Source: Nitrospirota bacterium (GTDB lineage: Bacteria; Nitrospirota; UBA9217). From it: a stretch of DNA of 64,000 nucleotides. The notes beneath the pieces were generated by a model. The model searched no databases. It was given only the letters and a program-made list of their open reading frames with translations, and had not been told where the DNA came from. Numbering within the stretch: the first letter of the stretch is position 1; every line of letters starts with the position of its first letter. This document shows, one piece after another, positions 1 through 64,000 of the stretch. The stretch covers positions 1,152,001 to 1,216,000 of the forward strand of contig OY760142.1 in the NCBI GenBank assembly GCA_963663225.1, read 5' to 3'. The translations under genes and the position numbers were made by a program.

Positions 1-23
1 CCTTTTGTATCAATAATTTTCAT
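1..23 (-). CDS. 5' end of a gene running off the window (MKIIDTK...), product not assignable
   Basis: ATG at 23 preceded by GAGGTG; only 7 codons visible. Confidence 0.35.
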
Positions 24-212
24 GAATCTGCACCTCGTCATCTGATAGCGTTGATCGCAAGCGACAATCGGAGAAACGGCAAGGTAACGTTTCTAAACAT
101 ACCATCGTATGTTACCAGTACGGCAATTTATGAATTTGACAGGTTGTACTACACCGCTCGTTATTAGTATTACCTTATGGGCGTTGCCGTGCGGAATTTG
201 GACCGGCTAAAG

Positions 213-1265
213 CTAAAGAAACCACCCCGCGCACCGCAATCCCTCTGTCTCGTCAAACCCCATCATCAGGTTCATATTCTGAATCGCCTGCCCTGCCGCG
301 CCTTTGACGAGATTGTCGATCGCAGTAATGACAACAATCCGGTTCGTCCGGATATCTGTACAGACTCCGATATCGCAAAAATTTGAACCCCGCACGTTTC
401 GCACGTTCGGGAATTGGCCCAGGGGAAGTATTCGCACGAACGGTTCAAGCTTGTAGAACGCCTTGAAAAGCGAGTGCAGGTGTTCGGCGTCCGTGTTTTT
501 CTGAATCAAAGCATAGGCCGTTGTTAGAATACCCCGGTTCATCGGAACAAGGTGCGGGGTAAACGAAACCAGGACCTTCTTACCGGACAGTGACGAAAGC
601 TCCTGCTCAATTTCGGGCGTATGGCGGTGCGTTCCGATTTTGTACGCCATAAATCCTTCGTTTACCTCGGGATAATGATAGGTCAGCGCAGGACTGCGCC
701 CGGCTCCGGAAACACCCGATTTGGAGTCGATGATAATGCTGTGCGGGTCAATCCAGCCTTCTTTCATAAGCGGAACCAGCCCGAGAATCGCACCCGTCGG
801 ATAGCAGCCCGGATTCGCGGTGAGCGCAGATTTTTTAATTTTTTCGCGATACATCTCAGGCAAACCATACGTTGCAGTTTTAAGAAGCTCGGGATAGTGG
901 TGGTCGTGTTCGTACCACTGCTTGTATACTACGGGATCGGAAAGACGGTAGTCGGCCGAGAGGTCCACAACCTTTTTGCCGAGCTTGTGAAATCGAAATG
1001 CTGTTTCCTGCGCAGTCACATGCGGCAGCGCGAGAAAGATAAAATCCGCTTTTTTCGCGACGGCATCAGGGTCAAGCGGTTCGCAAAGAAGTTCCGTCAA
1101 ACCCGCAAGGTGCGGAAAAATTGTTGTAATGGATTTGCCTGCCGACTTTTCCGAGGTAACAGCCGTAACCGTCACCGCAGAATGCTGAAGCAGCAATCGA
1201 TACAGCTCTCCGCCTGTATATCCGCTTGATCCAATAATCGCAATTTTCAGTTTCTTCGTATTCAT
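213..1265 (-). CDS. argC: N-acetyl-gamma-glutamyl-phosphate reductase
   Basis: GSSGYTG, DLSADYRL, NPGCYPT, DNLVKGAAGQAIQNMN motifs. Confidence 0.97.
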   Translation of the reverse strand: MNTKKLKIAIIGSSGYTGGELYRLLLQHSAVTVTAVTSEKSAGKSITTIFPHLAGLTELLCEPLDPDAVAKKADFIFLALPHVTAQETAFRFHKLGKKVVDLSADYRLSDPVVYKQWYEHDHHYPELLKTATYGLPEMYREKIKKSALTANPGCYPTGAILGLVPLMKEGWIDPHSIIIDSKSGVSGAGRSPALTYHYPEVNEGFMAYKIGTHRHTPEIEQELSSLSGKKVLVSFTPHLVPMNRGILTTAYALIQKNTDAEHLHSLFKAFYKLEPFVRILPLGQFPNVRNVRGSNFCDIGVCTDIRTNRIVVITAIDNLVKGAAGQAIQNMNLMMGFDETEGLRCAGWFL

Positions 1266-1327
1266 CGTTGGTACCTGTTAACCGCAAAAAGCAGCGGGAA
1301 AAGGGTATGCGACAAGTTTCACAAAAT

Positions 1328-1361
1328 AAAAGGGGAAGGCATCTCTACCTTCCCCTTTTTT
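1328..1361. terminator. Intrinsic terminator after rpsI (bidirectional appearance)
   Basis: aaaaggggaagg...ccttcccctttt inverted repeat with A/T tails. Confidence 0.8.
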
Positions 1362-1407
1362 AAACAGGTGTGCAACACCACACAACCCAAAATAGGTATT
1401 TGATCCC

Positions 1408-1806
1408 TTATCTCTTCGAGAACTGGAACCGCGCGCGTGCGCCTTTTTGTCCATACTTTTTGCGCTCTTTCGCCCGGGGGTCACGGGTCAGCAGCCCCTC
1501 CTGACGCAGCTTGCTTCGCGACTCGGCATCCACTGCAAGCAGGGCTTTTGATATACCATGCCGGATTGCTCCCGCCTGGCCGGAATTGCCGCCGCCGAGC
1601 ACGCTGACGAGAACGTCAAATTTATCGATTGTCCCGGTAACCTCGAACGGTTGACGAATAATCATCTTGAGCACATCCCTGCCGAAATACTGATCCATGG
1701 GCCTGTCGTTGATGGTTATTTTACCGCTGCCGGGCATCATCCATACTCGGGCGATTGAGTTTTTTCTTTTCCCTGTTGCGTAATATCTGGATACTGATGC
1801 TGCCAT
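1408..1806 (-). CDS. rpsI: 30S ribosomal protein S9
   Basis: [20 protein letters not shown]...RFQFSKR C-terminus. Confidence 0.98.
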
Positions 1807-1846
1807 GCAAGTCCTCCTAACGATTTATGCGAAGAATAATCGTTTG

Positions 1847-2278
1847 TTATTTTATGCTCAGTTCCAACGGCTGTTGCGCACTGTGGGGATGTTTTTCCCC
1901 TGAATATACCTTGAGTTTGGAAAGCATCTGCTTCCCCAGTCTGGTCTTCGGAAGCATGCCTCCAATTGCTTTTTTAATCACTTCCTCAGGATTGATCTGC
2001 ATCAATTTCCCGGCAGAGACAGACTTAAGGCCGCCTGGAAATCCTGAATGATGATAATATATTTTTTGATCACGTTTTCTGCCGGTCAAATGCACCTTGT
2101 CTGCATTTACCACAATCACAAAATCTCCGGTGTCCACATGCGTTGTATAAATTGGTTTGGTTTTGCCCTTGAGCACCGAGGCCGCAACAGTAGCCAATCT
2201 GCCCAGCGTCTTACCATTTGCATCGATAACATGCCAAGCCCTTTTTACGTCTTCTTTTTTTGCTGAATAAGTCCCCAT
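1847..2278 (-). CDS. rplM: 50S ribosomal protein L13
   Basis: WHVIDA...[24 protein letters not shown]; start taken at MGTYS. Confidence 0.97.
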
Positions 2279-2317
2279 ATTACGATACCACCTTCTCGGC
2301 ATTTTTTAAGAAACGTG

Positions 2318-2346
2318 AATATAAACAATTTTGCTTTGTTTGTCAA
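2318..2346 (-). promoter_or_regulatory. sigma70-like promoter of rplM
   Basis: TTGACA-17 bp-TATATT on minus strand. Confidence 0.6.
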
Positions 2347-2523
2347 GCATTTTGTATAAAAAACTCTGTTGGATGCTTATAAAAGCTTGACTTTGCAACG
2401 TTATAAAGAATAAAACACATAAATATCAACTGGTTGTGTTTATTGCGTAATAACAGGTTACCATGATATGCATGTAAACGCAGGATTACGGGAAATCGTT
2501 GTAAAAAGTACCCTATATTTTTC

Positions 2524-2552
2524 TTGATATCCCGATCTAAATATGTTATTTT
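2524..2552 (+). promoter_or_regulatory. sigma70-like promoter of rpsB
   Basis: TTGATA-17 bp-TATTTT with TG extension. Confidence 0.45.
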
Positions 2553-2584
2553 ATGGGTCGCCTTTTAAGGAAAGGCAATTAACA

Positions 2585-2668
2585 ATTACACACGCGCAAG
2601 GACTCGAATACGGGGTGTCTCCTTACCGAGATCCGTCCGAGGTTGATCTGCGCGGAGGTAAAAACCAT
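2585..2668 (+). ncRNA. rpsB leader (t44 / S2 autoregulatory leader-like)
   Basis: ACACACG...GGGGTG...GCGCGGAGG pattern directly upstream of rpsB; boundaries approximate. Confidence 0.6.
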
Positions 2669-2681
2669 GAGGAGGGACACA

Positions 2682-3485
2682 ATGTCCACAATCACGATGA
2701 AGGAGCTGTTGGAAGCAGGAGTACATTTCGGCCACCAAGCAAAGCGGTGGAATCCAAAAATGAAGAAGTACATTTTTGGGGAGCGTAATGGAATCTATAT
2801 TATCGATCTCCAGAAGACACTGAAATTATTCAAAGAAGCTTATGATTTTGTTCGCAATACTGCTGCCCAGGGAAAAGACGTTCTTTTTGTCGGCACAAAA
2901 AAACAGGCGCAGGATGCAATCACCGAAGAAGCAAAACGCTGCGGTATGTATTACGTTTCCAGCCGCTGGCTCGGGGGCATGCTTACAAACTATGCAACCA
3001 TCCGCAAAAGCATTGATCGGCTCAAAAAAATCGAAAAGATGAAAGAAGACGGCACCTACGATAAGCTGACAAAAAAGGAAGTTGCAGGGCTCGAAAAGGA
3101 ACGCGCAAAACTCGAAAAAATACTTTCCGGCATTAAGACCATGCCTGAACGTCCGGCGGTAGTGTTTATCATTGATCCGCGCAAAGAAGACATTGCAGTT
3201 CACGAAGCAAACAAACTCGGCATCCCCGTAGTCGCGGTCGTAGATACAAACTGCGATCCGGATAATATAGATTACGTTATCCCCGGAAATGACGATGCAA
3301 TCCGCGCAATCCGCCTGATGGCTTCCAAAATAGCCGATGCCGTCATTGAAGGAAGGCAGGTAATTACGAAGGAAGCCGGCGAGGCAATGGAAGCTGTAAA
3401 AGCGGCCGGCAGTACGGTTCCTTCCGGGGAAGCACCGGCAGTCGCAGAAGAAATTGAAGATACAGCCGACGATGACAATACTTAA
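2682..3485 (+). CDS. rpsB: 30S ribosomal protein S2
   Basis: [32 protein letters not shown]; GGAGG before ATG 2682. Confidence 0.98.
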
Positions 3486-3549
3486 AACAACGCAAACATA
3501 AAATAAACTTTTTTTTAGTTAGTTTCTTACCTTGAAAGGGGTTTTCAGC

Positions 3550-4416
3550 ATGGCAACCATAACTGCGGCTGTAGTGAAAGACCTCAGAGAAAAAACCGGC
3601 GTCGGCATGATGGAGGCAAAAAAAGCTCTCGAAGAAGCCGGCGGCGATTTTGAAAAAGCTGTCGATATTCTTCGCAAAAAAGGCCTCTCAGCTGCAGCCA
3701 AGAAAGCGGGGCGGATAGCTGCAGAGGGCATGATTGCATCCTCAGCATCGGCAGGCTCCGGCGTTATTATCGAGGTCAACAGCGAAACCGATTTCGTAGC
3801 AAAAAACGAAGAGTTCCAGAAGTTTTCGAAGGCTCTTGCCGAGCTCGTGAACAAGCATAATCCGGCTGATGTGTCCGCATTATCACAACTTACCGTTGAC
3901 GGCGAAACTGTGGAAGCACGACGCCAGACGCTCATCCAAAAAATCGGTGAAAATCTATCCATTAGACGATTTGAGCGGTATCAAACGGATGGAAAACTTT
4001 CCATCTATCTTCATGGAACGAGAATCGGCGTCATGGTGGATTTTACCGGCGGTGATGAACAGCTCGGAAAAGATGTTGCCATGCATATCGCAGCGGCAAA
4101 TCCGCTCTATCTTTCACGGGAAACTGTTCCCGGCGAGGCACTGGCCCGTGAACGTGCGATTTATGAGGCTCAAGCAAAGGAAACCGGGAAACCTGCCGCT
4201 GTTATTTCCAAAATAGTCGACGGTAAGCTCGAAAAGTTTTACGGCGATTCCTGTTTGCTGGAGCAAGTATACATTAAAGATCCGGATGGAAAACTTAAAG
4301 TCAAAAACATTCTGAAAAACGCGGTGGTCCGACGCTTTGTACGGTACCAGCTTGGCGAGGGAATCGAGAAAAAGAAAGAATCCTTTGCCGATGAAGTGGC
4401 TTCCCAACTTAAATAA
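3550..4416 (+). CDS. tsf: Elongation factor Ts
   Basis: VKDLREKTGVGMM, EVNSETDFVA, GEGIEKK. Confidence 0.98.
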   Translation: MATITAAVVKDLREKTGVGMMEAKKALEEAGGDFEKAVDILRKKGLSAAAKKAGRIAAEGMIASSASAGSGVIIEVNSETDFVAKNEEFQKFSKALAELVNKHNPADVSALSQLTVDGETVEARRQTLIQKIGENLSIRRFERYQTDGKLSIYLHGTRIGVMVDFTGGDEQLGKDVAMHIAAANPLYLSRETVPGEALARERAIYEAQAKETGKPAAVISKIVDGKLEKFYGDSCLLEQVYIKDPDGKLKVKNILKNAVVRRFVRYQLGEGIEKKKESFADEVASQLK

Positions 4417-4422
4417 TCATCC

Positions 4423-5151
4423 ATGACCCGTTCAAAATATAAACGCATATTGCTGAAACTCTCCGGCGAAGCCCTTATGGGCGAGCAAAAGTACGGTATT
4501 GACCACGCCGTGCTTGACTCAATCACGTCGGAGATAAAAGAGGTCTGCAGCCTCGGTGTCGAAGTTGCCATTGTAATCGGCGGCGGCAATATCTTCCGGG
4601 GGCTTTCGGGCGCCGCGAAAGGAATGGAGCGGGCCAGCGCGGACTATATGGGCATGCTTGCAACGGTCCTGAATGCCCTGGCACTCCAAAATGTTCTCGA
4701 AAATAAAGGTGTGGTTACGCGCGTGCAATCGGCAATAGAAATGCGGGAGCTTGCCGAAACATACATCCGCAGACGGGCCGTTCGGCATCTCGAGAAAGGA
4801 AGGGTTGTCATTTTTGCAGCGGGCACCGGTAACCCTTACTTTACCACAGACACTGCTGCTGCGTTGCGAGCGATGGAAATCGGCGCTGAAGTCATCATGA
4901 AGGCTACAAAAGTAGACGGCGTTTTCAATGCGGACCCGATGAAGGACAAAACCGCCACCCAATTTAAGCAATTGACCTATATCGATGTCCTTCAAAAAAA
5001 TCTGAAGGTCATGGATGCAACCGCAATTTCCCTGTGCATGGACAATAATCTTCCTATCATCGTTTTTAACCTGACCGTTCCTGGCAATATCAAAAAAATT
5101 GTTTCAGGGGAGGACCTCGGAACGCTGGTGACCGGGAGGAATCATGATTAA
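4423..5151 (+). CDS. pyrH: UMP kinase
   Basis: [27 protein letters not shown]. Confidence 0.98.
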
Positions 5152-5707
5152 CGAGCAGAAAAAGAAAGCGGAAGATAAAATGAATAAGGCGCTTGATGCT
5201 CTCAGAAAAGAGTTCGCCGCCATACGCACGGGCAGGGCCTCGCTCGGTATCCTTGAGGGAATCATGGTTGACTACTACGGAGCACCGACGCCGCTCAGCC
5301 AGGTGGCAAACCTTGCCGTACCGGATCCGCGTCAGATTACTATCCAGCCGTGGGAACCCAAAATGCTCGGAGAAATCGAAAAAGCAATCCTGAAGTCCGA
5401 CGTCGGTCTGACCCCTTCAAACGACGGGAAAATCATCCGGCTGAACATTCCTCCCTTGACCGAAGAACGCCGTCAGCAAATCGTAAAACATGCAAAAAAA
5501 CTTGCAGAAGATGGACGGGTAGCAGTCCGCAATGTTCGCAGAGACATAAACGACGAGATCAAAAAGAAGGGCAAGGATAAAGATGCCCATGTATCAGAAG
5601 ATGAAACCAAGAAGCTGCAGGATGAAATACAAAAATCAACGGACAGCTATATCAAGAAAATCGACGAGTTGCTCGCGCATAAAGAGAAGGAAATCATGAC
5701 GGTTTAG
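5144..5707 (+). CDS. frr: Ribosome recycling factor
   Basis: [21 protein letters not shown]. Confidence 0.98.
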
Positions 5708-5773
5708 CAGACTTGTGCAATTGTAGCTCGTTTCAATAGTACAGTATAAAAAACTCGCCCTCCGCAATAAAAC

Positions 5774-5805
5774 AAAGCCGCTGATTTCCATGTTCAGCGG
5801 CTTTT
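5774..5805. terminator. Intrinsic terminator between convergent frr and TPR gene
   Basis: aaagccgctga...tcagcggcttt(t). Confidence 0.8.
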
Positions 5806-5872
5806 ATATTTCACAGCTCCTCTTTTATAAGCAGCGCATTGTGCTACGCTGTCAAATTATGGTCGGCTGCTG

Positions 5873-6937
5873 TTACCGGTCTTTCATTATTTTCTGATAA
5901 CATGCGGCGCTTCGAATGTTCGCGAGATCGGGATCGCTCTTGATGCGCTCCCACTTGTCATATCCGGCATCAATTGCCTTTCCAAGCCAGACACAGGATT
6001 CTTCAATGTTTTTTTTCGTCGCATAGACACACGCAAGGTTATAATACGCAGATCGTTCGTTGGGATTGAGCTCTATAGCTTTTCCATAGTCGGTAATTGC
6101 CTTATCAAGCTGCCCGGCAGTTTGGTGGGCTGCCCCGCGGTTGCTGTAAGCCTTGGCAAATTTCGGGTTAAGCTCGATGGCCTTGCTGAAGTGCAGAATA
6201 GCCTGTTCAGGCTGGCCCTTGGCCAGAGCAGCGGCACCCAGATTATTGTAACCTTCCTCGTTCTTCGGATCCAGTTCTACGACCTTTTTAAAATCGTCGA
6301 TGGCTTTGTCAAGTTTTCCCTGCAGCATGTAGGAATCTCCCCGGTTCTTGTATGCATCGACATACTGGAGATTCAGCTCAATGGCCTTGCTGAAATCGGC
6401 AATACCTTTGTCAAGTTTTCCCTGTGCTATATAGTTAATCCCCCTATAGAAGTATGCCTGAAATAATGTTGGATTAAGCTGGATCACTTTGTTATAGTCG
6501 GCAATTGCTTTTTCGAACTGATCTTGAGCCTGATAGGCAGCTCCCCGATTAAAATATGCCCGGTCATACTTCGGATTAATTTTTATTGCTTTACTGAAAT
6601 CAGCAATTCCCAGATCAGGCTTCCCTTCAAGCACATAGGTATTTCCGCGATTATTATAGGCCTCGGCATATTTTGGATTCAGCTTAATGGCCTGGTTGAA
6701 ATCGGCTATTGCCAGATCCAACTGTGCTTTCGCCTGATAAGCAAGCCCGCGGTATAAGTAGGATCGTGCCGTATTCTGCCCTTTTGCCACGCCGGCAATC
6801 TGCTGTGTGCATATTTTAATCGTTTCGTCGTGCTTTCCCTGCTGCAGTGATTCAAAACACGGGTCCGACTGAGCCCCCGCGCTCGATGCTGTTAAAAGGC
6901 CTATAGCCAGCATTGCAACCATACAATATCTTTTCAT
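5873..6937 (-). CDS. Exported tetratricopeptide-repeat protein
   Basis: Signal peptide (MKRYC...AGA), about 8 canonical 34-aa TPRs, C-terminal YYNLAC..DPDL cap; GGAGG before ATG 6937. Confidence 0.85.
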   Translation of the reverse strand: MKRYCMVAMLAIGLLTASSAGAQSDPCFESLQQGKHDETIKICTQQIAGVAKGQNTARSYLYRGLAYQAKAQLDLAIADFNQAIKLNPKYAEAYNNRGNTYVLEGKPDLGIADFSKAIKINPKYDRAYFNRGAAYQAQDQFEKAIADYNKVIQLNPTLFQAYFYRGINYIAQGKLDKGIADFSKAIELNLQYVDAYKNRGDSYMLQGKLDKAIDDFKKVVELDPKNEEGYNNLGAAALAKGQPEQAILHFSKAIELNPKFAKAYSNRGAAHQTAGQLDKAITDYGKAIELNPNERSAYYNLACVYATKKNIEESCVWLGKAIDAGYDKWERIKSDPDLANIRSAACYQKIMKDR

Positions 6938-7075
6938 GGGACCTCCTTGGAAATACATGTTCATAATAACACAGATATTTTTCAATGAGAAGAAAAAATC
7001 AGAATGAATTCCACAAAGCTCATGCTTATGAGCTCAGAAGATTTTTAACAGGAGAGAGGGTGAGTGTGCGACGGG

Positions 7076-8053
7076 CTACAACTCGGTGGATATCGGATCT
7101 GCAACAGTGCCTGATTTATTCTTTGACATGTTTTCTGTTTTCAGTTTACGGGTATTATAAAAGGTAGCGATAATCCCGCTGACAAGAATGACGGCAATGC
7201 CAGACCATCCAAGCCAACCGAGGACATCATTCCAAATCAGGATCCCCCAAATACTGGAAAAGATGATCCCTGTGTACTGCAGATTAGCGGTCACCAGCGT
7301 TTTGCCGAACCGGTACGCCCGTGTCATTGCCATCTGCGCAACGGTTGCGCTGATGCCCATTGCAAGCAGCACAATAACCCCCTTGCTGCTGTGGGCGTGC
7401 CACTCAAAAGCTTTATCGTGCGGAAAATTCCCTCCGAAGAGACTTCCCAGAAAACCTACGATCATTCCCATCGCAGATAAATAGAACACTATGCGATATT
7501 CCGGTTCCCCCAATCGTCCAAGATGCCGCACCTGGAGATATGCGATTGCGGCCACCATACCCGAAACGAGTGCAACAATGCCGCCGAACCACTGATCTGC
7601 ATGAATTGAAGGGCGCAGGAGCATGATTACACCGCCAAAACTCAGGACAATGGCGGCGGTAAGGCTCCACTCAAAACGGGCTTTCCCCAGCCACCACCCG
7701 CCGATAAACAAGATTGCGGCAATCCAGATGGGAGACATGTAATTGAGCGTCATCACGGTTGCAAGCGGCAGCTGGCCGAGCGCAAAAAACCAAAGCCACA
7801 TGGACAGGACGCCGACCAAACTGCGCCGCAGGTGGTGCCAGGGAAACGATGTTTTCAGCGTGCCGCCATGATACCGAAGGTAGGCATAGGTAAAAACAAC
7901 CCCAATGGCACCGCGGTACATCACAATCTCCGATGTCGTGTACATGTTCGACGCCAATTTAACGCACACGCTCATGATTGAAAACACAAAGGCTGCAAAC
8001 AACATCCAAAGGGATTGCAGTGGCGAATCAGCAGGATGGGACGTCTTGTGCAA
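7076..8053 (-). CDS. DMT/EamA-family transporter
   Basis: About 10 TM helices, LPLATVMTLNY and AQMAMTRAY motifs; TTG start with AAGGAG. Confidence 0.85.
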   Translation of the reverse strand: MHKTSHPADSPLQSLWMLFAAFVFSIMSVCVKLASNMYTTSEIVMYRGAIGVVFTYAYLRYHGGTLKTSFPWHHLRRSLVGVLSMWLWFFALGQLPLATVMTLNYMSPIWIAAILFIGGWWLGKARFEWSLTAAIVLSFGGVIMLLRPSIHADQWFGGIVALVSGMVAAIAYLQVRHLGRLGEPEYRIVFYLSAMGMIVGFLGSLFGGNFPHDKAFEWHAHSSKGVIVLLAMGISATVAQMAMTRAYRFGKTLVTANLQYTGIIFSSIWGILIWNDVLGWLGWSGIAVILVSGIIATFYNTRKLKTENMSKNKSGTVADPISTEL

Positions 8054-8173
8054 ACATATCTCCTTGCGATGGATTATTGCAAAACACGAAATAAGAGAGA
8101 GCTGATTTTCAGAGAAACCAGCTCTCCTGATTATACCTCATTATGTCGTGGAGATTTTCTAAAACGGCACCTT

Positions 8174-9154
8174 CTACAGCGTAATATTCAATTCCTTGAT
8201 CAGGTCCGCATAATCCTTAGATGCCCTCTTCAAGAACACCGTCCACTCTTTTGTGTTTTGATACATGATCGGCTGATAGAGGTCAGCCATGATTTTTTTG
8301 TATTCCGGATCTTCACTGACTTTCTTCAACGTCGCAGAAAGATATTGGATCACTTCCTTGGGTGTTCCGGCCGGAGCCGCGACGCCTTTCACCGAACCCC
8401 ATGTGTAGACATTGACGCCCTGTTCCTTCAGCGTCGGGATGTTCGGCAGTGCCGGATCGCGTTCAAGAAGAGCAACCCCGATAGCTTTAAACCGCCCCGC
8501 CTTGATATGCGGCATTACTTCGGAGGGATGTCCGCTTCCTACGACGAGATGTCCGCCTGCCAAAGCTGTTGAAGCTTCGGCGCCGCCGGAGAAGGGGACC
8601 GTCACAATCTTGATGTTAGCACGCTTGGCAAGCGCTTTCATGGTAATGTCCTGTGCGCCGGCGGAAACGGAAACAGCCGCGGTGATCTTGTTGCCTGCGT
8701 TTGCAAAGGCGATAAGATCCTGTATAGAGTTGATTGGCGATTTAGCGCCGACGCAGACCACGACTGAATGGATTGACGTCCTCGAAACCGGCGCGAGATC
8801 TTTGAACGGGTCATACGGCAGTTTCTGCAGGTGCGGCATGACCAGATCATGCCCGGAACCGTAGCCGAAATAAAGAGTGTAGCCGTCAGGTTTTGACCGA
8901 ACAACGTACTCGGTGCCCATAACACCGCCTGCACCTGGCTTATTAATAATGATCAACGGCTGGGAGCTGTACTTCTTCCATACTTTTTCCACAGCGCGCG
9001 CTGCGAGATCAGTGGAGCCGCCCGCAGCCATCGGGACGATCATCTGTATTGGTTTGGTCGGAAATTGCTCGGCTCCGAAACTCGCGCCGGATGTTGTCAG
9101 GGTGAAAATCATGCTTGCCGCCAATAATAAAACAAGCGTTCGCATTCGTACCAT
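8174..9154 (-). CDS. tctC: Tripartite tricarboxylate transporter substrate-binding protein
   Basis: FPTKPI.MIVP.AAGGSTD, NKPGAGG, PDGYTL; signal peptide. Confidence 0.9.
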   Translation of the reverse strand: MVRMRTLVLLLAASMIFTLTTSGASFGAEQFPTKPIQMIVPMAAGGSTDLAARAVEKVWKKYSSQPLIIINKPGAGGVMGTEYVVRSKPDGYTLYFGYGSGHDLVMPHLQKLPYDPFKDLAPVSRTSIHSVVVCVGAKSPINSIQDLIAFANAGNKITAAVSVSAGAQDITMKALAKRANIKIVTVPFSGGAEASTALAGGHLVVGSGHPSEVMPHIKAGRFKAIGVALLERDPALPNIPTLKEQGVNVYTWGSVKGVAAPAGTPKEVIQYLSATLKKVSEDPEYKKIMADLYQPIMYQNTKEWTVFLKRASKDYADLIKELNITL

Positions 9155-9230
9155 TGTGTCCTCCTTATTCGTATGGTTGTTTTCGGCCAATTGCTTATTT
9201 CTTGGTCTGAATCGACCTCCTCCTTTCCTG

Positions 9231-10745
9231 CTATCCTGTTGGCGCAGATGATTGTGGTGCTCGTATCTTTTTCATAATAACAAAAAAGATTTGTCCGATA
9301 ATTAAGAGGAATAGTACAGCCAGCAGCGTCCCGGAAACCGGGCGGGTAGCGAAAATGGTCACATCCCCTCCGGAAATCAGAAGCGACTGTCTCAGTGATC
9401 GTTCAAGAATGGGTCCGAGAACAAAAGCAAGCGGCAACGGCGCCGGGTCGAAGTTTAATTTTCGCATAAGATAGCCGACCGCCGCAAAAAATAACATCGA
9501 GTAAATATCAAAGACCTGGTTCTGGGTGCTGTAAACTCCTATTGTCGTAAAAAGAATGATAACCGGCGCCAGAATTCCATAGGGCACCCGGAGCATCTGT
9601 ACCCAGAGTCCCACCATGGGAAGATTCAGAATCAACAGCATGGCGTTTCCCACATACATCGAAGCAATGACACCCCAGAATACGTCAGGGTGCTCCGCTA
9701 CCAGAAATGGGCCCGGGGTTATTCCCTGGATCATCAGAGCTGCAAAAATCATGGCGATTGAGGCATTGCCCGGGATCCCGAGCGTAAGCAGGGGAATGAA
9801 GGAGGAGCTCGAGGCAGCATTGTTCGCGGATTCAGGTCCGGCAACCCCTTCAATGGCGCCTTTTCCAAATTCTTCCGGATGCTTCGAATATTTTTTTTCT
9901 ACAGCGTAAGAAGCAAGTGATGAAATTACCGCACCGCCGCCCGGAATAATGCCGATGAAAAATCCTAATACGGAGCCGCGAAATATCGCCCATTTTGATT
10001 GGGCCCAGTCCTTGAGCGTCGGAAATACTTTTCCGATTTTTGTGGTTACAATCTCGGTTTTAAATTTTGATTCCAGATTGTACAGTATTTCTCCAAGGCC
10101 AAAGACTCCCATTGCAAGAGTGACGAAGTCGAATCCTCCCTGCAAACCAATGCTGCCGAAGGTAAACCGGACTTTTCCCGAGATCGGATCAAGCCCTACC
10201 ATCGACAGCAGGAGTCCGAGAAAAAGGATGATCAACCCCTTTGTAATCGAACTTCCGGAGAGAGACACCGCGAGCAGGAGTCCGAGCAAGGTCATCGAAA
10301 AATATTCCGGCGGCCCGAAGGCAAGCGCAAAACCGGCGAGCGGAGGAGCAAAAAACGTAAGACCGATTACCGCGACAGTGCCGGCGATAAAGGATCCGAT
10401 TGCAGCGATGCCCAGCGCGGCACCAGCCCGCCCTTTTTTTGCCATCTGGTACCCATCAATGCACGTAACCACCGAAGCTGCCTCACCCGGAAGATTCAGC
10501 AGAATTGACGTGGTGGAGCCGCCGTACATGGATCCATAAAAGATGCCCGCCATCATGATGATTGCGGTAACCGGGGAGCCGATGATATAGGTCATGGGCA
10601 GCAAAAGCGCGATGGTGGCGGCAGGGCCCAGTCCCGGAAGTACGCCGATCGCCGTGCCGATGACCGCACCGAGGAGGCAAAACAGCACGTTCGTGCCTGT
10701 CAGGGCTATGGAAAAACCATTAATCAAACCATTGAAGATATCCAT
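9231..10745 (-). CDS. tctA: Tripartite tricarboxylate transporter large permease
   Basis: GVLPGLG, YGGSTTSIL.N.PG, GPESANNA, PLLTLGIPG. Confidence 0.95.
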   Translation of the reverse strand: MDIFNGLINGFSIALTGTNVLFCLLGAVIGTAIGVLPGLGPAATIALLLPMTYIIGSPVTAIIMMAGIFYGSMYGGSTTSILLNLPGEAASVVTCIDGYQMAKKGRAGAALGIAAIGSFIAGTVAVIGLTFFAPPLAGFALAFGPPEYFSMTLLGLLLAVSLSGSSITKGLIILFLGLLLSMVGLDPISGKVRFTFGSIGLQGGFDFVTLAMGVFGLGEILYNLESKFKTEIVTTKIGKVFPTLKDWAQSKWAIFRGSVLGFFIGIIPGGGAVISSLASYAVEKKYSKHPEEFGKGAIEGVAGPESANNAASSSSFIPLLTLGIPGNASIAMIFAALMIQGITPGPFLVAEHPDVFWGVIASMYVGNAMLLILNLPMVGLWVQMLRVPYGILAPVIILFTTIGVYSTQNQVFDIYSMLFFAAVGYLMRKLNFDPAPLPLAFVLGPILERSLRQSLLISGGDVTIFATRPVSGTLLAVLFLLIIGQIFFVIMKKIRAPQSSAPTG

Positions 10746-10758
10746 GCCGTGTTCTCCT

Positions 10759-11214
10759 TTACCGTAAAAAGAATTCCTGCGGGATGGGTACCTTCAGAAC
10801 GTAGGCGAACAGTGCATACATTGCAATGGTACCAAGAAAAGAAATAATCAGCGTCTTCCCCCATTTTTCTCGTTCAATAATTTGCTGCCACGCCATCATG
10901 AATATCAATGTCGAGGTAAGATATCCGATTGTTTCGAATGCCCAGCCATAGACCACCATGAGGAGCAGCGAGATCAGCGGCCTGTGCCAGCGACTTTTTT
11001 CCGCGGCCTCGTCCTTGGTCGCCTTGTGCGATAATTGCAGCTTAAGTGTCCAGACAACACCGAGAATTATCAGTCCTGCCCCGCATAAAAAAGGGAAAAA
11101 CCCGGCATCAGGCATAAAAATCGAGCCGAGGTTCAAGACGCGCCAGGAGTAATACATAGTCAGAGCGCCAAGCATGACAGTGATCACAGCCGCAAGCCGT
11201 TCGTATTTATTCAC
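10759..11214 (-). CDS. tctB: Tripartite tricarboxylate transporter small subunit
   Basis: 4-5 TM, P..GFFP motif, F...L.VP.P end, adjacent to tctA. Confidence 0.85.
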   Translation of the reverse strand: MNKYERLAAVITVMLGALTMYYSWRVLNLGSIFMPDAGFFPFLCGAGLIILGVVWTLKLQLSHKATKDEAAEKSRWHRPLISLLLMVVYGWAFETIGYLTSTLIFMMAWQQIIEREKWGKTLIISFLGTIAMYALFAYVLKVPIPQEFFLR

Positions 11215-11261
11215 AAAAGCGTTCCCCCTTTTCGGTGGAGCTCAACTACCTGCATGGAAAC

Positions 11262-12146
11262 CTACCGCTTTACCTCGATATGGGCCTGCTTTTCATAATA
11301 CCGCACAAGACTGCAGTGGTCGTTGTTGCCCATGCCGTCGACTTTGAGCGCCTGCATCATTTCCATTACCGCTGACGTAAGCGGCAGCGGCACGCCGACT
11401 TCATGGGACGTTTCCAGAACATTGCCGAGGTCTTTGATATGCAGATTGATGCGGAATCCCGGGTCGAATTTACGGTCCATAACCAGCGGAGCTTTTGCAT
11501 CAAGGACGGTGCTGCCTGCCAACCCTCCTCTGATGGCTTTATATACCAGCTCCGGCTCGACTCCGGCCTTGCTCGCCAGGACCAAAGCTTCAGACATGGC
11601 CGCAATATTAATAGCAACAATGATCTGGTTGGCGAGCTTTGTCACGTTGCCCGCGCCGATGTCGCCGGTCAGCACCACTGAGGCCGCCATGGCTTTCATG
11701 ATGGGAAAACATTTTTCAAAAATTTCCTTTTTACCGCCGACCATAACCGACAACGTGCCGTCAATCGCTTTCGGTTCTCCACCGCTCACCGGAGCATCTA
11801 GCATTTCTACGCCTTTTTCGGAGAGCTTCTTCGCCACTTCCCTGCTTACCAAGGGTGCGATAGAACTCATGTCAATGACAACAGCACCTGTTCGTGCGCC
11901 TTCGATAACTCCGTTTTCTCCTAAAACCACCTGTTTCACCTGTGGAGAATTAGGCAGCATGGTAATAATATAGTCCACCTGCTGCGCGACCTCTTTGGGA
12001 GTAGCAGCCGATTTTGCTCCCGCAGCAACAACGTCATCTACTGCTGCTTTCACAACATCACACACAACCAGCTCATAGCCTGCTTTGGCCAGATTTTTGC
12101 TCATGGGCTTGCCCATGATGCCGAGTCCGATAAATCCGATTTTCAT
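11262..12146 (-). CDS. garR: 2-hydroxy-3-oxopropionate (tartronate semialdehyde) reductase
   Basis: IGFIGLGIMGKPMSKNL, DAPVSGGE, KLANQ, GFRINLHIKDL. Confidence 0.9.
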   Translation of the reverse strand: MKIGFIGLGIMGKPMSKNLAKAGYELVVCDVVKAAVDDVVAAGAKSAATPKEVAQQVDYIITMLPNSPQVKQVVLGENGVIEGARTGAVVIDMSSIAPLVSREVAKKLSEKGVEMLDAPVSGGEPKAIDGTLSVMVGGKKEIFEKCFPIMKAMAASVVLTGDIGAGNVTKLANQIIVAINIAAMSEALVLASKAGVEPELVYKAIRGGLAGSTVLDAKAPLVMDRKFDPGFRINLHIKDLGNVLETSHEVGVPLPLTSAVMEMMQALKVDGMGNNDHCSLVRYYEKQAHIEVKR

Positions 12147-12180
12147 TGTCAGTGCTCCTTTTTTCAGAGATTTGCTTTCT

Positions 12181-12966
12181 TTATAAGTTATATCCAAAAT
12201 TCGAAATCCATTTTAGTGAAGAGCTGCTGTCGGGACTTGGTATGTATTCCAGCCCGATGAATCCCCGATAACCAAGTGCATCCAACTCCCTTATTATAAA
12301 GGGATAGTTTATTTCTCCGGTCCCGGGCTGGTGTCTGCCCGGATTATCTGCAATCTGTATATGGCCGATTTTAGCAATATGTTTGCGCAACGTGGCGGCA
12401 AGCTCGCCTTCTTCCCGCTGTGCGTGATAAACATCATACTGCATAAAAACATTCTGCATTCCGACTTCATCGATAAGCTTCATTACCTGGTCGGTTCTGT
12501 TCAGAACAAAACCGGGAATATCAAAATGGTTGATTGCTTCCACGACCAGCCGCAGATTCTTTTTTTGAAGAGCCTCTGCGGCAAACCGGACGTTGTCAAC
12601 CAGCGTTGCCCAGTGCCGGTTATCATCAATTCCGGGCCGTTTTTTTCCGGCAAGGCAATTAAGCTGGGGAACTCCAAGTTTTAATGCATAGTCCAGTGCC
12701 TTTTCGACACCTGCCCTGAACTCATTTACTCTCTCGGGATCGGCAGCTATACCGCGATCTCCTTTTGCCCAGTCTCCGCTCGGGAGGTTAAAAAGAACCT
12801 GCTGTTGTCCGTTTTTTTCCAATTGCGATTTCAGCGTGTCAGCGGGAAAGTCGTACGGAAACAGATATTCAACTGTTGTAAAACCGGCATTTTTGGCCAG
12901 GTCGAACCGTTCAAGAAACGGGACTTCGGTAAACAGCATTGTCAAATTCACTGCGAATTTCGGCAT
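12181..12966 (-). CDS. hyi: Hydroxypyruvate isomerase
   Basis: MPKFAVNLTMLF, VEYLFPY, HIQIADNPGRHQPGTGEINY. Confidence 0.9.
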   Translation of the reverse strand: MPKFAVNLTMLFTEVPFLERFDLAKNAGFTTVEYLFPYDFPADTLKSQLEKNGQQQVLFNLPSGDWAKGDRGIAADPERVNEFRAGVEKALDYALKLGVPQLNCLAGKKRPGIDDNRHWATLVDNVRFAAEALQKKNLRLVVEAINHFDIPGFVLNRTDQVMKLIDEVGMQNVFMQYDVYHAQREEGELAATLRKHIAKIGHIQIADNPGRHQPGTGEINYPFIIRELDALGYRGFIGLEYIPSPDSSSSLKWISNFGYNL

Positions 12967-13002
12967 ACGCATGCTCCTTTTTCCATAAATTGTCCTTCGT
13001 TG

Positions 13003-13899
13003 CTATTTTTTTATCAATTTCATTTTTATTAAAATATCTCTTAACTTGGCCATATTTGGTTCCGTGCAGTGATCTATGGGCTTTATGGGGTCACCCATAT
13101 TGATGCCCATCAGGTTGAGCGCGTCTTTCATGACAACCGGAAAACTGCCGAGTCCAAATCCGATCCGAAGCGGGGCAAGCCGGTACTGGGCCTCCAGAGA
13201 GCCTTTTATATCTCCTGCCATGAACTTATCATAAATTTCTACGACCAATGTCGGAGCAATATTGGCCGTGGCAGCAACGCATCCCCAGCCTCCATACGCA
13301 AGGGTGCCGAATATCATGGTGTCTCTGCCGGACATTACACGAAAGCCTCTGTCGCGGGTCCGTCGGATGTATTCTGACGTAAGCGTCATATCACCGCTGC
13401 TGTCTTTTGCCCCGACGATATTCGGCACATCCGCAAGCCGGTCGACCAGGTCTGCGGACATGTTAATATTGGTTCTGTCAGGATTGTTGTACAGAATGAT
13501 CGGAAGCGACGTGGATTCTGCAATGGCGCGAAAATGCCGGTACAGTTCCTCCTCGTTCGGTTTGATAAAAACGGGCGTCAATACCGTGACCGCCTGGGCC
13601 TTCAGCTCTTCAGCGAGTTTTGCGAGACTGATGCACTCGCGTGTCGTGATTTCACTTGCGCCTACATAAACGGGAACTCTTCCCCGTACCTGTTCCAAGG
13701 TGATTTCAATGGCCCGCCGTTTTTCTTCGGCGTTGATGCCATAAAATTCACCGGTGCTTCCCAGCACGAAAACACCATGCACCCCGCCCTTGATCACATA
13801 TTCAATCAGGTTTTCCAGACTTTTCCGTTCCACCCGGTCCTGAGCATCAACCGGCGTAATCAAGGGCGGTACAACCCCGCGGATGAATTGTGTATCCAT
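13003..13899 (-). CDS. DapA/NAL-family class I aldolase (keto-deoxy sugar-acid aldolase-like)
   Basis: GSTGE, LYNNP (Tyr), GAKDSSG (Schiff-base Lys). Confidence 0.85.
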   Translation of the reverse strand: MDTQFIRGVVPPLITPVDAQDRVERKSLENLIEYVIKGGVHGVFVLGSTGEFYGINAEEKRRAIEITLEQVRGRVPVYVGASEITTRECISLAKLAEELKAQAVTVLTPVFIKPNEEELYRHFRAIAESTSLPIILYNNPDRTNINMSADLVDRLADVPNIVGAKDSSGDMTLTSEYIRRTRDRGFRVMSGRDTMIFGTLAYGGWGCVAATANIAPTLVVEIYDKFMAGDIKGSLEAQYRLAPLRIGFGLGSFPVVMKDALNLMGINMGDPIKPIDHCTEPNMAKLRDILIKMKLIKK

Positions 13900-13956
13900 A
13901 ATACGGCGCCTCCTTTGTGATTTCAGTTTAATTTTCGCTTGATCTAAAACAGTGCA

Positions 13957-15642
13957 TTATGACAGCGTTGCACCTTCCGTAACGTCACCAACTTGCTTCA
14001 CGTAGCGTTTCAGAACCGGACTGTTAATTTCTTTTACTTTGATCTGCATTTTTTGTTTTCTACGGGCGAGTTCTTCATCGCTTACCAAAAGCGTTAGTGT
14101 TCTGCCGGGAATGTCTATGGTGATCGAGTCGCCTTCCTCAATATACGCTATCGTACCGCCCGCAGCGGCTTCCGGTGCGATGTGACCGATGCAGGGCCCC
14201 CGGGTCGCTCCGGAGAACCGTCCATCCGTGATGATCGCGCTTGTTTTCCCGAGACCGACACCCATAAGCGCCGCCGTGGCGGAAAACATCTCCGGCATCC
14301 CCGGCGCGCCTTTAGGCCCTTCATACCGGATTACCACGATGTCTCCCGGTTTAATTTTGTCTTCATAAATGGCTTTTTCCGCTTCGTTTTCTGAGTCAAA
14401 TACCCGCGCGGGGCCTGTATGCTGCATCATGTTCGGGTCCACGCCTGTCTGCTTGACAATGCAGCCTTTTGGGGCGATATTGCCCTTCAGAATGGCATAA
14501 CTCCCCTGTGCATGGACCGGATTGTCCAGAGGTCGGATGACTTCTTTGTTTTTGTTGATCGCTTCCTCGGCAATCCGGCCAAGCGTCAATCCTGAGCACG
14601 TTTTTTGGTTTGATTTGAGATGCGGCAGTAATTCCTTAAGCAGCGCCGGTACGCCGCCGGCAAGCTCAAAATCCCATAAGGTGTGCGGACCCGCTGTTTT
14701 GAGATTGATGATGTGGGGTGTTTGCCTGCTTGCTTCTTCAATGTCGTCAAGCGTGATGCGAATGCCCATTTCCCTGGCAATTGCGGGAATGTGAATGGCT
14801 GCATTGCTCGATCCGCCGAATGCCGCAATGAATTTCAAGAGATTAAGAAAACTGTCTCTGTTGATATAATCTGCAGGCTTGATATCTTCGCGAACCATCC
14901 GCACGATTTCGCGGCCGCTCTGAATGGCGATTCTTTTTTTGGCAGACGTTACCGCGTGAGATGCACCGCATCCCGGCAGGCTCATGCCCAGAACTTCCGC
15001 GGCACAGGACATGGTGTTCGCGGTTCCGTTCATGGCACAGGAACCGGCGCCCGGACAAACGGAACATTCAAGCTCCTTTGCTTCCTCATCGGTATACTCG
15101 TCTTTTACCCATTTCCCGACCCCTTCCCGCATGTCGGGTATTGCGACGGACTTTCCCTTGAATACACCCGGCATCATCGGACCGCCGGTCACCATCACAG
15201 CCGGAATATTCAGCCTTCCGATGGCCATCATCATGCCGGGGACTATCTTGTCGCAGGAACAAAGGCAGACAAGGCCGTCCAGCTGCTGCCCCTGTGCCAT
15301 GAGTTCTATGCTGTCGACAATAAAATCGCGGCTCGGCAGCGTAAACCGCATACCCACATGTCCATGCACGATTCCGTCGCACAGGGCGATTGTGTTAAAT
15401 TCCCAGGGAATTCCGCCTGACGCCCAGACCCCTTTCTTTACCTCCTCGGCCAGAGCTCTGAGGTGCACATGTCCGGGATGCATTTCGTTCCAGGAATTGG
15501 CTATTCCAATAAACGGTTTTTCAAAATCACCATCAAGCAACCCCAGAGACCGCAGGTGTGCGCGATGTCCGGCTCGGTTCGGTCCGCAAACAACGGCTTT
15601 GCTCCTGAAGGTTTTGGCAACGGGAAAATAGTCTTTTTTCAT
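13957..15642 (-). CDS. IlvD/Edd-family dehydratase, probably a sugar-acid dehydratase by context
   Basis: CDKIVPG, GTANTM, RYEGPKGAPGMPEM, TDGRFSGAT. Confidence 0.9.
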   Translation of the reverse strand: MKKDYFPVAKTFRSKAVVCGPNRAGHRAHLRSLGLLDGDFEKPFIGIANSWNEMHPGHVHLRALAEEVKKGVWASGGIPWEFNTIALCDGIVHGHVGMRFTLPSRDFIVDSIELMAQGQQLDGLVCLCSCDKIVPGMMMAIGRLNIPAVMVTGGPMMPGVFKGKSVAIPDMREGVGKWVKDEYTDEEAKELECSVCPGAGSCAMNGTANTMSCAAEVLGMSLPGCGASHAVTSAKKRIAIQSGREIVRMVREDIKPADYINRDSFLNLLKFIAAFGGSSNAAIHIPAIAREMGIRITLDDIEEASRQTPHIINLKTAGPHTLWDFELAGGVPALLKELLPHLKSNQKTCSGLTLGRIAEEAINKNKEVIRPLDNPVHAQGSYAILKGNIAPKGCIVKQTGVDPNMMQHTGPARVFDSENEAEKAIYEDKIKPGDIVVIRYEGPKGAPGMPEMFSATAALMGVGLGKTSAIITDGRFSGATRGPCIGHIAPEAAAGGTIAYIEEGDSITIDIPGRTLTLLVSDEELARRKQKMQIKVKEINSPVLKRYVKQVGDVTEGATLS

Positions 15643-15813
15643 ATTTTACCTCTCACTCTTCGTGATTCGGGTCGCGCAATTGCTCGTTTAAGACATTGTT
15701 GGAACTTCCTTCGCTTTTACACGCTGCACGTTGTTCATAAACCATGTTTCCTTCTTGACAGCCCTGACGGTCCTGCTGTTTCAATCGCAGAAGTTATTAT
15801 GGTGTTCATATCT

Positions 15814-16476
15814 TCATGCGGTTCTTTTCTTTACTCTTATTGTGGTAAGGTGAATATGATTTCTGATCGCTTCTTCCGCCCTGTCGAGATCCCTTGCCGC
15901 AATTTTTTCGAAAATTTGTTTGTGTTCCTTTAGCGCAAGATTCAGCTCGCCTACTCGCGACAGTGCAATTCTCCTGAAATGTCGATCATAAGAATGAATG
16001 GCCTCTATTTGCTTGGACACATAATTATTTTTGGCAAAGGTCCTTATAAGCTTATGAAAATGTGCATTCAGATCTATTATTTTTTCAATATCCTGCCTTT
16101 TTGTATAAACTTCCATCTCTTTGATCACATCGCGCAATTGTTGAATCTCGTCATCGGTTATTTTAGTGGCTGCCAGGCGTGCAGCCACACCTTCGAGCGC
16201 GGCTCTGACCAGATTGATTTCTTCGAGGGAGTTCATAATATCATTCGAAACAAAGGTGCCTACTCGGGGTCTCGTAACAACCAGACCCTCCTGCTTCAGG
16301 AGCCCTATCGCCTCTTTCAGGGGTGTCGTGCTGATATTGAATTGACTGGCTATTTCCCGTTCAACCAAATGATCTCCGGGTTTATAACGCTCTGTTAATA
16401 TTGCTTCTTTTATTTTTTCATACACAACATCTCTTACAAGCCGAGTTTCTGAATCTATTTTTACTGAATAATTCAT
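15814..16476 (-). CDS. GntR-family (FCD) transcriptional regulator
   Basis: N-terminal wHTH (PGDHLVE..IS.TP..EA), C-terminal FCD (FH..I, EH..I). Confidence 0.9.
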   Translation of the reverse strand: MNYSVKIDSETRLVRDVVYEKIKEAILTERYKPGDHLVEREIASQFNISTTPLKEAIGLLKQEGLVVTRPRVGTFVSNDIMNSLEEINLVRAALEGVAARLAATKITDDEIQQLRDVIKEMEVYTKRQDIEKIIDLNAHFHKLIRTFAKNNYVSKQIEAIHSYDRHFRRIALSRVGELNLALKEHKQIFEKIAARDLDRAEEAIRNHIHLTTIRVKKRTA

Positions 16477-16506
16477 TACTATACCGCCCTCACACTGATA
16501 TTTGAG

Positions 16507-16548
16507 ATCTGATATATCAGATTATAGCGAAACGTTCCTGCTTGTCAA
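16507..16548 (-). promoter_or_regulatory. sigma70 promoter with overlapping perfect palindrome (putative GntR operator)
   Basis: TTGACA-16 bp-TATAAT (minus); ATCTGATATATCAGAT at 16507-16522. Confidence 0.7.
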
Positions 16549-16573
16549 CATCTTTTCGTAAATCAAATCCGGA

Positions 16574-17455
16574 TCATTTTATTATTTTCAGGTCTCTTAC
16601 GGGATTTATCAATGGTGCGAAGCCGTCGATCCGGCACTCCAACACATCGTTGTTGTTGATAGAAACGGCACGAGGGGTGCCGGTCAAGAGAACATCGCCC
16701 GGCAGCATCGTTGCAACATGAGAATGAAAGGAAACAAGGTATGACGGAGGAAAGGTCATGTTGGCAATTACATTTTGAGCATGGATTTTTCCATTCAGGA
16801 CCGTGGCCACGTTGATCTTTAAAATATCACCAATCTCGTCAGGAGTCACCAGAACTGGTCCAAAGCTTAAAAATGTATCGAAATTTTTTGATCTGGTGAG
16901 GTATCGCGGATTGATCCTGAGAATATCTTCCGCGGTCATATCAAGCACGGTAGTAAAACCGGCAACAACGCTCAACCAGTTTTTTTCTTCTACATCCTTG
17001 CACCGCTTGCCGTAAATAACCGCGAGTTCTGCTTCGCCGGTTGTTTTTTCTGACTGGAGCGGAATTTTAATGGCGTCGCCCGCTCCGACAATTGTGGTGT
17101 CAAATTTGTTAAAGCTGGCCGGCGCGGCCGTGGGTGCTTTTTCCGCTAAATCGCCAGCATGGTCCACATAGTTGAGGCCAATTCCCCAGATTTTGCGCGG
17201 ATACCGGTACAGCGGAGCAAAGCGAACTTTTTCCTTGGGTAAGGCGTCCGCTGCCATCGATGTTACACGGTCCTTGCCTTCGGCAGCGTACCACGATTTC
17301 ATGGCTTCCAGCTGGCCCGAACTGATGATTTCGAACAGATCAGTTGCCCAGTTCGTCCCGATTTTCGCATTGATAATGCTGATCGGAAACAGACCTGCCT
17401 CGGTACACAGTGCAGCGGTTTCGCTGTTATCAAGTTTGATTGTCGCCAACCTCAT
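16574..17455 (-). CDS. Fumarylacetoacetate-hydrolase-family protein
   Basis: IGLNY, EAELAV, SKNFDTF, PGDVLLTGTP. Confidence 0.9.
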   Translation of the reverse strand: MRLATIKLDNSETAALCTEAGLFPISIINAKIGTNWATDLFEIISSGQLEAMKSWYAAEGKDRVTSMAADALPKEKVRFAPLYRYPRKIWGIGLNYVDHAGDLAEKAPTAAPASFNKFDTTIVGAGDAIKIPLQSEKTTGEAELAVIYGKRCKDVEEKNWLSVVAGFTTVLDMTAEDILRINPRYLTRSKNFDTFLSFGPVLVTPDEIGDILKINVATVLNGKIHAQNVIANMTFPPSYLVSFHSHVATMLPGDVLLTGTPRAVSINNNDVLECRIDGFAPLINPVRDLKIIK

Positions 17456-17481
17456 TGAGACGCTCCCTGAACGTTTCTCCC

Positions 17482-18516
17482 TTACCGCGCGACTTTCTCG
17501 CGGTAGCCGTAGCCCTGCGAAACACTCCGCCCAATCCCCTGGATTTTTGCGGTGATGCAGCCTCTGCAGTGAGACGGGGTATCGCCGACGCAGATCTTGC
17601 CGGGATAGAGCGCATACATTCTGCGGTAATCTCCCTCGGTCACATTGGGCATAACAACGTTCGCGCCGCTCTGCAGCCCGATTATCCTGCCTTTTTCGTT
17701 CAGTGTTTCCATTGCCGTTGTGGCCGGAATGTTTATATCGGGCAGAAGCAGCCGCGTAATGGCCATAACTTTTATACTCAATTCAAAAGTTCCTCCGGCG
17801 GCATTTCCGAGCGGGGTGTCCGGGTTTGGAATAAAGGGGCCAACGCCGATCATGTCGGCTCCGATATTTCTGAAAAAAAGAATATCGTCGGCAAGCGACT
17901 CCAGTGTTTGCCCCGGCAATCCGACCAGGCAGCCGGTGCCAAGCTCATATCCAAGCTCCTTCAGGTCCCGCAGACATCGAACTCGATTTTCAAAGTGCAT
18001 GCCCGGGCTCATTGTTTCATACAGGTTCCTGTCGGTTGTCTCTATCCGCAAAAGATACCGGTCTGCGCCTGCATCCAGGTATGCCAGGTACTCTTCGCGC
18101 GTTTTTTCTCCGATGCTGAGCGTAATGGCGACATCAAGCGCCTTGATGGCTTTGATAATGCGCACCATCTCTTCGAGTGAATAGAATTCGCCTTCGCCAG
18201 CCTGCAGCACAACGGTTTTGTAGCCGTTGGACGCGGCTTTTACGGCAAAATCGATTATTGTATCGGGTTCAAGCCGATAGCGTTCAAGTCTGGCATTGTC
18301 CCGTCGCAATCCGCAATAGAGGCAGTTCTGGTCGCAGCAATTGGTGAACTCGATCAATCCTCGCAGATGAACTTCATCGCCGACATATTTTCTGCGCACT
18401 CTGTCCGCGGCAGCAAAAAGCTCCGCATCACGTTCCGGAGTTTGAAGCAACGCGACGATCTCCCGCCTTGTCAGGTCATGCGTTGTCTCGGCTTTTTTGA
18501 CGATGTCTGCTTGCAC
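17482..18516 (-). CDS. hydE: [FeFe]-hydrogenase maturase HydE (radical SAM)
   Basis: LRGLIEFTN, CDQNCLYC, YLLRIET, GANVVMPN, YALYPGK. Confidence 0.93.
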   Translation of the reverse strand: MQADIVKKAETTHDLTRREIVALLQTPERDAELFAAADRVRRKYVGDEVHLRGLIEFTNCCDQNCLYCGLRRDNARLERYRLEPDTIIDFAVKAASNGYKTVVLQAGEGEFYSLEEMVRIIKAIKALDVAITLSIGEKTREEYLAYLDAGADRYLLRIETTDRNLYETMSPGMHFENRVRCLRDLKELGYELGTGCLVGLPGQTLESLADDILFFRNIGADMIGVGPFIPNPDTPLGNAAGGTFELSIKVMAITRLLLPDINIPATTAMETLNEKGRIIGLQSGANVVMPNVTEGDYRRMYALYPGKICVGDTPSHCRGCITAKIQGIGRSVSQGYGYREKVAR

Positions 18517-18520
18517 CTTT

Positions 18521-19765
18521 TTATTTCTCCTTCAAAGCCTTGCGCGCCGACTGAAAAACACTGAGGGCCGCGGGAAAAGGCTCCAGGGCCCGTTCAAAGA
18601 TGCCGAGGCTGTATGCTATGGCAAGGCCGTAATTGGTAATCGGCACCCCGGCTTCGCTGCAGCGTCGAATGCGGTTAATCATCTCGCGGCGGTTCATGGT
18701 GCAGGCGCCGCAATGGATTACCAGTTTGTAGGAAGGAAGGTCCTCCGGGAAATCGTGCCCTTGATAATGCACAAATTCAAGTTTGCCGCCGACATATTGG
18801 GTAAGCCAGCGGGGGATTTTTACCCTGCCGATGTCCTCGCCGATAGGATGGTGCGTGCACGCCTCGGCAATAAGCACTCTGTCTCCGGCCTTGAGCCGGT
18901 CCACTGCCATAGCGCCTTCCACTTGTTTTGTCAAATCCCCTTTATACCGCGCAAATAAAATCGAAAAACCGGTGAGAGGAATCTCGCGCGGGACATCGGC
19001 CGTCACCTTCAGAAAAGCCTGGGAATCGGTCACGACGAGCTTTGGCGGAGTCGTCAGCCGGGCAAGCGCGGTGCGCAACTCCCGTTCCTTCACCACCATG
19101 CAGAAGGCATCGCTGTCGAGAAGATCCCGTATCGCCTGGACCTGCGGCAAAATCAGTCGTCCCTTGGGTGCCTCCTTATCAATGGGAACGACGAGAACCG
19201 CCATTTCACCGGCGCCGACAAGATCACCGAGAATTGCCGGCGGCTGCAGACACTCTGCCGGGACCTTGGCGAGCATCGCCTGGCGCAGCGATTCAAGGCC
19301 AAAACCGGTCATCGCAGAAACGGCAACTGCTGCATTTCGATAGTGCTCGGGTACTGATGCCCGTTTTTCAGTGTTCTGGATCGTGTCGGATTTATTGACG
19401 GCAATGATGATCGGAACTCCCCGCCTCGAAAGTTCTTCCGCCAGCAGATTCTCATACTCGCTCCAGGCATCCGGCTCGGCGACAAGAACCGCAAGGTCTG
19501 TGCGGTCGAAAACCTGCCGCGTCTTTTTAATACGCAGTCCGCCGAGCGCCCCGACGTCATCAATGCCGGCCGTGTCAATAAACAGGACCGGGCCGAGAGG
19601 CTGAAGCTCCATCGGCTTTTCGACGGGGTCGGTGGTGGTCCCTGCAATATCGGACACAATCGAGACCTGCTGTCGCGTCAGCGCGTTCAGCAAACTCGAC
19701 TTGCCCACATTTCTGCGTCCGAAAATGCCGATATGAATACGCATTCCTTTTGAAGCGGTTTGCAT
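18521..19765 (-). CDS. hydF: [FeFe]-hydrogenase maturation GTPase HydF
   Basis: GRRNVGKSS, DTAG, NKSD, CTHH, HCGAC. Confidence 0.96.
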   Translation of the reverse strand: MQTASKGMRIHIGIFGRRNVGKSSLLNALTRQQVSIVSDIAGTTTDPVEKPMELQPLGPVLFIDTAGIDDVGALGGLRIKKTRQVFDRTDLAVLVAEPDAWSEYENLLAEELSRRGVPIIIAVNKSDTIQNTEKRASVPEHYRNAAVAVSAMTGFGLESLRQAMLAKVPAECLQPPAILGDLVGAGEMAVLVVPIDKEAPKGRLILPQVQAIRDLLDSDAFCMVVKERELRTALARLTTPPKLVVTDSQAFLKVTADVPREIPLTGFSILFARYKGDLTKQVEGAMAVDRLKAGDRVLIAEACTHHPIGEDIGRVKIPRWLTQYVGGKLEFVHYQGHDFPEDLPSYKLVIHCGACTMNRREMINRIRRCSEAGVPITNYGLAIAYSLGIFERALEPFPAALSVFQSARKALKEK

Positions 19766-19786
19766 AAAACTCCCGTTTTTTCGAAT

Positions 19787-21193
19787 TTAATGCCCCAGCT
19801 TACACACGGCTTCGGGGCTTATTGCTGCATCAAACTCCGCTGCCGTCATCCAAGCATTGGCAAGAACGACTTCCCGGAGTGTTTTCCCGTCCGTCTGCGC
19901 TTGTTTCAGGGCTTCACACGCTTTTTCATAGCCGAGCAACGGCAGAAGTGCGGTTGCGGTTGCGGTGGACGTTTCAATATGGAGGGCACAGCGTTTTTCA
20001 TTTGCTTCAATCCCGTTAATACACAACTCCCGGAAAATCCGGCAACTCCGCGCCGATAGTTCAAGGCTCTCAAGCAGACAAACCGCAATAAGCGGCATAA
20101 AAGGATTAAGCTCCAGCGTGCCTGACGCGCATGCCATCGAAAGCGCCGCTTCATAGCCGTACACCATCATGGCCGCCTGCCCGACTGCCTCAGGGATGAC
20201 AGGGTTTACTTTGCCCGGCATAATGGAGGACCCTGCCTGGCGCGGCGGCAGCTTGATTTCGCCGATCCCTGCTTCTGGTCCGGAGGAGAGAAGCCGCATA
20301 TCATTGCTCACCTTCCAGAGCGAGGCAGCGAGCGCCTTGACCATTCCCATGACTTCTACGAAAACATCCGTGTTCTGGGTCGCTTCAACGAGATTTTCAG
20401 CCCTGGCAAAACCGATGCCGGTGAGTTCGCGCAGTTTATCAACGACACGGAAAATATATTCCCGTTCTGCCGCAAGCCCGGTCCCCACGGCAGTGCCGCC
20501 AAGATTCACAACCCGCAGACGCTCTTCACACTTGGAAAGCCGCCAGCGGTCTCGGTTAAACGCCTCTGCATATGCAGACATTTCTCTGCCCAGCGTGATA
20601 AGAACCGCGTCCTGCATCTCGGTGCGGCCCATTTTCACGATATGCGCCATTCGCTTTTCAGTATTCTGAAATGACTCCTGAAGTTTTACGACCTCTTCTT
20701 CAAGCCGGCGCGTTCCCCATATGGCTGCCAGGCGAAGTGCCGTCGGGTAGGTGTCGTTCGTGGATTGATTGCGATTCAGGTCCTCGACAGGGGAAACGAG
20801 GCTGTAGGTTCCCTGCGGCTTGCCAAGAAGTTCGAGCGCCCTGTTCGCCAGGACTTCATTGACATTCATGTTGGTGCTCGTCCCCGCGCCTCCCTGCAGC
20901 TGATCGACGGTAATGTGATGATTCAAGGCGCCTTCGGCCATTTCGCGGCACGCAGCAAGAATGGCATCGGCTTTTTCCGGAAGGCTGTTCCATGCACCCA
21001 GGTCTTGGTTCGTTGCAGCACAGGCCCACTTGACCATCCCGTATGCCCTGGCAAGGACGCCGGGAATGGGCCTTCCTGTTAGCGGAAAGTTTTCCAGAGC
21101 CCGGAGCGTGTGAATGCCATACAATGCTCCTTCGGGAATCTCCCGCTCTCCGAGAAAGTCATGTTCTTTTCGTTTTTTCGATACATCTGACAT
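19787..21193 (-). CDS. aspA: Aspartate ammonia-lyase
   Basis: QGGAGTSTNMNVNEV, QSTND, GSSIMPGKVNPVIPE. Confidence 0.9.
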   Translation of the reverse strand: MSDVSKKRKEHDFLGEREIPEGALYGIHTLRALENFPLTGRPIPGVLARAYGMVKWACAATNQDLGAWNSLPEKADAILAACREMAEGALNHHITVDQLQGGAGTSTNMNVNEVLANRALELLGKPQGTYSLVSPVEDLNRNQSTNDTYPTALRLAAIWGTRRLEEEVVKLQESFQNTEKRMAHIVKMGRTEMQDAVLITLGREMSAYAEAFNRDRWRLSKCEERLRVVNLGGTAVGTGLAAEREYIFRVVDKLRELTGIGFARAENLVEATQNTDVFVEVMGMVKALAASLWKVSNDMRLLSSGPEAGIGEIKLPPRQAGSSIMPGKVNPVIPEAVGQAAMMVYGYEAALSMACASGTLELNPFMPLIAVCLLESLELSARSCRIFRELCINGIEANEKRCALHIETSTATATALLPLLGYEKACEALKQAQTDGKTLREVVLANAWMTAAEFDAAISPEAVCKLGH

Positions 21194-21271
21194 AGTGGTC
21201 ACCGGTCCCGGTTGAGGACTGCTGGTTGGCAAAAGCTTGCCTGCCCAGATGCGGGATCAGCCTTTTATTTT

Positions 21272-22681
21272 CTAAACGTAAACGTCGCGCTTGCCTTCTT
21301 TTACCTTATCGATAAGCTGTTTGGTAAGTTTTTTGTGGACGTCGTCCATGCCTGACTGCAGCGAATCGATGAGCTTTTTGCCGGCAGCAACCGTCTGGGG
21401 CGATGCATAATCGAGAAGATATTCCATAAAAGTGGAGAGGGCATTCGGATCGCAATGGTGCTTGATCTCTCCGGGTTTGGCAAGGTCCATGAAATCCTGG
21501 CCCGTGCGCCCCATCCGGTAACAGGCGGTACAGAAGCTGGGAATAAAACCCATCTCCGAAAGATCTCGCACCACTTCATCCAGGCTGCGGTGGTCGCCGA
21601 GAGAAAACTGCGCGTTTGAGTGGTCTTCCGACTCATATCCGCCCGGGTCCGTGCGGCTGCCTGCGGAAATCTGGCTGATGCCCAGCTGCAGGCATACCTG
21701 ACGAATTTCCGCCCGCTCGCGGGTGGAAAGGATCATCCCGGTGTAGGGCACGGCCAGCCTGATGATTGCTATGATTTTCTTAAAATCCGCATCACTGACC
21801 TCGTAAGGCGGCTTCATGGACAGATCGCTGCCGGCGGCGGGTTCAATGCGGGGCACGCTGATGGTATGAGGACCGCACCCAAAGCGGTCTTCCAGATGTT
21901 TCGCATGCTGCATAAGGGCCAGCACCTCAAAACGCCAGTCCGTCAGTCCAAAAAGCACTCCCAGTCCCACATCATCAATTCCGGCTGTCATGGCCCGGTC
22001 CATGCACCCCAGTCGCCATTCGAAACTTTTCTTTTTGCCTCCCCGGTGCACCTTCTCATAGGTCTGTTTGTGATAGGTTTCCTGGAAGGTAATATACGTA
22101 CCGATCTCAGCGGCTTTCAGGCGCCTGAAATCCTCCACGGAAAGAGGCGCAATTTCGACATTGATCCTCCTGATTTCGCCTGGACCTTCCTTGGTGTTGT
22201 AAACAGTTTTGATTGCATTCAAGACATAATCAAAGCCCTCCTCGGGATATGCTTCCCCGAGCAGCATAACAATGCGTTTCTGGCCGGTGCGGATCATGGC
22301 ACGGGTTTCGGCTGCAATCTCATCATAGGACAGGGTCCGGCGTACAAGACTCTTATTGGACGCCCGGAAGGCGCAGTAGAGGCATTCGTTGCGGCAGAGA
22401 TTCGAAATATACAACGGTGCAAAAAGAACGATCCGTTTGCCGTATATTTCCTCCTTGACTCGTTTGGCCGTATCGAAGAGTTGTTCAAGAAGCTCAGGTG
22501 ATTCGATCTGCATCAGCACCGCCACCTCATCCGGTGTAAGCCCGTTGAGCGTAAGTGCCCGGTCCAGGAGCTCTTTGACCCGGACCGGATCGGGCGCAGC
22601 CGTTCGCAACTGCGCTTCAATACCGGCGGCATCAAGCCAGGCGGTATCGCTTTCTTTTTTATGTTCGGTCGAAATAGTCAT
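21272..22681 (-). CDS. hydG: [FeFe]-hydrogenase maturase HydG
   Basis: CRNECLYC, FQETYH, C-terminal CTAC-x22-C auxiliary cluster motif. Confidence 0.95.
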   Translation of the reverse strand: MTISTEHKKESDTAWLDAAGIEAQLRTAAPDPVRVKELLDRALTLNGLTPDEVAVLMQIESPELLEQLFDTAKRVKEEIYGKRIVLFAPLYISNLCRNECLYCAFRASNKSLVRRTLSYDEIAAETRAMIRTGQKRIVMLLGEAYPEEGFDYVLNAIKTVYNTKEGPGEIRRINVEIAPLSVEDFRRLKAAEIGTYITFQETYHKQTYEKVHRGGKKKSFEWRLGCMDRAMTAGIDDVGLGVLFGLTDWRFEVLALMQHAKHLEDRFGCGPHTISVPRIEPAAGSDLSMKPPYEVSDADFKKIIAIIRLAVPYTGMILSTRERAEIRQVCLQLGISQISAGSRTDPGGYESEDHSNAQFSLGDHRSLDEVVRDLSEMGFIPSFCTACYRMGRTGQDFMDLAKPGEIKHHCDPNALSTFMEYLLDYASPQTVAAGKKLIDSLQSGMDDVHKKLTKQLIDKVKEGKRDVYV

Positions 22682-22859
22682 ACTTTAATTATACCTCTCA
22701 GTCTGATTCCTCATCAAGATTATACTGTCTGTCCAGCAGAGGAAGTTAGGCGAAAAACCATCCCGGAGATTTGTTAAAACCATCAGGAAGGCTGGGAAAA
22801 AGAATGGTTGTTTATATTGCAACGCGGCAGTACGGTTGATTAAACAGAAAAGATGTTCA

Positions 22860-23324
22860 TCACTGAACATGGGCTATTTTATCAAGTACTTTTTGCAAGC
22901 CTTCCGCCGAAAAAATCAGTGCTCTCCATTGTTCTCCGCCAAATGCTTCCGTCTGCCGATCTATCCACTGCAAAAATTTTGATGGCTCTCCGAATACTTC
23001 AATTCCCTTCAACATGGCGATCTTAATCCGTATTTTGTATATCGGTTTTGCTTCATCGGGAACTACGTTCTCAATTGTGGCCAGCTCCATATTCATCTTT
23101 TTACTGAAATCATCGCATTGGCTGTATTCCGGAGTTTCCACGAGCGTAGCGATGTGGTGTCCGAGATTTGCGTCATTATGCAGGCGAACGATATTTGCGA
23201 TATCCTGCATAATCTCAAGTTTTCTGCTGATAATATCCTTCATGCTCTTTTTCCCTATAGAAAACGGCTGAATATTCTGAATCTCCGGATCTTTATTATA
23301 CTGCTGCATTTCAATTTTAAGCAA
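22860..23324 (-). CDS. Protein with Xre/MbcA/ParS antitoxin-like C-terminal region
   Basis: GIEVFG....F.QW......FGG...L.....G...V pattern; start uncertain. Confidence 0.5.
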   Translation of the reverse strand: MLKIEMQQYNKDPEIQNIQPFSIGKKSMKDIISRKLEIMQDIANIVRLHNDANLGHHIATLVETPEYSQCDDFSKKMNMELATIENVVPDEAKPIYKIRIKIAMLKGIEVFGEPSKFLQWIDRQTEAFGGEQWRALIFSAEGLQKVLDKIAHVQ

Positions 23325-23406
23325 GAGTTTTATTAATACTAAGTATACATGATAACCGGGGAAGGTGGGATATGATCTGCATCATACGATCAGGTGTGAA
23401 TGAACA

Positions 23407-25497
23407 TCATCTTACTTCAAAGGATATTTGATCAGCTATAGTTCCTGTTGGGGCAATAAGATACAATTGATGCGTACCGGGCGACGGTTTCCAGGATCCG
23501 TCTGCAGCCGAACCGAGCGTTATTTCGTCGATTTTGAGGCTGAACAGTGGATCTGACGTCGATATTTTAAAATAAACCCTCTGAAGATCGGGTGGGATAT
23601 CGGGGTCTATCGCAATTATCATATTCGGCGCGGGATACGTAATCTTCGGGTTGGCGTCTGTCGTGGTCGGATGGAGAGCATCCGTTTCGGTGCCTGCAAT
23701 AAAATACTCGCGTTTTGTAGTAATGAGGCCTTCGCTCTCGATCCTCACGGGCTTAACTATTATTTTTTGAGGCAATGCAGGCTCGTGACTGGTGGCGGCA
23801 TGATGAAGGTAATTCATGATCTCCAGCCAGACAGGTGCCGCGCCGCTCACGCCGGACACGTTCCACATGGAAGCTCCGGAAAAATTTCCAACCCACACGC
23901 CGACTGTATACTGTTCAGAATACCCTATACACCAGTTGTCGCGCATGTCTTTGCTTGTTCCGGTTTTTACCGCTGTCCAGAAACGCGTTCCAAGCGGGCT
24001 TTCGAGACTGAATGTAGCGCTCCGCGCCTCGCGGTCCGAAAGAATACTGGAAACAATGAAGGCGGCTTCCGGAGAAAGTACGCGTTTGCGGACACCCGTT
24101 TTTTCTTCATGCGAGTTGCGCAGCTTGCTCCACACGCCGTTATTCGCAAGTGCACGATAGGCATTCACCAATTCCCAGAGCGTAACGTCGGCGGTGCCGA
24201 GTGCAAGAGACGGCCCGTAGTCCAGCGGGTCTTTCAGATTGCTGAAACCGAATTCGTACAACTTTGCTGCAAACGCGTTGACGCTGACGAGGCCCGCTGT
24301 CCGGACCGCCGGTATATTAAGCGATGACGCAAGCGCTGTCCTGGCGGAGACGAGACCTTTGAACTTTTTATCGTAGTTTTCAGGGCGGTACACGCCGCGT
24401 TCGGTGGGAACATCCAGCGGTGTATCCTCGATCAATGATGCGGCGGTAATAATTTTTTTCTCGATCGCGAGACCGTAAAGAAACGGCTTGAGCGTTGATC
24501 CCGCCTGTCTGTGTGCCTGTATGCCATCCACGTATCCTGCCGACGAACTTTTTCCAACATTACCAACATAGGCAAGAACATCCCCGCTCCTGTTGTCAAC
24601 AATGAGCGCGGCCCCGTCCTGCACATTCTGATTCGCAAGATGCATGATTGCCTGCCGGAGTATTTCACCGGTAAAACGCTGCAGGCGGATGTCAAGCGTC
24701 GATGTTGCCTTTGTATTCCTTTCGTGCAGCAACATCCGCGCCATGTGCGGCGCGAGATCGATTTTTTTCCGGACAGCATAGGGTCTGGACAATACGGCAA
24801 CTGCTCGCTGTTGTATTTTTTCTTGCGGAATTGTGCTCCCAAGCAATGCGGCAAGCGATACGGCTCGCTCCCCCGCTTTTTCGGGAGCAGCATTGGGAGC
24901 CCTGATCAGAACCGCGAGGATTGCTGATTCGACTTCGTCCAATCCGTTCGGATTTTTATCAAATAGTCCTCGCGACGCAGCCGCGATCCCCTGTAGTTCT
25001 CCCCGGAAACTTACGAGATTGAAATACGCCTCCAGGATCTGGTCCTTTGTCCAGGTTTTTTCGATTTCCTGCGCGGTCTTAATCTGTTCCCACTTTTGGC
25101 CGACGGTCCGTTGTGGTGATTTTTTTTTCAGCTTATTATCAAGAAACGACGCAAGCTGCATGGTAATCGTGCTTGCACCACGCCGACCGCTGCCGAGCAC
25201 ACTGCCGACGGCGGCGGAGGCAAGGGCCTGCCAGTCCGCGCCGTGGTGATCATAAAATCGCTTGTCCTCTGAGCGGATAACCGCCTTCACGAGGGCAGGG
25301 GAAATATCCGGAAGAGTCACCCATTCGAGTTTTCGGGCGTGCAAATCAATACGCAGCTCGTGAATCACCTCCCCATGCCGATCGAGAAGAACAGCGTCAG
25401 AAGCTTGGTACGAGGCCTTGATGGCGGGAAAAGAAGGTGCGGCAAAAGCATTCCCCTGTGCGAGGCATATTACAATTATAATGAAGAACTGTTTCAT
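23407..25497 (-). CDS. pbpC: Penicillin-binding protein 1C
   Basis: EDKRFY.H, GASTITMQ, STLK, SLN, KTGT; downstream of alpha-2-macroglobulin. Confidence 0.93.
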   Translation of the reverse strand: MKQFFIIIVICLAQGNAFAAPSFPAIKASYQASDAVLLDRHGEVIHELRIDLHARKLEWVTLPDISPALVKAVIRSEDKRFYDHHGADWQALASAAVGSVLGSGRRGASTITMQLASFLDNKLKKKSPQRTVGQKWEQIKTAQEIEKTWTKDQILEAYFNLVSFRGELQGIAAASRGLFDKNPNGLDEVESAILAVLIRAPNAAPEKAGERAVSLAALLGSTIPQEKIQQRAVAVLSRPYAVRKKIDLAPHMARMLLHERNTKATSTLDIRLQRFTGEILRQAIMHLANQNVQDGAALIVDNRSGDVLAYVGNVGKSSSAGYVDGIQAHRQAGSTLKPFLYGLAIEKKIITAASLIEDTPLDVPTERGVYRPENYDKKFKGLVSARTALASSLNIPAVRTAGLVSVNAFAAKLYEFGFSNLKDPLDYGPSLALGTADVTLWELVNAYRALANNGVWSKLRNSHEEKTGVRKRVLSPEAAFIVSSILSDREARSATFSLESPLGTRFWTAVKTGTSKDMRDNWCIGYSEQYTVGVWVGNFSGASMWNVSGVSGAAPVWLEIMNYLHHAATSHEPALPQKIIVKPVRIESEGLITTKREYFIAGTETDALHPTTTDANPKITYPAPNMIIAIDPDIPPDLQRVYFKISTSDPLFSLKIDEITLGSAADGSWKPSPGTHQLYLIAPTGTIADQISFEVR

Positions 25498-25501
25498 GGG
25501 T

Positions 25502-26317
25502 CTATTTTCCAAAGATCTGAGAAACTCTCTGAAAATCCGGATAGTTGATATGAATGATAATCGCTCCAAGGAAAACAAACAACAGAATGATCACGAAGGG
25601 TTTCCAAGTGGTCCAAATGACACTGCCTTTCCAGTCGGAATTACTGATTTTTTTCGTACTTTTTATAAGACCTGCCGTAAGTAAAAAATTAAAGGCCGCT
25701 TCACTCAGGATAACTGGGGCGTTGTAAACTATATACAGTCCTGCACCAAAAACAACTGCCAGCAACAGCCCCAGAAGAGCAAGGATGACCCCTGCTTCTT
25801 CTGTATCAAAAATTCCCGATATCGCCTTTCCTGATACGTCGCCACCTGCTTTTTCAACTCCCTGCACACTGCCGATTGCAGCCTCTTGTGCAGCAATATC
25901 ATTATTGCAGGCTGCTCCGCTCTCAAACGAACCGGACGAACCGCCTCCTCCGGACAATCCTCCTTTTCCTCCGTAAAAAGTTCCTCGGCTTTGGATGTTC
26001 TCTACAGCTCCGGAAGAATCCGGAATAACATTGCAAACATTCGACACCGCATCGTTGACATTGTGACCGTTCGGCTTTCCTGTTGGTAACACATACATCA
26101 GCCACAATCTCATAAATCCAAAAAATGCACCATAGGAAATAATGACCGCCAGAGGATACCTGATAGCAATATTATTTATGTTCAAGACAAGCAGAATTTT
26201 AGACGCAATCAGGCCGATAAGCGCAGTCCCCGCGAGAATCAGCGACATGTGAATGTGGAGAAAAAATCGTTTTCCCAACATACTGCTGAAATATTTTTTT
26301 CCTGCAGAAATATCCAT
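25502..26317 (-). CDS. Uncharacterised membrane protein with Gly-rich loop
   Basis: 2 N-terminal TM, GGKGGLSGGGGSSG, 2-3 C-terminal TM. Confidence 0.7.
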   Translation of the reverse strand: MDISAGKKYFSSMLGKRFFLHIHMSLILAGTALIGLIASKILLVLNINNIAIRYPLAVIISYGAFFGFMRLWLMYVLPTGKPNGHNVNDAVSNVCNVIPDSSGAVENIQSRGTFYGGKGGLSGGGGSSGSFESGAACNNDIAAQEAAIGSVQGVEKAGGDVSGKAISGIFDTEEAGVILALLGLLLAVVFGAGLYIVYNAPVILSEAAFNFLLTAGLIKSTKKISNSDWKGSVIWTTWKPFVIILLFVFLGAIIIHINYPDFQRVSQIFGK

Positions 26318-26396
26318 TATTTAATGATGCAACCGGGAACAGGCCAAGATTGCAAAATCAAATGATCGTTCGCGCAAAATCATGTTTTGTTCGAGG

Positions 26397-29300
26397 TCAC
26401 TGCCCTATTTCCATCTTTTTGTTCGGTATTTCCCCAAACAGTTCCGGAGAATACAACGCCTCAACGCGAGTCTCGGGAAGTTCAAATGTGCCGCTTGTGT
26501 TCAGGCGTACCGTGTACTCAAGCGACCACTTGCCTTTTGACACATATTCATAATATGCGCGATAGGCCGTAAAAGTCCGCTCGGTAAACACGGGCCATGC
26601 CATGCCGTTTTTTGTTTCATCCTTTGTCAATATCTTCGAATCTCCACCCAGGCCGCTTCCGAGAATAGCTGCACCTGCCGGTATCGGATCGTTCACAGCG
26701 ACCCAGGTCATGTCTGCCTGGGATTCGATATCAAGCCTCACGCGCAGGACATCTCCGCGCGACCACCTGCCTTTGTGCTTCTGCTCGATGGGCAGTAAGC
26801 TCTTTCTTATCGTGTACCCGCTTGAGAACGGTTCTTTTGTCGGTATCGCGGCAATGCTCTGGATTGTTGCCCATGGTTTCCCCGTGCCCTGGTGCGCGAT
26901 GGCAAGCTCGGTCTTTTTTTGCGGCCAGCCGAAGATTACACCTGAGCCTTCGGCGGCAGTCTTCCAGTTGACGCTTTTTGTGTTGGCATCAAGTGTGCCT
27001 GACGAAATGCCCGTGACCGGTGCGGACTCAAATTTTTTCGAGAATTTTTCCATGGCAAGAACACCCCACGCATTGGCTGTGGTCGTGTTCCATGCACCGT
27101 GATGCTGCCTCCCCATTGCGCCGCGAACCAGCCTCGGCATATCCTCGTTCCACTGGTCATGGTCGAGGAAAGTCAAAACGGTCTTGACTGCATTCACGTC
27201 TGCGGAAATCATGAGCCACCACAAATAATCCGATTTTTCAGTTGAGAAACCCATTGTGGTGCCCTGGAAGTTCAGGCGTGAACGGATGATCTGCTCTGCT
27301 TCCTTCATCTTTGCGTCGCGTTCCGGCATGTTCTGTCCGCGCATTAGAACGTTCATCCAGTCAAGGACGGCGGACGTTGGCCAGAGGTTCGGTTCGAGAG
27401 TAATGGAGCCCAGGAGCCTCGGCTCTGCTTTGTTATAGCGGGAAAGTGCTTCGAGCGCAGCCAACTTCCTGATCGAAACGTCCGCAGTCGGAATCGAGGA
27501 CCAACGCACGACTTTGCCTTCAATGAATCCGCGCAAACCCGTGAGCAGTCTGTTTTTTAAGTCGGCCGGAATCTCCCAGCCTGCTTCGTTCGATACGGAA
27601 AGCAGGTACGCGGTGAGCGTGTCGCTGCCGACTGAACAGGTGGGGAAGTATTTCACCAGGCCGTCCGGATCGAGATACGCGGGGAGGTCTGCGGTCACGC
27701 TTTTCCAGAGCGATGCGTCGCGCAGGGCAATGGCGCGTGAAACTTTCTGCTCCATACAGGTATAGGGGTAGTTTTTCATATACCAGGTCACCCCGCCCAT
27801 TCCGTTCGAAAGCTTTTTCCGGAATGAGACATATATACCGCCTTTGGCCGGGAACGCATCTCTTGGTTTTTCTATTGCCAGCGACTGTGGTTTTTCAATC
27901 TGTGTGATTGTCGCCTGCAAAACCTTCGGCTGAATCGTTTCCGCGATTTTTTGCGTAATCCTGAGTTTGTCGATTGCAGGGCCGTTTTTCTCTTTTGCAG
28001 CAACGCTCCAGACAACTGACTCGATATTCATCGGCACGGCCGCGTCCCAGAAAAGCTCTCGCGCCTCTCCTGCTGCAAGCCTTTCGGTTTTCAGGTCCGG
28101 CTTGACTGAGGCATTTTTTACCGAGGCGGAAATTTCAACATCCATGCTCCGTTCCGAAGCGTTCCGAATCGTAAATCCTGCCCGGTATCGGTCTCCCTCC
28201 CGAAGTACCGGCGGCAAGCCCGAGAGAAGCATAAGGTCCTGAGTTGTCCGAATCGATGTCTCCCCGCTTCCGAACAACCCTGCCTCGGCGTTCGCCACAG
28301 CAACAATACGGAAACTTGTGAGCGAGTCATTGAGAGGAATTTCGACTGATGCTTCGCCGTTCTCGTTCAGCTTTACTCGGCCCTTCCAGAGAAGCAGCGT
28401 ATCGAACATTTCACGGGTGGTTGTTTTCCCCCCTCCACCGCCCGCCGGATAGGCTTTCAAGCCGTAATGCCGTTTACCTACAACCTGCATCTGTGCTGTA
28501 GCGGTATGCACTTCGTACCCGCGGCGGCCCATCATGCCATCCAGGAGCTTCCAGCTTTTGTTCGGCATCAGCTCCAGGAGCCCTTCATCCACGGCGGCGA
28601 CGGCCAGCTCGGTGTTCTTCGGAGGCCACGGATTGTTCTTGTCGCGGGTGCGCACTTTGATCCTGACCTTTGCTTTGTCTCGAGTATGGTAGACTTGTTT
28701 CTCCGGCGTCAGAAAGACTCTCAGCTCATGCGACCGCCAGCCAACGTTGACCTCCGCTATCCCGAGCTTATATGCGGGTCTGCCGAGGTCCACCAATGCA
28801 GTCGGCTTTGGCTCACCAAGCCGGCCGCGGACGCACAACACTGATACGAACACATTCGGCGCGTAGTTTCCCTTCATCGGCACATCAATGACCGGCATTT
28901 TTCCGGAGAGCTTTTTGATGGTGGCTTCCATCACGCCCTCGCGCTCCACGGTTACGAGAGCGGTTGCTTCGCGGAATGGCATTCTGACCTGAAACCGCGC
29001 GGTTTCACCCGGCTCGTACTGCTTCTGCTCGGGCAACAAATCGATCCGGTCATTGTCCGTAACGTCGAACCACCACTCGCTTTTGTCCGCAATCCAGATG
29101 TCGCGATTGGCTATTGATTCATTGCCGTTGTTGTCTGTTGTGCGCGCCTGGATAATAACGTTCCCGGACACCGGAGAGCTGGAGTCGCAGAAGAGCAGTC
29201 CTTTCGCATCCGTCCTGCCTTCACATATCTGCTTGATTTTTTTTATTTCCGTGGAATGTTCATACGCGTAAAAACCGCCGATCAGCCGTTTGCGGTGAGA

Positions 29301-32195
29301 ATAGGTCTCCCGTTTAAACAGATCTGCAGTCACGCTCTGGTTCGTTTTTGGTTTGCCGGCAAGATCGAGAACAAGCACTTGAAATTTGAAGGAATCCTTC
29401 GATGAAACCCAGGAATCCTGCTTGATTCCGATGAGCGCGTCTGAAGGCCACAGCGGAATGTGTGAAGATACGGTTTGCACTTCGCCATTCGGATCACGGA
29501 ATTCCATCTCGGTCAGCATCTCCTGCGGAGTTGCCGTTTTGGGTAAATCCTTAATCGTTGTCCGGACCGAACCGTTTGCATCAAGCGTAAGCTCACTGCT
29601 TCTGGTTTCAGAACGTTTTATTTTTCTCCCTGCGCGTGAAGGCCCTTCTTCATCCTCTTCGCCATACTCTTCATCAGACCGTTCACCTCTGCTTACAATT
29701 CCTTCCTTGACCCTGCCGTTGGCAAAGACGAAATCATCATACTGATTAAAGTTTGTCTGTCTGGGAGCAATTGCCGTTCTGAGCTTTACCGATGCGCCTG
29801 AAGCTCCTCCGCCCGCCAGATACTTCACGAACAGGTCCACGGTCGTTTCTCGTGCATTCACGAGCGGCTCCTTGGAGGCCTGGATAATGCCTTTCATGAG
29901 CGGTACGCGAAATTCTTCTACGCGGAACGATCCGGATACCAAGCCATCGGCTCTGAAATATTCCTCGTCGCCTTCTTCATATCCTCCGATGCTCGTCCGC
30001 TGCTTCTTTTTACTGGCGGATTTTTTGAGCAGCGTAATGGTATATAAACCAAGCTTGGCATCCTTCGGAATTTTCCAGGAAGATTCGGCAGCCCCGTTCT
30101 GGCCCCAAGTCAATGGAAACTCATAGCGCTGATCGCTCCCCTGATGCTGAATCACGACGGTTTTGGGCAAATCCTTCACAAACGAGAAACCGGCGCCGGT
30201 ATGTACCCGGACCAGATGTTTCATGGATACGGTCTCACCGGCGCGCAACAGGCTCCGGTCGGTGATGGAGTGGGCAATGACCGGTCCGCGGTATTCCGCC
30301 TGGCGGTATTCCGCCTGAGGGAGATTGAACCTCCAGGATTCGATTCCCTGATTCCAGGCTGATCGCACGAAGGTCATATCATCTGTTGTCCGCGCGAACA
30401 CGTAATAACCGCCCTCGGAGTACTGTTTACAGCGCGGCAGCTTGTGTTCTTGCTGTAGTTGCTTATTGATAAAGGCGATTCCCTGTTCATCGGTCCTTCC
30501 TTCCCAATGGACGTTTCCTTGGCAGTCTCGTATTGAAACAGCTGCCTCGTTCACTGGTTCGGACTTGTCAAGCGTGGTCACCCAGACAACCGAGGATTCG
30601 CGCCCCTGCTTAAAATGGGCAGCAAGGTTCGTTACCAGAGCCGCGGTCGGTACAAAGTAAGGAAGGGATTCACCGTGAAGCGATTCTCCGAGAATCATGC
30701 TTTCAAGTTCTACCACATAAAACCCGGGTTCCTGCAGCGGAATTCCGATGACTTCAAACGCCTTGGCCCCGTTCGGTTTCGGCATACTGAACGTGCTTAC
30801 GATCTTTTCTTCCCGTGTCCCCGAAAAAACCGACTTCTTTGAATCAGCTTCGGCAACCCGATTCAGCCACAGTATAACGTCTGACTCTGATGCGAAGTTT
30901 TTGATTTTGCCGATGACGCGGCCTGAAAGCGTTCCTTTAATGGTACCAAGCACGGTGTCCGCAGTTTTTTCCGTTGTACTCTTTGCGTCTGCCAGGTCAA
31001 GCGCCTTCATTTTTAATTCAGCCTCTATATTTCTTACTGTTGCCGGCAGCACGGGGTCCGCGCGCTCGATAATTCCAAAGCGGGAAGAAAACTTGGCGAG
31101 CGGTGGATAGTCCGCGGTTTTGACTACAAGCGGATACTTGTCGCTGTTCGAGAGAGGTCGCCCTGCGTCGTCCTGCACTTTTTTGGGCAGGTTTATTAGA
31201 AAAGTTGCACGCGGTGGAAACGGCCCGGAGAAGCGCACTCCCTGAACGTATTCAGGCAGCTTCGCAGACGTTCCGTTTTCATTACCAACGTCCTGCAGGA
31301 CTGGTTTGTATGTTCCGTCGGGCCTCTGAAGGGTAATCGCCTGAGCATATTCCCGCGCTACCGGAGAGGAAAACTGAAGAGAAAATGGAAGAAATGGAAT
31401 ACAATCAGCATCCACATTTTCACGATCACAGTAAAATACAGCCTTAAACGGATCGCGCACCTTAAACGAGAGTTTTTGCTCACTGGATGTCGCTACACCG
31501 GTTTTAGATTCAATGCCTTTGCCCCAGACGAGCCCGACTTTTGCGCTGCTCGGGAAATTCTGTTTACACTGAACAACCAGCAGGGAATATTCGGCGGCTC
31601 CGTCACGCGGTACCCCGAAACGATTGAACTGGCCCTGCGATTTCAGCAAGCGTTCACGATCTGCACCTTTCAGTATCTTCACCCCGATCTGGTCCCGGAT
31701 ACCGTCCACTGAACAGTATGCGCGATTAAGAACTGTTTCTTCCTTCGCTTCTGCGTCAAGTGCAAGAATAAACGCCTGCTCTTCATCAATGTCTCTGCCT
31801 TCATATGGCTGAGATCGTATAATTGCGGGACCTCCGGTATTAAAAGAAAACTTCTTTTGACCGCTTATCTTGCTGCCGGCGAGCGTTTTAAGATCCGGCG
31901 TGACCGCGAAATCACACCGTACTCCGGCAGGCAGATCACGTTCAAAATCATACACCCAGTTTCTGCCATCCATCCACCTGCCCCTGCCTTTTTCCGGACA
32001 TGTTATTTCAAAAGGCTGTACAAGATTGGGATCTGAAAATGGAACCATTTGCTCTGAAAAGTTGGCGGTTACTTGTCTGACTTTTTTTACCTCACCTTGC
32101 GGAGAAAAATGGGACACTGTCTGCTCCGATGCGTAGCCACTGGAGAACAAGAGCGTAATGATTGTACAACCAAATCCCAGCCATGTTCGTCTCAT
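26397..32195 (-). CDS. Bacterial alpha-2-macroglobulin
   Basis: 1932 aa; TDRSL.R.GE, VEEFR.P, AVDE, thioester motif YPYTCMEQ, EALYSPE. Confidence 0.93.
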   Translation of the reverse strand: MRRTWLGFGCTIITLLFSSGYASEQTVSHFSPQGEVKKVRQVTANFSEQMVPFSDPNLVQPFEITCPEKGRGRWMDGRNWVYDFERDLPAGVRCDFAVTPDLKTLAGSKISGQKKFSFNTGGPAIIRSQPYEGRDIDEEQAFILALDAEAKEETVLNRAYCSVDGIRDQIGVKILKGADRERLLKSQGQFNRFGVPRDGAAEYSLLVVQCKQNFPSSAKVGLVWGKGIESKTGVATSSEQKLSFKVRDPFKAVFYCDRENVDADCIPFLPFSLQFSSPVAREYAQAITLQRPDGTYKPVLQDVGNENGTSAKLPEYVQGVRFSGPFPPRATFLINLPKKVQDDAGRPLSNSDKYPLVVKTADYPPLAKFSSRFGIIERADPVLPATVRNIEAELKMKALDLADAKSTTEKTADTVLGTIKGTLSGRVIGKIKNFASESDVILWLNRVAEADSKKSVFSGTREEKIVSTFSMPKPNGAKAFEVIGIPLQEPGFYVVELESMILGESLHGESLPYFVPTAALVTNLAAHFKQGRESSVVWVTTLDKSEPVNEAAVSIRDCQGNVHWEGRTDEQGIAFINKQLQQEHKLPRCKQYSEGGYYVFARTTDDMTFVRSAWNQGIESWRFNLPQAEYRQAEYRGPVIAHSITDRSLLRAGETVSMKHLVRVHTGAGFSFVKDLPKTVVIQHQGSDQRYEFPLTWGQNGAAESSWKIPKDAKLGLYTITLLKKSASKKKQRTSIGGYEEGDEEYFRADGLVSGSFRVEEFRVPLMKGIIQASKEPLVNARETTVDLFVKYLAGGGASGASVKLRTAIAPRQTNFNQYDDFVFANGRVKEGIVSRGERSDEEYGEEDEEGPSRAGRKIKRSETRSSELTLDANGSVRTTIKDLPKTATPQEMLTEMEFRDPNGEVQTVSSHIPLWPSDALIGIKQDSWVSSKDSFKFQVLVLDLAGKPKTNQSVTADLFKRETYSHRKRLIGGFYAYEHSTEIKKIKQICEGRTDAKGLLFCDSSSPVSGNVIIQARTTDNNGNESIANRDIWIADKSEWWFDVTDNDRIDLLPEQKQYEPGETARFQVRMPFREATALVTVEREGVMEATIKKLSGKMPVIDVPMKGNYAPNVFVSVLCVRGRLGEPKPTALVDLGRPAYKLGIAEVNVGWRSHELRVFLTPEKQVYHTRDKAKVRIKVRTRDKNNPWPPKNTELAVAAVDEGLLELMPNKSWKLLDGMMGRRGYEVHTATAQMQVVGKRHYGLKAYPAGGGGGKTTTREMFDTLLLWKGRVKLNENGEASVEIPLNDSLTSFRIVAVANAEAGLFGSGETSIRTTQDLMLLSGLPPVLREGDRYRAGFTIRNASERSMDVEISASVKNASVKPDLKTERLAAGEARELFWDAAVPMNIESVVWSVAAKEKNGPAIDKLRITQKIAETIQPKVLQATITQIEKPQSLAIEKPRDAFPAKGGIYVSFRKKLSNGMGGVTWYMKNYPYTCMEQKVSRAIALRDASLWKSVTADLPAYLDPDGLVKYFPTCSVGSDTLTAYLLSVSNEAGWEIPADLKNRLLTGLRGFIEGKVVRWSSIPTADVSIRKLAALEALSRYNKAEPRLLGSITLEPNLWPTSAVLDWMNVLMRGQNMPERDAKMKEAEQIIRSRLNFQGTTMGFSTEKSDYLWWLMISADVNAVKTVLTFLDHDQWNEDMPRLVRGAMGRQHHGAWNTTTANAWGVLAMEKFSKKFESAPVTGISSGTLDANTKSVNWKTAAEGSGVIFGWPQKKTELAIAHQGTGKPWATIQSIAAIPTKEPFSSGYTIRKSLLPIEQKHKGRWSRGDVLRVRLDIESQADMTWVAVNDPIPAGAAILGSGLGGDSKILTKDETKNGMAWPVFTERTFTAYRAYYEYVSKGKWSLEYTVRLNTSGTFELPETRVEALYSPELFGEIPNKKMEIGQ
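30288..30317. repeat. Perfect 15-bp tandem duplication within the A2M gene
   Basis: gcggtattccgcctg x2, encodes QAEYR-QAEYR. Confidence 0.9.
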
Positions 32196-32562
32196 GATTA
32201 ACTCCCATAAAATGATATCCGGTTTCTGTTTTTACCTGCAGCCCCTGCGTTTAAACTTTTTCGTCGCAAGAAGGATCTAATTTATCAAGCCGTTATTCTT
32301 TTGACCGTGCTGCTCGCTGTGAGGAATTATACTATTTTACAATATGTTCAGGATAAGGAAATTAGTTTTTGCGGCAAGAAGATCTACAGTGTTCTGGAGT
32401 GTATACGTTTCTTAAATTCTTAGTCTATTTCTCGATAAAAATTGAGCCTAACACTAATATATACCCTTGTCAACCTTCATAGTATCGTAAATATATGAAG
32501 TGAGCATATGGAAATTCCGAAGGGCAAAAAGAATGATTTTTATAGCCGATAGAATTTTTTGG

Positions 32563-32601
32563 TGTAAACTGTTTTTAATGGTTTTGTAACACTCTTGTAA
32601 C
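32563..32601 (+). promoter_or_regulatory. Pho-box/OmpR-type tandem half-sites
   Basis: TGTAAA, TTTAAT, TGTAAC, TGTAAC at 32563/32574/32585/32596 (11-bp period). Confidence 0.5.
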
Positions 32602-32656
32602 AATTTGGTCGTACAAATATAGTATTCAACTGCTCGAACGAAACGGCGGATCAAGT

Positions 32657-33652
32657 ATGAATGATCTTTCTTCCATCTCAAAAGAAAATTTTTCAATGCT
32701 GGACCTTCAAAATGAAGAAACAACGGCCGGTTCTTTTATCAGACCGGCTTTGAGTGTGCCGCCTGACATGATTGCTTCAAAAATCGCTGATTATTTTTTC
32801 CGTTTTCCTAAAGTCGAGGCTCTGGCAGTTGTTGATGAGACGAAGCCGGTTGCTCTGGTGACAAGGCAAAAACTTATGGCTAAACTATTGTACCGGTTTG
32901 GGCAGGACCTGTTCGGCAAACATCCCATTATCTCTCTCGCCGACACTTCGCCGCTCATTATCAGTGAATTGGAACGTTTAGATGCCGTTATTGCAAAAGC
33001 AATCGAAAGAGACACCAGCGTGGCGTATGATGACATCATTGTTATTGATGAAGGCGGCCGTTTCAAGGGCCTCCTTTCCATGAAAGAGCTGGTGATACAG
33101 CAAAGCAATATTCTCGCTAAAAAAGTCAGTCAAAATCTGCAAATGATCGAAATGTTGAAGGAACTTGCACATCAGGATCCGCTGACCGGTTTATTCAACA
33201 AGAGGCATTTTTTTGAAATAGGGACAGCTCTTCATAATGCTGCTGTGCGCAATAATTTTAAAGTGGCTGTTTTTGTTGCAGATATTGACAATTTCAAGCA
33301 GGTTAACGATACGTATGGACATGACGCCGGTGACGTTGTTCTCATCAGAACCGCGCAATTGCTAAAAAATATTTTCAGGCGACAGGATGATATCATCGGC
33401 AGATTTGGCGGAGATGAATTTTCCGCGATTGTCCTTTTTAACGATATGTCATTTCTTCAGGCGCTCGCAGACAAATTGCGTCGTCATGTTCAGCAACAAA
33501 GCATTGTATACGGTAGAGAGAGAATTCGTATTACCGTGTCTCTCGGCTGCTGCACAAAAAAATTAAGTACGCTAAAGGACATGATAAAAAATGCGGATGA
33601 TTTGCTTTACGAGGCCAAAAGAGGCGGGAAAAATGCTGCCTGTGTTTTATAA
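32657..33652 (+). CDS. CBS-pair + GGDEF diguanylate cyclase
   Basis: DPLTGLFN, DIDNFKQVNDTYGH.AGD, RQDD I-site, RFGGDEF. Confidence 0.92.
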   Translation: MNDLSSISKENFSMLDLQNEETTAGSFIRPALSVPPDMIASKIADYFFRFPKVEALAVVDETKPVALVTRQKLMAKLLYRFGQDLFGKHPIISLADTSPLIISELERLDAVIAKAIERDTSVAYDDIIVIDEGGRFKGLLSMKELVIQQSNILAKKVSQNLQMIEMLKELAHQDPLTGLFNKRHFFEIGTALHNAAVRNNFKVAVFVADIDNFKQVNDTYGHDAGDVVLIRTAQLLKNIFRRQDDIIGRFGGDEFSAIVLFNDMSFLQALADKLRRHVQQQSIVYGRERIRITVSLGCCTKKLSTLKDMIKNADDLLYEAKRGGKNAACVL

Positions 33653-33673
33653 ATGTTTTTTCTGCAACAGAAC

Positions 33674-33708
33674 AAAAAACAGCTGGCTTCTTCTGAAGCC
33701 AGCTGTTT
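33674..33708. terminator. Bidirectional terminator; probable original tRNA-Asn terminator of the empty site
   Basis: aaacagctggcttc-ttct-gaagccagctgttt, 8 bp from the att core. Confidence 0.85.
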
Positions 33709-33866
33709 CTATTTTATGGCTCCGCGAAGATGATAAAAAAGGGCAATGGCGAGAATTAATCTTGATAAATGAGAACTGAACTGTCAATAACGGGCGATTT
33801 ACCGAGTCGGCGTTAGTGACGATTTGCTCTCAAAGGTGATAGCATGTCTACCCTATTTATTCTGCA

Positions 33867-34853
33867 CTAAGTGAGATTTTCTTCTATTGCTCTTCCTAGT
33901 TGTTTTTCCCAGCCCTTACGATGAACTATTCTCGTAAAGCCACTCATCTTACCGCTGAGAAGATCAATACGGCTCATCTTGCTGAGTTTCGCCCAGTCTT
34001 CAAACATCACATAGATTGCGTTACCATATTCAAGATTCTCGAACGCAACAAGTTTATCGGTAAATTGCGCCCCAAAGTATCTGCGAAAACCATTAGTACC
34101 TCGAATAAAAGCAATTGGGTTAAATTTCAGCAGTAAATCATATCTTGAGGCAATCTTTTTTCTGAGTTCGTCTGAGGAAGATCGAAAACCAGAAAAAATT
34201 TTGCTTATTGTTTCATTTCTTTCACCCGTAGGAAGTATTTCCCATTCGAGATAAATAGTTTTTAAATAATCATCTAAAGTAGCCTCGCTCAGAAAGACGT
34301 CGATAATTCCAACATTTTCCTGTAGGAGATTTAAATTGCAAAGCAATTTTTCTTGATATTTTTTATCTATCTTACTCAAAACCTCGTTGACTATAAATTT
34401 TAACACATAAAACTTTTCACCCTTTATTTCTTCTCCTATTAACTCAATCTTAATTTCGATTAAACCCGGTGCAATATAATCTCGCTGATAGATTTCTTTT
34501 TCGAACTCAACTTCATGAGATCCTTTACTCCAATCTCCAAAATTTGGAGTATAAAAAGAATATTTTTTTGTTCGCATGGGTAAATCTTTTCGTACAACCT
34601 CAATACCATTTATGTTCCTTTTGGAATATTTTCCCACTTCTTCTTTAGGGATTAATGTGCTCGGAAATTGCACTTTACCATCTTTTAATTGGATCGACAG
34701 ATGCTTGTATTTGTTAGCGATAATATCGTTTACCGAAATTTTTTTAACACATGCTACAAGAAAATCTTTATTTGAAAATTTAACAATTTTGGCCATTATC
34801 CAACCCGGTATTTTGCGCAGATTCTGTTTCCAACTAATTTTATTTTTTTTCAT
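33867..34853 (-). CDS. Uncharacterised 328-aa cargo protein
   Basis: Long AT-rich ORF, GAGG before ATG; no family recognised. Confidence 0.8.
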   Translation of the reverse strand: MKKNKISWKQNLRKIPGWIMAKIVKFSNKDFLVACVKKISVNDIIANKYKHLSIQLKDGKVQFPSTLIPKEEVGKYSKRNINGIEVVRKDLPMRTKKYSFYTPNFGDWSKGSHEVEFEKEIYQRDYIAPGLIEIKIELIGEEIKGEKFYVLKFIVNEVLSKIDKKYQEKLLCNLNLLQENVGIIDVFLSEATLDDYLKTIYLEWEILPTGERNETISKIFSGFRSSSDELRKKIASRYDLLLKFNPIAFIRGTNGFRRYFGAQFTDKLVAFENLEYGNAIYVMFEDWAKLSKMSRIDLLSGKMSGFTRIVHRKGWEKQLGRAIEENLT

Positions 34854-34896
34854 ATCTTGTCCTCTTGGGTGTTGATTGTTATTTTAATTTGAGCAC

Positions 34897-34933
34897 AAAA
34901 AATAAGGGCAGATTATATGATTATAATCTGCCC
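34897..34933 (-). terminator. Intrinsic terminator between the 39-aa ORF and the cargo gene
   Basis: gggcagattata-N4-tataatctgccc then TTATTTTTT on minus strand. Confidence 0.75.
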
Positions 34934-34943
34934 CCACTTGCCA

Positions 34944-35063
34944 CTATTTATGAAGCGGCCATGCTTTGTACCCGTAGTCTCTTGCGTCCATGATCACGCC
35001 GGTTTTCCAATGCTTAAACCGGACAACGAACCTGGCTCTCGGTTTCCGTCTCTTTGTTCGCAT
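34944..35063 (-). CDS. 39-aa basic peptide MRTKRRKPRARFVVRFKHWKTGVIMDARDYGYKAWPLHK
   Basis: GGAGG 7 nt before ATG, stop followed by a terminator; below the ORF-track cutoff. Confidence 0.7.
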   Translation of the reverse strand: MRTKRRKPRARFVVRFKHWKTGVIMDARDYGYKAWPLHK

Positions 35064-35117
35064 AAGCGGTCCTCCATTTCCGGTAGCCCTTAACAGTAGA
35101 CTGTTTATGCTTTTTTG

Positions 35118-35146
35118 TTGACATGTGATATCGCCGGTGATATCAT
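35118..35146 (+). promoter_or_regulatory. sigma70 promoter with a dyad across spacer and -10
   Basis: TTGACA-17 bp-TATCAT; TGATATC-N6-GATATCA at 35126-35145. Confidence 0.7.
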
Positions 35147-35151
35147 TTTAT

Positions 35152-35245
35152 AACTAGGTGTCTACTGGTGTCCCGCCGGACTACCTCAATAAGCAGGGCA
35201 CAATCTTTTTAAAGCACCCCGCTGGCTGCAACCAGCGGGTTTTGC
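35152..35245 (+). ncRNA. Candidate ~95-nt small RNA
   Basis: Lies between the above promoter and terminator cccgctgg-N6-ccagcggg-TTTT; no ATG-initiated ORF. Confidence 0.55.
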
Positions 35246-35249
35246 TTTT

Positions 35250-35750
35250 CTAAGCTGCCTTGTCAAGCTCCTTTACTTTTACCTCAACTTCTTGCACAAG
35301 TTTTCCAATTGATAACATAAATACTACTTGTCCTTGATGGGTTAGTGTATCGATTGCTTTCAGGAACTCGGTATCATCTTTTACAACCTTGACTATTGTT
35401 TTGCCGTAAATTAATAGTCGTGCTGTAAGTGGCATTGTTTCTCCCAACTCTTCATTAAGGTACTCGGCGCTTTTACGAATTTGTTGTATTGACATTCCGC
35501 CTTCAAGCAATGCGTTAATTGTGCTTATTTGAATTAAATCGTTAAAACTGTAAATTCTCGAAGAACCCCTCCCTTCCGAGGTTAGAATTGAAGGTTTTAT
35601 CAAACCAGTTCTAACCCAATAATCTAATTGCCGTGGTGAGATGTTCTTAAAAAGCTTTGTTACAGTTTTATTTGTGAATGCCGCCAGCTTCTTCTCCTCC
35701 TTTGAGTGCTCCATACTAAAACCTCCCTCCTGTCTATGCTGCTCGTTCAT
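35250..35750 (-). CDS. MerR-family HTH regulator (Rv1830-like architecture)
   Basis: ISPRQLDYWVRTGLIKPS...GRGSSRIYSFNDL; two in-frame ATGs (35750, 35714), each with an SD. Confidence 0.85.
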   Translation of the reverse strand: MNEQHRQEGGFSMEHSKEEKKLAAFTNKTVTKLFKNISPRQLDYWVRTGLIKPSILTSEGRGSSRIYSFNDLIQISTINALLEGGMSIQQIRKSAEYLNEELGETMPLTARLLIYGKTIVKVVKDDTEFLKAIDTLTHQGQVVFMLSIGKLVQEVEVKVKELDKAA

Positions 35751-35837
35751 AACCTCCTTTCCTAGTAATAATGACAAAATATATTTTTTTTGTCATTTTG
35801 TCAAGTTTTTTGTTTTAGTACACATATTTAGTATTAT

Positions 35838-35864
35838 AACCCCCGTTTTGGTAACACGGGGGTT
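35838..35864 (+). other. Putative rolling-circle nick-site hairpin (dso/oriT)
   Basis: AACCCCCGT-TTTGGTAAC-ACGGGGGTT, resembling MOBT/Rep_trans C-run/TAAC/G-run hairpins. Confidence 0.65.
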
Positions 35865-35918
35865 CAGAAATACATTTCTGTGATTATAATGGATTACATT
35901 TTTCCCTTCATTTTTTAG

Positions 35919-35958
35919 TTGACAGCAGCTCATGCTAATGCTACTATACCAATAGTAG
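35919..35958 (+). promoter_or_regulatory. Promoter of the RHH-rep-integrase operon with overlapping palindrome
   Basis: TTGACA-17 bp-TACTAT (TG-extended); CTACTAT-N4-ATAGTAG at 35941-35958. Confidence 0.7.
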
Positions 35959-36008
35959 TATAGTGGTATTTAAGTATAAAATAACTTAAAAAAGAGAAGG
36001 TATAGCTT

Positions 36009-36287
36009 ATGAGAAAAAAAATCACATTATCTCTTGATCCAGACGTTTATGATGCACTGCAGGAATTACCAAGGAAAGTTTCAATTTCAGAGTTTATTTC
36101 GTGGTGTGTAAAAGCAGCGTTTGAAGACATCAAGCGCGGTCACGTTATGAGTGATGAGGAATTTAAAAAATGGCTTGAAAGTTCTCCAGATGCAAAAGAG
36201 TTTCGTGATCGCCTAAAAGAACAATGGGGCCCGACTGTTCGAAAAATTGATGATAAATTGCATCTCCGAAAAAATCAAAATGAATAA
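36009..36287 (+). CDS. Small ribbon-helix-helix-like (CopG-type) protein
   Basis: KKITLSLD beta-ribbon pattern, then helix and SISEFI; first gene before rep. Confidence 0.6.
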   Translation: MRKKITLSLDPDVYDALQELPRKVSISEFISWCVKAAFEDIKRGHVMSDEEFKKWLESSPDAKEFRDRLKEQWGPTVRKIDDKLHLRKNQNE

Positions 36288-37368
36288 CCGCGATCACAAT
36301 AAACTTTTACTTCATGGGATAGATACTATCCAATGTGCTTACTTTATGCAACGCTTTAAGGAGATCGGGCTCGACTTTCAACTGCTAATATCGCAAAAGG
36401 AAAAGATCTGTCAATCTAAATACAAAAATCCTCTTCCTATTACGCTTGGTAATTCAGAATTTTTACTTCAACCATACGGCACTAGATCAGGATTTCCACT
36501 AGTGATTTCAAATCAAGATTTCAAAATCGAATTCGGCGAATTTAATAATCCTAATTTCTTCGTGACGTTCAGCAGTCAGGCCCTTTGGCGTGAATCCGCG
36601 TTGTTTCTTCATAATAAGTTTCTAGCATGGGCTAGGTCAGTAGGTTACGGGTCATTCAAGCCTGAAAGCTTGTCTCGTGTTGATTTTTCTTTTGATTATC
36701 ATATACAACATATTGACTTTAATGAAGACTCGTTTATCAGCCGTTCATCTAAGGATAGTCAGTATAGAGAAGATGGAAAAATTCAAACTTTCATGTTCGG
36801 CAAAGGTGATATAGTTTTACGCATTTACGATAAGGTTGCAGAAATAAAACAACAAAGCGACAAAGTCTGGTTTTTTCTTTTATGGGGCAGAGACGATGAC
36901 GTTTGGCGTATCGAATGGCAAGTGAGAAAAAATATACTCCGACGATTTGATATTAAGACTTTTGACGATTTAATTAATCAGCAAGGTGATTTGCTTACCT
37001 ATTTGGCTACTGAACATGACACATTGCGTATTCCGACAGACGACAAAAATGCTTCCCGAGATTGGCCGTTACATCCTCTATGGAAAGACTTGCAAGATAG
37101 AATCAAGGAATTAAGTCATCTTGGCATTTATAAGGTTATTGGAGACAGTGCCATTTTGGAAGAACGCACGATGCGCATGATTATATCTATGTATGGCTAT
37201 TTAAAGCGTATTGCCGCTATTAAATGTATCCAATCAAAACAACCCATGCTTTCGCCTGAGAAAGCATTAAATCATTTTGGCAACATGATCAATAAAATTC
37301 ATGAACCTCTTGATTGGGAAAATGACGTATCGAGACGCATCAAGGAAATGCAACTGGGGAAATGGTAA
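36280..37368 (+). CDS. Rep_trans-family rolling-circle replication initiator / MOBT-like relaxase
   Basis: GIDT, LSRVDFSFD, TFMFG, LRIYDK..E (catalytic Tyr), VWRIEWQ. Confidence 0.8.
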   Translation: MNNRDHNKLLLHGIDTIQCAYFMQRFKEIGLDFQLLISQKEKICQSKYKNPLPITLGNSEFLLQPYGTRSGFPLVISNQDFKIEFGEFNNPNFFVTFSSQALWRESALFLHNKFLAWARSVGYGSFKPESLSRVDFSFDYHIQHIDFNEDSFISRSSKDSQYREDGKIQTFMFGKGDIVLRIYDKVAEIKQQSDKVWFFLLWGRDDDVWRIEWQVRKNILRRFDIKTFDDLINQQGDLLTYLATEHDTLRIPTDDKNASRDWPLHPLWKDLQDRIKELSHLGIYKVIGDSAILEERTMRMIISMYGYLKRIAAIKCIQSKQPMLSPEKALNHFGNMINKIHEPLDWENDVSRRIKEMQLGKW

Positions 37369-37592
37369 CTCTAGATAAAATAGAACAGTTAGTTAAAGTA
37401 CGTCAGAAGAATATTTTGCGCTATATTGAATTATTGGATTTACCGCAAGCGCAGTTTTCTACACTTCGCAAATTACTTTTTGATGAACTGGGTCGGACTG
37501 GACTTATCAAGGAATTAGCTGGGGTTTTAGGTAGTCAGGAACGAAACGGATCGGGCAGGAATATATTGAGCAAAGAAGGCGGTGCACCATGA
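37362..37592 (+). CDS. Small hypothetical protein
   Basis: 76-aa ORF overlapping the rep stop. Confidence 0.6.
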   Translation: MVTLDKIEQLVKVRQKNILRYIELLDLPQAQFSTLRKLLFDELGRTGLIKELAGVLGSQERNGSGRNILSKEGGAP

Positions 37593-37745
37593 TTGGGCAA
37601 GACAAAAAACCGTGAAGAACTTATCATTGATGCTAATATTTCTTTGCCGGATGAAATATCAGCGCCGGAAATTAGATTACTGGAATTTTTTTTCCCGGAA
37701 TTGTTAAAAGACGTTTTGATGCAAGTGGAACAAAATAAGGAGTAA
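37593..37745 (+). CDS. 50-aa acidic ORF immediately upstream of the integrase
   Basis: TTG-started (L/M)GKTKNREELIIDANISLPDEISAPEIRLLEFFFPELLKDVLMQVEQNKE fills the gap exactly. Confidence 0.55.
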   Translation: MGKTKNREELIIDANISLPDEISAPEIRLLEFFFPELLKDVLMQVEQNKE

Positions 37746-37749
37746 AATT

Positions 37750-39418
<1,669 letters not shown>

Positions 39419-39549
39419 ATAGTTTGAAATATGCTAGACTACTAATTTATATTGTCAGGCAGGTATAGATACCACATACAACGGTTTCTGTCAACCAGAT
39501 ATTTTTCTAAAGGAGCAGCATAGGACTAGAGTACACAGCCGTTTTGTTA

Positions 39550-40143
39550 TCAACCTCCCTGTCCTTTTTTCAGCTCCAGAATTACCAATTTTGCGATAGA
39601 TTTAAGGGTATCAAACACTCCCGTGCCTTCAGTTGCTACCGCCTCAAAATCGGGAACTCCGCGCTGATTGAGTGCCATCTTCATTTCACCCAGCGGCACG
39701 ATGTTCGGTAAATCCCGTTTATTGTATTGAATCGTAAATGGCACTTTGTTTAAATCATACCCCTGATCTGCAAGGTTCACCCGCAGGTTTTCTATGCTTT
39801 CTATGTTGGCTTCCATGCGCTCAACCTGGGAATCCGCCACAAAAACAACACCGTCTACACCCTTTAAAATGAGCTTGCGGCTGGCATCATAAAACACCTG
39901 ACCGGGCACGGTGTAAAGATGAAACCTTGTTTTAAAACCCCGTATTTCACCCAGCGCAAGCGGCAAAAAATCGAAAAATAAAGTCCGTTCTGTTTCGGTT
40001 GCAAGGGATATCATCTTGCCCTTGCTGTCAGGGTTGGTTTTTTTATAGATCCATTGCAAATTGGTTGTCTTCCCGCACAAACCGGGACCATAAAAGACTA
40101 TTTTGCAGTTAATTTCTCTCGAGGAATAATTGATAAAGGACAT
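39550..40143 (-). CDS. mglA: Small Ras-like GTPase MglA
   Basis: GPGLCGKTTNL, RTLFFDF, TVPGQ, NKRD. Confidence 0.96.
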   Translation of the reverse strand: MSFINYSSREINCKIVFYGPGLCGKTTNLQWIYKKTNPDSKGKMISLATETERTLFFDFLPLALGEIRGFKTRFHLYTVPGQVFYDASRKLILKGVDGVVFVADSQVERMEANIESIENLRVNLADQGYDLNKVPFTIQYNKRDLPNIVPLGEMKMALNQRGVPDFEAVATEGTGVFDTLKSIAKLVILELKKGQGG

Positions 40144-40193
40144 GGACCGAAGTTCCTCTCCTTAAGCGTTCAGAAAACTGTGCGGTTGGACGA

Positions 40194-40688
40194 CTACCCA
40201 AAAAGTTTATCAATATCTTCATCAGTTATCTCGGCAAAGGGAGATTCTACACCCTTATCTGCTCCTTTTTCTGATTCTACTTTTTGAAGAAGATGGCCAA
40301 ATATACTGCCGAGCGATTCAGTGGTCTTCTTCACTCGAAGCCGGACAAGCCCGAGTGATGAGCGCTGGTCGAAAATAACCACCAGGATGACGCGCTGGCC
40401 GATGATGGAAATGTGAATGTTATCGCGCTGGCCTTCATGGAAAAGAATCGAAAATTCTTTTTCTCCCAGCAGTTTCGCCATGCCGCCGGTGGCTGCGATA
40501 TTCCCGGCCGTCAGTGATGCAAGAGACGTTGTATCCAGGTTGTCGGTCTCGCCGGTAGCTGCAATGAGCTGGCCGTTCTTATCGACAAGAAAGACAACTT
40601 TAGCGTTCGCTTGCTGAAGAAGACGCTGAAGTTCCGCGTCTATTTGCTTAAATTCTTCTTCGTACATTACCAAATCGGAGCCCAGCAT
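40194..40688 (-). CDS. mglB: Roadblock-domain protein MglB
   Basis: LVDKNGQ, SLASLTAGN, LGLVRLR, EITDEDIDKLF. Confidence 0.95.
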   Translation of the reverse strand: MLGSDLVMYEEEFKQIDAELQRLLQQANAKVVFLVDKNGQLIAATGETDNLDTTSLASLTAGNIAATGGMAKLLGEKEFSILFHEGQRDNIHISIIGQRVILVVIFDQRSSLGLVRLRVKKTTESLGSIFGHLLQKVESEKGADKGVESPFAEITDEDIDKLFG

Positions 40689-40790
40689 GTTTACCTCTCC
40701 TTGTTCAATAATACCTCGGTACCTCTTTGCGGCTGGAGGTAATTAAAGCATACTGCTTACCGGATTTCAAGCTTTATTTGTCGACGGCAA

Positions 40791-40822
40791 AGAAAATAGC
40801 CGGGTGAAAAAGCACCCGGCTA
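40791..40822 (-). terminator. Terminator after porB
   Basis: tagccgggtg-N6-cacccggcta with T tail on minus strand. Confidence 0.75.
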
Positions 40823-40848
40823 GATATTCTTTTCTGAAAGAAATTTTA

Positions 40849-41808
40849 TTAGCTTTTGGACATTGTCTGCAGCTTCTGGAGGAATGCCCATTCTTCATCA
40901 ATCATTTTCTGGAAGTCCGTAAGCATTGCCTCGTTTCCGGGGGCAAACATGTTTCTGAACCGGCCCTGGGGCTTCAAGAAGTCAACAAGGGGTTTCTTCT
41001 TATCTTTGGGGTCGTAGTTGATGGTGAACTTTTTGCCCTTGTCTTCCACTTCATACAGCGGCCAGTAGCAGGTATCAACAGCCAGCCGTGACATCATGAT
41101 TGAGTCGTTCAGCTGAGTTCTCCAACCGCGGTTGCAGGGGGAGATGATTCCGATGTACGCCGGGCCGTTGCTTGCGATTGCCTTCCGGACCTTGGTCATG
41201 AGGTCTTTCCAGTTGCTCGGTGACGCCTGCGCTGCATACGCACCGTGTGCTGCCATAATGCGGGTCAGGTCTTTTCTGCGCTGGGGTTTTCCTCTGACAA
41301 TTTCGCCGACCGGGCAGGTGGATGTATCTGCGCCGAAGGGCGTCGCGCTGGAGCGCTGAATACCGGTATTCATGTAGGCGCCGTTGTCATAGCAGATGTA
41401 CAGCAGCTGGTCGCCGCGCTCCATGGCGCCGGAAAGTGACTGGAAACCGATATCATAGGTTCCGCCATCGCCACCCCATGCAATAAACTTTGTATTGCCT
41501 TTGATCTTGCCTTGTTTTTTCAATGAGCGGAACATTGCTTCCATACCGGAGGCAGTCGCTGCCGAGTTCTCGAAAGCGCTGTGCAGCCAGGGCATCTTCC
41601 AGGATGTATAGGGGAAGATGCAGGACGAAACTTCAAGGCAACCCGTAGCATTGGCCGCGATTACCGGCTCATCAATAGCCATCAGGACCTGCCGTACGAT
41701 GGTTGGCGCACCACAACCTGCACACATACGGTGTCCGCTCGCAAATCTTTCCTTCTTTTTTGACAGCGCTTTTAGCGTCAGGGGTGTTTCCTGTGTCTCT
41801 GTGCTCAT
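40849..41808 (-). CDS. porB: Pyruvate/2-oxoacid:ferredoxin oxidoreductase beta subunit
   Basis: GHRMCAGC, GGDGG..DIG, YDNGAYMNTG. Confidence 0.92.
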   Translation of the reverse strand: MSTETQETPLTLKALSKKKERFASGHRMCAGCGAPTIVRQVLMAIDEPVIAANATGCLEVSSCIFPYTSWKMPWLHSAFENSAATASGMEAMFRSLKKQGKIKGNTKFIAWGGDGGTYDIGFQSLSGAMERGDQLLYICYDNGAYMNTGIQRSSATPFGADTSTCPVGEIVRGKPQRRKDLTRIMAAHGAYAAQASPSNWKDLMTKVRKAIASNGPAYIGIISPCNRGWRTQLNDSIMMSRLAVDTCYWPLYEVEDKGKKFTINYDPKDKKKPLVDFLKPQGRFRNMFAPGNEAMLTDFQKMIDEEWAFLQKLQTMSKS

Positions 41809-41880
41809 GTCATTATCTCCTTAGCTTCTTGGACGGGATATCTGGAAGAATAATTCCTCCCGAATCCTGTCAAAAAGAAT

Positions 41881-43071
41881 TTAGTTTCTCACCGTTATGT
41901 AGTCTTTTACGAGTTTAACCTTGCCGGTTTTTGCCACTTCAACCAGTTCATCAAGCACCTGGTCAGCATCATGGGGCATATAATCCCTACCGCCGAGCCC
42001 GTAAATCTTGTTGAAGAGCACGGGGCCTTGACGATGCGGCTGAACAGCCGAAGCAATTTCCATAAAGGTTGGGCCGTAACCGCCATAGGAATCAGCGCGA
42101 TCCAAAACGCAAACCGCCTTAGCATTCTTCAGAGCTTCACCCACTTCTTCGTAAGGGAATGGTCTGAATACGCGAATTTTCATAAGCCCGGCCTTCACGC
42201 CTTTTTCTCTGTATTTGTCGACCTGGTCCTTGGTCGTGCCTGCTGCCGATCCGACGGCAACGATAACCACTTCAGCATCTTCAAGACGATAGCTTTCAAA
42301 CACATCATATTTTCTGCCGGAAATCTTGGCAAAATCAGCAAACACGTCTTTCATGACCTTTTTTGCCTTCATCATGGCTTCCTGCTCAGCGCGTTTATGC
42401 TCAATGTAGTAGTCCTGCAGCACAAGGGCGCCATAGCTTCTGGGATGCTCGACGTCAAGCATCGGCTCCATGCTCTTGTACTCACCCACGAATTTTTTCA
42501 CGACATCATCGGTAAGATACTGCATGGTCATAATGGAATGGCTGGTAATGAAGCCGTCCAGGCCGACCATGATCGGAAGCCGCACTTCTTTATTTTCACC
42601 CATCACAAATGCCATGACGGTGTTGTCATACGCTTCCTGGGCATTCTCTGAATAGAGCTGAATCCATCCGCAATCGCGTGCGCCCATGCCGTCAGAATGG
42701 TCACCGTGAATATTGATGGGACCGGAAAGGGCACGGTTTACGACTGTCAGGAGAATCGGTAGCCTGAAGCCTGATGCGATGTGAAGCATTTCCCACATCA
42801 GGGCCAGACCCTGGGAGCTCGTTGCCGTAGCAACACGGCCGCCTGCTGCTGCTGCACCAATGCAGGCGCTCATGGCGCTGTGTTCGCTCTCCGCGAGGAC
42901 GACTTCAGTGTTCACCTTTCCGTCGGATACAAATTTTGTATACTGCTGCATGATTTCCGTTGACGGAGTGATCGGATATGCTGCCATGACGTCGGGGTTC
43001 AACTGGCGGAGCGCCTCCGCGACGGCAGTGTTGCCTGTAACCGCGACTGTCTTAGTTGATGTTACGGCCAT
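41881..43071 (-). CDS. porA: Pyruvate/2-oxoacid:ferredoxin oxidoreductase alpha subunit
   Basis: AYPITP, ESEHSAMS, TSSQGL, FRPFP. Confidence 0.92.
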   Translation of the reverse strand: MAVTSTKTVAVTGNTAVAEALRQLNPDVMAAYPITPSTEIMQQYTKFVSDGKVNTEVVLAESEHSAMSACIGAAAAGGRVATATSSQGLALMWEMLHIASGFRLPILLTVVNRALSGPINIHGDHSDGMGARDCGWIQLYSENAQEAYDNTVMAFVMGENKEVRLPIMVGLDGFITSHSIMTMQYLTDDVVKKFVGEYKSMEPMLDVEHPRSYGALVLQDYYIEHKRAEQEAMMKAKKVMKDVFADFAKISGRKYDVFESYRLEDAEVVIVAVGSAAGTTKDQVDKYREKGVKAGLMKIRVFRPFPYEEVGEALKNAKAVCVLDRADSYGGYGPTFMEIASAVQPHRQGPVLFNKIYGLGGRDYMPHDADQVLDELVEVAKTGKVKLVKDYITVRN

Positions 43072-43072
43072 G

Positions 43073-43366
43073 TTATTTTCCCTCCTCTTCCATGACGATT
43101 GCTTTGTTGCCTTTTTTCCCGGGGCACTCCAGGGCGCATACGCCGCAGCCCTTGCAGTAATTGTAGTTGATGCCGGTCATCTTTTCGTTTTCAACGTTGA
43201 TTGAAAGATCCGGGCAGTACACCCAGCAAAACAGGCACTGAATGCAGTTTTCCTGGATCCAGCGCGGTTTCAGTGTACGCCAGGAACCTGTTTCATATTG
43301 CTCGGAGTTTCCTGCATCCTTGATAACTCCACCCAATGGTAGTTCTTTCCAGTTCATCTGTTTCAT
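43073..43366 (-). CDS. porD: Oxidoreductase delta subunit (2x[4Fe-4S])
   Basis: TGSWR..KP, CIQCLFCWVYCP, CKGCGVCALECP. Confidence 0.92.
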   Translation of the reverse strand: MKQMNWKELPLGGVIKDAGNSEQYETGSWRTLKPRWIQENCIQCLFCWVYCPDLSINVENEKMTGINYNYCKGCGVCALECPGKKGNKAIVMEEEGK

Positions 43367-43938
43367 CCCTGCTTTACCTCCTCAAAACCGCGCTTCGCTG
43401 CGGTGAGATTTGCGTCGATAACCTTCTGCGCAAACTTCTTTCCAAAGCTGCCTTTCACTTCCTCTATCAAGCTGTCAATACCCAGAAGACCCGATGCCTT
43501 GGTAAGCGCGCCGAGCATGGGTGTATTCGGCATGGGCCTGCCGATGGTCTCAACTGATATCTTCGTTGCATCAACCGTGAAAATCTTCTGGGAAGCCTTT
43601 GCTTTGAGTTTCTCCCGGACTTCCTTCGGAGTTTTGGACGTATTGACTACAAAAACAGCGTCGTCCGATGCGCCTTCGGCAACGTTAATTGCATCGAGGA
43701 GCGTTGCGTCTGCCACTGCCACCACGTTTGGGTACAATACCGGACAATGCATCCGGAGCTCACCCGAGCTGATCCGATTATACGCACGAAGCGGTGCACC
43801 TGCGCGCTCCGGGCCATATTCTGGGAATGCCTGCACGTGACGACCGCCGCTCAGACATGCGTCGGCGAACACCTTGGCTGCCGTAACCGTGCCCTGGCCG
43901 CCCCTTCCGTGCCACCTTACTTCTACCATTTCTGCCAT
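43363..43938 (-). CDS. porC: Oxidoreductase gamma subunit
   Basis: HGRGGQG, FPEYGPERAGAP, PNTPMLGA. Confidence 0.92.
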   Translation of the reverse strand: MAEMVEVRWHGRGGQGTVTAAKVFADACLSGGRHVQAFPEYGPERAGAPLRAYNRISSGELRMHCPVLYPNVVAVADATLLDAINVAEGASDDAVFVVNTSKTPKEVREKLKAKASQKIFTVDATKISVETIGRPMPNTPMLGALTKASGLLGIDSLIEEVKGSFGKKFAQKVIDANLTAAKRGFEEVKQG

Positions 43939-44063
43939 TCTGATTACCTCCTCCTCTTCGAATTAATTTAATGTAAAATAAGACAAAATCTGCTGAATAC
44001 AAGCCGGTGCCCAACCCAGCTGCTACTCCGCTGATTCTGTCAGCAAAACGTTTTTATCACGCA

Positions 44064-45146
44064 TTACATCTCCCGCCGTCCTTCAAGCGCCCGCTGTACC
44101 GTATTCTCGTCCGCATATTCAATATCTCCCCCAACCGGGAGGCCGTATGCGATCCGGCTGACGCTGATGCCGAGCGGCTTGATAAGTTTCGACAGGTACA
44201 AGGCCGTCGTTTCCCCTTTTACCGTGGGATTCGTGGCAAGAATAACTTCCTTTACGCCGTTTGTTTTCAGCCGTTCTATAAGACCGGTGATTTTAAGATC
44301 GTCAGGACCGACTCCGTCGAGAGGAGCAATAGCGCCCATAATGGCATGATAGCGTCCCCTGAATATCCCGGTTTTTTCCAGAATAAGAATATTACTCGGC
44401 TCTTCGACTACGCAAATGCGGGTGCTGTCCCGTTTTTCATCACGGCAGATACTGCAAATTTCTTCTTCCGTGATATTATTGCAAACGGAGCAATACCGGC
44501 TGTTGTTCTTCAGATCCTGAATCGCCTGCGCGATCCCGGCAGCATCATCGTACGACATGCTGAGAATGGCAAAGGAAAGCCTCTCTGCGCTTTTTCTGCC
44601 GATGCCGGGGAGCTTCATGAAGGCCTCGACCATTTTACCGAGCGCCTGGCCCGAAACTTCGGCAGCCTGTGTTCCGTGTTGCTTGTGCTCCTGCCGGCCT
44701 TTGTTTGTTGCGACGCTCTTTGTCTTAATGATCATTTTCAGATTAGTTCCCTTGCCGACTTCTGATGAAATATAAAAAAGGTCGGAGTAGTTCTTAATAT
44801 TGCACAACCCCATTCCGGCTCCAAAACCCATGTCTCTGACTTTCTGGGTCGCCGTTGACCATCCAGGCTGCATGGCAAGTTCAATATCTGGAATTCCCGG
44901 TCCTTCATCAATCGCCTCGACCACGATGCGGTCAGGAACAACACAGAGACGAATAATCCCCTTTCGAGCGTAAGAAACAATATTTATTTCAGACTCGTAG
45001 GCTACGAGAACCGCTCTTCGCACCACGTCGTGTGAAAAGCCGTGGTGCCTTAAAACCGTTTTAATATTTCTCGCTGCCTTTCCGGCATGATCAAAATTAT
45101 CGCCGACAACCGCAAATGCGTTTTCGTACAGGGGCCTGTCATTCAC
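44064..45146 (-). CDS. recR: Fusion: RsbT-like Ser/Thr kinase/anti-sigma (GHKL) domain + recombination mediator RecR
   Basis: N-half: YESEIN, DEGPGI, GFGAGMGL; C-half: LPGIGRKSAERL, C4 Zn finger, Toprim, GGDIEYAD; no stop between. Confidence 0.88.
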   Translation of the reverse strand: MNDRPLYENAFAVVGDNFDHAGKAARNIKTVLRHHGFSHDVVRRAVLVAYESEINIVSYARKGIIRLCVVPDRIVVEAIDEGPGIPDIELAMQPGWSTATQKVRDMGFGAGMGLCNIKNYSDLFYISSEVGKGTNLKMIIKTKSVATNKGRQEHKQHGTQAAEVSGQALGKMVEAFMKLPGIGRKSAERLSFAILSMSYDDAAGIAQAIQDLKNNSRYCSVCNNITEEEICSICRDEKRDSTRICVVEEPSNILILEKTGIFRGRYHAIMGAIAPLDGVGPDDLKITGLIERLKTNGVKEVILATNPTVKGETTALYLSKLIKPLGISVSRIAYGLPVGGDIEYADENTVQRALEGRREM

Positions 45147-45154
45147 GAGAGTGT

Positions 45155-45520
45155 CTATTTACCTTCCACTTTTTCTATGCAGCCGCGGAACCCTTTGCTG
45201 TAAAGCCTTCCACAAATCTCAAAAAGAATATACTTTGTACTGAGAACGGGAATGTTCAATTCCTCCGCCAACTGAAGCGACTCATAGGGAAGTTTTTTAC
45301 CCCTGCCCAGAAGAACAGCCGCAATATCGAGGACATCAGCCGTTCTCAATACCTGCGGATTTGTTAATCCGGTTATCAAAAGAGTGCCGGTCGATGCAAA
45401 CGCAAGCACATCGCTCATAAGATCTGCAACAAATGCGTTTGACACCTCGATGTGATCAAGCCGGTCTTCGCCGACGAGTACTTCCGCGTCAAGAAAATCT
45501 TTAATGTCACGGAGCTTCAC
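45155..45520 (-). CDS. DRTGG-domain protein (hydrogenase-operon associated)
   Basis: ADLMSDVLA, LLITGLTNPQ; GTG start with GGAG. Confidence 0.85.
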   Translation of the reverse strand: MKLRDIKDFLDAEVLVGEDRLDHIEVSNAFVADLMSDVLAFASTGTLLITGLTNPQVLRTADVLDIAAVLLGRGKKLPYESLQLAEELNIPVLSTKYILFEICGRLYSKGFRGCIEKVEGK

Positions 45521-45559
45521 CGCACTCTCCTGCCATACATTTCAACGATGTTTTTTCTC

Positions 45560-47356
45560 CTAGTGTCCTGATGCCTTCTTCGGCTCACATCCGCCAAGCA
45601 CGACGTCTTTATGAGGCAGCTCCGTTCCCCGTTCAGTATAATGGGTGTGAAGCAGCTCATGTGACTTGTGGCCCAATGGTTTTTTCAGGAAAACATCGTA
45701 TACTTTTTTGATAGAGGGATTTTCGTGCGACTGACGGTATTTCTGGACCGAACCGTCATCCGCGTACAAACCGCCCGCGCGGCACTGCCTGATTTCGTTG
45801 GTCGTCGGCAGAGGACCGCCGCCGCCGCCGATGCAACCGCCCGGACAGGTCATGACTTCGATAAATGCATAGGGTGATTTTCCCTCCCGCACCTGGTCCA
45901 ACAGCTTGCGGGCGTTCGCCAAACCGTGTGCGACAGCCACAGAAACCGGCCCCAACTCGCCCACAGGAAGCGTTGCCGCTTTAACGCCGTCCAGACCGCG
46001 GACGGGAGTCACATTCAAGTCTTGCAGGTTTTTCCCGGTCACCACGGCATACACGGTGCGAAGGGCGGCTTCCATAACGCCTCCGGTCGTCCCGAAAATG
46101 GTTCCTGCACCAGTGTATTCGCCCATGGGGGCATCGTAGTCTTCGTCTTTGAGATTTACGAAATCGATGCCGGCTTCCTTAATCATCCGTGCAAGTTCGC
46201 GGGTCGTGAGAACATAGTCTACGTCGCGGTATCCGCTGCTGCACATCTCAGGTCTCTTCGCCTCAAACTTTTTGGCAGTGCAGGGCATGATGGAAACGGA
46301 GACAATATTTTTCGGATCGATGCCGGCGGTTTCGGCGTAGTAGGTTTTTACCATGGCGCCGAACATCATCTGCGGAGACTTGCAGGTTGACAGGTGAGGA
46401 AGCAGATCCGGGTAAAAGTGTTCGCAGAACTTGATCCAACCCGGCGAGCAGGAGGTGATCATGGGAAGCTTCCCGCCTTCTTTGACGCGCTGCAGAAGCT
46501 CGTTCCCTTCCTCGATAATAGTAAGGTCCGCGGTAAAATTCGTATCGAACACCTTGTGGAACCCGAGTTTCCTGAGTGCGGCGATCATTTTTCCGGTCAC
46601 CAGCGAACCCGCGGGCATTCCGAATTCCTCGCCCAGCGTGACACGGACGGCCGGTGCTTCCTGAACAACAATATGCTTGGTTGGATCCTGAAGTGCTTTC
46701 CAAACTTCGTTGACATCGTCTTTTTCGTACAGCGCACCGACGGGGCATGCCATTATGCACTGTCCGCAGGCAATACAGTTTGTTTCCAGCAAGGGGAGAT
46801 CAAACGCGGGTATCACCTTGGCGTTGCTTCCTCGAAACGCTGGAGTCAACACGCTCACCGTCTGGACCTTTTCGCAAACGGCAACGCACCGGTGGCAGTT
46901 GATGCACTTTCTGGTGTCGCGTACAATGGAAGGGCTGGATTCGTCAATCGCCCCTTCTTTCGGAAACGCGGGAATATCGAACCTCACATCACGCACGCCC
47001 GTGTATTCCGCGACCTTCTGGAGTTCGCAATTGCCGTTTCTGATGCAGTAGTTGCATTCCGTCGGGTGATTGGCCAGAAGAAGCTCCACCACCATTTTGC
47101 GAGCATTGCGCACCGCTTCGGTTGTCGTTCGCACGACCATTCCTTCGGAAACGGGAAAAACACATGATGCAACATGGCCCCGCTGGCCCTGCACATCCAC
47201 CAGGCAAACACGGCAGGCGCCCGGCGTATGACCGAGTTCTTGTGACGCGCACAGGGTAGGAATCCTGATTCCTGCTTTTTTCGCAGCTTCCAGGATGGTA
47301 GTGCCCGGCTCTACCGCAACTTTGATATTGTCAATGGTTAAGTTAACTAAAGACAT
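45560..47356 (-). CDS. hydA: Group A [FeFe]-hydrogenase catalytic subunit
   Basis: TSCSPGW, MPCTAKKFE, EVMTCPGGCIGGGG; N-terminal [2Fe-2S], His-ligated and 2x[4Fe-4S] motifs. Confidence 0.96.
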   Translation of the reverse strand: MSLVNLTIDNIKVAVEPGTTILEAAKKAGIRIPTLCASQELGHTPGACRVCLVDVQGQRGHVASCVFPVSEGMVVRTTTEAVRNARKMVVELLLANHPTECNYCIRNGNCELQKVAEYTGVRDVRFDIPAFPKEGAIDESSPSIVRDTRKCINCHRCVAVCEKVQTVSVLTPAFRGSNAKVIPAFDLPLLETNCIACGQCIMACPVGALYEKDDVNEVWKALQDPTKHIVVQEAPAVRVTLGEEFGMPAGSLVTGKMIAALRKLGFHKVFDTNFTADLTIIEEGNELLQRVKEGGKLPMITSCSPGWIKFCEHFYPDLLPHLSTCKSPQMMFGAMVKTYYAETAGIDPKNIVSVSIMPCTAKKFEAKRPEMCSSGYRDVDYVLTTRELARMIKEAGIDFVNLKDEDYDAPMGEYTGAGTIFGTTGGVMEAALRTVYAVVTGKNLQDLNVTPVRGLDGVKAATLPVGELGPVSVAVAHGLANARKLLDQVREGKSPYAFIEVMTCPGGCIGGGGGPLPTTNEIRQCRAGGLYADDGSVQKYRQSHENPSIKKVYDVFLKKPLGHKSHELLHTHYTERGTELPHKDVVLGGCEPKKASGH

Positions 47357-47432
47357 ACATTCCTCCGTTTTTAGGCGGACGCTGTTTTAAAGCAGCGTCC
47401 GTCGCAATTCAGTAGTGGTAAAAACTAACTCC

Positions 47433-50400
47433 CTAAGCTCCTCCATCGCACCGCATGCAACGGCTTGCTTCCAGGATGGCGACCATCTTTTTATAGCCAA
47501 TCTCAACTTCCTTGAAGTTGTTCTTCCTGTCTGCAACATGCAGTTCGGGCATCTTCGCCTGGGGGGTCTCTTCGGATTCTTCATCAATGACGAACGGAAT
47601 GTCGATCTTTTCCTCCGCCGGCTCCACATATGCCGGTTCACCATTGATTTTCCTGATGTGGCTGTCCATATCGGATGCCGCCTGATGGCCCGCAGCAATG
47701 GCTCCGATAACGGTGTCAGGACCGGTGACCATGTCGCCACCCGTAAAGTATTTCGAATTTGTCGTCTGAGACTTGCATCCTGCGGCCAAACTGCAGGTCG
47801 ACCACTTGCTGACGCTGATTCCGCTGTCCTTCGGAATAAAGGACAGATCCGGCATCTGACCGATGGCCGAGACAATGGTGTCCACGCTTAAGGTGAATTC
47901 TGACCCCGCAATAGCGGTCGGTCTCTTTCTTCCGCTTCTGTCGAAGTCGCTCAGTTTCATGCGTTCACAGACAATACCGTTGACAGCGCCACCCTGCTCA
48001 ACGATCTTGAGCGGGGCAACCAGGTATTCAATCTTAATGCCTTCTTCCTCCGCTGCATGGATTTCCTCCTCAGCAGCCGGCATGTCCTTCCTCTCGCGGC
48101 GGTACAGGATGGTAACATCCGCGCCGAGACGCTTCGCAACGCGGGCGGCATCAATGGCGGAATTTCCGCCGCCGACTACGGCAACCCGGGTACCGAGCTG
48201 TTTTTTGCCCGTCAACCAGGCCTCTTCATTCGTGCAAAAGTCTCTCAAGAATTCCACGCTGCCGAAAACGCCTTTCAGGTTCTCGCCCGGAATGCCCATG
48301 GGCTGGCTCTTGTGCGCGCCGGCAGCCAGATATACATAGTCGAAGTCTTTGTTTACCTGTTCGAAGGAAATTTCTCTGCCTACGCGGGTGTTGCATTTAA
48401 TATCGACGCCCAGCGCCTTTACGTTGTCGTTGATTTCTGCGGCAAGTATGTTTCGGGGAAGCCGGTACGAAGGGATAGCCCAGCGAAGCATACCGCCTGC
48501 TTCCGGCAGTTCTTCGAATATGGTCACTTTGTACCCGCGGAGAGCCAAATCACGCGCAGCAGTAAGGCCGGCGGGGCCCGCTCCGATAACAGCGATTTTT
48601 TCTTTTCTCGTTACGGCAACCGGTGCTGTCTGGGGCCGCGGCGCATTGTCGGTGATGAACCTCTTGAGGAACTTGATGGCAAGCGGCTCATCAAGATTGG
48701 ACCGGCGGCACTTTGACTGGCACTTATGATCGCAAACGCGGCCGCAAACCGAGGGAAGCGGATTTGTTTTGATCATGACCTTATACGCATCGCTGAAGCG
48801 CTCTGCGCGGATAAGTGCAATATATGCCGGAATGTCCATTTCAACCGGGCACGTATGCTGGCACGGCGATTTGAAGAGCGGCGAGCAGACAACGGCTTTG
48901 CACCTTTTGTCCCGGATATGCGCTTCGTATTCATCTCTGAAATACCGGATCGTGCTCAGAACCGGATTCGGGGCGGTCTGGCCAAGACCGCACAGAGACG
49001 AACTTTTGATAACAGCGGCCATTTCCTCGAGAAGCTCTATATCGCCTTCCCTGCCCTTGCCCTGCGTGATGTTCGTCAGGATTTCAAGCATTCTCTTGGT
49101 TCCTTCACGGCAGGGAGTGCACTTTCCGCACGACTCCTCCTGACAGAAGTCCATAAAGAACCGGGCAATATCCACAGCGCACTTGTCTTCGTTCAGTACG
49201 ATCAGCCCGCCGGAACCCATAATGGCTCCCAGTTCCATTACTCGCTCAAAGTCAACCGGCGTATTAAGATATTCAATCGGAATCATGCCGCCGGAGGGGC
49301 CGCCCAGTTGTGCGGCCTTAAATTTTTTCCCGTTGGGAATGCCACCGCCGATATCGTAGACAATCTGGCCGAGCGTTGTTCCCATCGGTACTTCGACAAG
49401 GCCGACGTTGTTCACGTCTCCGGTGAGGGCGAATACCTTGGTTCCCTTGCTCTTCTCTGTTCCGATAGCATTATACCAGGAGGCCCCCTTGAGAATGATC
49501 TGGCCCACACTGGCAAACGTCTCAACATTGTTCAAGACAGACGGCTTGCCCCACAGTCCCGAAACGGCCGGGAAAGGCGGACGCGGACGCGGCATACCGC
49601 GCTTGCCTTCAATGGATGTCATCAGGGCAGTCTCTTCACCGCAGACGAACGCTCCGGCGCCCTGGTAAATTTCTATCTCAAGATCAAATCCCGTGCCCAG
49701 AATGTTCTTTCCCAAAAGTCCATACTCTTTTGCCTGGTTGAGAGCAACCTGCATCCGGTGGATGGCAAGAGGATACTCTGCACGGCAGTAGATATATCCC
49801 TGGTGGGCGCCGATTGCCTTGGCCGCAATAACCATGCCTTCAATGACGGCATGGGGATCGCCTTCGAGCACGCTTCGGTCCATAAACGCACCGGGATCGC
49901 CTTCGTCGGCGTTGCAAAGAATATATTTTACATCCCCGGGGGTCTGCGCACAGAACTTCCACTTAAGGCCGGTGGGAAAACCGCCGCCGCCTCTGCCGCG
50001 CAGGCCCGAATCGAGAACTTCTTTTACAATCTGCTCCGGCGTCATTTCCGTCAGGGCCTTCGCCATTCCGGCGTATGCGTCCCTGGCAATGGCTTCGTCA
50101 ATGTTTTCCGGATCAATTTTGCCTCTGTTTTTCAGCACAATCAGCTTCTGGAGGGCAAAAAACGGAATTTCTTCCATTGTGGGGATGCGCTTTTCCGTCA
50201 CCGGTTCTTTATAGAGAAGCCGCTCCAGCACCCGTCCCTTTACCAGATGCTCTTCAACCAGCTCCGGCACGTCTTCCGGTTTTATCATCATGTAAATAAC
50301 ACCTTCCGGATAGACCACCATGATCGGCCCCTGGGCGCAAAAACCATTGCACCCGGTTTCTACAATCTTTACCTGGTCTGAAAAACCGCGTTTATCAATC

Positions 50401-50492
50401 TCTTCCTGCAATACCTGCTTTGTTTTGATGGACCCGGATGCATGGCAACCGGTTCCTCCACAGATTAAAAAGTGCGAACGAAATGCTTTCAT
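47433..50492 (-). CDS. HydB/NuoF-like diaphorase fused to GltD/NfnB-like FAD-NAD(P)H oxidoreductase
   Basis: GLRGRGGGGFP, NADEGDPGAFMDR, GEETAL, ESCGKC..C; then CGRVC, GAGPAG, GGGNSA.D, YRR. Confidence 0.9.
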   Translation of the reverse strand: MKAFRSHFLICGGTGCHASGSIKTKQVLQEEIDKRGFSDQVKIVETGCNGFCAQGPIMVVYPEGVIYMMIKPEDVPELVEEHLVKGRVLERLLYKEPVTEKRIPTMEEIPFFALQKLIVLKNRGKIDPENIDEAIARDAYAGMAKALTEMTPEQIVKEVLDSGLRGRGGGGFPTGLKWKFCAQTPGDVKYILCNADEGDPGAFMDRSVLEGDPHAVIEGMVIAAKAIGAHQGYIYCRAEYPLAIHRMQVALNQAKEYGLLGKNILGTGFDLEIEIYQGAGAFVCGEETALMTSIEGKRGMPRPRPPFPAVSGLWGKPSVLNNVETFASVGQIILKGASWYNAIGTEKSKGTKVFALTGDVNNVGLVEVPMGTTLGQIVYDIGGGIPNGKKFKAAQLGGPSGGMIPIEYLNTPVDFERVMELGAIMGSGGLIVLNEDKCAVDIARFFMDFCQEESCGKCTPCREGTKRMLEILTNITQGKGREGDIELLEEMAAVIKSSSLCGLGQTAPNPVLSTIRYFRDEYEAHIRDKRCKAVVCSPLFKSPCQHTCPVEMDIPAYIALIRAERFSDAYKVMIKTNPLPSVCGRVCDHKCQSKCRRSNLDEPLAIKFLKRFITDNAPRPQTAPVAVTRKEKIAVIGAGPAGLTAARDLALRGYKVTIFEELPEAGGMLRWAIPSYRLPRNILAAEINDNVKALGVDIKCNTRVGREISFEQVNKDFDYVYLAAGAHKSQPMGIPGENLKGVFGSVEFLRDFCTNEEAWLTGKKQLGTRVAVVGGGNSAIDAARVAKRLGADVTILYRRERKDMPAAEEEIHAAEEEGIKIEYLVAPLKIVEQGGAVNGIVCERMKLSDFDRSGRKRPTAIAGSEFTLSVDTIVSAIGQMPDLSFIPKDSGISVSKWSTCSLAAGCKSQTTNSKYFTGGDMVTGPDTVIGAIAAGHQAASDMDSHIRKINGEPAYVEPAEEKIDIPFVIDEESEETPQAKMPELHVADRKNNFKEVEIGYKKMVAILEASRCMRCDGGA

Positions 50493-50576
50493 GTGAATAC
50501 CTTCCTCCTTCACGTAATTACCTTTGGATTCTGCAAGAGAGCACGCTCCGCACCCTTGCCGATAATCGCCATGGTC

Positions 50577-50945
50577 CTAGCCCCGTGCAATGGCAAACGT
50601 GGACTGCACCTCTCCCTGAAGAACATGCCGTTTGAACACCTGGCGCATCTTGTTTGCGTCCATATGTCCGTAGACAATCGGCTCTTTTCCGAGAATCTCC
50701 ACCGTAACCATAGGCTCTCTGCTGCACATTCCAGCGCAACCGGATGTCGTCACCATCACATCCGTCGTCTTTGCTTCCGCAATTTCGCTCATCAATGAAT
50801 CCATTACTGCGCGCGCACCTGCGGAAATACCACACGTCCCCATATGCACGGTAACCTTTGCTCTCTGGCCGCCTTCCCGGAGCGCGGTTTCTGTGAGGAC
50901 TCTTTCCTTGATTTTTTTCAAGTCTGCTATTGAAATTTTCGGCAT
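50577..50945 (-). CDS. Thioredoxin-like [2Fe-2S] subunit (HndB/HydD-like)
   Basis: VHMGTCGISAGA, SGCAGMCSREP. Confidence 0.88.
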   Translation of the reverse strand: MPKISIADLKKIKERVLTETALREGGQRAKVTVHMGTCGISAGARAVMDSLMSEIAEAKTTDVMVTTSGCAGMCSREPMVTVEILGKEPIVYGHMDANKMRQVFKRHVLQGEVQSTFAIARG

Positions 50946-50968
50946 GGCAGTTCCCCTTATTTTTGCGG

Positions 50969-51475
50969 TTAATTATACTTGTTCAGCACTTCTTTAACTT
51001 TTGCTGGTTTCAAGCGTCCGTGAACATTGTCATTAACAAAAATCACCGGCCCCAACCCGCAGGCGCCGATGCAACGAACCGTCTCCAACGTAAAACGCCT
51101 GTCTTCGGTCGTCTCACCCTCTTCTACCTTCAGTTCCTGCTTCAGGTTCTCATACAGGGCCTTGCCACCGCGGACGTAGCAGGCCGTGCCCAGACATACC
51201 CGCACGGTATACTTGCCGCGCGGGCTCATGGTAAAGAACGAATAAAACGTCACCACGCCGTACACCTGGCTCAGGGGGAGATTAAGACCGTTTGCAATTA
51301 TTTTCAGAATAGGCATCGGCAGAAATTCCAGAACCATCTGTGTTTCTTCTAAAACGGGTATCAATGCGCCTGGCTTGTTTTTATACTTTGCTATGATTTC
51401 ATCAACCTTTTTCAGCTGTGCGGGTGTAAATTCCTTCGATATATCAATATCAACATTCTTTACTTTGGCCTTCAT
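50969..51475 (-). CDS. NuoE-like [2Fe-2S] subunit (HydC/HndA-like)
   Basis: VVTFYSFF, CLGTAC, CIGACGLGP. Confidence 0.92.
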   Translation of the reverse strand: MKAKVKNVDIDISKEFTPAQLKKVDEIIAKYKNKPGALIPVLEETQMVLEFLPMPILKIIANGLNLPLSQVYGVVTFYSFFTMSPRGKYTVRVCLGTACYVRGGKALYENLKQELKVEEGETTEDRRFTLETVRCIGACGLGPVIFVNDNVHGRLKPAKVKEVLNKYN

Positions 51476-51512
51476 GTACCATTTCCTCCTTAAAAGAATA
51501 CCGATTCATGTT

Positions 51513-52061
51513 TCATGCTTCGGCTTCTATTTCCTTCAGGCCCGCTTGTATATGCGCCTTGATGAAGTGCAAAACCTCTGCATGATTAATAGGGACGTTT
51601 TCAATTTCTTTTTTGATGACTCTCGTGTCTAAAAGATACTCCCGGTCATTGTGCTGATGCCGGTAAATAAATTCAACAGTGCTGTTTCCCGCTATCAGCG
51701 AGACCAGGGTGCTTGCTATATCACCAAGCGGTTGACGGTCAAGATGACTCAGTTTAAATTCTGCAGCTACCCGTGTTCCTCTGCCCTTTTGTGACTCGAG
51801 AACGACTCTTCCGCTCGCTTTTTCCGCTGCCTGTAAAAACATCGGAAGCCCAAGCCCGACATGGCGGACTGTTTTGGTTGTGAAAAACGGGTCCGTGGCT
51901 TTTTTAAGAACTGCCTCTGTCATGCCAGAGCCGTCATCTTGTATTTCCAGGGACAATGTATCTCTTGAGGTGTCTTCTCTCAAGGTTATAAAAACTGTTT
52001 TGGCACCGGCCCGGGTGGAGTTTTCCGCAATGTCCAAAATATGCAGGGAAAGCTCAAGCAC
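51513..52061 (-). CDS. GHKL (HATPase_c) ATPase of hydrogenase operons
   Basis: ELSLHILDIAENS, DDGSGM, DPFFTT, GLGL, HLDRQPLGD. Confidence 0.88.
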   Translation of the reverse strand: MLELSLHILDIAENSTRAGAKTVFITLREDTSRDTLSLEIQDDGSGMTEAVLKKATDPFFTTKTVRHVGLGLPMFLQAAEKASGRVVLESQKGRGTRVAAEFKLSHLDRQPLGDIASTLVSLIAGNSTVEFIYRHQHNDREYLLDTRVIKKEIENVPINHAEVLHFIKAHIQAGLKEIEAEA

Positions 52062-52064
52062 GGA

Positions 52065-52802
52065 TCACTCCTGGACGTATCGTCCGCCTTGGCGCTTAAA
52101 AGCCATCCTTACTTCTTCAAATGTTCCTTGCTCGAGAAACATGGTTGTTATGCCTTGGCCGATGTCCTGAATAAAATGTGCGTCTGAAGACTCAATAAAA
52201 GGAAACCGGCTGAGTTCTGGGTATTGTTGTCGGGCGTCTCTTAGCCCTGTCTGGTGTGTTATTTCAAGTGCATCCAAGGGCATGTCCGGATCTACGAAAC
52301 CAAGCTGGCTGATGACACTAAAAGTTTCCCGATCGATATGTGAGGCGATTGCAAGCCCGTCCAAGCGGTGAATATGATTAATAATTTCAAGCAGCGACAA
52401 TGTAGTCGCCCCGAGAAGAAATTTGTCATTAAAGCCTTCGACCTCGTCAGCCTCGTTGACGATGGCCTGGCAGCCGAATACCTCCTCTCGATTCGTACCG
52501 GAAAGATTACCATAGACAATGTCCTGGATGTTCTTCAGGCGGTTTACGGTATCAAAAAGAGCCAGCAAGTGTACTTCTTCTCTGCTGGTTATTTCCATCC
52601 CAGGAAGCACGATCAGGGGTTTTCCTGAAGCGGACTTTAATACATATGGGACATTCTCTGAAGCATTATGATCGCAAACGGCGATAATATCCAGCCTTTC
52701 AGCCAAGGCTTTAGCAACCACCGCGCGGGGGTACATATCCAATTCTGCGCAGGGTGAAAGGCATGTGTGTATATGAAAATCGCAACGGAAAGCCCTGAGC
52801 AT
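52065..52802 (-). CDS. PHP-domain phosphoesterase
   Basis: DFHIHTCLSPC, CDHN, GMEI, SHIDR, SSDAH. Confidence 0.9.
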   Translation of the reverse strand: MLRAFRCDFHIHTCLSPCAELDMYPRAVVAKALAERLDIIAVCDHNASENVPYVLKSASGKPLIVLPGMEITSREEVHLLALFDTVNRLKNIQDIVYGNLSGTNREEVFGCQAIVNEADEVEGFNDKFLLGATTLSLLEIINHIHRLDGLAIASHIDRETFSVISQLGFVDPDMPLDALEITHQTGLRDARQQYPELSRFPFIESSDAHFIQDIGQGITTMFLEQGTFEEVRMAFKRQGGRYVQE

Positions 52803-52869
52803 ATTTATTTATGTCCGTGCGAAGAAATACGGAAAATGCTTTCTTCCGTTTACGCCATACTTGATGTTC

Positions 52870-53214
52870 TTAGGTACCACTTTTCTTCATCAAGTCGTAT
52901 ATTCTGCCGGTGATCTCAAACGCGGAGAGATCAGATATCATAATTGGAATATCTTCTTGTCTTCCCTTCTCAAGGGTATCCTTTGCCGGCTCACAACCCT
53001 GCACAAGAATAATACCAGCATGGTCTTTCAGGCTGGCAACTGCAACAATATTTTGGTGAACCTGTCTGGTAATCCAGATGTCTCCCTCACGGCTGTTTGC
53101 CATTACATCACTCAGCAAATCGCCGGTATATCCGCCCAGCACCTTTGTTTGCATCTTGTCTTCACCGGACACTATTCTAAGTCCCAAGGTCTTGACGATA
53201 GACTGCAATTCCAC
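52870..53214 (-). CDS. DRTGG-domain protein
   Basis: GYTGDLLSDVMA, WITRQ.H.N.VAVA. Confidence 0.85.
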   Translation of the reverse strand: MELQSIVKTLGLRIVSGEDKMQTKVLGGYTGDLLSDVMANSREGDIWITRQVHQNIVAVASLKDHAGIILVQGCEPAKDTLEKGRQEDIPIMISDLSAFEITGRIYDLMKKSGT

Positions 53215-53316
53215 GTCTTTAGGCTCCTTTGTGGGAAGACAAAATAACGAGAAACCTGATTTCCGCTCAGCAGCTCGGTGCTGCCGGAGACAGCTTATCA
53301 GCTGCCCGCCTTTCTC

Positions 53317-53637
53317 TTACAGCAGCCCCGGCGGAAGACCCATGCCTGCTGTAAGATTCGCCATCTCTTCTTTCATAAGCTCCTGTGATTTACGAAGGGC
53401 TTCATTTACAGCGGCGACAACCAGGTCCTGGAGCATTTCTGTATCATTCGGATCAACCACCGAAGGGTCTATCTTAATTGAAATTATTTCCTGTCGCCCG
53501 TTGGCAACCACAGTAACCATCCCGCCGCCAGCCGACGTCTCAACGGTTTTACCCGCTGCCTCTTCCTGGATTTTTTTTACGCGCTCCTGCATCTGCTGAG
53601 CCTGTTTCATTAAGTTTCCAATAATATTTTTTGACAT
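53317..53637 (-). CDS. ybaB: YbaB/EbfC nucleoid-associated protein
   Basis: LMKQAQQMQ, AGGGMV.V, EMLQDLVVAAVNEA. Confidence 0.95.
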   Translation of the reverse strand: MSKNIIGNLMKQAQQMQERVKKIQEEAAGKTVETSAGGGMVTVVANGRQEIISIKIDPSVVDPNDTEMLQDLVVAAVNEALRKSQELMKEEMANLTAGMGLPPGLL

Positions 53638-53706
53638 TGTAAGCCGTTCTGCTATATTTTAGATTATTAGAATATTCTAAATCGTAACTATAGAACAAAT
53701 CGTGTT

Positions 53707-53735
53707 ATTATAAAACAAGTCCCTTTATTTTGCAA
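53707..53735 (-). promoter_or_regulatory. sigma70 promoter upstream of ybaB
   Basis: TTGCAA-17 bp-TATAAT. Confidence 0.65.
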
Positions 53736-53781
53736 GTTAATTTGCGTTTATAATGGTTACTACTTTTCATTTTGCTATGTG

Positions 53782-53797
53782 AGCAAGGATTGTGCCA
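53782..53797 (-). promoter_or_regulatory. sigma54 (-24/-12) promoter upstream of the ybaB-hydrogenase operon
   Basis: TGGCAC-AATCC-TTGCT, matches TGGCAC-N5-TTGCW. Confidence 0.75.
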
Positions 53798-54052
53798 GAC
53801 TTTTTTCAAAACCAATTCCTCTTGTATTACATACTATTTGTGTTATTATTCAGCTGCAAGCAATATAACAAAACTTATGATTCTCAATCACAAATATGGA
53901 TTTTGCTTGATTTTCATCACGATTGAAGCTGTATAACTAAGATTATGATCTATAATAGAGCTTATTAGAAATTGCGGTTTGGCTGGATAATAGAGGGTGA
54001 GGCGATCACGGTGAGAAAGAAATCATTGTCCGGAGCAGGATTTGGCCGCGTT

Positions 54053-55684
54053 TTACAGGTCCGGTTCATCCGATTGGCTCTGCTCAACTACTTTTCCTTG
54101 CGTAAACACCTGCAATACATCCTGCACAGCTGAATCGAGAACCTCTTTTTTTGCGGTGGTTTTCGTCTTTATTTCAGGATTCGCACTGGGGGTGACCGCT
54201 TGGTTTATGACTTGAATTTTTTTATTAAGAACTTCTTCCGCTACCTGCTCAATATAGCGCCGGTTCTCAGGTTTCTCTGCTTGATCGAGTTGGAAGCTTC
54301 CGGGAATACCGATCACTAATTTCGTATCGGAAATTTCAACCAGTTTGCTCTGTGCAAGAAGCGAAGCAAGATTTGGTTTCTTTTCTTTTATAATACGAAC
54401 AATTTTATTCCATACATCGTCTTGTGCAGAAGCAGTTTCTGCAGATGGCTCAGGAGAGGTGTTCTGATTTTTTTGAAAAGTCGTGTGGGGTTTTTGCCCA
54501 TAGCTGTGGTTTGGCATAGTTGCCGGACGGTCGCAAGCAGCAATATGCATTTCCAGCTCTTTTATGTGCGCAAGCACTTCTGCGAGCGGTTTGAGTTGCG
54601 TGAGATTGCACGCCTTGACGAGGCCGATTTCTAGCGTAAACCGCTGATGCGGCGACCAGCGCATATCCTCAAGTGTTTTGGAAAGGCTGTCAAAAAGCAC
54701 CAGCAGACGGTCTGTTTCTACGCCTGCTCCCTGTTGTTTTATTGCTTCAATATCCACAGATGGAAGCTCAACAATCCGGCCGGGCTCTTTCGCAATCTTT
54801 ACCACCAATATATTCCGAAGATGCTCAACCAGCCCCGACAGAAGTAAACGCAGGTCCTGGCCTTGTTCCAATAACTCATCCACCAGCTTTAAAAGTCCGG
54901 CCGCATCCTGCCTAAAAAGCCCGGCCGTAATTTTTTGGAGGGTTATCTGGGCAATGGAGCCGAGCGTGGTCTGAATATCCGCATCCTGTATTTCCAGGCC
55001 GCTGAAAGACACCGTCTGGTCCAAAAGGCTCTGCGCATCACGCATGCTTCCTTCGGCAGCCCGTGCGATCAGAGAGAGCCCCTGGTCGCTTATCGTAATA
55101 TGTTCGGCATCTGCGACCTGACGGAGCCTGCCAATAAGTTCGTTTAAGGATATCCGCTTGAAGCTATACCGTTGGCAGCGTGAATGTATCGTAGCAGGTA
55201 TCTTCTGGGGCTCGGTTGTAGCAAAGATGAAAATTACGTGCGGTGGCGGTTCTTCAAGCGTCTTGAGTAACGCATTGAATGCTTCATTCGTAAGCATATG
55301 CACTTCGTCGATCACATATACTTTGTATCTGCCGCCCACCGGTGCATACTTCACGGCCTCACGCAGCTCTCTAATGTGTTCAATACCGCGATTTGAAGCA
55401 CCGTCTATCTCTATTACGTCAACGGAATTGCCGGCCGTGGTCTCAAGGCAGGAGTCGCACTTTCCGCACGGAATCGGCGTCGGTCCTTCTGCACAGTTGA
55501 GTGCTTTTGCAAGGATCCGCGCCGTAGTGGTCTTCCCCACTCCCCGAGGGCCTGAAAAAAGAAATGCGTGAGCCAATCGTTTTGAGGCAATTGCATTCTG
55601 GAGTGTGCGGGTAATATGTTCCTGACCTACTACGTCGTCAAATTTCTGTGGCCGCCATTTTCGTGCGAGAACTTGGTAACTCAT
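54053..55684 (-). CDS. dnaX: DNA polymerase III subunit gamma/tau
   Basis: LARKWRPQ, GPRGVGKTT, DEVHML, SRC. Confidence 0.97.
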   Translation of the reverse strand: MSYQVLARKWRPQKFDDVVGQEHITRTLQNAIASKRLAHAFLFSGPRGVGKTTTARILAKALNCAEGPTPIPCGKCDSCLETTAGNSVDVIEIDGASNRGIEHIRELREAVKYAPVGGRYKVYVIDEVHMLTNEAFNALLKTLEEPPPHVIFIFATTEPQKIPATIHSRCQRYSFKRISLNELIGRLRQVADAEHITISDQGLSLIARAAEGSMRDAQSLLDQTVSFSGLEIQDADIQTTLGSIAQITLQKITAGLFRQDAAGLLKLVDELLEQGQDLRLLLSGLVEHLRNILVVKIAKEPGRIVELPSVDIEAIKQQGAGVETDRLLVLFDSLSKTLEDMRWSPHQRFTLEIGLVKACNLTQLKPLAEVLAHIKELEMHIAACDRPATMPNHSYGQKPHTTFQKNQNTSPEPSAETASAQDDVWNKIVRIIKEKKPNLASLLAQSKLVEISDTKLVIGIPGSFQLDQAEKPENRRYIEQVAEEVLNKKIQVINQAVTPSANPEIKTKTTAKKEVLDSAVQDVLQVFTQGKVVEQSQSDEPDL

Positions 55685-55867
55685 GTACCCCTCAATAGTG
55701 TGTCTGTTTAAAAATAGCTGTCGAAAATGAGCGCGGAACAACTATGTTCATGGGACGCAGGCAGAGGTTCCATCAGACGGGTAGCGAGAAGAAATTTATT
55801 GCATAGTCTTCTTCTGCGTCCAGAGGTTTTTGGTCCACGGGAAGTAGCAGAATACAAAAGCTCATAA

Positions 55868-55964
55868 ACCCGGGCTTCCCTGCGGCGCACTTGGAACCCG
55901 TTTACCGCTGCTTCCTTCCGGACCTGACGGGATTCACGGGACCATGGTCGCGCAGGACCCGGGC
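55868..55964 (-). ncRNA. ffs: Signal recognition particle RNA (small, 4.5S type)
   Basis: TCAGGTCCGGAAGGAAGCAGC domain IV in a long hairpin upstream of dnaX. Confidence 0.93.
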
Positions 55965-56061
55965 TCATGAGCGCTCTTAAAGCAATTCAAAAACCGGCAT
56001 CGGAAAGAGCCGCACCAGAGAGCACGTACGTGCTGATCTTCGATTCCGTATAAAAAATATA

Positions 56062-56149
56062 TGGCGGAGAGGGTGGGATTTGAACCCACGTTAGGTTTCC
56101 CTAAACACGCTTTCCAAGCGTGCGCCTTCAGCCGCTCGGCCACCTCTCC
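56062..56149 (-). tRNA. tRNA-Ser(GGA)
   Basis: CACGC-TTGGAAA-GCGTG arm, long variable arm, GCCA end. Confidence 0.95.
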
Positions 56150-56196
56150 GTACAACTCACTGCTTATGCGGTACTTCTCGTTATGATGCTCTATTT

Positions 56197-56287
56197 TGGC
56201 GGAGAGGGAGGGATTTGAACCCCCGGTGGAGTTACCCCCACAACAGATTTCGAGTCTGCCGCCTTCAGCCAGCTCGGCCACCTCTCC
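56197..56287 (-). tRNA. tRNA-Ser(CGA)
   Basis: GCAGA-CTCGAAA-TCTGT arm, long variable arm, GCCA end. Confidence 0.95.
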
Positions 56288-56302
56288 ATGCGTTTTGGCT
56301 TG

Positions 56303-56779
56303 TCAAACACTCAGCAGTTTTGGTTTTTCCCTTAACGACTTGAAAAACTGCTGAAGCACATCCCGGCATTCTTCTTCTAAAACGCCTGCGGTTATACTAT
56401 ATGTGTGATTCAGCATGCCGTCGCGGCCAACATCATAGACCGACCCGAGGGCACCCGCTTTTTCATCACGGCACCCGTAGACGACCCTGCTGATCCGCGC
56501 GAGCACCATGGCGCCCGCACACATAAGACACGGCTCCAGCGTCACATAAAGCGTGGCATCGGAAAGCCGCCATTTGCCGAGCCGAGCCGATGCTTCGCGG
56601 AGTGCGATGAGTTCCGCGTGTGCCGTCGGATCCTGCCAGGCTTCTCGCATATTGTGGGCAGCGGCAACAACCTGTCCGTTGACGACCACCGCTGCACCAA
56701 TGGGCATCTCAGCCGCTCGTGCCGCTTTCCGAGCCTCGGCCAATGCCAAACTCATAAATTCTTTATCGGTTCTGGGCAT
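56303..56779 (-). CDS. tadA: tRNA adenosine(34) deaminase
   Basis: DPTAHAE, TLEPCLMC, FFKSLR. Confidence 0.95.
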   Translation of the reverse strand: MPRTDKEFMSLALAEARKAARAAEMPIGAAVVVNGQVVAAAHNMREAWQDPTAHAELIALREASARLGKWRLSDATLYVTLEPCLMCAGAMVLARISRVVYGCRDEKAGALGSVYDVGRDGMLNHTYSITAGVLEEECRDVLQQFFKSLREKPKLLSV

Positions 56780-56787
56780 TGTAAAAA

Positions 56788-56864
56788 TGGCGCGCCCAAG
56801 AGGATTCGAACCTCTGACCTACGGATTCGTAGTCCGTTGCTCTATCCAACTGAGCTATGGGCGC
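56788..56864 (-). tRNA. tRNA-Arg(ACG)
   Basis: ACGGA-CTACGAA-TCCGT arm, GCCA end, 77 nt. Confidence 0.96.
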
Positions 56865-56923
56865 TTGGCAATACAGGCTGATATTTTACGCTCTCAAATT
56901 ACCCTGCGTTAACGTCCTGCCGG

Positions 56924-57430
56924 TTATTTAGACACTCCGCCCGCGAACTGGAGGCTAATCTGCTCATGCAGAAAGGGGTGAATGCCGGGATGCATCGCAA
57001 AGAGCCATCCTCTCCACTCTTTCTTTCCGTCTTCGCTCACAAGCAGTTGCACCGCAGGATTATTCGACTTGTTGGAAACGGAGGTAATTGTGCGATCATT
57101 CATGGTAAAGTCCGGCAAAAAAACCAGGACTTTGATCGTCACCTTGCGTTTTGTGTTCGGCACAGTCACGCTTGATCCAATCGGAATTGTATATTCTTGC
57201 GATGCCTGTGTTGTCTTATCTGCAATGACAAGTTTTGCAGCTGTCCACGTCGCCGCAACTTCTTTCGGAACGATGACTGCACGCTCTTTTTTTTGCAAGC
57301 CGGGCATCTCGGCGGGTATGCCCATCTGCAATGTTGAATTATATGCGGGTGACGGCTCTTCTTTTTTTTTGCAACCGGCAAGCCAGAAAATCAGCCCGCC
57401 TGCAAGAAAAACAGAAAGCAGCTTTCTCAA
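56924..57430 (-). CDS. Lipoprotein, DUF2155-like
   Basis: Lipobox LAGC; FLPDF.M...TS.SN...NPA and GWLFA..P..HPF.H. Confidence 0.7.
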   Translation of the reverse strand: MRKLLSVFLAGGLIFWLAGCKKKEEPSPAYNSTLQMGIPAEMPGLQKKERAVIVPKEVAATWTAAKLVIADKTTQASQEYTIPIGSSVTVPNTKRKVTIKVLVFLPDFTMNDRTITSVSNKSNNPAVQLLVSEDGKKEWRGWLFAMHPGIHPFLHEQISLQFAGGVSK

Positions 57431-57521
57431 GATCGCGCTTCCTCCGTTTTTACTTCAGTCCGCTATCCTTATGGTGCGTTCTTGGGGCGGCTTTCAGCCG
57501 TGCGCCTCTATGAAACTAAAA

Positions 57522-57611
57522 TGGCGGAGAGGCCGGGATTCGAACCCGGGGTGGAGTTTCCCCCACAACTGCTTAGCAGGCAGCTGCCTTCAGCCGCTCG
57601 GCCACCTCTCC
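57522..57611 (-). tRNA. tRNA-Ser(GCT)
   Basis: GCTGC-CTGCTAA-GCAGT arm, long variable arm. Confidence 0.95.
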
Positions 57612-57672
57612 GTTCCGTCCTGAACCACTGCTGTTTGAGCCGAAAAAATAGGCTCACTATTCATGTATTGTA

Positions 57673-57758
<86 letters not shown>

Positions 57759-57777
57759 GTTACAGGCTTGTGAGCTG

Positions 57778-59097
<1,320 letters not shown>

Positions 59098-59886
59098 TCA
59101 ATATTTTTTCTTGATAATCCTCGTTTCAAGCGCATGAATCTTGATTTGAATTGCTTCGCGATTAGGATACTCCGGTTCAATTTCTCGGTAAAGAGTAAGT
59201 GCTTCGCTCAGGCTGTCCTCTGCCTCAAGACATCCTGCCAGTGAAAATTTTGCTTTGAGCGCCAGCTCCTTGTCCGTATTATTCTCAAGCGATTTCCGGT
59301 AAAAAGATTTGGCCTTTTCAATATCGCCCTTCGATAAGGCCGCGGTCCCCAGCCTGAAATAGGCTAATCGCGACTGCGGTCCGTTCGGAAACGTCGTTAC
59401 CTGTTGCGTCCAGGTAGAGCGGGCATCCTCAATTTTTCCGACGCGGAACAGGCATTCCGCAAGACCGTACAGACTTTTTTCCTGCACCTCCCGATTTGAG
59501 TAGCCGACTGCTTTTTGATACTCCTCAATGGCCTGTTCGTAGTCATTGTATCCGAGTTCATAAATTTGTGCAATATACCATTGTGCGTGAGGAGCCATGT
59601 CCCGGTTTGGATATCGTTTTAAAAGCAACCGCAGCGTTTGAAGCGCCTTCTCCGTTTCTCCCAAATAGAGGAACTGCGTTACGCCGGCCCAATACAAGGC
59701 GTCATCCGCCTTAGAGCTGTTGGGGTGCTCCTTGACAAGGGTAAAATACATTGAAACCGCGGTCTGATAATCTCCGGCGTTCCACCGTTTGGTTGCCGTT
59801 TCAAATTCATTGATTGCCGCTTTATCGAAAACATCACATCCTGCCAGAATCAGCACCAGCAGGAAACCAATCAGAAGCCTTTTCAT
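59098..59886 (-). CDS. TPR lipoprotein (BamD/CpoB-like repeats)
   Basis: Lipobox LAGC; repeated ..YP.S..A..A TPR units. Confidence 0.75.
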
Positions 59887-62375
59887 ATCTGGTTTCCATC
59901 CTTGGCGGATGGTGGTTCTTCGATATTCCTTTCCGGGGAGGCCTCTTTTTCATCGTCGCGCTCTACCACTTTAGCAAAGCTGACAACTTTATCTCCTTCA
60001 TCAATATCGAAGAGACGGACCCCCTGCGTGTTTCTTCCCTGCACGGAAATGTCCTTTGCCCGAATGCGAAGCACTTTGCCGTTCGCCGTAATGAGAAGAA
60101 TCTCATCATCCTCCGAAATCTGTGCAATACCGGTCACTCTGCCGTTTTTTTCTGTAATTTTGATGGTAATAATACCTTTCCCGCCCCGCCCCTGGCTCCG
60201 GTAGTCTTCCAGAGTGCTCCGCTTGCCATAACCGTTTTCAGTCACGGTAAGAATGGTGGAGTCGTCACGCACAATTTCCATGCCGACAACCTCATTCTTC
60301 TCGTCAAGCCGGATTCCGATCACTCCTTTGCCGGTCCGTCCGATTTCCCGAACGTCCTTCTCCGAGAATCGAATTGAAAGCCCGTCTCGGGTGCCGAGAA
60401 AAACATCGCGAGAACCGTCCGTTATTTCCGCCGCGATCAACTCATCTTCTTCTTCGAGTGTGATCGCAATAATACCCGACGGTCTCGGGTGACTGTAGGA
60501 TTCCAGTTCCGTTTTTTTGACCGTCCCGTTCTTGGTTGCCATAAGAATAAAGTGCTCCGGTGCAAATTCCCGTATGGGCAGCGCCGCGGTAACCCGTTCA
60601 TCCGGACCAATTTGAATCAGATTCACGATGGCTTTACCCTTGGCCTGCCTGCTTGCTTCCGGAATCTGGTGCACTTTAAGCCAGTACACGCGCCCTTTGT
60701 TGGTGAAGAAAAGAATATAGTTGTGCGCTGTCGCAGTGAAAAGGCGTTCAACAAAATCTTCTTCCTTTGTTTCCATGCCGATTTTGCCCTTGCCGCCCCG
60801 CTTTTGAGCACGGTATGTTGTGAGCGCGTTGCGCTTGATATAGCCTGAGTGGGAGATAGTGATCACCATCTCTTCATCCTTGATCAGGTCTTCAATATCG
60901 ATCTCTGTTGTCGCTGCAACGATTTCTGTCCGTCTTTCGTCGCCATACTCTTGCTTTATCGCGAGAAGTTCTTCTTTGATAATCTTCATGACCAGCGCGT
61001 CAGAAGAAAGAATTTCATTCAGCCGTGCAATTTCCTTCAGCGTTTCTTCATATTCGGCAATGATTTTATCGCGCTCCAGGCCGGTGAGCCGCTGCAGACG
61101 CATGTCGAGGATTGCCTGTGCCTGGATTTCTGAAAGTTTGAATTCGCGGACCAGCCCAGTCTTTGCCTCTTCGGGGCTCGCTGAAGCCTTGATGAGAGCA
61201 ATAACCGCATCAAGGTTCTCAAGCGCAATTTTCAGCCCGAGCAAAATATGGGCGCGTTCTTCGGCTTTTTTGAGATCAAATTTGGTCCTGCGCACGACGA
61301 CTTCTCGTCGGTGCTGGATGAAGTTCCCCAGAAGCCTGCGCAGATTCAGCACCCGGGGCTGGTTGTTTACCAGCGCAAGCATGATCACGCCAAAAGTAGA
61401 TTGCATGGCCGTGTGTTTGTACAGCTGATTTAAAACCACGTGCGAGATCTCGCCTTTTTTGAGATCAATGGCAATGCGCATGCCTTCCCGATCAGACTCG
61501 TCTCGGACTTCTGCTATGCCCATGATTTTCTTTTCCTGGACAAGTTCGGCAATTCGTTCGAGCAGCCGCGCTTTATTTACCTGGTACGGCAGTTCTGTTA
61601 CGATAATGCTTTCACGATCGCCCTTGCCTTCTTCAATCGTCGCGCGGGCGCGCATCTGAATGATACCGCGGCCGGTCATATATGCCTGTCGAAGGCCCTC
61701 GTATCCGTGGATAAAGCCTGCTGTCGGAAAGTCAGGACCCTTAATGGCACTCATAAGCTCCGGGATCGTAACATCGGGATTGTCGATCATCATCAAAAGA
61801 CCGTCAACAACTTCTGACAGGTTGTGCGGAGGAATGTTCGTTGCCATGCCGACGGCGATTCCGGCAGAACCATTAATTAAAAGATTCGGAACCCGTGCCG
61901 GCAACACGGTTGGTTCAGTGGTGGTATCATCAAAATTCGGCACAAAATCAACGGTTTCTTTGTCGATATCCGCCAAAAGTTCTTCCGCAAGTTTCGTAAG
62001 ACGCGCTTCCGTATACCGGTACGCTGCGGCAGGATCGCCGTCCACGGACCCGAAATTACCCTGGCCGTCCACCAGCGGATAGCGCATATTAAAATCCTGC
62101 GCCATTCTGACCATCGTATCGTAGACCGCACTATCTCCGTGCGGATGATATTTCTTCAGAACTTCTCCGACGACGCCTGCGCTTTTTGAATATTTTTTGT
62201 TGTGTAGAATCCCTTCTCGAAACATCGCGTAGAGAATTCTGCGGTGCGCTGGCTTTAGTCCGTCACGAACGTCGGGAAGAGCGCGTCCCACAATTACACT
62301 CATGGAGTAATCGAGATACGCGGTCTTCATTTCCTGTTCAATATTTACCAGAGATTTTATTTCCTGCTGTTCCAT
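59883..62375 (-). CDS. gyrA: DNA gyrase subunit A
   Basis: [19 protein letters not shown], GyrA-box QKRGGKG. Confidence 0.98.
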
Positions 62376-62535
62376 GAATAGTATCTTCTCTCTTGTTGTT
62401 CAGCCGTTTTGTGAAGGCCCTCGGCTGCGCCCCTTCCGGCAGGAGCCGGAAGCTTCCTTAACAAATGCGGTCTCCCGCGACGTACTGCATTCCTCCTCCG
62501 GCGAACGGCTTGGTTTTCATGCCGCCGGGACAGCC

Positions 62536-64000
<1,465 letters not shown>

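Follow-up and report, generated by a model that had tools for sequence, protein, structure and literature searches.

A predicted antisense RNA unit between a MerR-family regulator gene and a conserved small-protein gene of phages and mobile elements, found in an integrative element of a Nitrospirota bacterium

The DNA analysed in this study (hereafter the window) was a stretch of 64,000 nt from the genome of a Nitrospirota bacterium, and all coordinates are counted from its first nucleotide. The part of the window in which the finding lies has a G+C content of 0.31-0.43, versus about 0.5 outside, and it ends at a tRNA-Asn gene (39343-39418, minus strand), which is overlapped by the 3' end of a large serine recombinase gene. 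Besides the recombinase and the genes listed below, it contains two small ORFs and encodes an RHH protein as well as a protein of 373 aa that weakly matches Phage_CRI (G2P) (E 0.0064, below the Pfam cut-off). Because of the low G+C, the tRNA-Asn end, and a gene set with a recombinase overlapping the tRNA gene, this stretch is a small integrative element, with a size of ~5.6 kb and integrated at tRNA-Asn. A genome search indicated that the region is single-copy in the source genome. The features at the locus were the following, and all the elements named in an earlier note on this DNA were present, at or within one base of the positions given there.

33867..34853, minus strand: gene of a 328-aa cargo protein (700 homologues, no Pfam domain)
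34900..34939, minus strand: intrinsic terminator ending the small-protein gene, with 12 perfect pairs
34944..35063, minus strand: gene of a 39-aa basic protein (ORF list and profile family), with GGAGG 7 nt before the ATG
35060..35110, minus strand: leader hairpin with arms 35099-35110 and 35060-35071, present in the minimum free energy (MFE) folds
35082..35101, no strand: left inverted-repeat blocks, 35094-35101 and 35082-35089
35118..35146, plus strand: sigma-70-type promoter TTGACA-17-TATCAT, 11/12 matches, with TG before the -10
35126..35145, no strand: perfect 7-N6-7 dyad, TGATATCGCC/GGTGATATCA, covering the promoter spacer and the -10
35145..35174, minus strand: weak promoter-like site GGGACA-18-TAAAAT, whose 9/12 matches are at chance level here
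35153..35249, plus strand: predicted sRNA of ~95 nt, from the promoter and terminator, with a 5' hairpin at about 35158-35201 followed by the terminator hairpin
35160..35185, no strand: right inverted-repeat blocks, 35160-35167 and 35178-35185, within the 5' hairpin of the sRNA
35218..35249, plus strand: intrinsic terminator of the sRNA, a hairpin at 35218-35239 and then a T run
35250..35777, minus strand: MerR-family regulator gene (ORF list; Pfam MerR_1, E 2.6e-12)

The region most likely represents the distal part of the element's regulator operon, which would comprise, in order, the MerR-family gene, a 186-nt spacer, the 39-aa basic protein gene, and an intrinsic terminator. The stop codon of merR lies at 35252-35250, and its likely start is the ATG at 35750 or at 35714, each with an AGGAGG-type site ahead of it. 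The MerR protein had a weak NCBIfam likeness to TnrA and HspR, and the nearest relatives of its gene were 210-aa MerR-HicB fusions, with HicA next. The 25 loci of such MerR relatives in genome contigs were all of the MerR-HicB plus HicA type, and the module was absent from them. A close relative of the MerR-type locus itself was not found in the DNA, profile, and viral-contig searches. The DNA of 34890-35800 had no real relative in 40 related genomes (one 33-nt chance match) and none in phages and plasmids, a word-index search gave no candidate, and the MerR, Rep, and single ImmA queries in viral contigs gave nothing new. A run of a second study (X5) held only identical short contigs with loose ends, and hence no sequence variation.

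The promoter at 35118-35146, which the earlier note had described as firing rightwards, was the best of the 10 promoter-like sites in 33500-36300; shuffles gave an expectation of 7.8, which places matches of 9/12 at chance level. The weak minus-strand site faces the small-protein gene, and its -10 overlaps the plus-strand -10 at 35145-35146. The predicted divergent starts, at about 35153 on the plus strand and 35138 on the minus strand, would be ~15 bp apart, the minus partner being a chance-level match. The dyad of the plus-strand promoter was the sole perfect match within the 64-kb window and is a probable operator for a dimeric regulator. The element has three TTGACA promoters, and a separate dyad was found at every one of them (35126-35145, 35770-35797, and 35938-35961). 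MerR-type activated promoters carry the operator dyad inside an over-long spacer of 19-20 bp. The present site departs from this type, its spacer being 17 bp and its dyad extending into the -10.

Downstream of this promoter, the ~95-nt unit reported in the earlier note as divergent from the small ORF was recovered by sequence prediction, with its own promoter and its own terminator on the strand opposite the merR-to-small-protein region. The T run of its terminator abuts the merR stop codon. Read on the minus strand, the same hairpin is without a proper U run, and the interval 35064-35250 yielded no minus-strand terminator. The description of the unit as free of ORFs needs a slight correction, since a 31-codon GTG frame (35158-35253) is present; it has no ribosome site. 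The fold of the plus-strand RNA had an energy of -35.2 kcal/mol (z -2.9), owed mostly to the terminator. The predicted sRNA overlaps neither the SD nor the coding region of the small-protein gene, and its start lies at least 55 nt upstream of the ATG. Rfam, which the earlier note had suggested consulting, held no match at 35150-35250 even at E 10 and none at the equivalent place of 12 related loci at E 0.1.

The spacer also contains the nested inverted repeats that had been placed around the dyad, in which the 8-mer 35094-35101 pairs with 35160-35167 and the second block 35082-35089 pairs with 35178-35185. The blocks and the dyad were confirmed; the arrangement is asymmetric about the dyad, with gaps between blocks of 4 versus 10 nt. 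The left blocks stop 6 nt ahead of the GGAGG of the small-protein gene. In a minus-strand RNA, the second block pairs through U-G, where the other strand would give A-C. One 8-mer inverted repeat is expected by chance per 450 nt and two are listed. The nested two-helix statistic was reached by 6 of 1000 dinucleotide shuffles, but was defined post hoc, after the data had been seen. Neither the single-helix score of these repeats (p 0.12) nor their RNAduplex energy, which 20 of 200 shuffles reached, was significant. The long-range helix formed by the repeats was absent from the MFE structure of the read-through RNA of the window, in which local hairpins were favoured. One of these contains the SD and the ATG: the leader hairpin encloses both the GGAGG (35075-35071) and the ATG (35063-35061) in a stem-loop.

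The ORF at 34944-35063, taken in the earlier note for a leader peptide, proved instead to be the gene of a conserved phage and mobile-element small-protein family, as judged from its homologues. In a full HMMER scan of 1.84 billion representatives, 23 proteins reached E <= 1e-3; their identity was 47-69%, and most had a length of 34-62 aa. The single-sequence peptide search of 400 genomes of the phylum had given weak matches only, among which the locus L030 proved real. With the profile, the family was found in 5 of 400 genomes of the phylum and in none of the 63 genomes searched for the order. The family alignment was built from 21 of the 23 relatives (two long forms were dropped), together with the peptide of the window and L030. 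It showed a conserved C-terminal core of ~28 residues with the consensus FVxxYRHxRTGKxMxAxDYGYKAWPxG, preceded by an N-terminus of varying length and composition that is usually basic, although one member is Gly/Ser-rich. The earlier note had suggested that the Arg-rich peptide might act like an N-type antiterminator; the Arg-rich N-terminus of the 39-aa protein belongs to the region that varies among family members. No hydrophobic stretch occurs in the 39-aa sequence, which is basic, and the structure predicted for the protein (pLDDT 76) was a small sheet of three strands together with a short helix. Nothing was found for the small protein in Pfam, NCBIfam, PADLOC, the PDB sequences, Atlas, or BFVD, and the one PHROG matched (E 0.019) is of unknown function. 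Seven longer forms of the protein were uninformative, and GenBank annotates one member as "hypothetical protein". In the main texts of the literature searched, as distinct from their supplements, no description was found of this family or of an sRNA between ImmA and the small gene.

The relatives placed the family in a recurrent genetic context. Twenty-five viral contigs encode the small protein. In five distinct lineages, the same-strand upstream pair was an HTH_3 regulator and a Peptidase_M78 (ImmA/IrrE) protein, according to a Pfam scan that covered 39 of 61 neighbour ORFs. The small protein usually stands third, behind the XRE regulator and the ImmA/IrrE protease, and an integrase is often found near this set of three. 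Few switches of lysogeny and induction are as common in prophages and integrative elements as such XRE-ImmA/IrrE pairs. When ImmA-like viral loci were sampled, the small protein was directly downstream on the same strand in 26 of 72, a set that shares contigs with the 25 viral contigs above. The annotation of a cultured Burkholderia phage gives the order integrase, HTH regulator, ImmA/IrrE, and hypothetical protein, and the same layout occurred in tailed-phage contigs with terminase and lysozyme genes. The window itself has no XRE-ImmA pair upstream of the small protein; the MerR-family gene stands there instead.

The antisense unit recurred together with the small-protein gene. Upstream of this gene, an antisense terminator was detected in 7 of 14 distinct loci, compared with an expectation of 0.058 per search window that is generous, the background being whole loci. 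Among 23 distinct ImmA-linked loci, 17 had an antisense terminator and 3 a sense terminator at this place, leaving 6 with no detectable antisense terminator. Where the small protein is present, 14 of 23 loci had an antisense terminator within 130 nt of the ImmA stop codon, versus 6 of 37 loci that lack the small protein (Fisher p 6e-4); many related loci are kin, so the p-values overstate. The terminator was present in L236, and that of the cultured phage has 14 pairs. Between the small-protein gene and the terminator, 12 of 23 loci had an antisense promoter-like site, with 11/12 matches in L164, L165, and L166; those with 9/12 are at chance level. The predicted antisense products of the related loci were 70-100 nt long and consisted of a 5' hairpin and the terminator. 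In five aligned sequences, pairing in the terminator stem was kept through changes on both sides at 7 of 13 pairs. The consensus fold of the five sRNA candidates comprised the terminator only, since the 5' hairpins do not align. A three-part layout is thus recognizable by sequence prediction and recurs, unannotated, in many prophage control regions: regulator gene or genes with an antisense-facing terminator at the stop codon, an antisense promoter, and the small-protein gene with its own terminator.

Complementarity between the flanks of the antisense promoter was also found in related loci. In sense RNA, the segment opposite the sRNA body and the leader immediately ahead of the SD matched each other better than shuffled sequences did in several loci; the per-locus p-values ranged from 0.007 to 0.96 and combined to 9e-5 by Fisher's method over 12 loci, which include kin and are not independent, so that the p-values overstate. 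Owing to G-U pairs, the sense strand scored above the opposite strand in 7 of these loci; the two strands tied in 3, and the sense strand scored below in 2. The MFE structure of the read-through RNA contained the long-range helix in four of six other loci (L164, L166, L174, and L184), and lacked it in L169 and L195. Dyads of 7 bp over the antisense -10 were present in 2 of 10 relatives, L164 and L174, most being without. One of the two mechanisms proposed in the earlier note, a merR read-through transcript that folds into a long stem beside the SD and is switched by the cis-antisense sRNA, finds support in the related loci, which repeat the antisense terminator, the promoter, and the flanking complementarity. 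With the short mRNA of the small-protein gene, the sRNA had no complementarity beyond chance (combined p 0.35, 11 loci), and trans pairing with this mRNA was rejected; full complementarity would exist to a read-through mRNA only.

The earlier note had further presented the whole arrangement as a switch gating the 328-aa gene, with the terminator at 34900-34939 as a possible site of antitermination. Proteins of the 328-aa family are about 330 aa long (700 matches at about 50% identity), and no match to a solved fold was obtained (best Foldseek E 7e-3; best VIA Z 6.0, in the C-terminal third). In 85 loci encoding members of this family, neither the peptide nor the MerR gene nor the spacer DNA was found nearby. 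Of 23 loci with the small protein, 12 had a sense terminator within 200 nt past its ORF, as did L160, and the genes downstream of the module differ among loci, including AlpA-like, lysozyme, patatin, and others. Because 0 of 85 cargo loci carry the module and the downstream genes vary, the locus comparison identifies the terminator as the module's own end and the 328-aa gene as a separate passenger outside the module. No convincing promoter was seen between the terminator and the 328-aa gene (34854-34900).

We give about an even chance to the reading that the unit is a cis-antisense sRNA gene directed against the spacer of a regulator-to-small-protein transcript, with the repeats as a fold-back and the dyad as an operator. 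According to this reading, the near-consensus antisense promoter in the spacer would drive an RNA of ~95 nt with two hairpins that stops at the merR stop codon. Because the promoter-to-terminator unit opposes the spacer, this RNA would be fully complementary to the spacer of any read-through transcript. Acting in cis, it may repress the small protein or make its expression independent of regulator-gene transcription, and the possible routes include duplex formation followed by cleavage, refolding of the leader, and competition at a shared bidirectional promoter. The nested repeats would be the arms of a long imperfect palindrome that folds back near the ribosome site in sense read-through RNA, and the central dyad would be the probable operator setting promoter output. 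The analysis shows the sequence elements, the protein family, and the recurrent layout; that the unit is transcribed, that its RNA pairs and leads to cleavage or refolding, and in which direction it acts are inferred.

The main rival to this reading is control at the DNA level only, which we consider unlikely. The dyad and repeats would then be operators at a bidirectional promoter, bound by DNA-binding proteins of the element, the RNA a by-product without a role, and its terminator a shield of the regulator gene against antisense transcription. Such a model would explain why each TTGACA promoter of the element has a dyad and why the long-range helix of the window does not appear in the MFE, and, according to Warman et al. 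(10.1101/2020.01.31.928960), promoters that fire in both directions from overlapping -10 elements occur frequently, with an enrichment in horizontally acquired DNA. It accounts less well for a strong antisense promoter and a dedicated terminator that recur in distant loci and track the small-protein gene, for repeats that score better as sense-strand RNA through G-U pairs in 7 of 12 loci, and for their asymmetric spacing about the dyad. The replication signal that a palindrome with a promoter-like core could represent, namely a single-strand or double-strand origin for a rolling-circle-type initiator, we find scarcely credible. Single-strand origins are indeed promoter-mimicking palindromes, and the 373-aa protein has the weak Phage_CRI match given above, but in tailed-phage contigs the layout adjoins XRE-ImmA and not such an initiator.

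By analogy with type I systems, the small protein might also be a growth inhibitor in a "toxin slot" with the antisense RNA as its antidote, which we judge to be quite improbable. The size of the protein (<60 aa), the start codon and SD within the leader hairpin, and the strong antisense versus weak sense promoter would suit such a pair, as would the kinship of the MerR gene with MerR-HicB antitoxin fusions that have HicA next to them. Xre-COG2856 operons, moreover, often include a gene for a RelE or PIN toxin (PMC2701414). The basic protein without a hydrophobic stretch, the chance-level complementarity between the sRNA and the short mRNA, and the lack of a PADLOC match argue against it. The other mechanism of the earlier note has become very improbable. 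It casts the sRNA as a decoy that imitates the leader and captures an RNA-binding protein, with the Arg-rich peptide as a possible candidate that would work as an N-type antiterminator at 34900-34939 and so open the 328-aa gene. It drew on the occurrence of the same two motifs in both predicted RNAs, and we found that one 8-9-nt motif is shared between sRNA and leader in L164 and L166 too; the failure to recognise a promoter between the terminator and the 328-aa gene also speaks for it. Against it stand the non-conserved Arg-rich N-terminus, which is Gly/Ser-rich in one member, a terminator that commonly ends the gene ahead of unrelated downstream genes, and the missing link to the cargo family.

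A close parallel to the candidate cis-antisense RNA is P22 sar (arc-ant, immI), a short antisense RNA that arises within the immunity operon of a phage, where a small regulator gene adjoins the next gene, and that holds the distal gene down. P22 sar overlaps the ant ribosome site, whereas the candidate here is predicted from sequence, would cover the spacer only, and accompanies a different, uncharacterised small protein. In the fold-back of IS10, transcripts that enter from outside, and only these, include an inverted repeat from upstream of an internal promoter, which pairs with the region at the ribosome site; in the window, by contrast, 6 nt separate the 3' arm from the SD, which is left uncovered, and the helix is not in the MFE. 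The type I pairs tisB/istR-1 and zorO/orzO similarly combine a small gene that has a structured leader with a divergent, strongly promoted, and terminated sRNA on mobile DNA. Their RNAs are made complementary by direct DNA repeats and their toxins are hydrophobic, while the repeats here are inverted, the two RNAs share sequence without complementarity, and the protein is basic. Lambda N/nut has the same RNA motif on two divergent transcripts and a peptide with an Arg-rich N-terminus, but in the present family this part is non-conserved, and there is no link to the downstream gene.

Lambda OOP/cII and GadY/gadX-gadW are further parallels: in both, a cis-encoded antisense RNA with a terminator of its own base-pairs to an mRNA in its 3' or intergenic portion and works through induced cleavage (PMC5415839). 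OOP overlaps the 3' end of the coding region, while the predicted RNA halts at the stop codon, and GadY stabilises its target, whereas the RNA predicted here may have this or the opposite effect. The bidirectional promoters of Warman et al. (10.1101/2020.01.31.928960) are defined by divergent starts 7-25 bp apart and a shared -10 sequence. The overlapping -10 hexamers at 35145-35146 and the predicted starts ~15 bp apart would agree with this class, from which the locus differs in the 9/12 match of its minus partner and in a plus-strand product with a dedicated terminator that recurs in relatives. Judged by these comparisons, the layout would differ from known antisense RNAs and bidirectional promoters in its spacer-only RNA, its uncharacterised small-protein family, and its recurrence behind XRE-ImmA pairs.

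A broader interpretation, which we put forward only tentatively and regard as unlikely, is that the small basic protein and the cis-antisense RNA form a widespread and so far undescribed third component of the immunity switches of mobile elements, both of the XRE-ImmA/IrrE type and, in this element, of the MerR type. The protein might then be an effector, toxin, or anti-repressor whose translation is locked by the fold-back, and the RNA might release or silence it. If this were true, the "three-component" systems that have been predicted for Xre-COG2856 operons would have in this module a counterpart under RNA control.

For the window, the suggested link between the module and the neighbouring 328-aa gene is removed. 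For the family, a conserved, unannotated small protein stands behind 26 of 72 sampled XRE-ImmA/IrrE pairs, with a dedicated predicted antisense RNA gene. Such a module would give a compact case of RNA control inside an operon, and the small protein together with the antisense RNA would supply the XRE-ImmA/IrrE switch with an output or a level of control that it has been missing.

The tRNA-Asn gene seems to be the site at which the element of ~5.6 kb was integrated, and the far end of the element was not marked by any long direct repeat. The features considered at this end and around the divergent promoters of the element are as follows.

35804-35776, minus strand: TTGACA promoter for the MerR-family gene, overlapping a 10-N8-10 dyad (35770-35797)
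35838-35864: G+C-rich hairpin with 12-nt arms, in the stretch that separates the divergent promoters of merR and the Rep operon
35919-35947, plus strand: TTGACA promoter for the RHH-Rep operon, overlapping a 10-N4-10 dyad (35938-35961)
37750-39384, plus strand: large serine recombinase ORF
39343-39418, minus strand: tRNA-Asn gene

The recombinase ORF overlapped the 3′ part of the tRNA-Asn gene for 42 nt. The two further TTGACA promoters of the element were each overlapped by a different dyad. This pattern suggests that the element has three distinct operator specificities.

The closest relatives of the MerR-like protein were 210-aa fusions of this MerR-type domain with a HicB antitoxin domain, found in Nitrospirota, Syntrophales, and other MAGs (loci L004-L028). 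Every fusion gene was followed by a HicA toxin gene, as in locus L011 (3995-4854).

The 328-aa cargo protein (33867-34853) belonged to a large family of ~330-aa proteins, with 700 matches at approximately 50% identity, and 43 residues were invariant across the 28 aligned sequences. No Pfam domain was found in this family, whose members were distributed over many phyla, one cyanobacterial plasmid, and five viral contigs. The structure of the cargo protein was confidently predicted (pLDDT 87), and a structure search with this model returned no match among solved folds.

Short contigs from a run of the second study (X5) matched the window perfectly before diverging into unrelated sequence at 34519, 35211, and 36207-36211. 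Several of the unrelated pieces started or ended with GATC, and the break points may have arisen as an artefact of the library or of the assembly.

A cultured and annotated phage, Burkholderia phage vB_SBP36, showed the gene order integrase, HTH, ImmA/IrrE, and 43-aa hypothetical protein. A 14-pair antisense terminator lay immediately behind the ImmA stop codon, and the spacer contained a 6-N8-6 dyad. The phage annotation lists no RNA gene in the region of interest (2283-2458).

In one viral locus (L184), a PrrB/RsmZ-like match at 1869-1974 (minus strand), sub-threshold at 26.7 bits versus a gathering score of 44, was located immediately downstream of the small-protein gene. At locus L159 (G274, 1486-1926), a gene of the small-protein family, encoding 54 aa, was positioned immediately ahead of a DUF2188 gene and was oriented divergently from a gene for a 229-aa product. 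Inspection of this locus revealed neither ImmA nor the antisense terminator. Therefore, the small-protein family occurs outside the module as well.

Follow-up and report, generated by a model that had tools for sequence, protein, structure and literature searches.

In the window analysed here (64,000 nt; positions 1,152,001 to 1,216,000 of contig OY760142.1, assembly GCA_963663225.1, Nitrospirota lineage UBA9217), one frame of 360 aa (GTG start, predicted mass 39.4 kDa) was found to join a SpoIIAB/RsbW-type kinase, a linker, and RecR (Table 1). The ORF call and the Pfam and NCBIfam matches confirmed the composition given in the preliminary description, namely a single gene made of a GHKL kinase, a polar linker, and RecR.

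Table 1. Features of the fused gene and its surroundings, with positions in the window
Feature	Position	Strand	Basis
porG, first of porG-porD-porA-porB; after recR here and in unfused relatives	43363..43938	-	POR 2.5e-43
Fused gene: SpoIIAB/RsbW-type kinase, linker, and RecR in one frame	44064..45146	-	ORF call, Pfam/NCBIfam
RecR module, residues 167-360 and stop: HhH, Cys4 zinc finger, Toprim, RecR_C	44064..44648	-	Pfam, NCBIfam, 3vdp alignment
In-frame ATG, M172	44631..44633	-	Aligns with residue 11 of 3vdp RecR, inside helix alpha1
Linker, residues 144-166 (23 aa), polar, fast-evolving	44649..44717	-	Alignment, pLDDT
Kinase module, residues 1-143	44718..45146	-	Pfam PF13581, alignment, predicted model, Foldseek
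In-frame ATG, M138, last strand of kinase	44733..44735	-	Sequence
DRTGG_b protein, 121 aa; first in usual cluster order, second-last here	45155..45520	-	Pfam DRTGG 1.1e-8
[FeFe]-hydrogenase HydA, 598 aa	45560..47356	-	Fe_hyd_lg_C 5.4e-103
NuoF-like flavoprotein fused to GltD-like pyridine-nucleotide oxidoreductase, 1026 aa as listed	47433..50513	-	Complex1_51K 7.9e-47, Pyr_redox_2 1.1e-29
Small thioredoxin-like [2Fe-2S] protein, 122 aa	50577..50945	-	Weak Pfam match, 6.6e-5; conserved cluster position
NuoE/HydC-like [2Fe-2S] subunit, 168 aa	50969..51475	-	2Fe-2S_thioredx 1.1e-51
Second GHKL ATPase of regulatory cassette, 182 aa	51513..52061	-	HATPase_c 3.7e-14
PHP-type phosphoesterase, 245 aa	52065..52802	-	PHP_C 22.3 bits (cut-off 21.3); PHP 22.3 (below cut-off 26.4)
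DRTGG_a protein, 114 aa; third in usual order, first here	52870..53214	-	DRTGG 6.6e-5, 23.1 bits (cut-off 25.2)
Left junction: spacer, ybaB to inserted cluster	53215..53316	-	Alignment with relative G003
ybaB/ebfC; directly upstream of recR in relatives	53317..53637	-	Gene order
dnaX; start codon not settled	54053..55741	-	Matches dnaX of relatives

For the kinase half, HATPase_c_2 (PF13581) matched residues 19-139 (E = 2.7e-8; 34.3 bits against a cut-off of 27.4), the profile match to 1til reached E = 8e-9, and the predicted model (pLDDT about 80-94) gave Foldseek TM-scores (on target) of 0.77-0.88 to SpoIIAB and RsbW. The sequences YESEINIV (from residue 50), DEGPG (80), and GFGAGMG (107) lie within blocks that were invariant among nine fused and 34 stand-alone homologues, and which we take to be the ATP-binding motifs. 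The GHKL fold, the size of ~145 aa, and the intact motifs are common to the anti-sigma serine kinases SpoIIAB, RsbW, and UsfX (1til, 1l0o, 6m36, 8ih8); the SpoIIAB family acts as a dimer. Unlike these kinases, the kinase half adjoins DRTGG, PHP, and a second ATPase, and no STAS-domain or sigma-factor gene was found at the kinase locus, where the remaining neighbours encode hydrogenase subunits. Moreover, the SpoIIAB equivalog TIGR01925 reached 43.2 bits, far under its cut-off of 135, which does not support SpoIIAB orthology. The label "RsbT-like" given earlier is therefore apt for fold and size and goes too far beyond them. Stand-alone orthologues of this kinase have 146-150 aa, with the stop codon 3-6 residues past a KMIIKT motif.

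The RecR half carries the full domain set shared by TIGR00615 and by the RecR structures 3vdp (Thermoanaerobacter tengcongensis) and 1vdd (Deinococcus radiodurans), with Pfam matches to RecR_HhH (residues 171-211, E = 2.8e-12), RecR_ZnF (217-236, E = 6.5e-9), Toprim_4 (243-333, E = 8.8e-23), and RecR_C (335-358, E = 5.8e-12). The recR equivalog TIGR00615 scored 253.6 bits (cut-off 162.55), with model positions 5-196 of 196 at residues 167-358, and the zinc-finger residues C219, C222, C231, and C234 were invariant among 49 RecR sequences. Since Met1 of 3vdp (match E = 3.4e-69) aligns with A162, helix alpha1 lies whole within the fusion, and RecR, earlier described as near-complete, is complete. 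Ordinary RecR has ~200 aa and its own start and is encoded directly after dnaX-ybaB, whereas the fused RecR lacks its own start and carries an N-terminal 143-residue kinase plus tether. A search for a second recR found none: the closed 3.26-Mb genome gave one match, so the fused copy is the sole recR. RecO is also encoded (144.7 bits, cut-off 48.7), and nothing in the genome scored above the cut-off for RecF in the profile search. According to PMC3510498, RecR functions as an N-N dimer formed through its N-terminal HhH domains, deletion of residues 1-15 (helix alpha1) abolishes its binding to RecO, and it tolerates a His-tag at the N-terminus. In the AlphaFold model of the full fusion, pLDDT was mostly below 50 in the RecR half, and use of the model was restricted to its kinase half and to the linker, itself of low confidence; the model of the product starting at M138 (mean pLDDT 59.5) was too poor for use on RecR. 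Complex prediction with the RecR and kinase modules as separate chains scored 0.01 against a mark of 0.32, which speaks neither for nor against binding.

Gene order in the same-genus genomes G003 and G001 is dnaX-ybaB-recR-porG-porD-porA, whereas in the present genome (G000) a nine-gene hydrogenase/regulator cluster of ~8.6 kb lies between ybaB (53317) and recR, which is thereby separated from dnaX-ybaB and still has porGDAB downstream, as in the relatives. The cluster contains all five genes of a DRTGG/kinase/DRTGG/PHP/GHKL-ATPase cassette that is found beside bifurcating-type [FeFe]-hydrogenase NuoE/NuoF, here adjoining NuoE-Fdx-NuoF/GltD-HydA, and its genes were 54-82% identical to those of the closest cassette loci. 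DRTGG_a and PHP matched weakly in Pfam, yet were 54-73% identical to cassette genes of 25 loci; DRTGG_a shared 54-70% identity with the gene that follows the kinase in these loci and has kept its own ribosome-binding site at the left junction. The order DRTGG_b-kinase-DRTGG_a was found in all 25 closest kinase loci examined, continuing with PHP-ATPase-NuoE-Fdx-NuoF/GltD wherever the loci reach far enough and with HydA next in ten, and two DRTGG genes flank the kinase in 66 of 80 kinase loci. Compared with this usual cassette, the order here is circularly permuted, running from DRTGG_a to HydA-DRTGG_b-kinase at the 3' end, and G004 and G002 are likewise permuted. Because the normal first two genes of the cluster (DRTGG and kinase) are now its last, the kinase, without a stop codon, runs into recR. 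The gene is a rearrangement product, in which a permuted insertion between ybaB and recR joined the kinase to recR; recR was found within 10 kb of none of the 80 other kinase loci.

In the ancestor, recR stood after dnaX-ybaB and before porGDAB and was translated from a start codon and ribosome-binding site of its own. Nine genes, the five of the cassette together with those for NuoE, a small ferredoxin-like protein, NuoF-GltD, and HydA, then entered between ybaB and recR. Their order is circularly permuted, as would result if a circle or a tandem duplicate of the cluster were cut open in the short kinase-DRTGG spacer. As the last gene of the insert, the kinase lost its stop codon and came to read through into recR. 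The latter was left without a start or a ribosome-binding site and without roughly the first 20 codons of its N-terminal extension, which is not conserved. The junctions were compared with the relatives: at the left one, only the first ~10 nt past the ybaB stop resemble the spacer of G003, and DNA homology with same-genus recR begins at ~44669. The first ~10 residues of the linker are junction-specific, and the remainder is a relic of the N-terminal extension of the family's RecR. On distribution and identity, another class of anaerobes is the probable source of the cluster; base composition showed no foreign-DNA contrast (GC 0.47-0.56 in the insert vs 0.42-0.55 in the flanks). An RNA element in the ybaB-recR spacer was considered and rejected, as Rfam gave no match in the loci of five relatives, and the conserved spacer appears better read as a ribosome-binding site followed by a coding N-terminal extension. 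In the window, Rfam matches at 43000-58000 comprised tRNAs, SRP RNA, and sub-threshold matches only. PMC5707799 discusses Ser/Thr kinases and phosphatases beside putative sensory hydrogenases; the literature search found no paper joining DRTGG, hydrogenase, and PHP, and those with DRTGG and hydrogenase were unrelated.

Such a gene could be an artefact of sequencing or assembly, through an overlooked stop codon or frameshift or through two loci joined into a chimera, and the contigs of two related drafts (G002 and G004) do end inside the kinase gene. However, the present genome is closed, and G004 contains the whole arrangement at 97-99% nucleotide identity, with an identical linker (contig C67). 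Contigs from three unrelated metagenomes (three studies) cross 44179-45211 with no gap, and the absence of a stop or indel in the linker upholds the reading as one frame; an independent contig with 74% nucleotide identity has the same open frame. Furthermore, ten distinct full-length fused proteins, all of 360 aa, were recovered from NCBI, ENA, JGI, and Logan, forming three 90%-identity clusters with between-cluster identities of about 81%. An artefact is effectively refuted.

Among the 64 genomes of the class, this kinase was detected in G000 and G004 only, and the other 47 genomes with a match carried a CBS-kinase paralogue (43-52% identity). In G002, HydA and DRTGG_b are followed by kinase codons 1-22 and then by the contig end, which places the fusion clade at two to three of the 64 genomes. 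Close relatives are mixed, some having separate genes and some the fusion. The 11 junction-bearing RecR sequences form one side of a branch (UFBoot 84 / SH-aLRT 91; 82% of 200 bootstrap trees), suggesting a single origin of the kinase-RecR junction, and the RecR-core paths from the shared node were about 0.10-0.27 in this clade vs about 0.01-0.10 in the 11 free sisters. Comparison of G000 with L040 gave pN 0.106 and pS 0.746 for the kinase half and pN 0.073 and pS 0.789 for the RecR half, indicating strong purifying selection on both halves with saturated synonymous sites. The linker was quick to change (32% amino acid identity, pN 0.396, pS 0.839), yet contained no indel, and its frame stays open. 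Judged from these alignments, the fused gene has been kept intact across several lineages and is not decaying. Of the rearrangement scar suggested in the preliminary description, the rearrangement stands, as a permuted insertion between ybaB and recR, and the decay does not, given the conservation of both halves in several lineages.

The architecture was also compared with long RecR homologues from a collection of 5.8 billion proteins. Among the best 120 of 2358 such homologues, the only other kinase-RecR was one singleton chimera (HisKA-kinase-RecR), and each of the other N-terminal fusions among those 120 (YbaB-RecR, DnaX-RecR) was a single record, made of neighbouring or chimeric genes. Recurrence across several clusters and assemblies was seen only for the kinase-RecR form described here, which is confined to one small clade. 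The long RecR of Rothia (about 375 aa, many records) owes its extension to a C-terminal acidic tail, unlike the N-terminal kinase here. No printed account of a kinase-RecR fusion was found in the literature searched.

RecR activity could come mainly from a separate protein of ~24 kDa, either initiated at M138, with the fusion as a by-product of kinase translation, or released by cleavage of the linker, for which disorder is predicted (pLDDT <50). The ATG at 44633 (M172), previously taken as the first in-frame ATG for RecR, is preceded by a further one upstream of the linker at 44735, i.e., M138, which is the only conventional start codon from the kinase core to the conserved RecR N-terminus. 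Its product (223 aa, 24.3 kDa) falls within the range of free RecR in this family (221-252 aa, several exactly 223 aa), and the database RecR proteins P0005, P0011, P0028, and P0067 start at the equivalent of M138, while P0072 starts within the degenerate kinase tail. All five short proteins lie inside the junction clade; if their starts are true, RecR may be made separately and its description as made only in fused form would be wrong, but they may also stem from contigs broken inside the kinase gene, as in G002 and G004. Start sites were assessed with an assumed anti-SD sequence against 132 ATGs that lie in frame inside 17 neighbouring genes. Pairing before M138 was ordinary (-5.5 kcal/mol, matched by 20% of the internal ATGs and 76% of the 17 true starts), and the purine-rich run before it encodes the invariant kinase G-K-G, which occurs in stand-alone kinases too. 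As described earlier, the ATG at 44633 lies inside the first helix without an evident SD (-4.6 kcal/mol, with 28% of the 132 as good), and a start there would cost the first 10 residues of helix alpha1. That RecR is not made from 44633 gains indirect support from this loss, from the conservation of residues 160-171 at the protein level (G000 vs L040), and from the deletion described in PMC3510498. Overall, the three internal ATGs (-4.6 to -5.9 kcal/mol, with 14-28% of the 132 as good) point to no dedicated internal start. Internal promoter-like sites (2 vs 2.0 expected) and terminator-like sites (1 vs 1.6 expected) were evidence neither way. We consider a mainly separate RecR unlikely, with roughly the weight of a minority view.

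An adaptive fusion, in which the tether couples the hydrogenase/redox cassette to recombinational repair or DNA, e.g., through phosphorylation of RecR or RecO by the kinase or through a RecR dimer or ring that serves as its scaffold, appears improbable, more so than a separately made RecR. The fusion has survived a divergence deep enough to saturate synonymous sites, and the exact length of 360 aa in ten sequences could mean that tether length is constrained beyond frame-keeping. Likewise, the longer RecR paths of the junction clade could reflect adaptation to the fused state and not drift, and a 16-kDa domain tethered at the terminus of the N-N dimer might not be neutral. Geometrically, a dimer of the kinase could conceivably sit on the N-N dimer of RecR (the latter as in PMC3510498). 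Nevertheless, the site at which the permuted insert opened accounts directly for the join, the fusion occurs in a single small clade, the other 80 kinase loci have no recR nearby, the only comparable form among the best 120 of 2358 homologues is a singleton chimera, and the linker sequence is poorly conserved. That the frame stays open already follows from the cell having to translate its only recR. Nothing found supports the link between H2/redox signalling and RecFOR raised in the preliminary description; single-clade occurrence, insertion geometry, and the kinase loci speak against it. A more specific version is a functional tether in syntrophic-type anaerobes, where the N-N dimer of RecR would carry the cassette kinase and either DNA or RecO engagement would modulate the kinase or the kinase would phosphorylate RecR or RecO, wiring H2/redox metabolism and gap repair in one polypeptide; we regard it as more doubtful still.

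The reading that we favour, with moderate confidence, is a real and evolutionarily stable fusion that arose as a rearrangement by-product, i.e., a frozen accident, with each module still doing the work it did before. The product would consist of the whole kinase module, a flexible tether of ~23 residues, and the whole RecR, translated from the kinase start and possibly also from the M138 ATG. Beyond the documented anatomy, origin, persistence, and purifying selection, we infer that each half keeps its old function without cross-talk: the kinase half would go on working within the hydrogenase-associated cassette, and the RecR half with RecO in RecA loading. The fusion would be tolerated because the family's RecR already has a floppy N-terminal extension, and the joint frame would be kept open by selection since it is the sole route to translate the single recR.

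The locus offers a clean, datable birth of a multi-domain gene, in which a permuted operon insertion removed a stop and a start together. A gene of an essential pathway has been captured by a foreign operon, after which selection must hold the joint frame open, and the expression of a housekeeping repair gene is tied to a hydrogenase operon, which may alter repair capacity across growth modes. It is also a natural experiment, since the sole RecR carries a 16-kDa domain on the terminus that builds its N-N dimer; if active as a fusion, the RecR N-terminus would be far more tolerant than deletion studies suggest. For annotation and "guilt by fusion" prediction, the case calls for caution, as a conserved fusion need not equal a functional link. 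If a functional link were true, it would be a new connection from energy metabolism to DNA repair.

The fused gene forms one open frame in which a kinase module, a linker and RecR follow each other (table below), in agreement with the preliminary description. The RecR module, regarded there as near-complete, is by sequence complete, since the NCBIfam recR equivalog model was matched at positions 5–196 of 196 (253.6 bits versus a cut-off of 162.55) and Met1 of Thermoanaerobacter RecR (3vdp, E 3.4e-69), the solved structure closest to the C-terminal half, aligns to A162. A small GHKL kinase, likewise complete, makes up the N-terminal half; a profile built from it matched SpoIIAB (1til, E 8e-9), its AlphaFold model (pLDDT about 80–94) reached target TM-scores of 0.77–0.88 against SpoIIAB and RsbW, and its ATP-binding motif blocks were invariant in 9 fused and 34 stand-alone homologues.

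Features of the fused gene and its surroundings, with Nei–Gojobori counts (pN, pS) between G000 and L040
Feature	Position	Strand	Detail	pN	pS
Fused gene	44064–45146	−	single 360-aa frame, GTG start		
HATPase_c_2	residues 19–139		Pfam, 34.3 bits versus cut-off 27.4		
Linker	residues 144–166		polar; pLDDT below 50		
RecR_HhH	residues 171–211		Pfam		
RecR_ZnF	residues 217–236		Pfam		
Toprim_4	residues 243–333		Pfam		
RecR_C	residues 335–358		Pfam		
M138	44735	−	in-frame ATG		
M172	44633	−	in-frame ATG		
M177	44618	−	in-frame ATG		
Kinase segment				0.106	0.746
RecR segment				0.073	0.789
Linker segment				0.396	0.839
ybaB	53317–53637				
NuoF-GltD	47433–50513	−	1026 aa as listed		
Ras-like GTPase gene and 164-aa gene	39550–40688	−	downstream of porB		
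SRP RNA and five tRNA genes	55865–55964, 56065–56287, 56791–56864, 57525–57758	−	upstream of dnaX		

The genome containing the fused gene (G000) is a closed contig of 3,255,001 bases, in which the search for a second recR returned one recR match only. The same fused frame, with an identical linker sequence, was present in G004, a second assembly of the genus whose whole neighbourhood is 97–99% identical to that of G000 at the nucleotide level. Logan contigs from three metagenomes of three studies cover 44179–45211 or more with no gaps, and thus show no trace of the linker stop or indel that had been named as grounds against the fusion; the sole indel reported in them lies at 45557, in the spacer between HydA and DRTGG_b, a DRTGG gene of the hydrogenase-linked cassette. 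A 1828-nt metagenome contig (L040, 74% DNA identity) carries the end of DRTGG_b, the fused frame and porG. The protein collection contained ten distinct full-length fused proteins (from NCBI, ENA, JGI and Logan), every one of 360 aa, forming three 90%-identity clusters about 81% identical to one another. For all practical purposes, these sources rule out an artefact. Between G000 and L040, synonymous sites were saturated and the kinase and RecR modules were both conserved, and the linker retained 32% protein identity with no indels. Residues 160–171 are evidently translated, as their protein sequence was conserved through several synonymous changes.

Gene order in the same-genus genomes G003 and G001 is dnaX, ybaB, recR, porG, porD, porA, and nine genes stand between ybaB and recR in G000, in the order DRTGG_a (the second DRTGG gene), PHP, GHKL ATPase, NuoE, small ferredoxin-like protein, NuoF-GltD, HydA, DRTGG_b and kinase. 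The classical neighbourhood is ffs-dnaX-ybaB-recR, so an insertion into it stands out; SRP RNA and five tRNA genes were located upstream of dnaX. For comparison, 80 loci with the closest stand-alone kinases were collected, and the best 23 plus two others were examined in detail. All 25 showed the order DRTGG_b, kinase, DRTGG_a, followed by PHP, ATPase, NuoE, Fdx and NuoF-GltD wherever the contig was long enough, except at L054, where no PHP match covering half the length or more was seen; HydA came next in 10 of them. Across the 80 loci, the kinase was flanked by two DRTGG genes in 66 and lay within 10 kb of a recR in none. Given this usual order, the G000 cluster is its circular permutation, opened in the 24–50-nt spacer between kinase and DRTGG_a. 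The ribosome-binding site of DRTGG_a was retained at the left junction, and at the right junction the kinase is full length with its stop codon missing; stand-alone kinases have 146–150 aa and stop 3–6 residues past the KMIIKT motif. DNA homology with same-genus recR begins at about 44669 (codon 160). Such a permutation could have arisen by integration of a circular copy, or by tandem duplication followed by deletions.

A stand-alone recR frame was found in 20 of the 24 other family genomes, so the supposition that close relatives all have separate genes applies to these 20 and fails for G004, which shares the fusion; searches of G002, G006 and G022 (completeness 83, 98 and 63%, respectively) gave no recR match. 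The family, order and class searches covered the same 64 genomes each, among which this kinase occurred in G000 and G004 only (99% and 98% identity) and 47 others had a paralogue of 43–52% identity. In the four loci read (L023, L024, L026 and L027), the paralogue is the C-terminal half of a 311–317-aa protein whose N-terminal half resembles CBS domains by eye, in a nuoABCD-linked cassette. Both this paralogue and the family-typical nuoABCD cassette are missing from the whole G000 genome, where the foreign-type cluster appears to have taken their place. Since the closest cluster homologues (54–82% protein identity) sit outside the class, in MAGs labelled Syntrophales, Syntrophaceae or Smithella, horizontal acquisition would be the economical reading; the base composition of the insert gives no support for a foreign origin. 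When 123 RecR cores were placed in a maximum-likelihood tree, the 11 junction-bearing sequences (6 full fusions and 5 kinase-tail starts) fell on one side of a branch (UFBoot 84/SH-aLRT 91; 82% of 200 bootstrap trees), nested with 11 free RecR sequences in a well-supported set (99/98), which fits a single origin of the fusion.

Free RecR proteins of the family (P0006–P0121) are 221–252 aa long, not about 200, with a basic, variable N-terminal extension ending in a conserved segment (consensus ...QGKAGAQAAEVSGKALGR) ahead of helix alpha1. In 11 of 18 relatives, a GTG preceded by a purine-rich run stands in the same alignment column some 22 codons before the homology start, and it is the first possible start in L009 and L011; the fused gene has neither this GTG nor the run. 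A conserved 'GGQDRTAAVKE' stretch upstream seems also to serve as ribosome-binding site in some genomes (recR 5' regions of L004–L021). Initiation at the kinase GTG necessarily yields the fusion product, since no stop is present. The M172 ATG had been noted to lie inside the first helix without an evident Shine–Dalgarno sequence; the counterparts of M172 and M177 in Thermoanaerobacter RecR are residues 11 and 16, and complementarity to an assumed anti-SD sequence is unremarkable at all three ATGs (−4.6 to −5.9 kcal/mol; 14–28% of 132 internal ATGs and 76% of 17 true starts were as good). In the Thermoanaerobacter RecR study, a 16–196 deletion mutant lost RecO binding as well as its native N-N dimer geometry, and all proteins carried an N-terminal His-tag (PMC3510498). 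RecR activity must therefore derive either from the fusion or from some product starting at or before M138, so the claim that RecR is probably made only as the fusion is supported indirectly against the two later ATGs and not against such a product. The M138 product would have 223 aa, exactly as long as the shortest of the common free RecR forms in this family; this is probably a coincidence, and its first residues align (MAFFT) to the native start region without convincing similarity. The M138 equivalent is the first residue of four database RecR proteins, and P0072 starts inside a degenerate-looking kinase tail; these may be true separate genes, or may stem from contigs that end within the conserved kinase gene, where the contigs of the draft genomes G002 and G004, both of the genus, do break. 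The G002 contig ends with HydA, DRTGG_b and kinase codons 1–22, and the end of G004:C1, the start of G004:C67 and the end of G002:C334 all break at codon ~22. The two G004 contigs overlap by 55 identical nt, and identity to G000 is lower upstream of the break (95%, 521 nt) than downstream (99.4%, 1235 nt), which may reflect strain mixture or a recombination boundary.

Of the two origins proposed earlier, a rearrangement scar or a link between H2/redox signalling and RecFOR, the rearrangement is borne out by the permuted insert. Nothing in the analysis indicates cross-talk between the two halves, as the join follows the insertion geometry, occurs in one small clade only and has a tether whose sequence is free to vary. 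A functional coupling of kinase and RecR is nevertheless kept alive by the length of exactly 360 aa in 10 of 10 full-length sequences, the longer RecR branches of the junction clade in the 123-core tree, and the building of the functional RecR dimer at the end carrying the kinase. The cassette to which the kinase belongs accompanies NuoE/NuoF modules and is uncharacterised; Ser/Thr kinases and phosphatases adjoining putative H2-sensing hydrogenases are discussed in PMC5707799. Within the inserted cluster, the fusion of a NuoF-like flavoprotein with a GltD-like NAD(P)H oxidoreductase, kept at 75–82% identity in related clusters, suggests that the hydrogenase has an additional pyridine-nucleotide site. 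Downstream of porB, a small Ras-like GTPase gene (GxxGxGKT P-loop in translation) and its adjoining gene look like MglA/MglB by eye.

A survey of long RecR proteins yielded 2358 homologues of 348 aa or more. In the best 120 listed, the proposed search for HATPase plus RecR architectures recovered only this clade and one chimeric-looking 609-aa singleton. In that single ENA record (P0150), a HisKA-HATPase sensor kinase reads straight into RecR soon after the kinase's glycine-rich motif and just ahead of the RecR LPGIG motif, with helix alpha1 mostly gone; this protein probably arose by chimeric assembly or by a deletion and has no relation to the fusion in G000. The remaining N-terminal fusions among these 120 (YbaB, DnaX) were single records, and the common long RecR of Rothia differs in that its extra part is a C-terminal tail. 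No published description of a kinase–RecR fusion was found in the literature, supplementary files being outside reach.

RecO is encoded in G000 (144.7 bits), and no RecF above the family cut-off was found in its whole genome (best match 28.4 bits versus 172); the organism may be RecOR-only, and presumably depends on a RecOR route for which the fused RecR is needed. What is new is the stable architecture, of well-resolved origin, that combines two known modules. The fusion gives no evidence for a new pathway; it is of interest as a case of gene joining through an inserted operon and as an experiment of nature on the RecR N-terminus.
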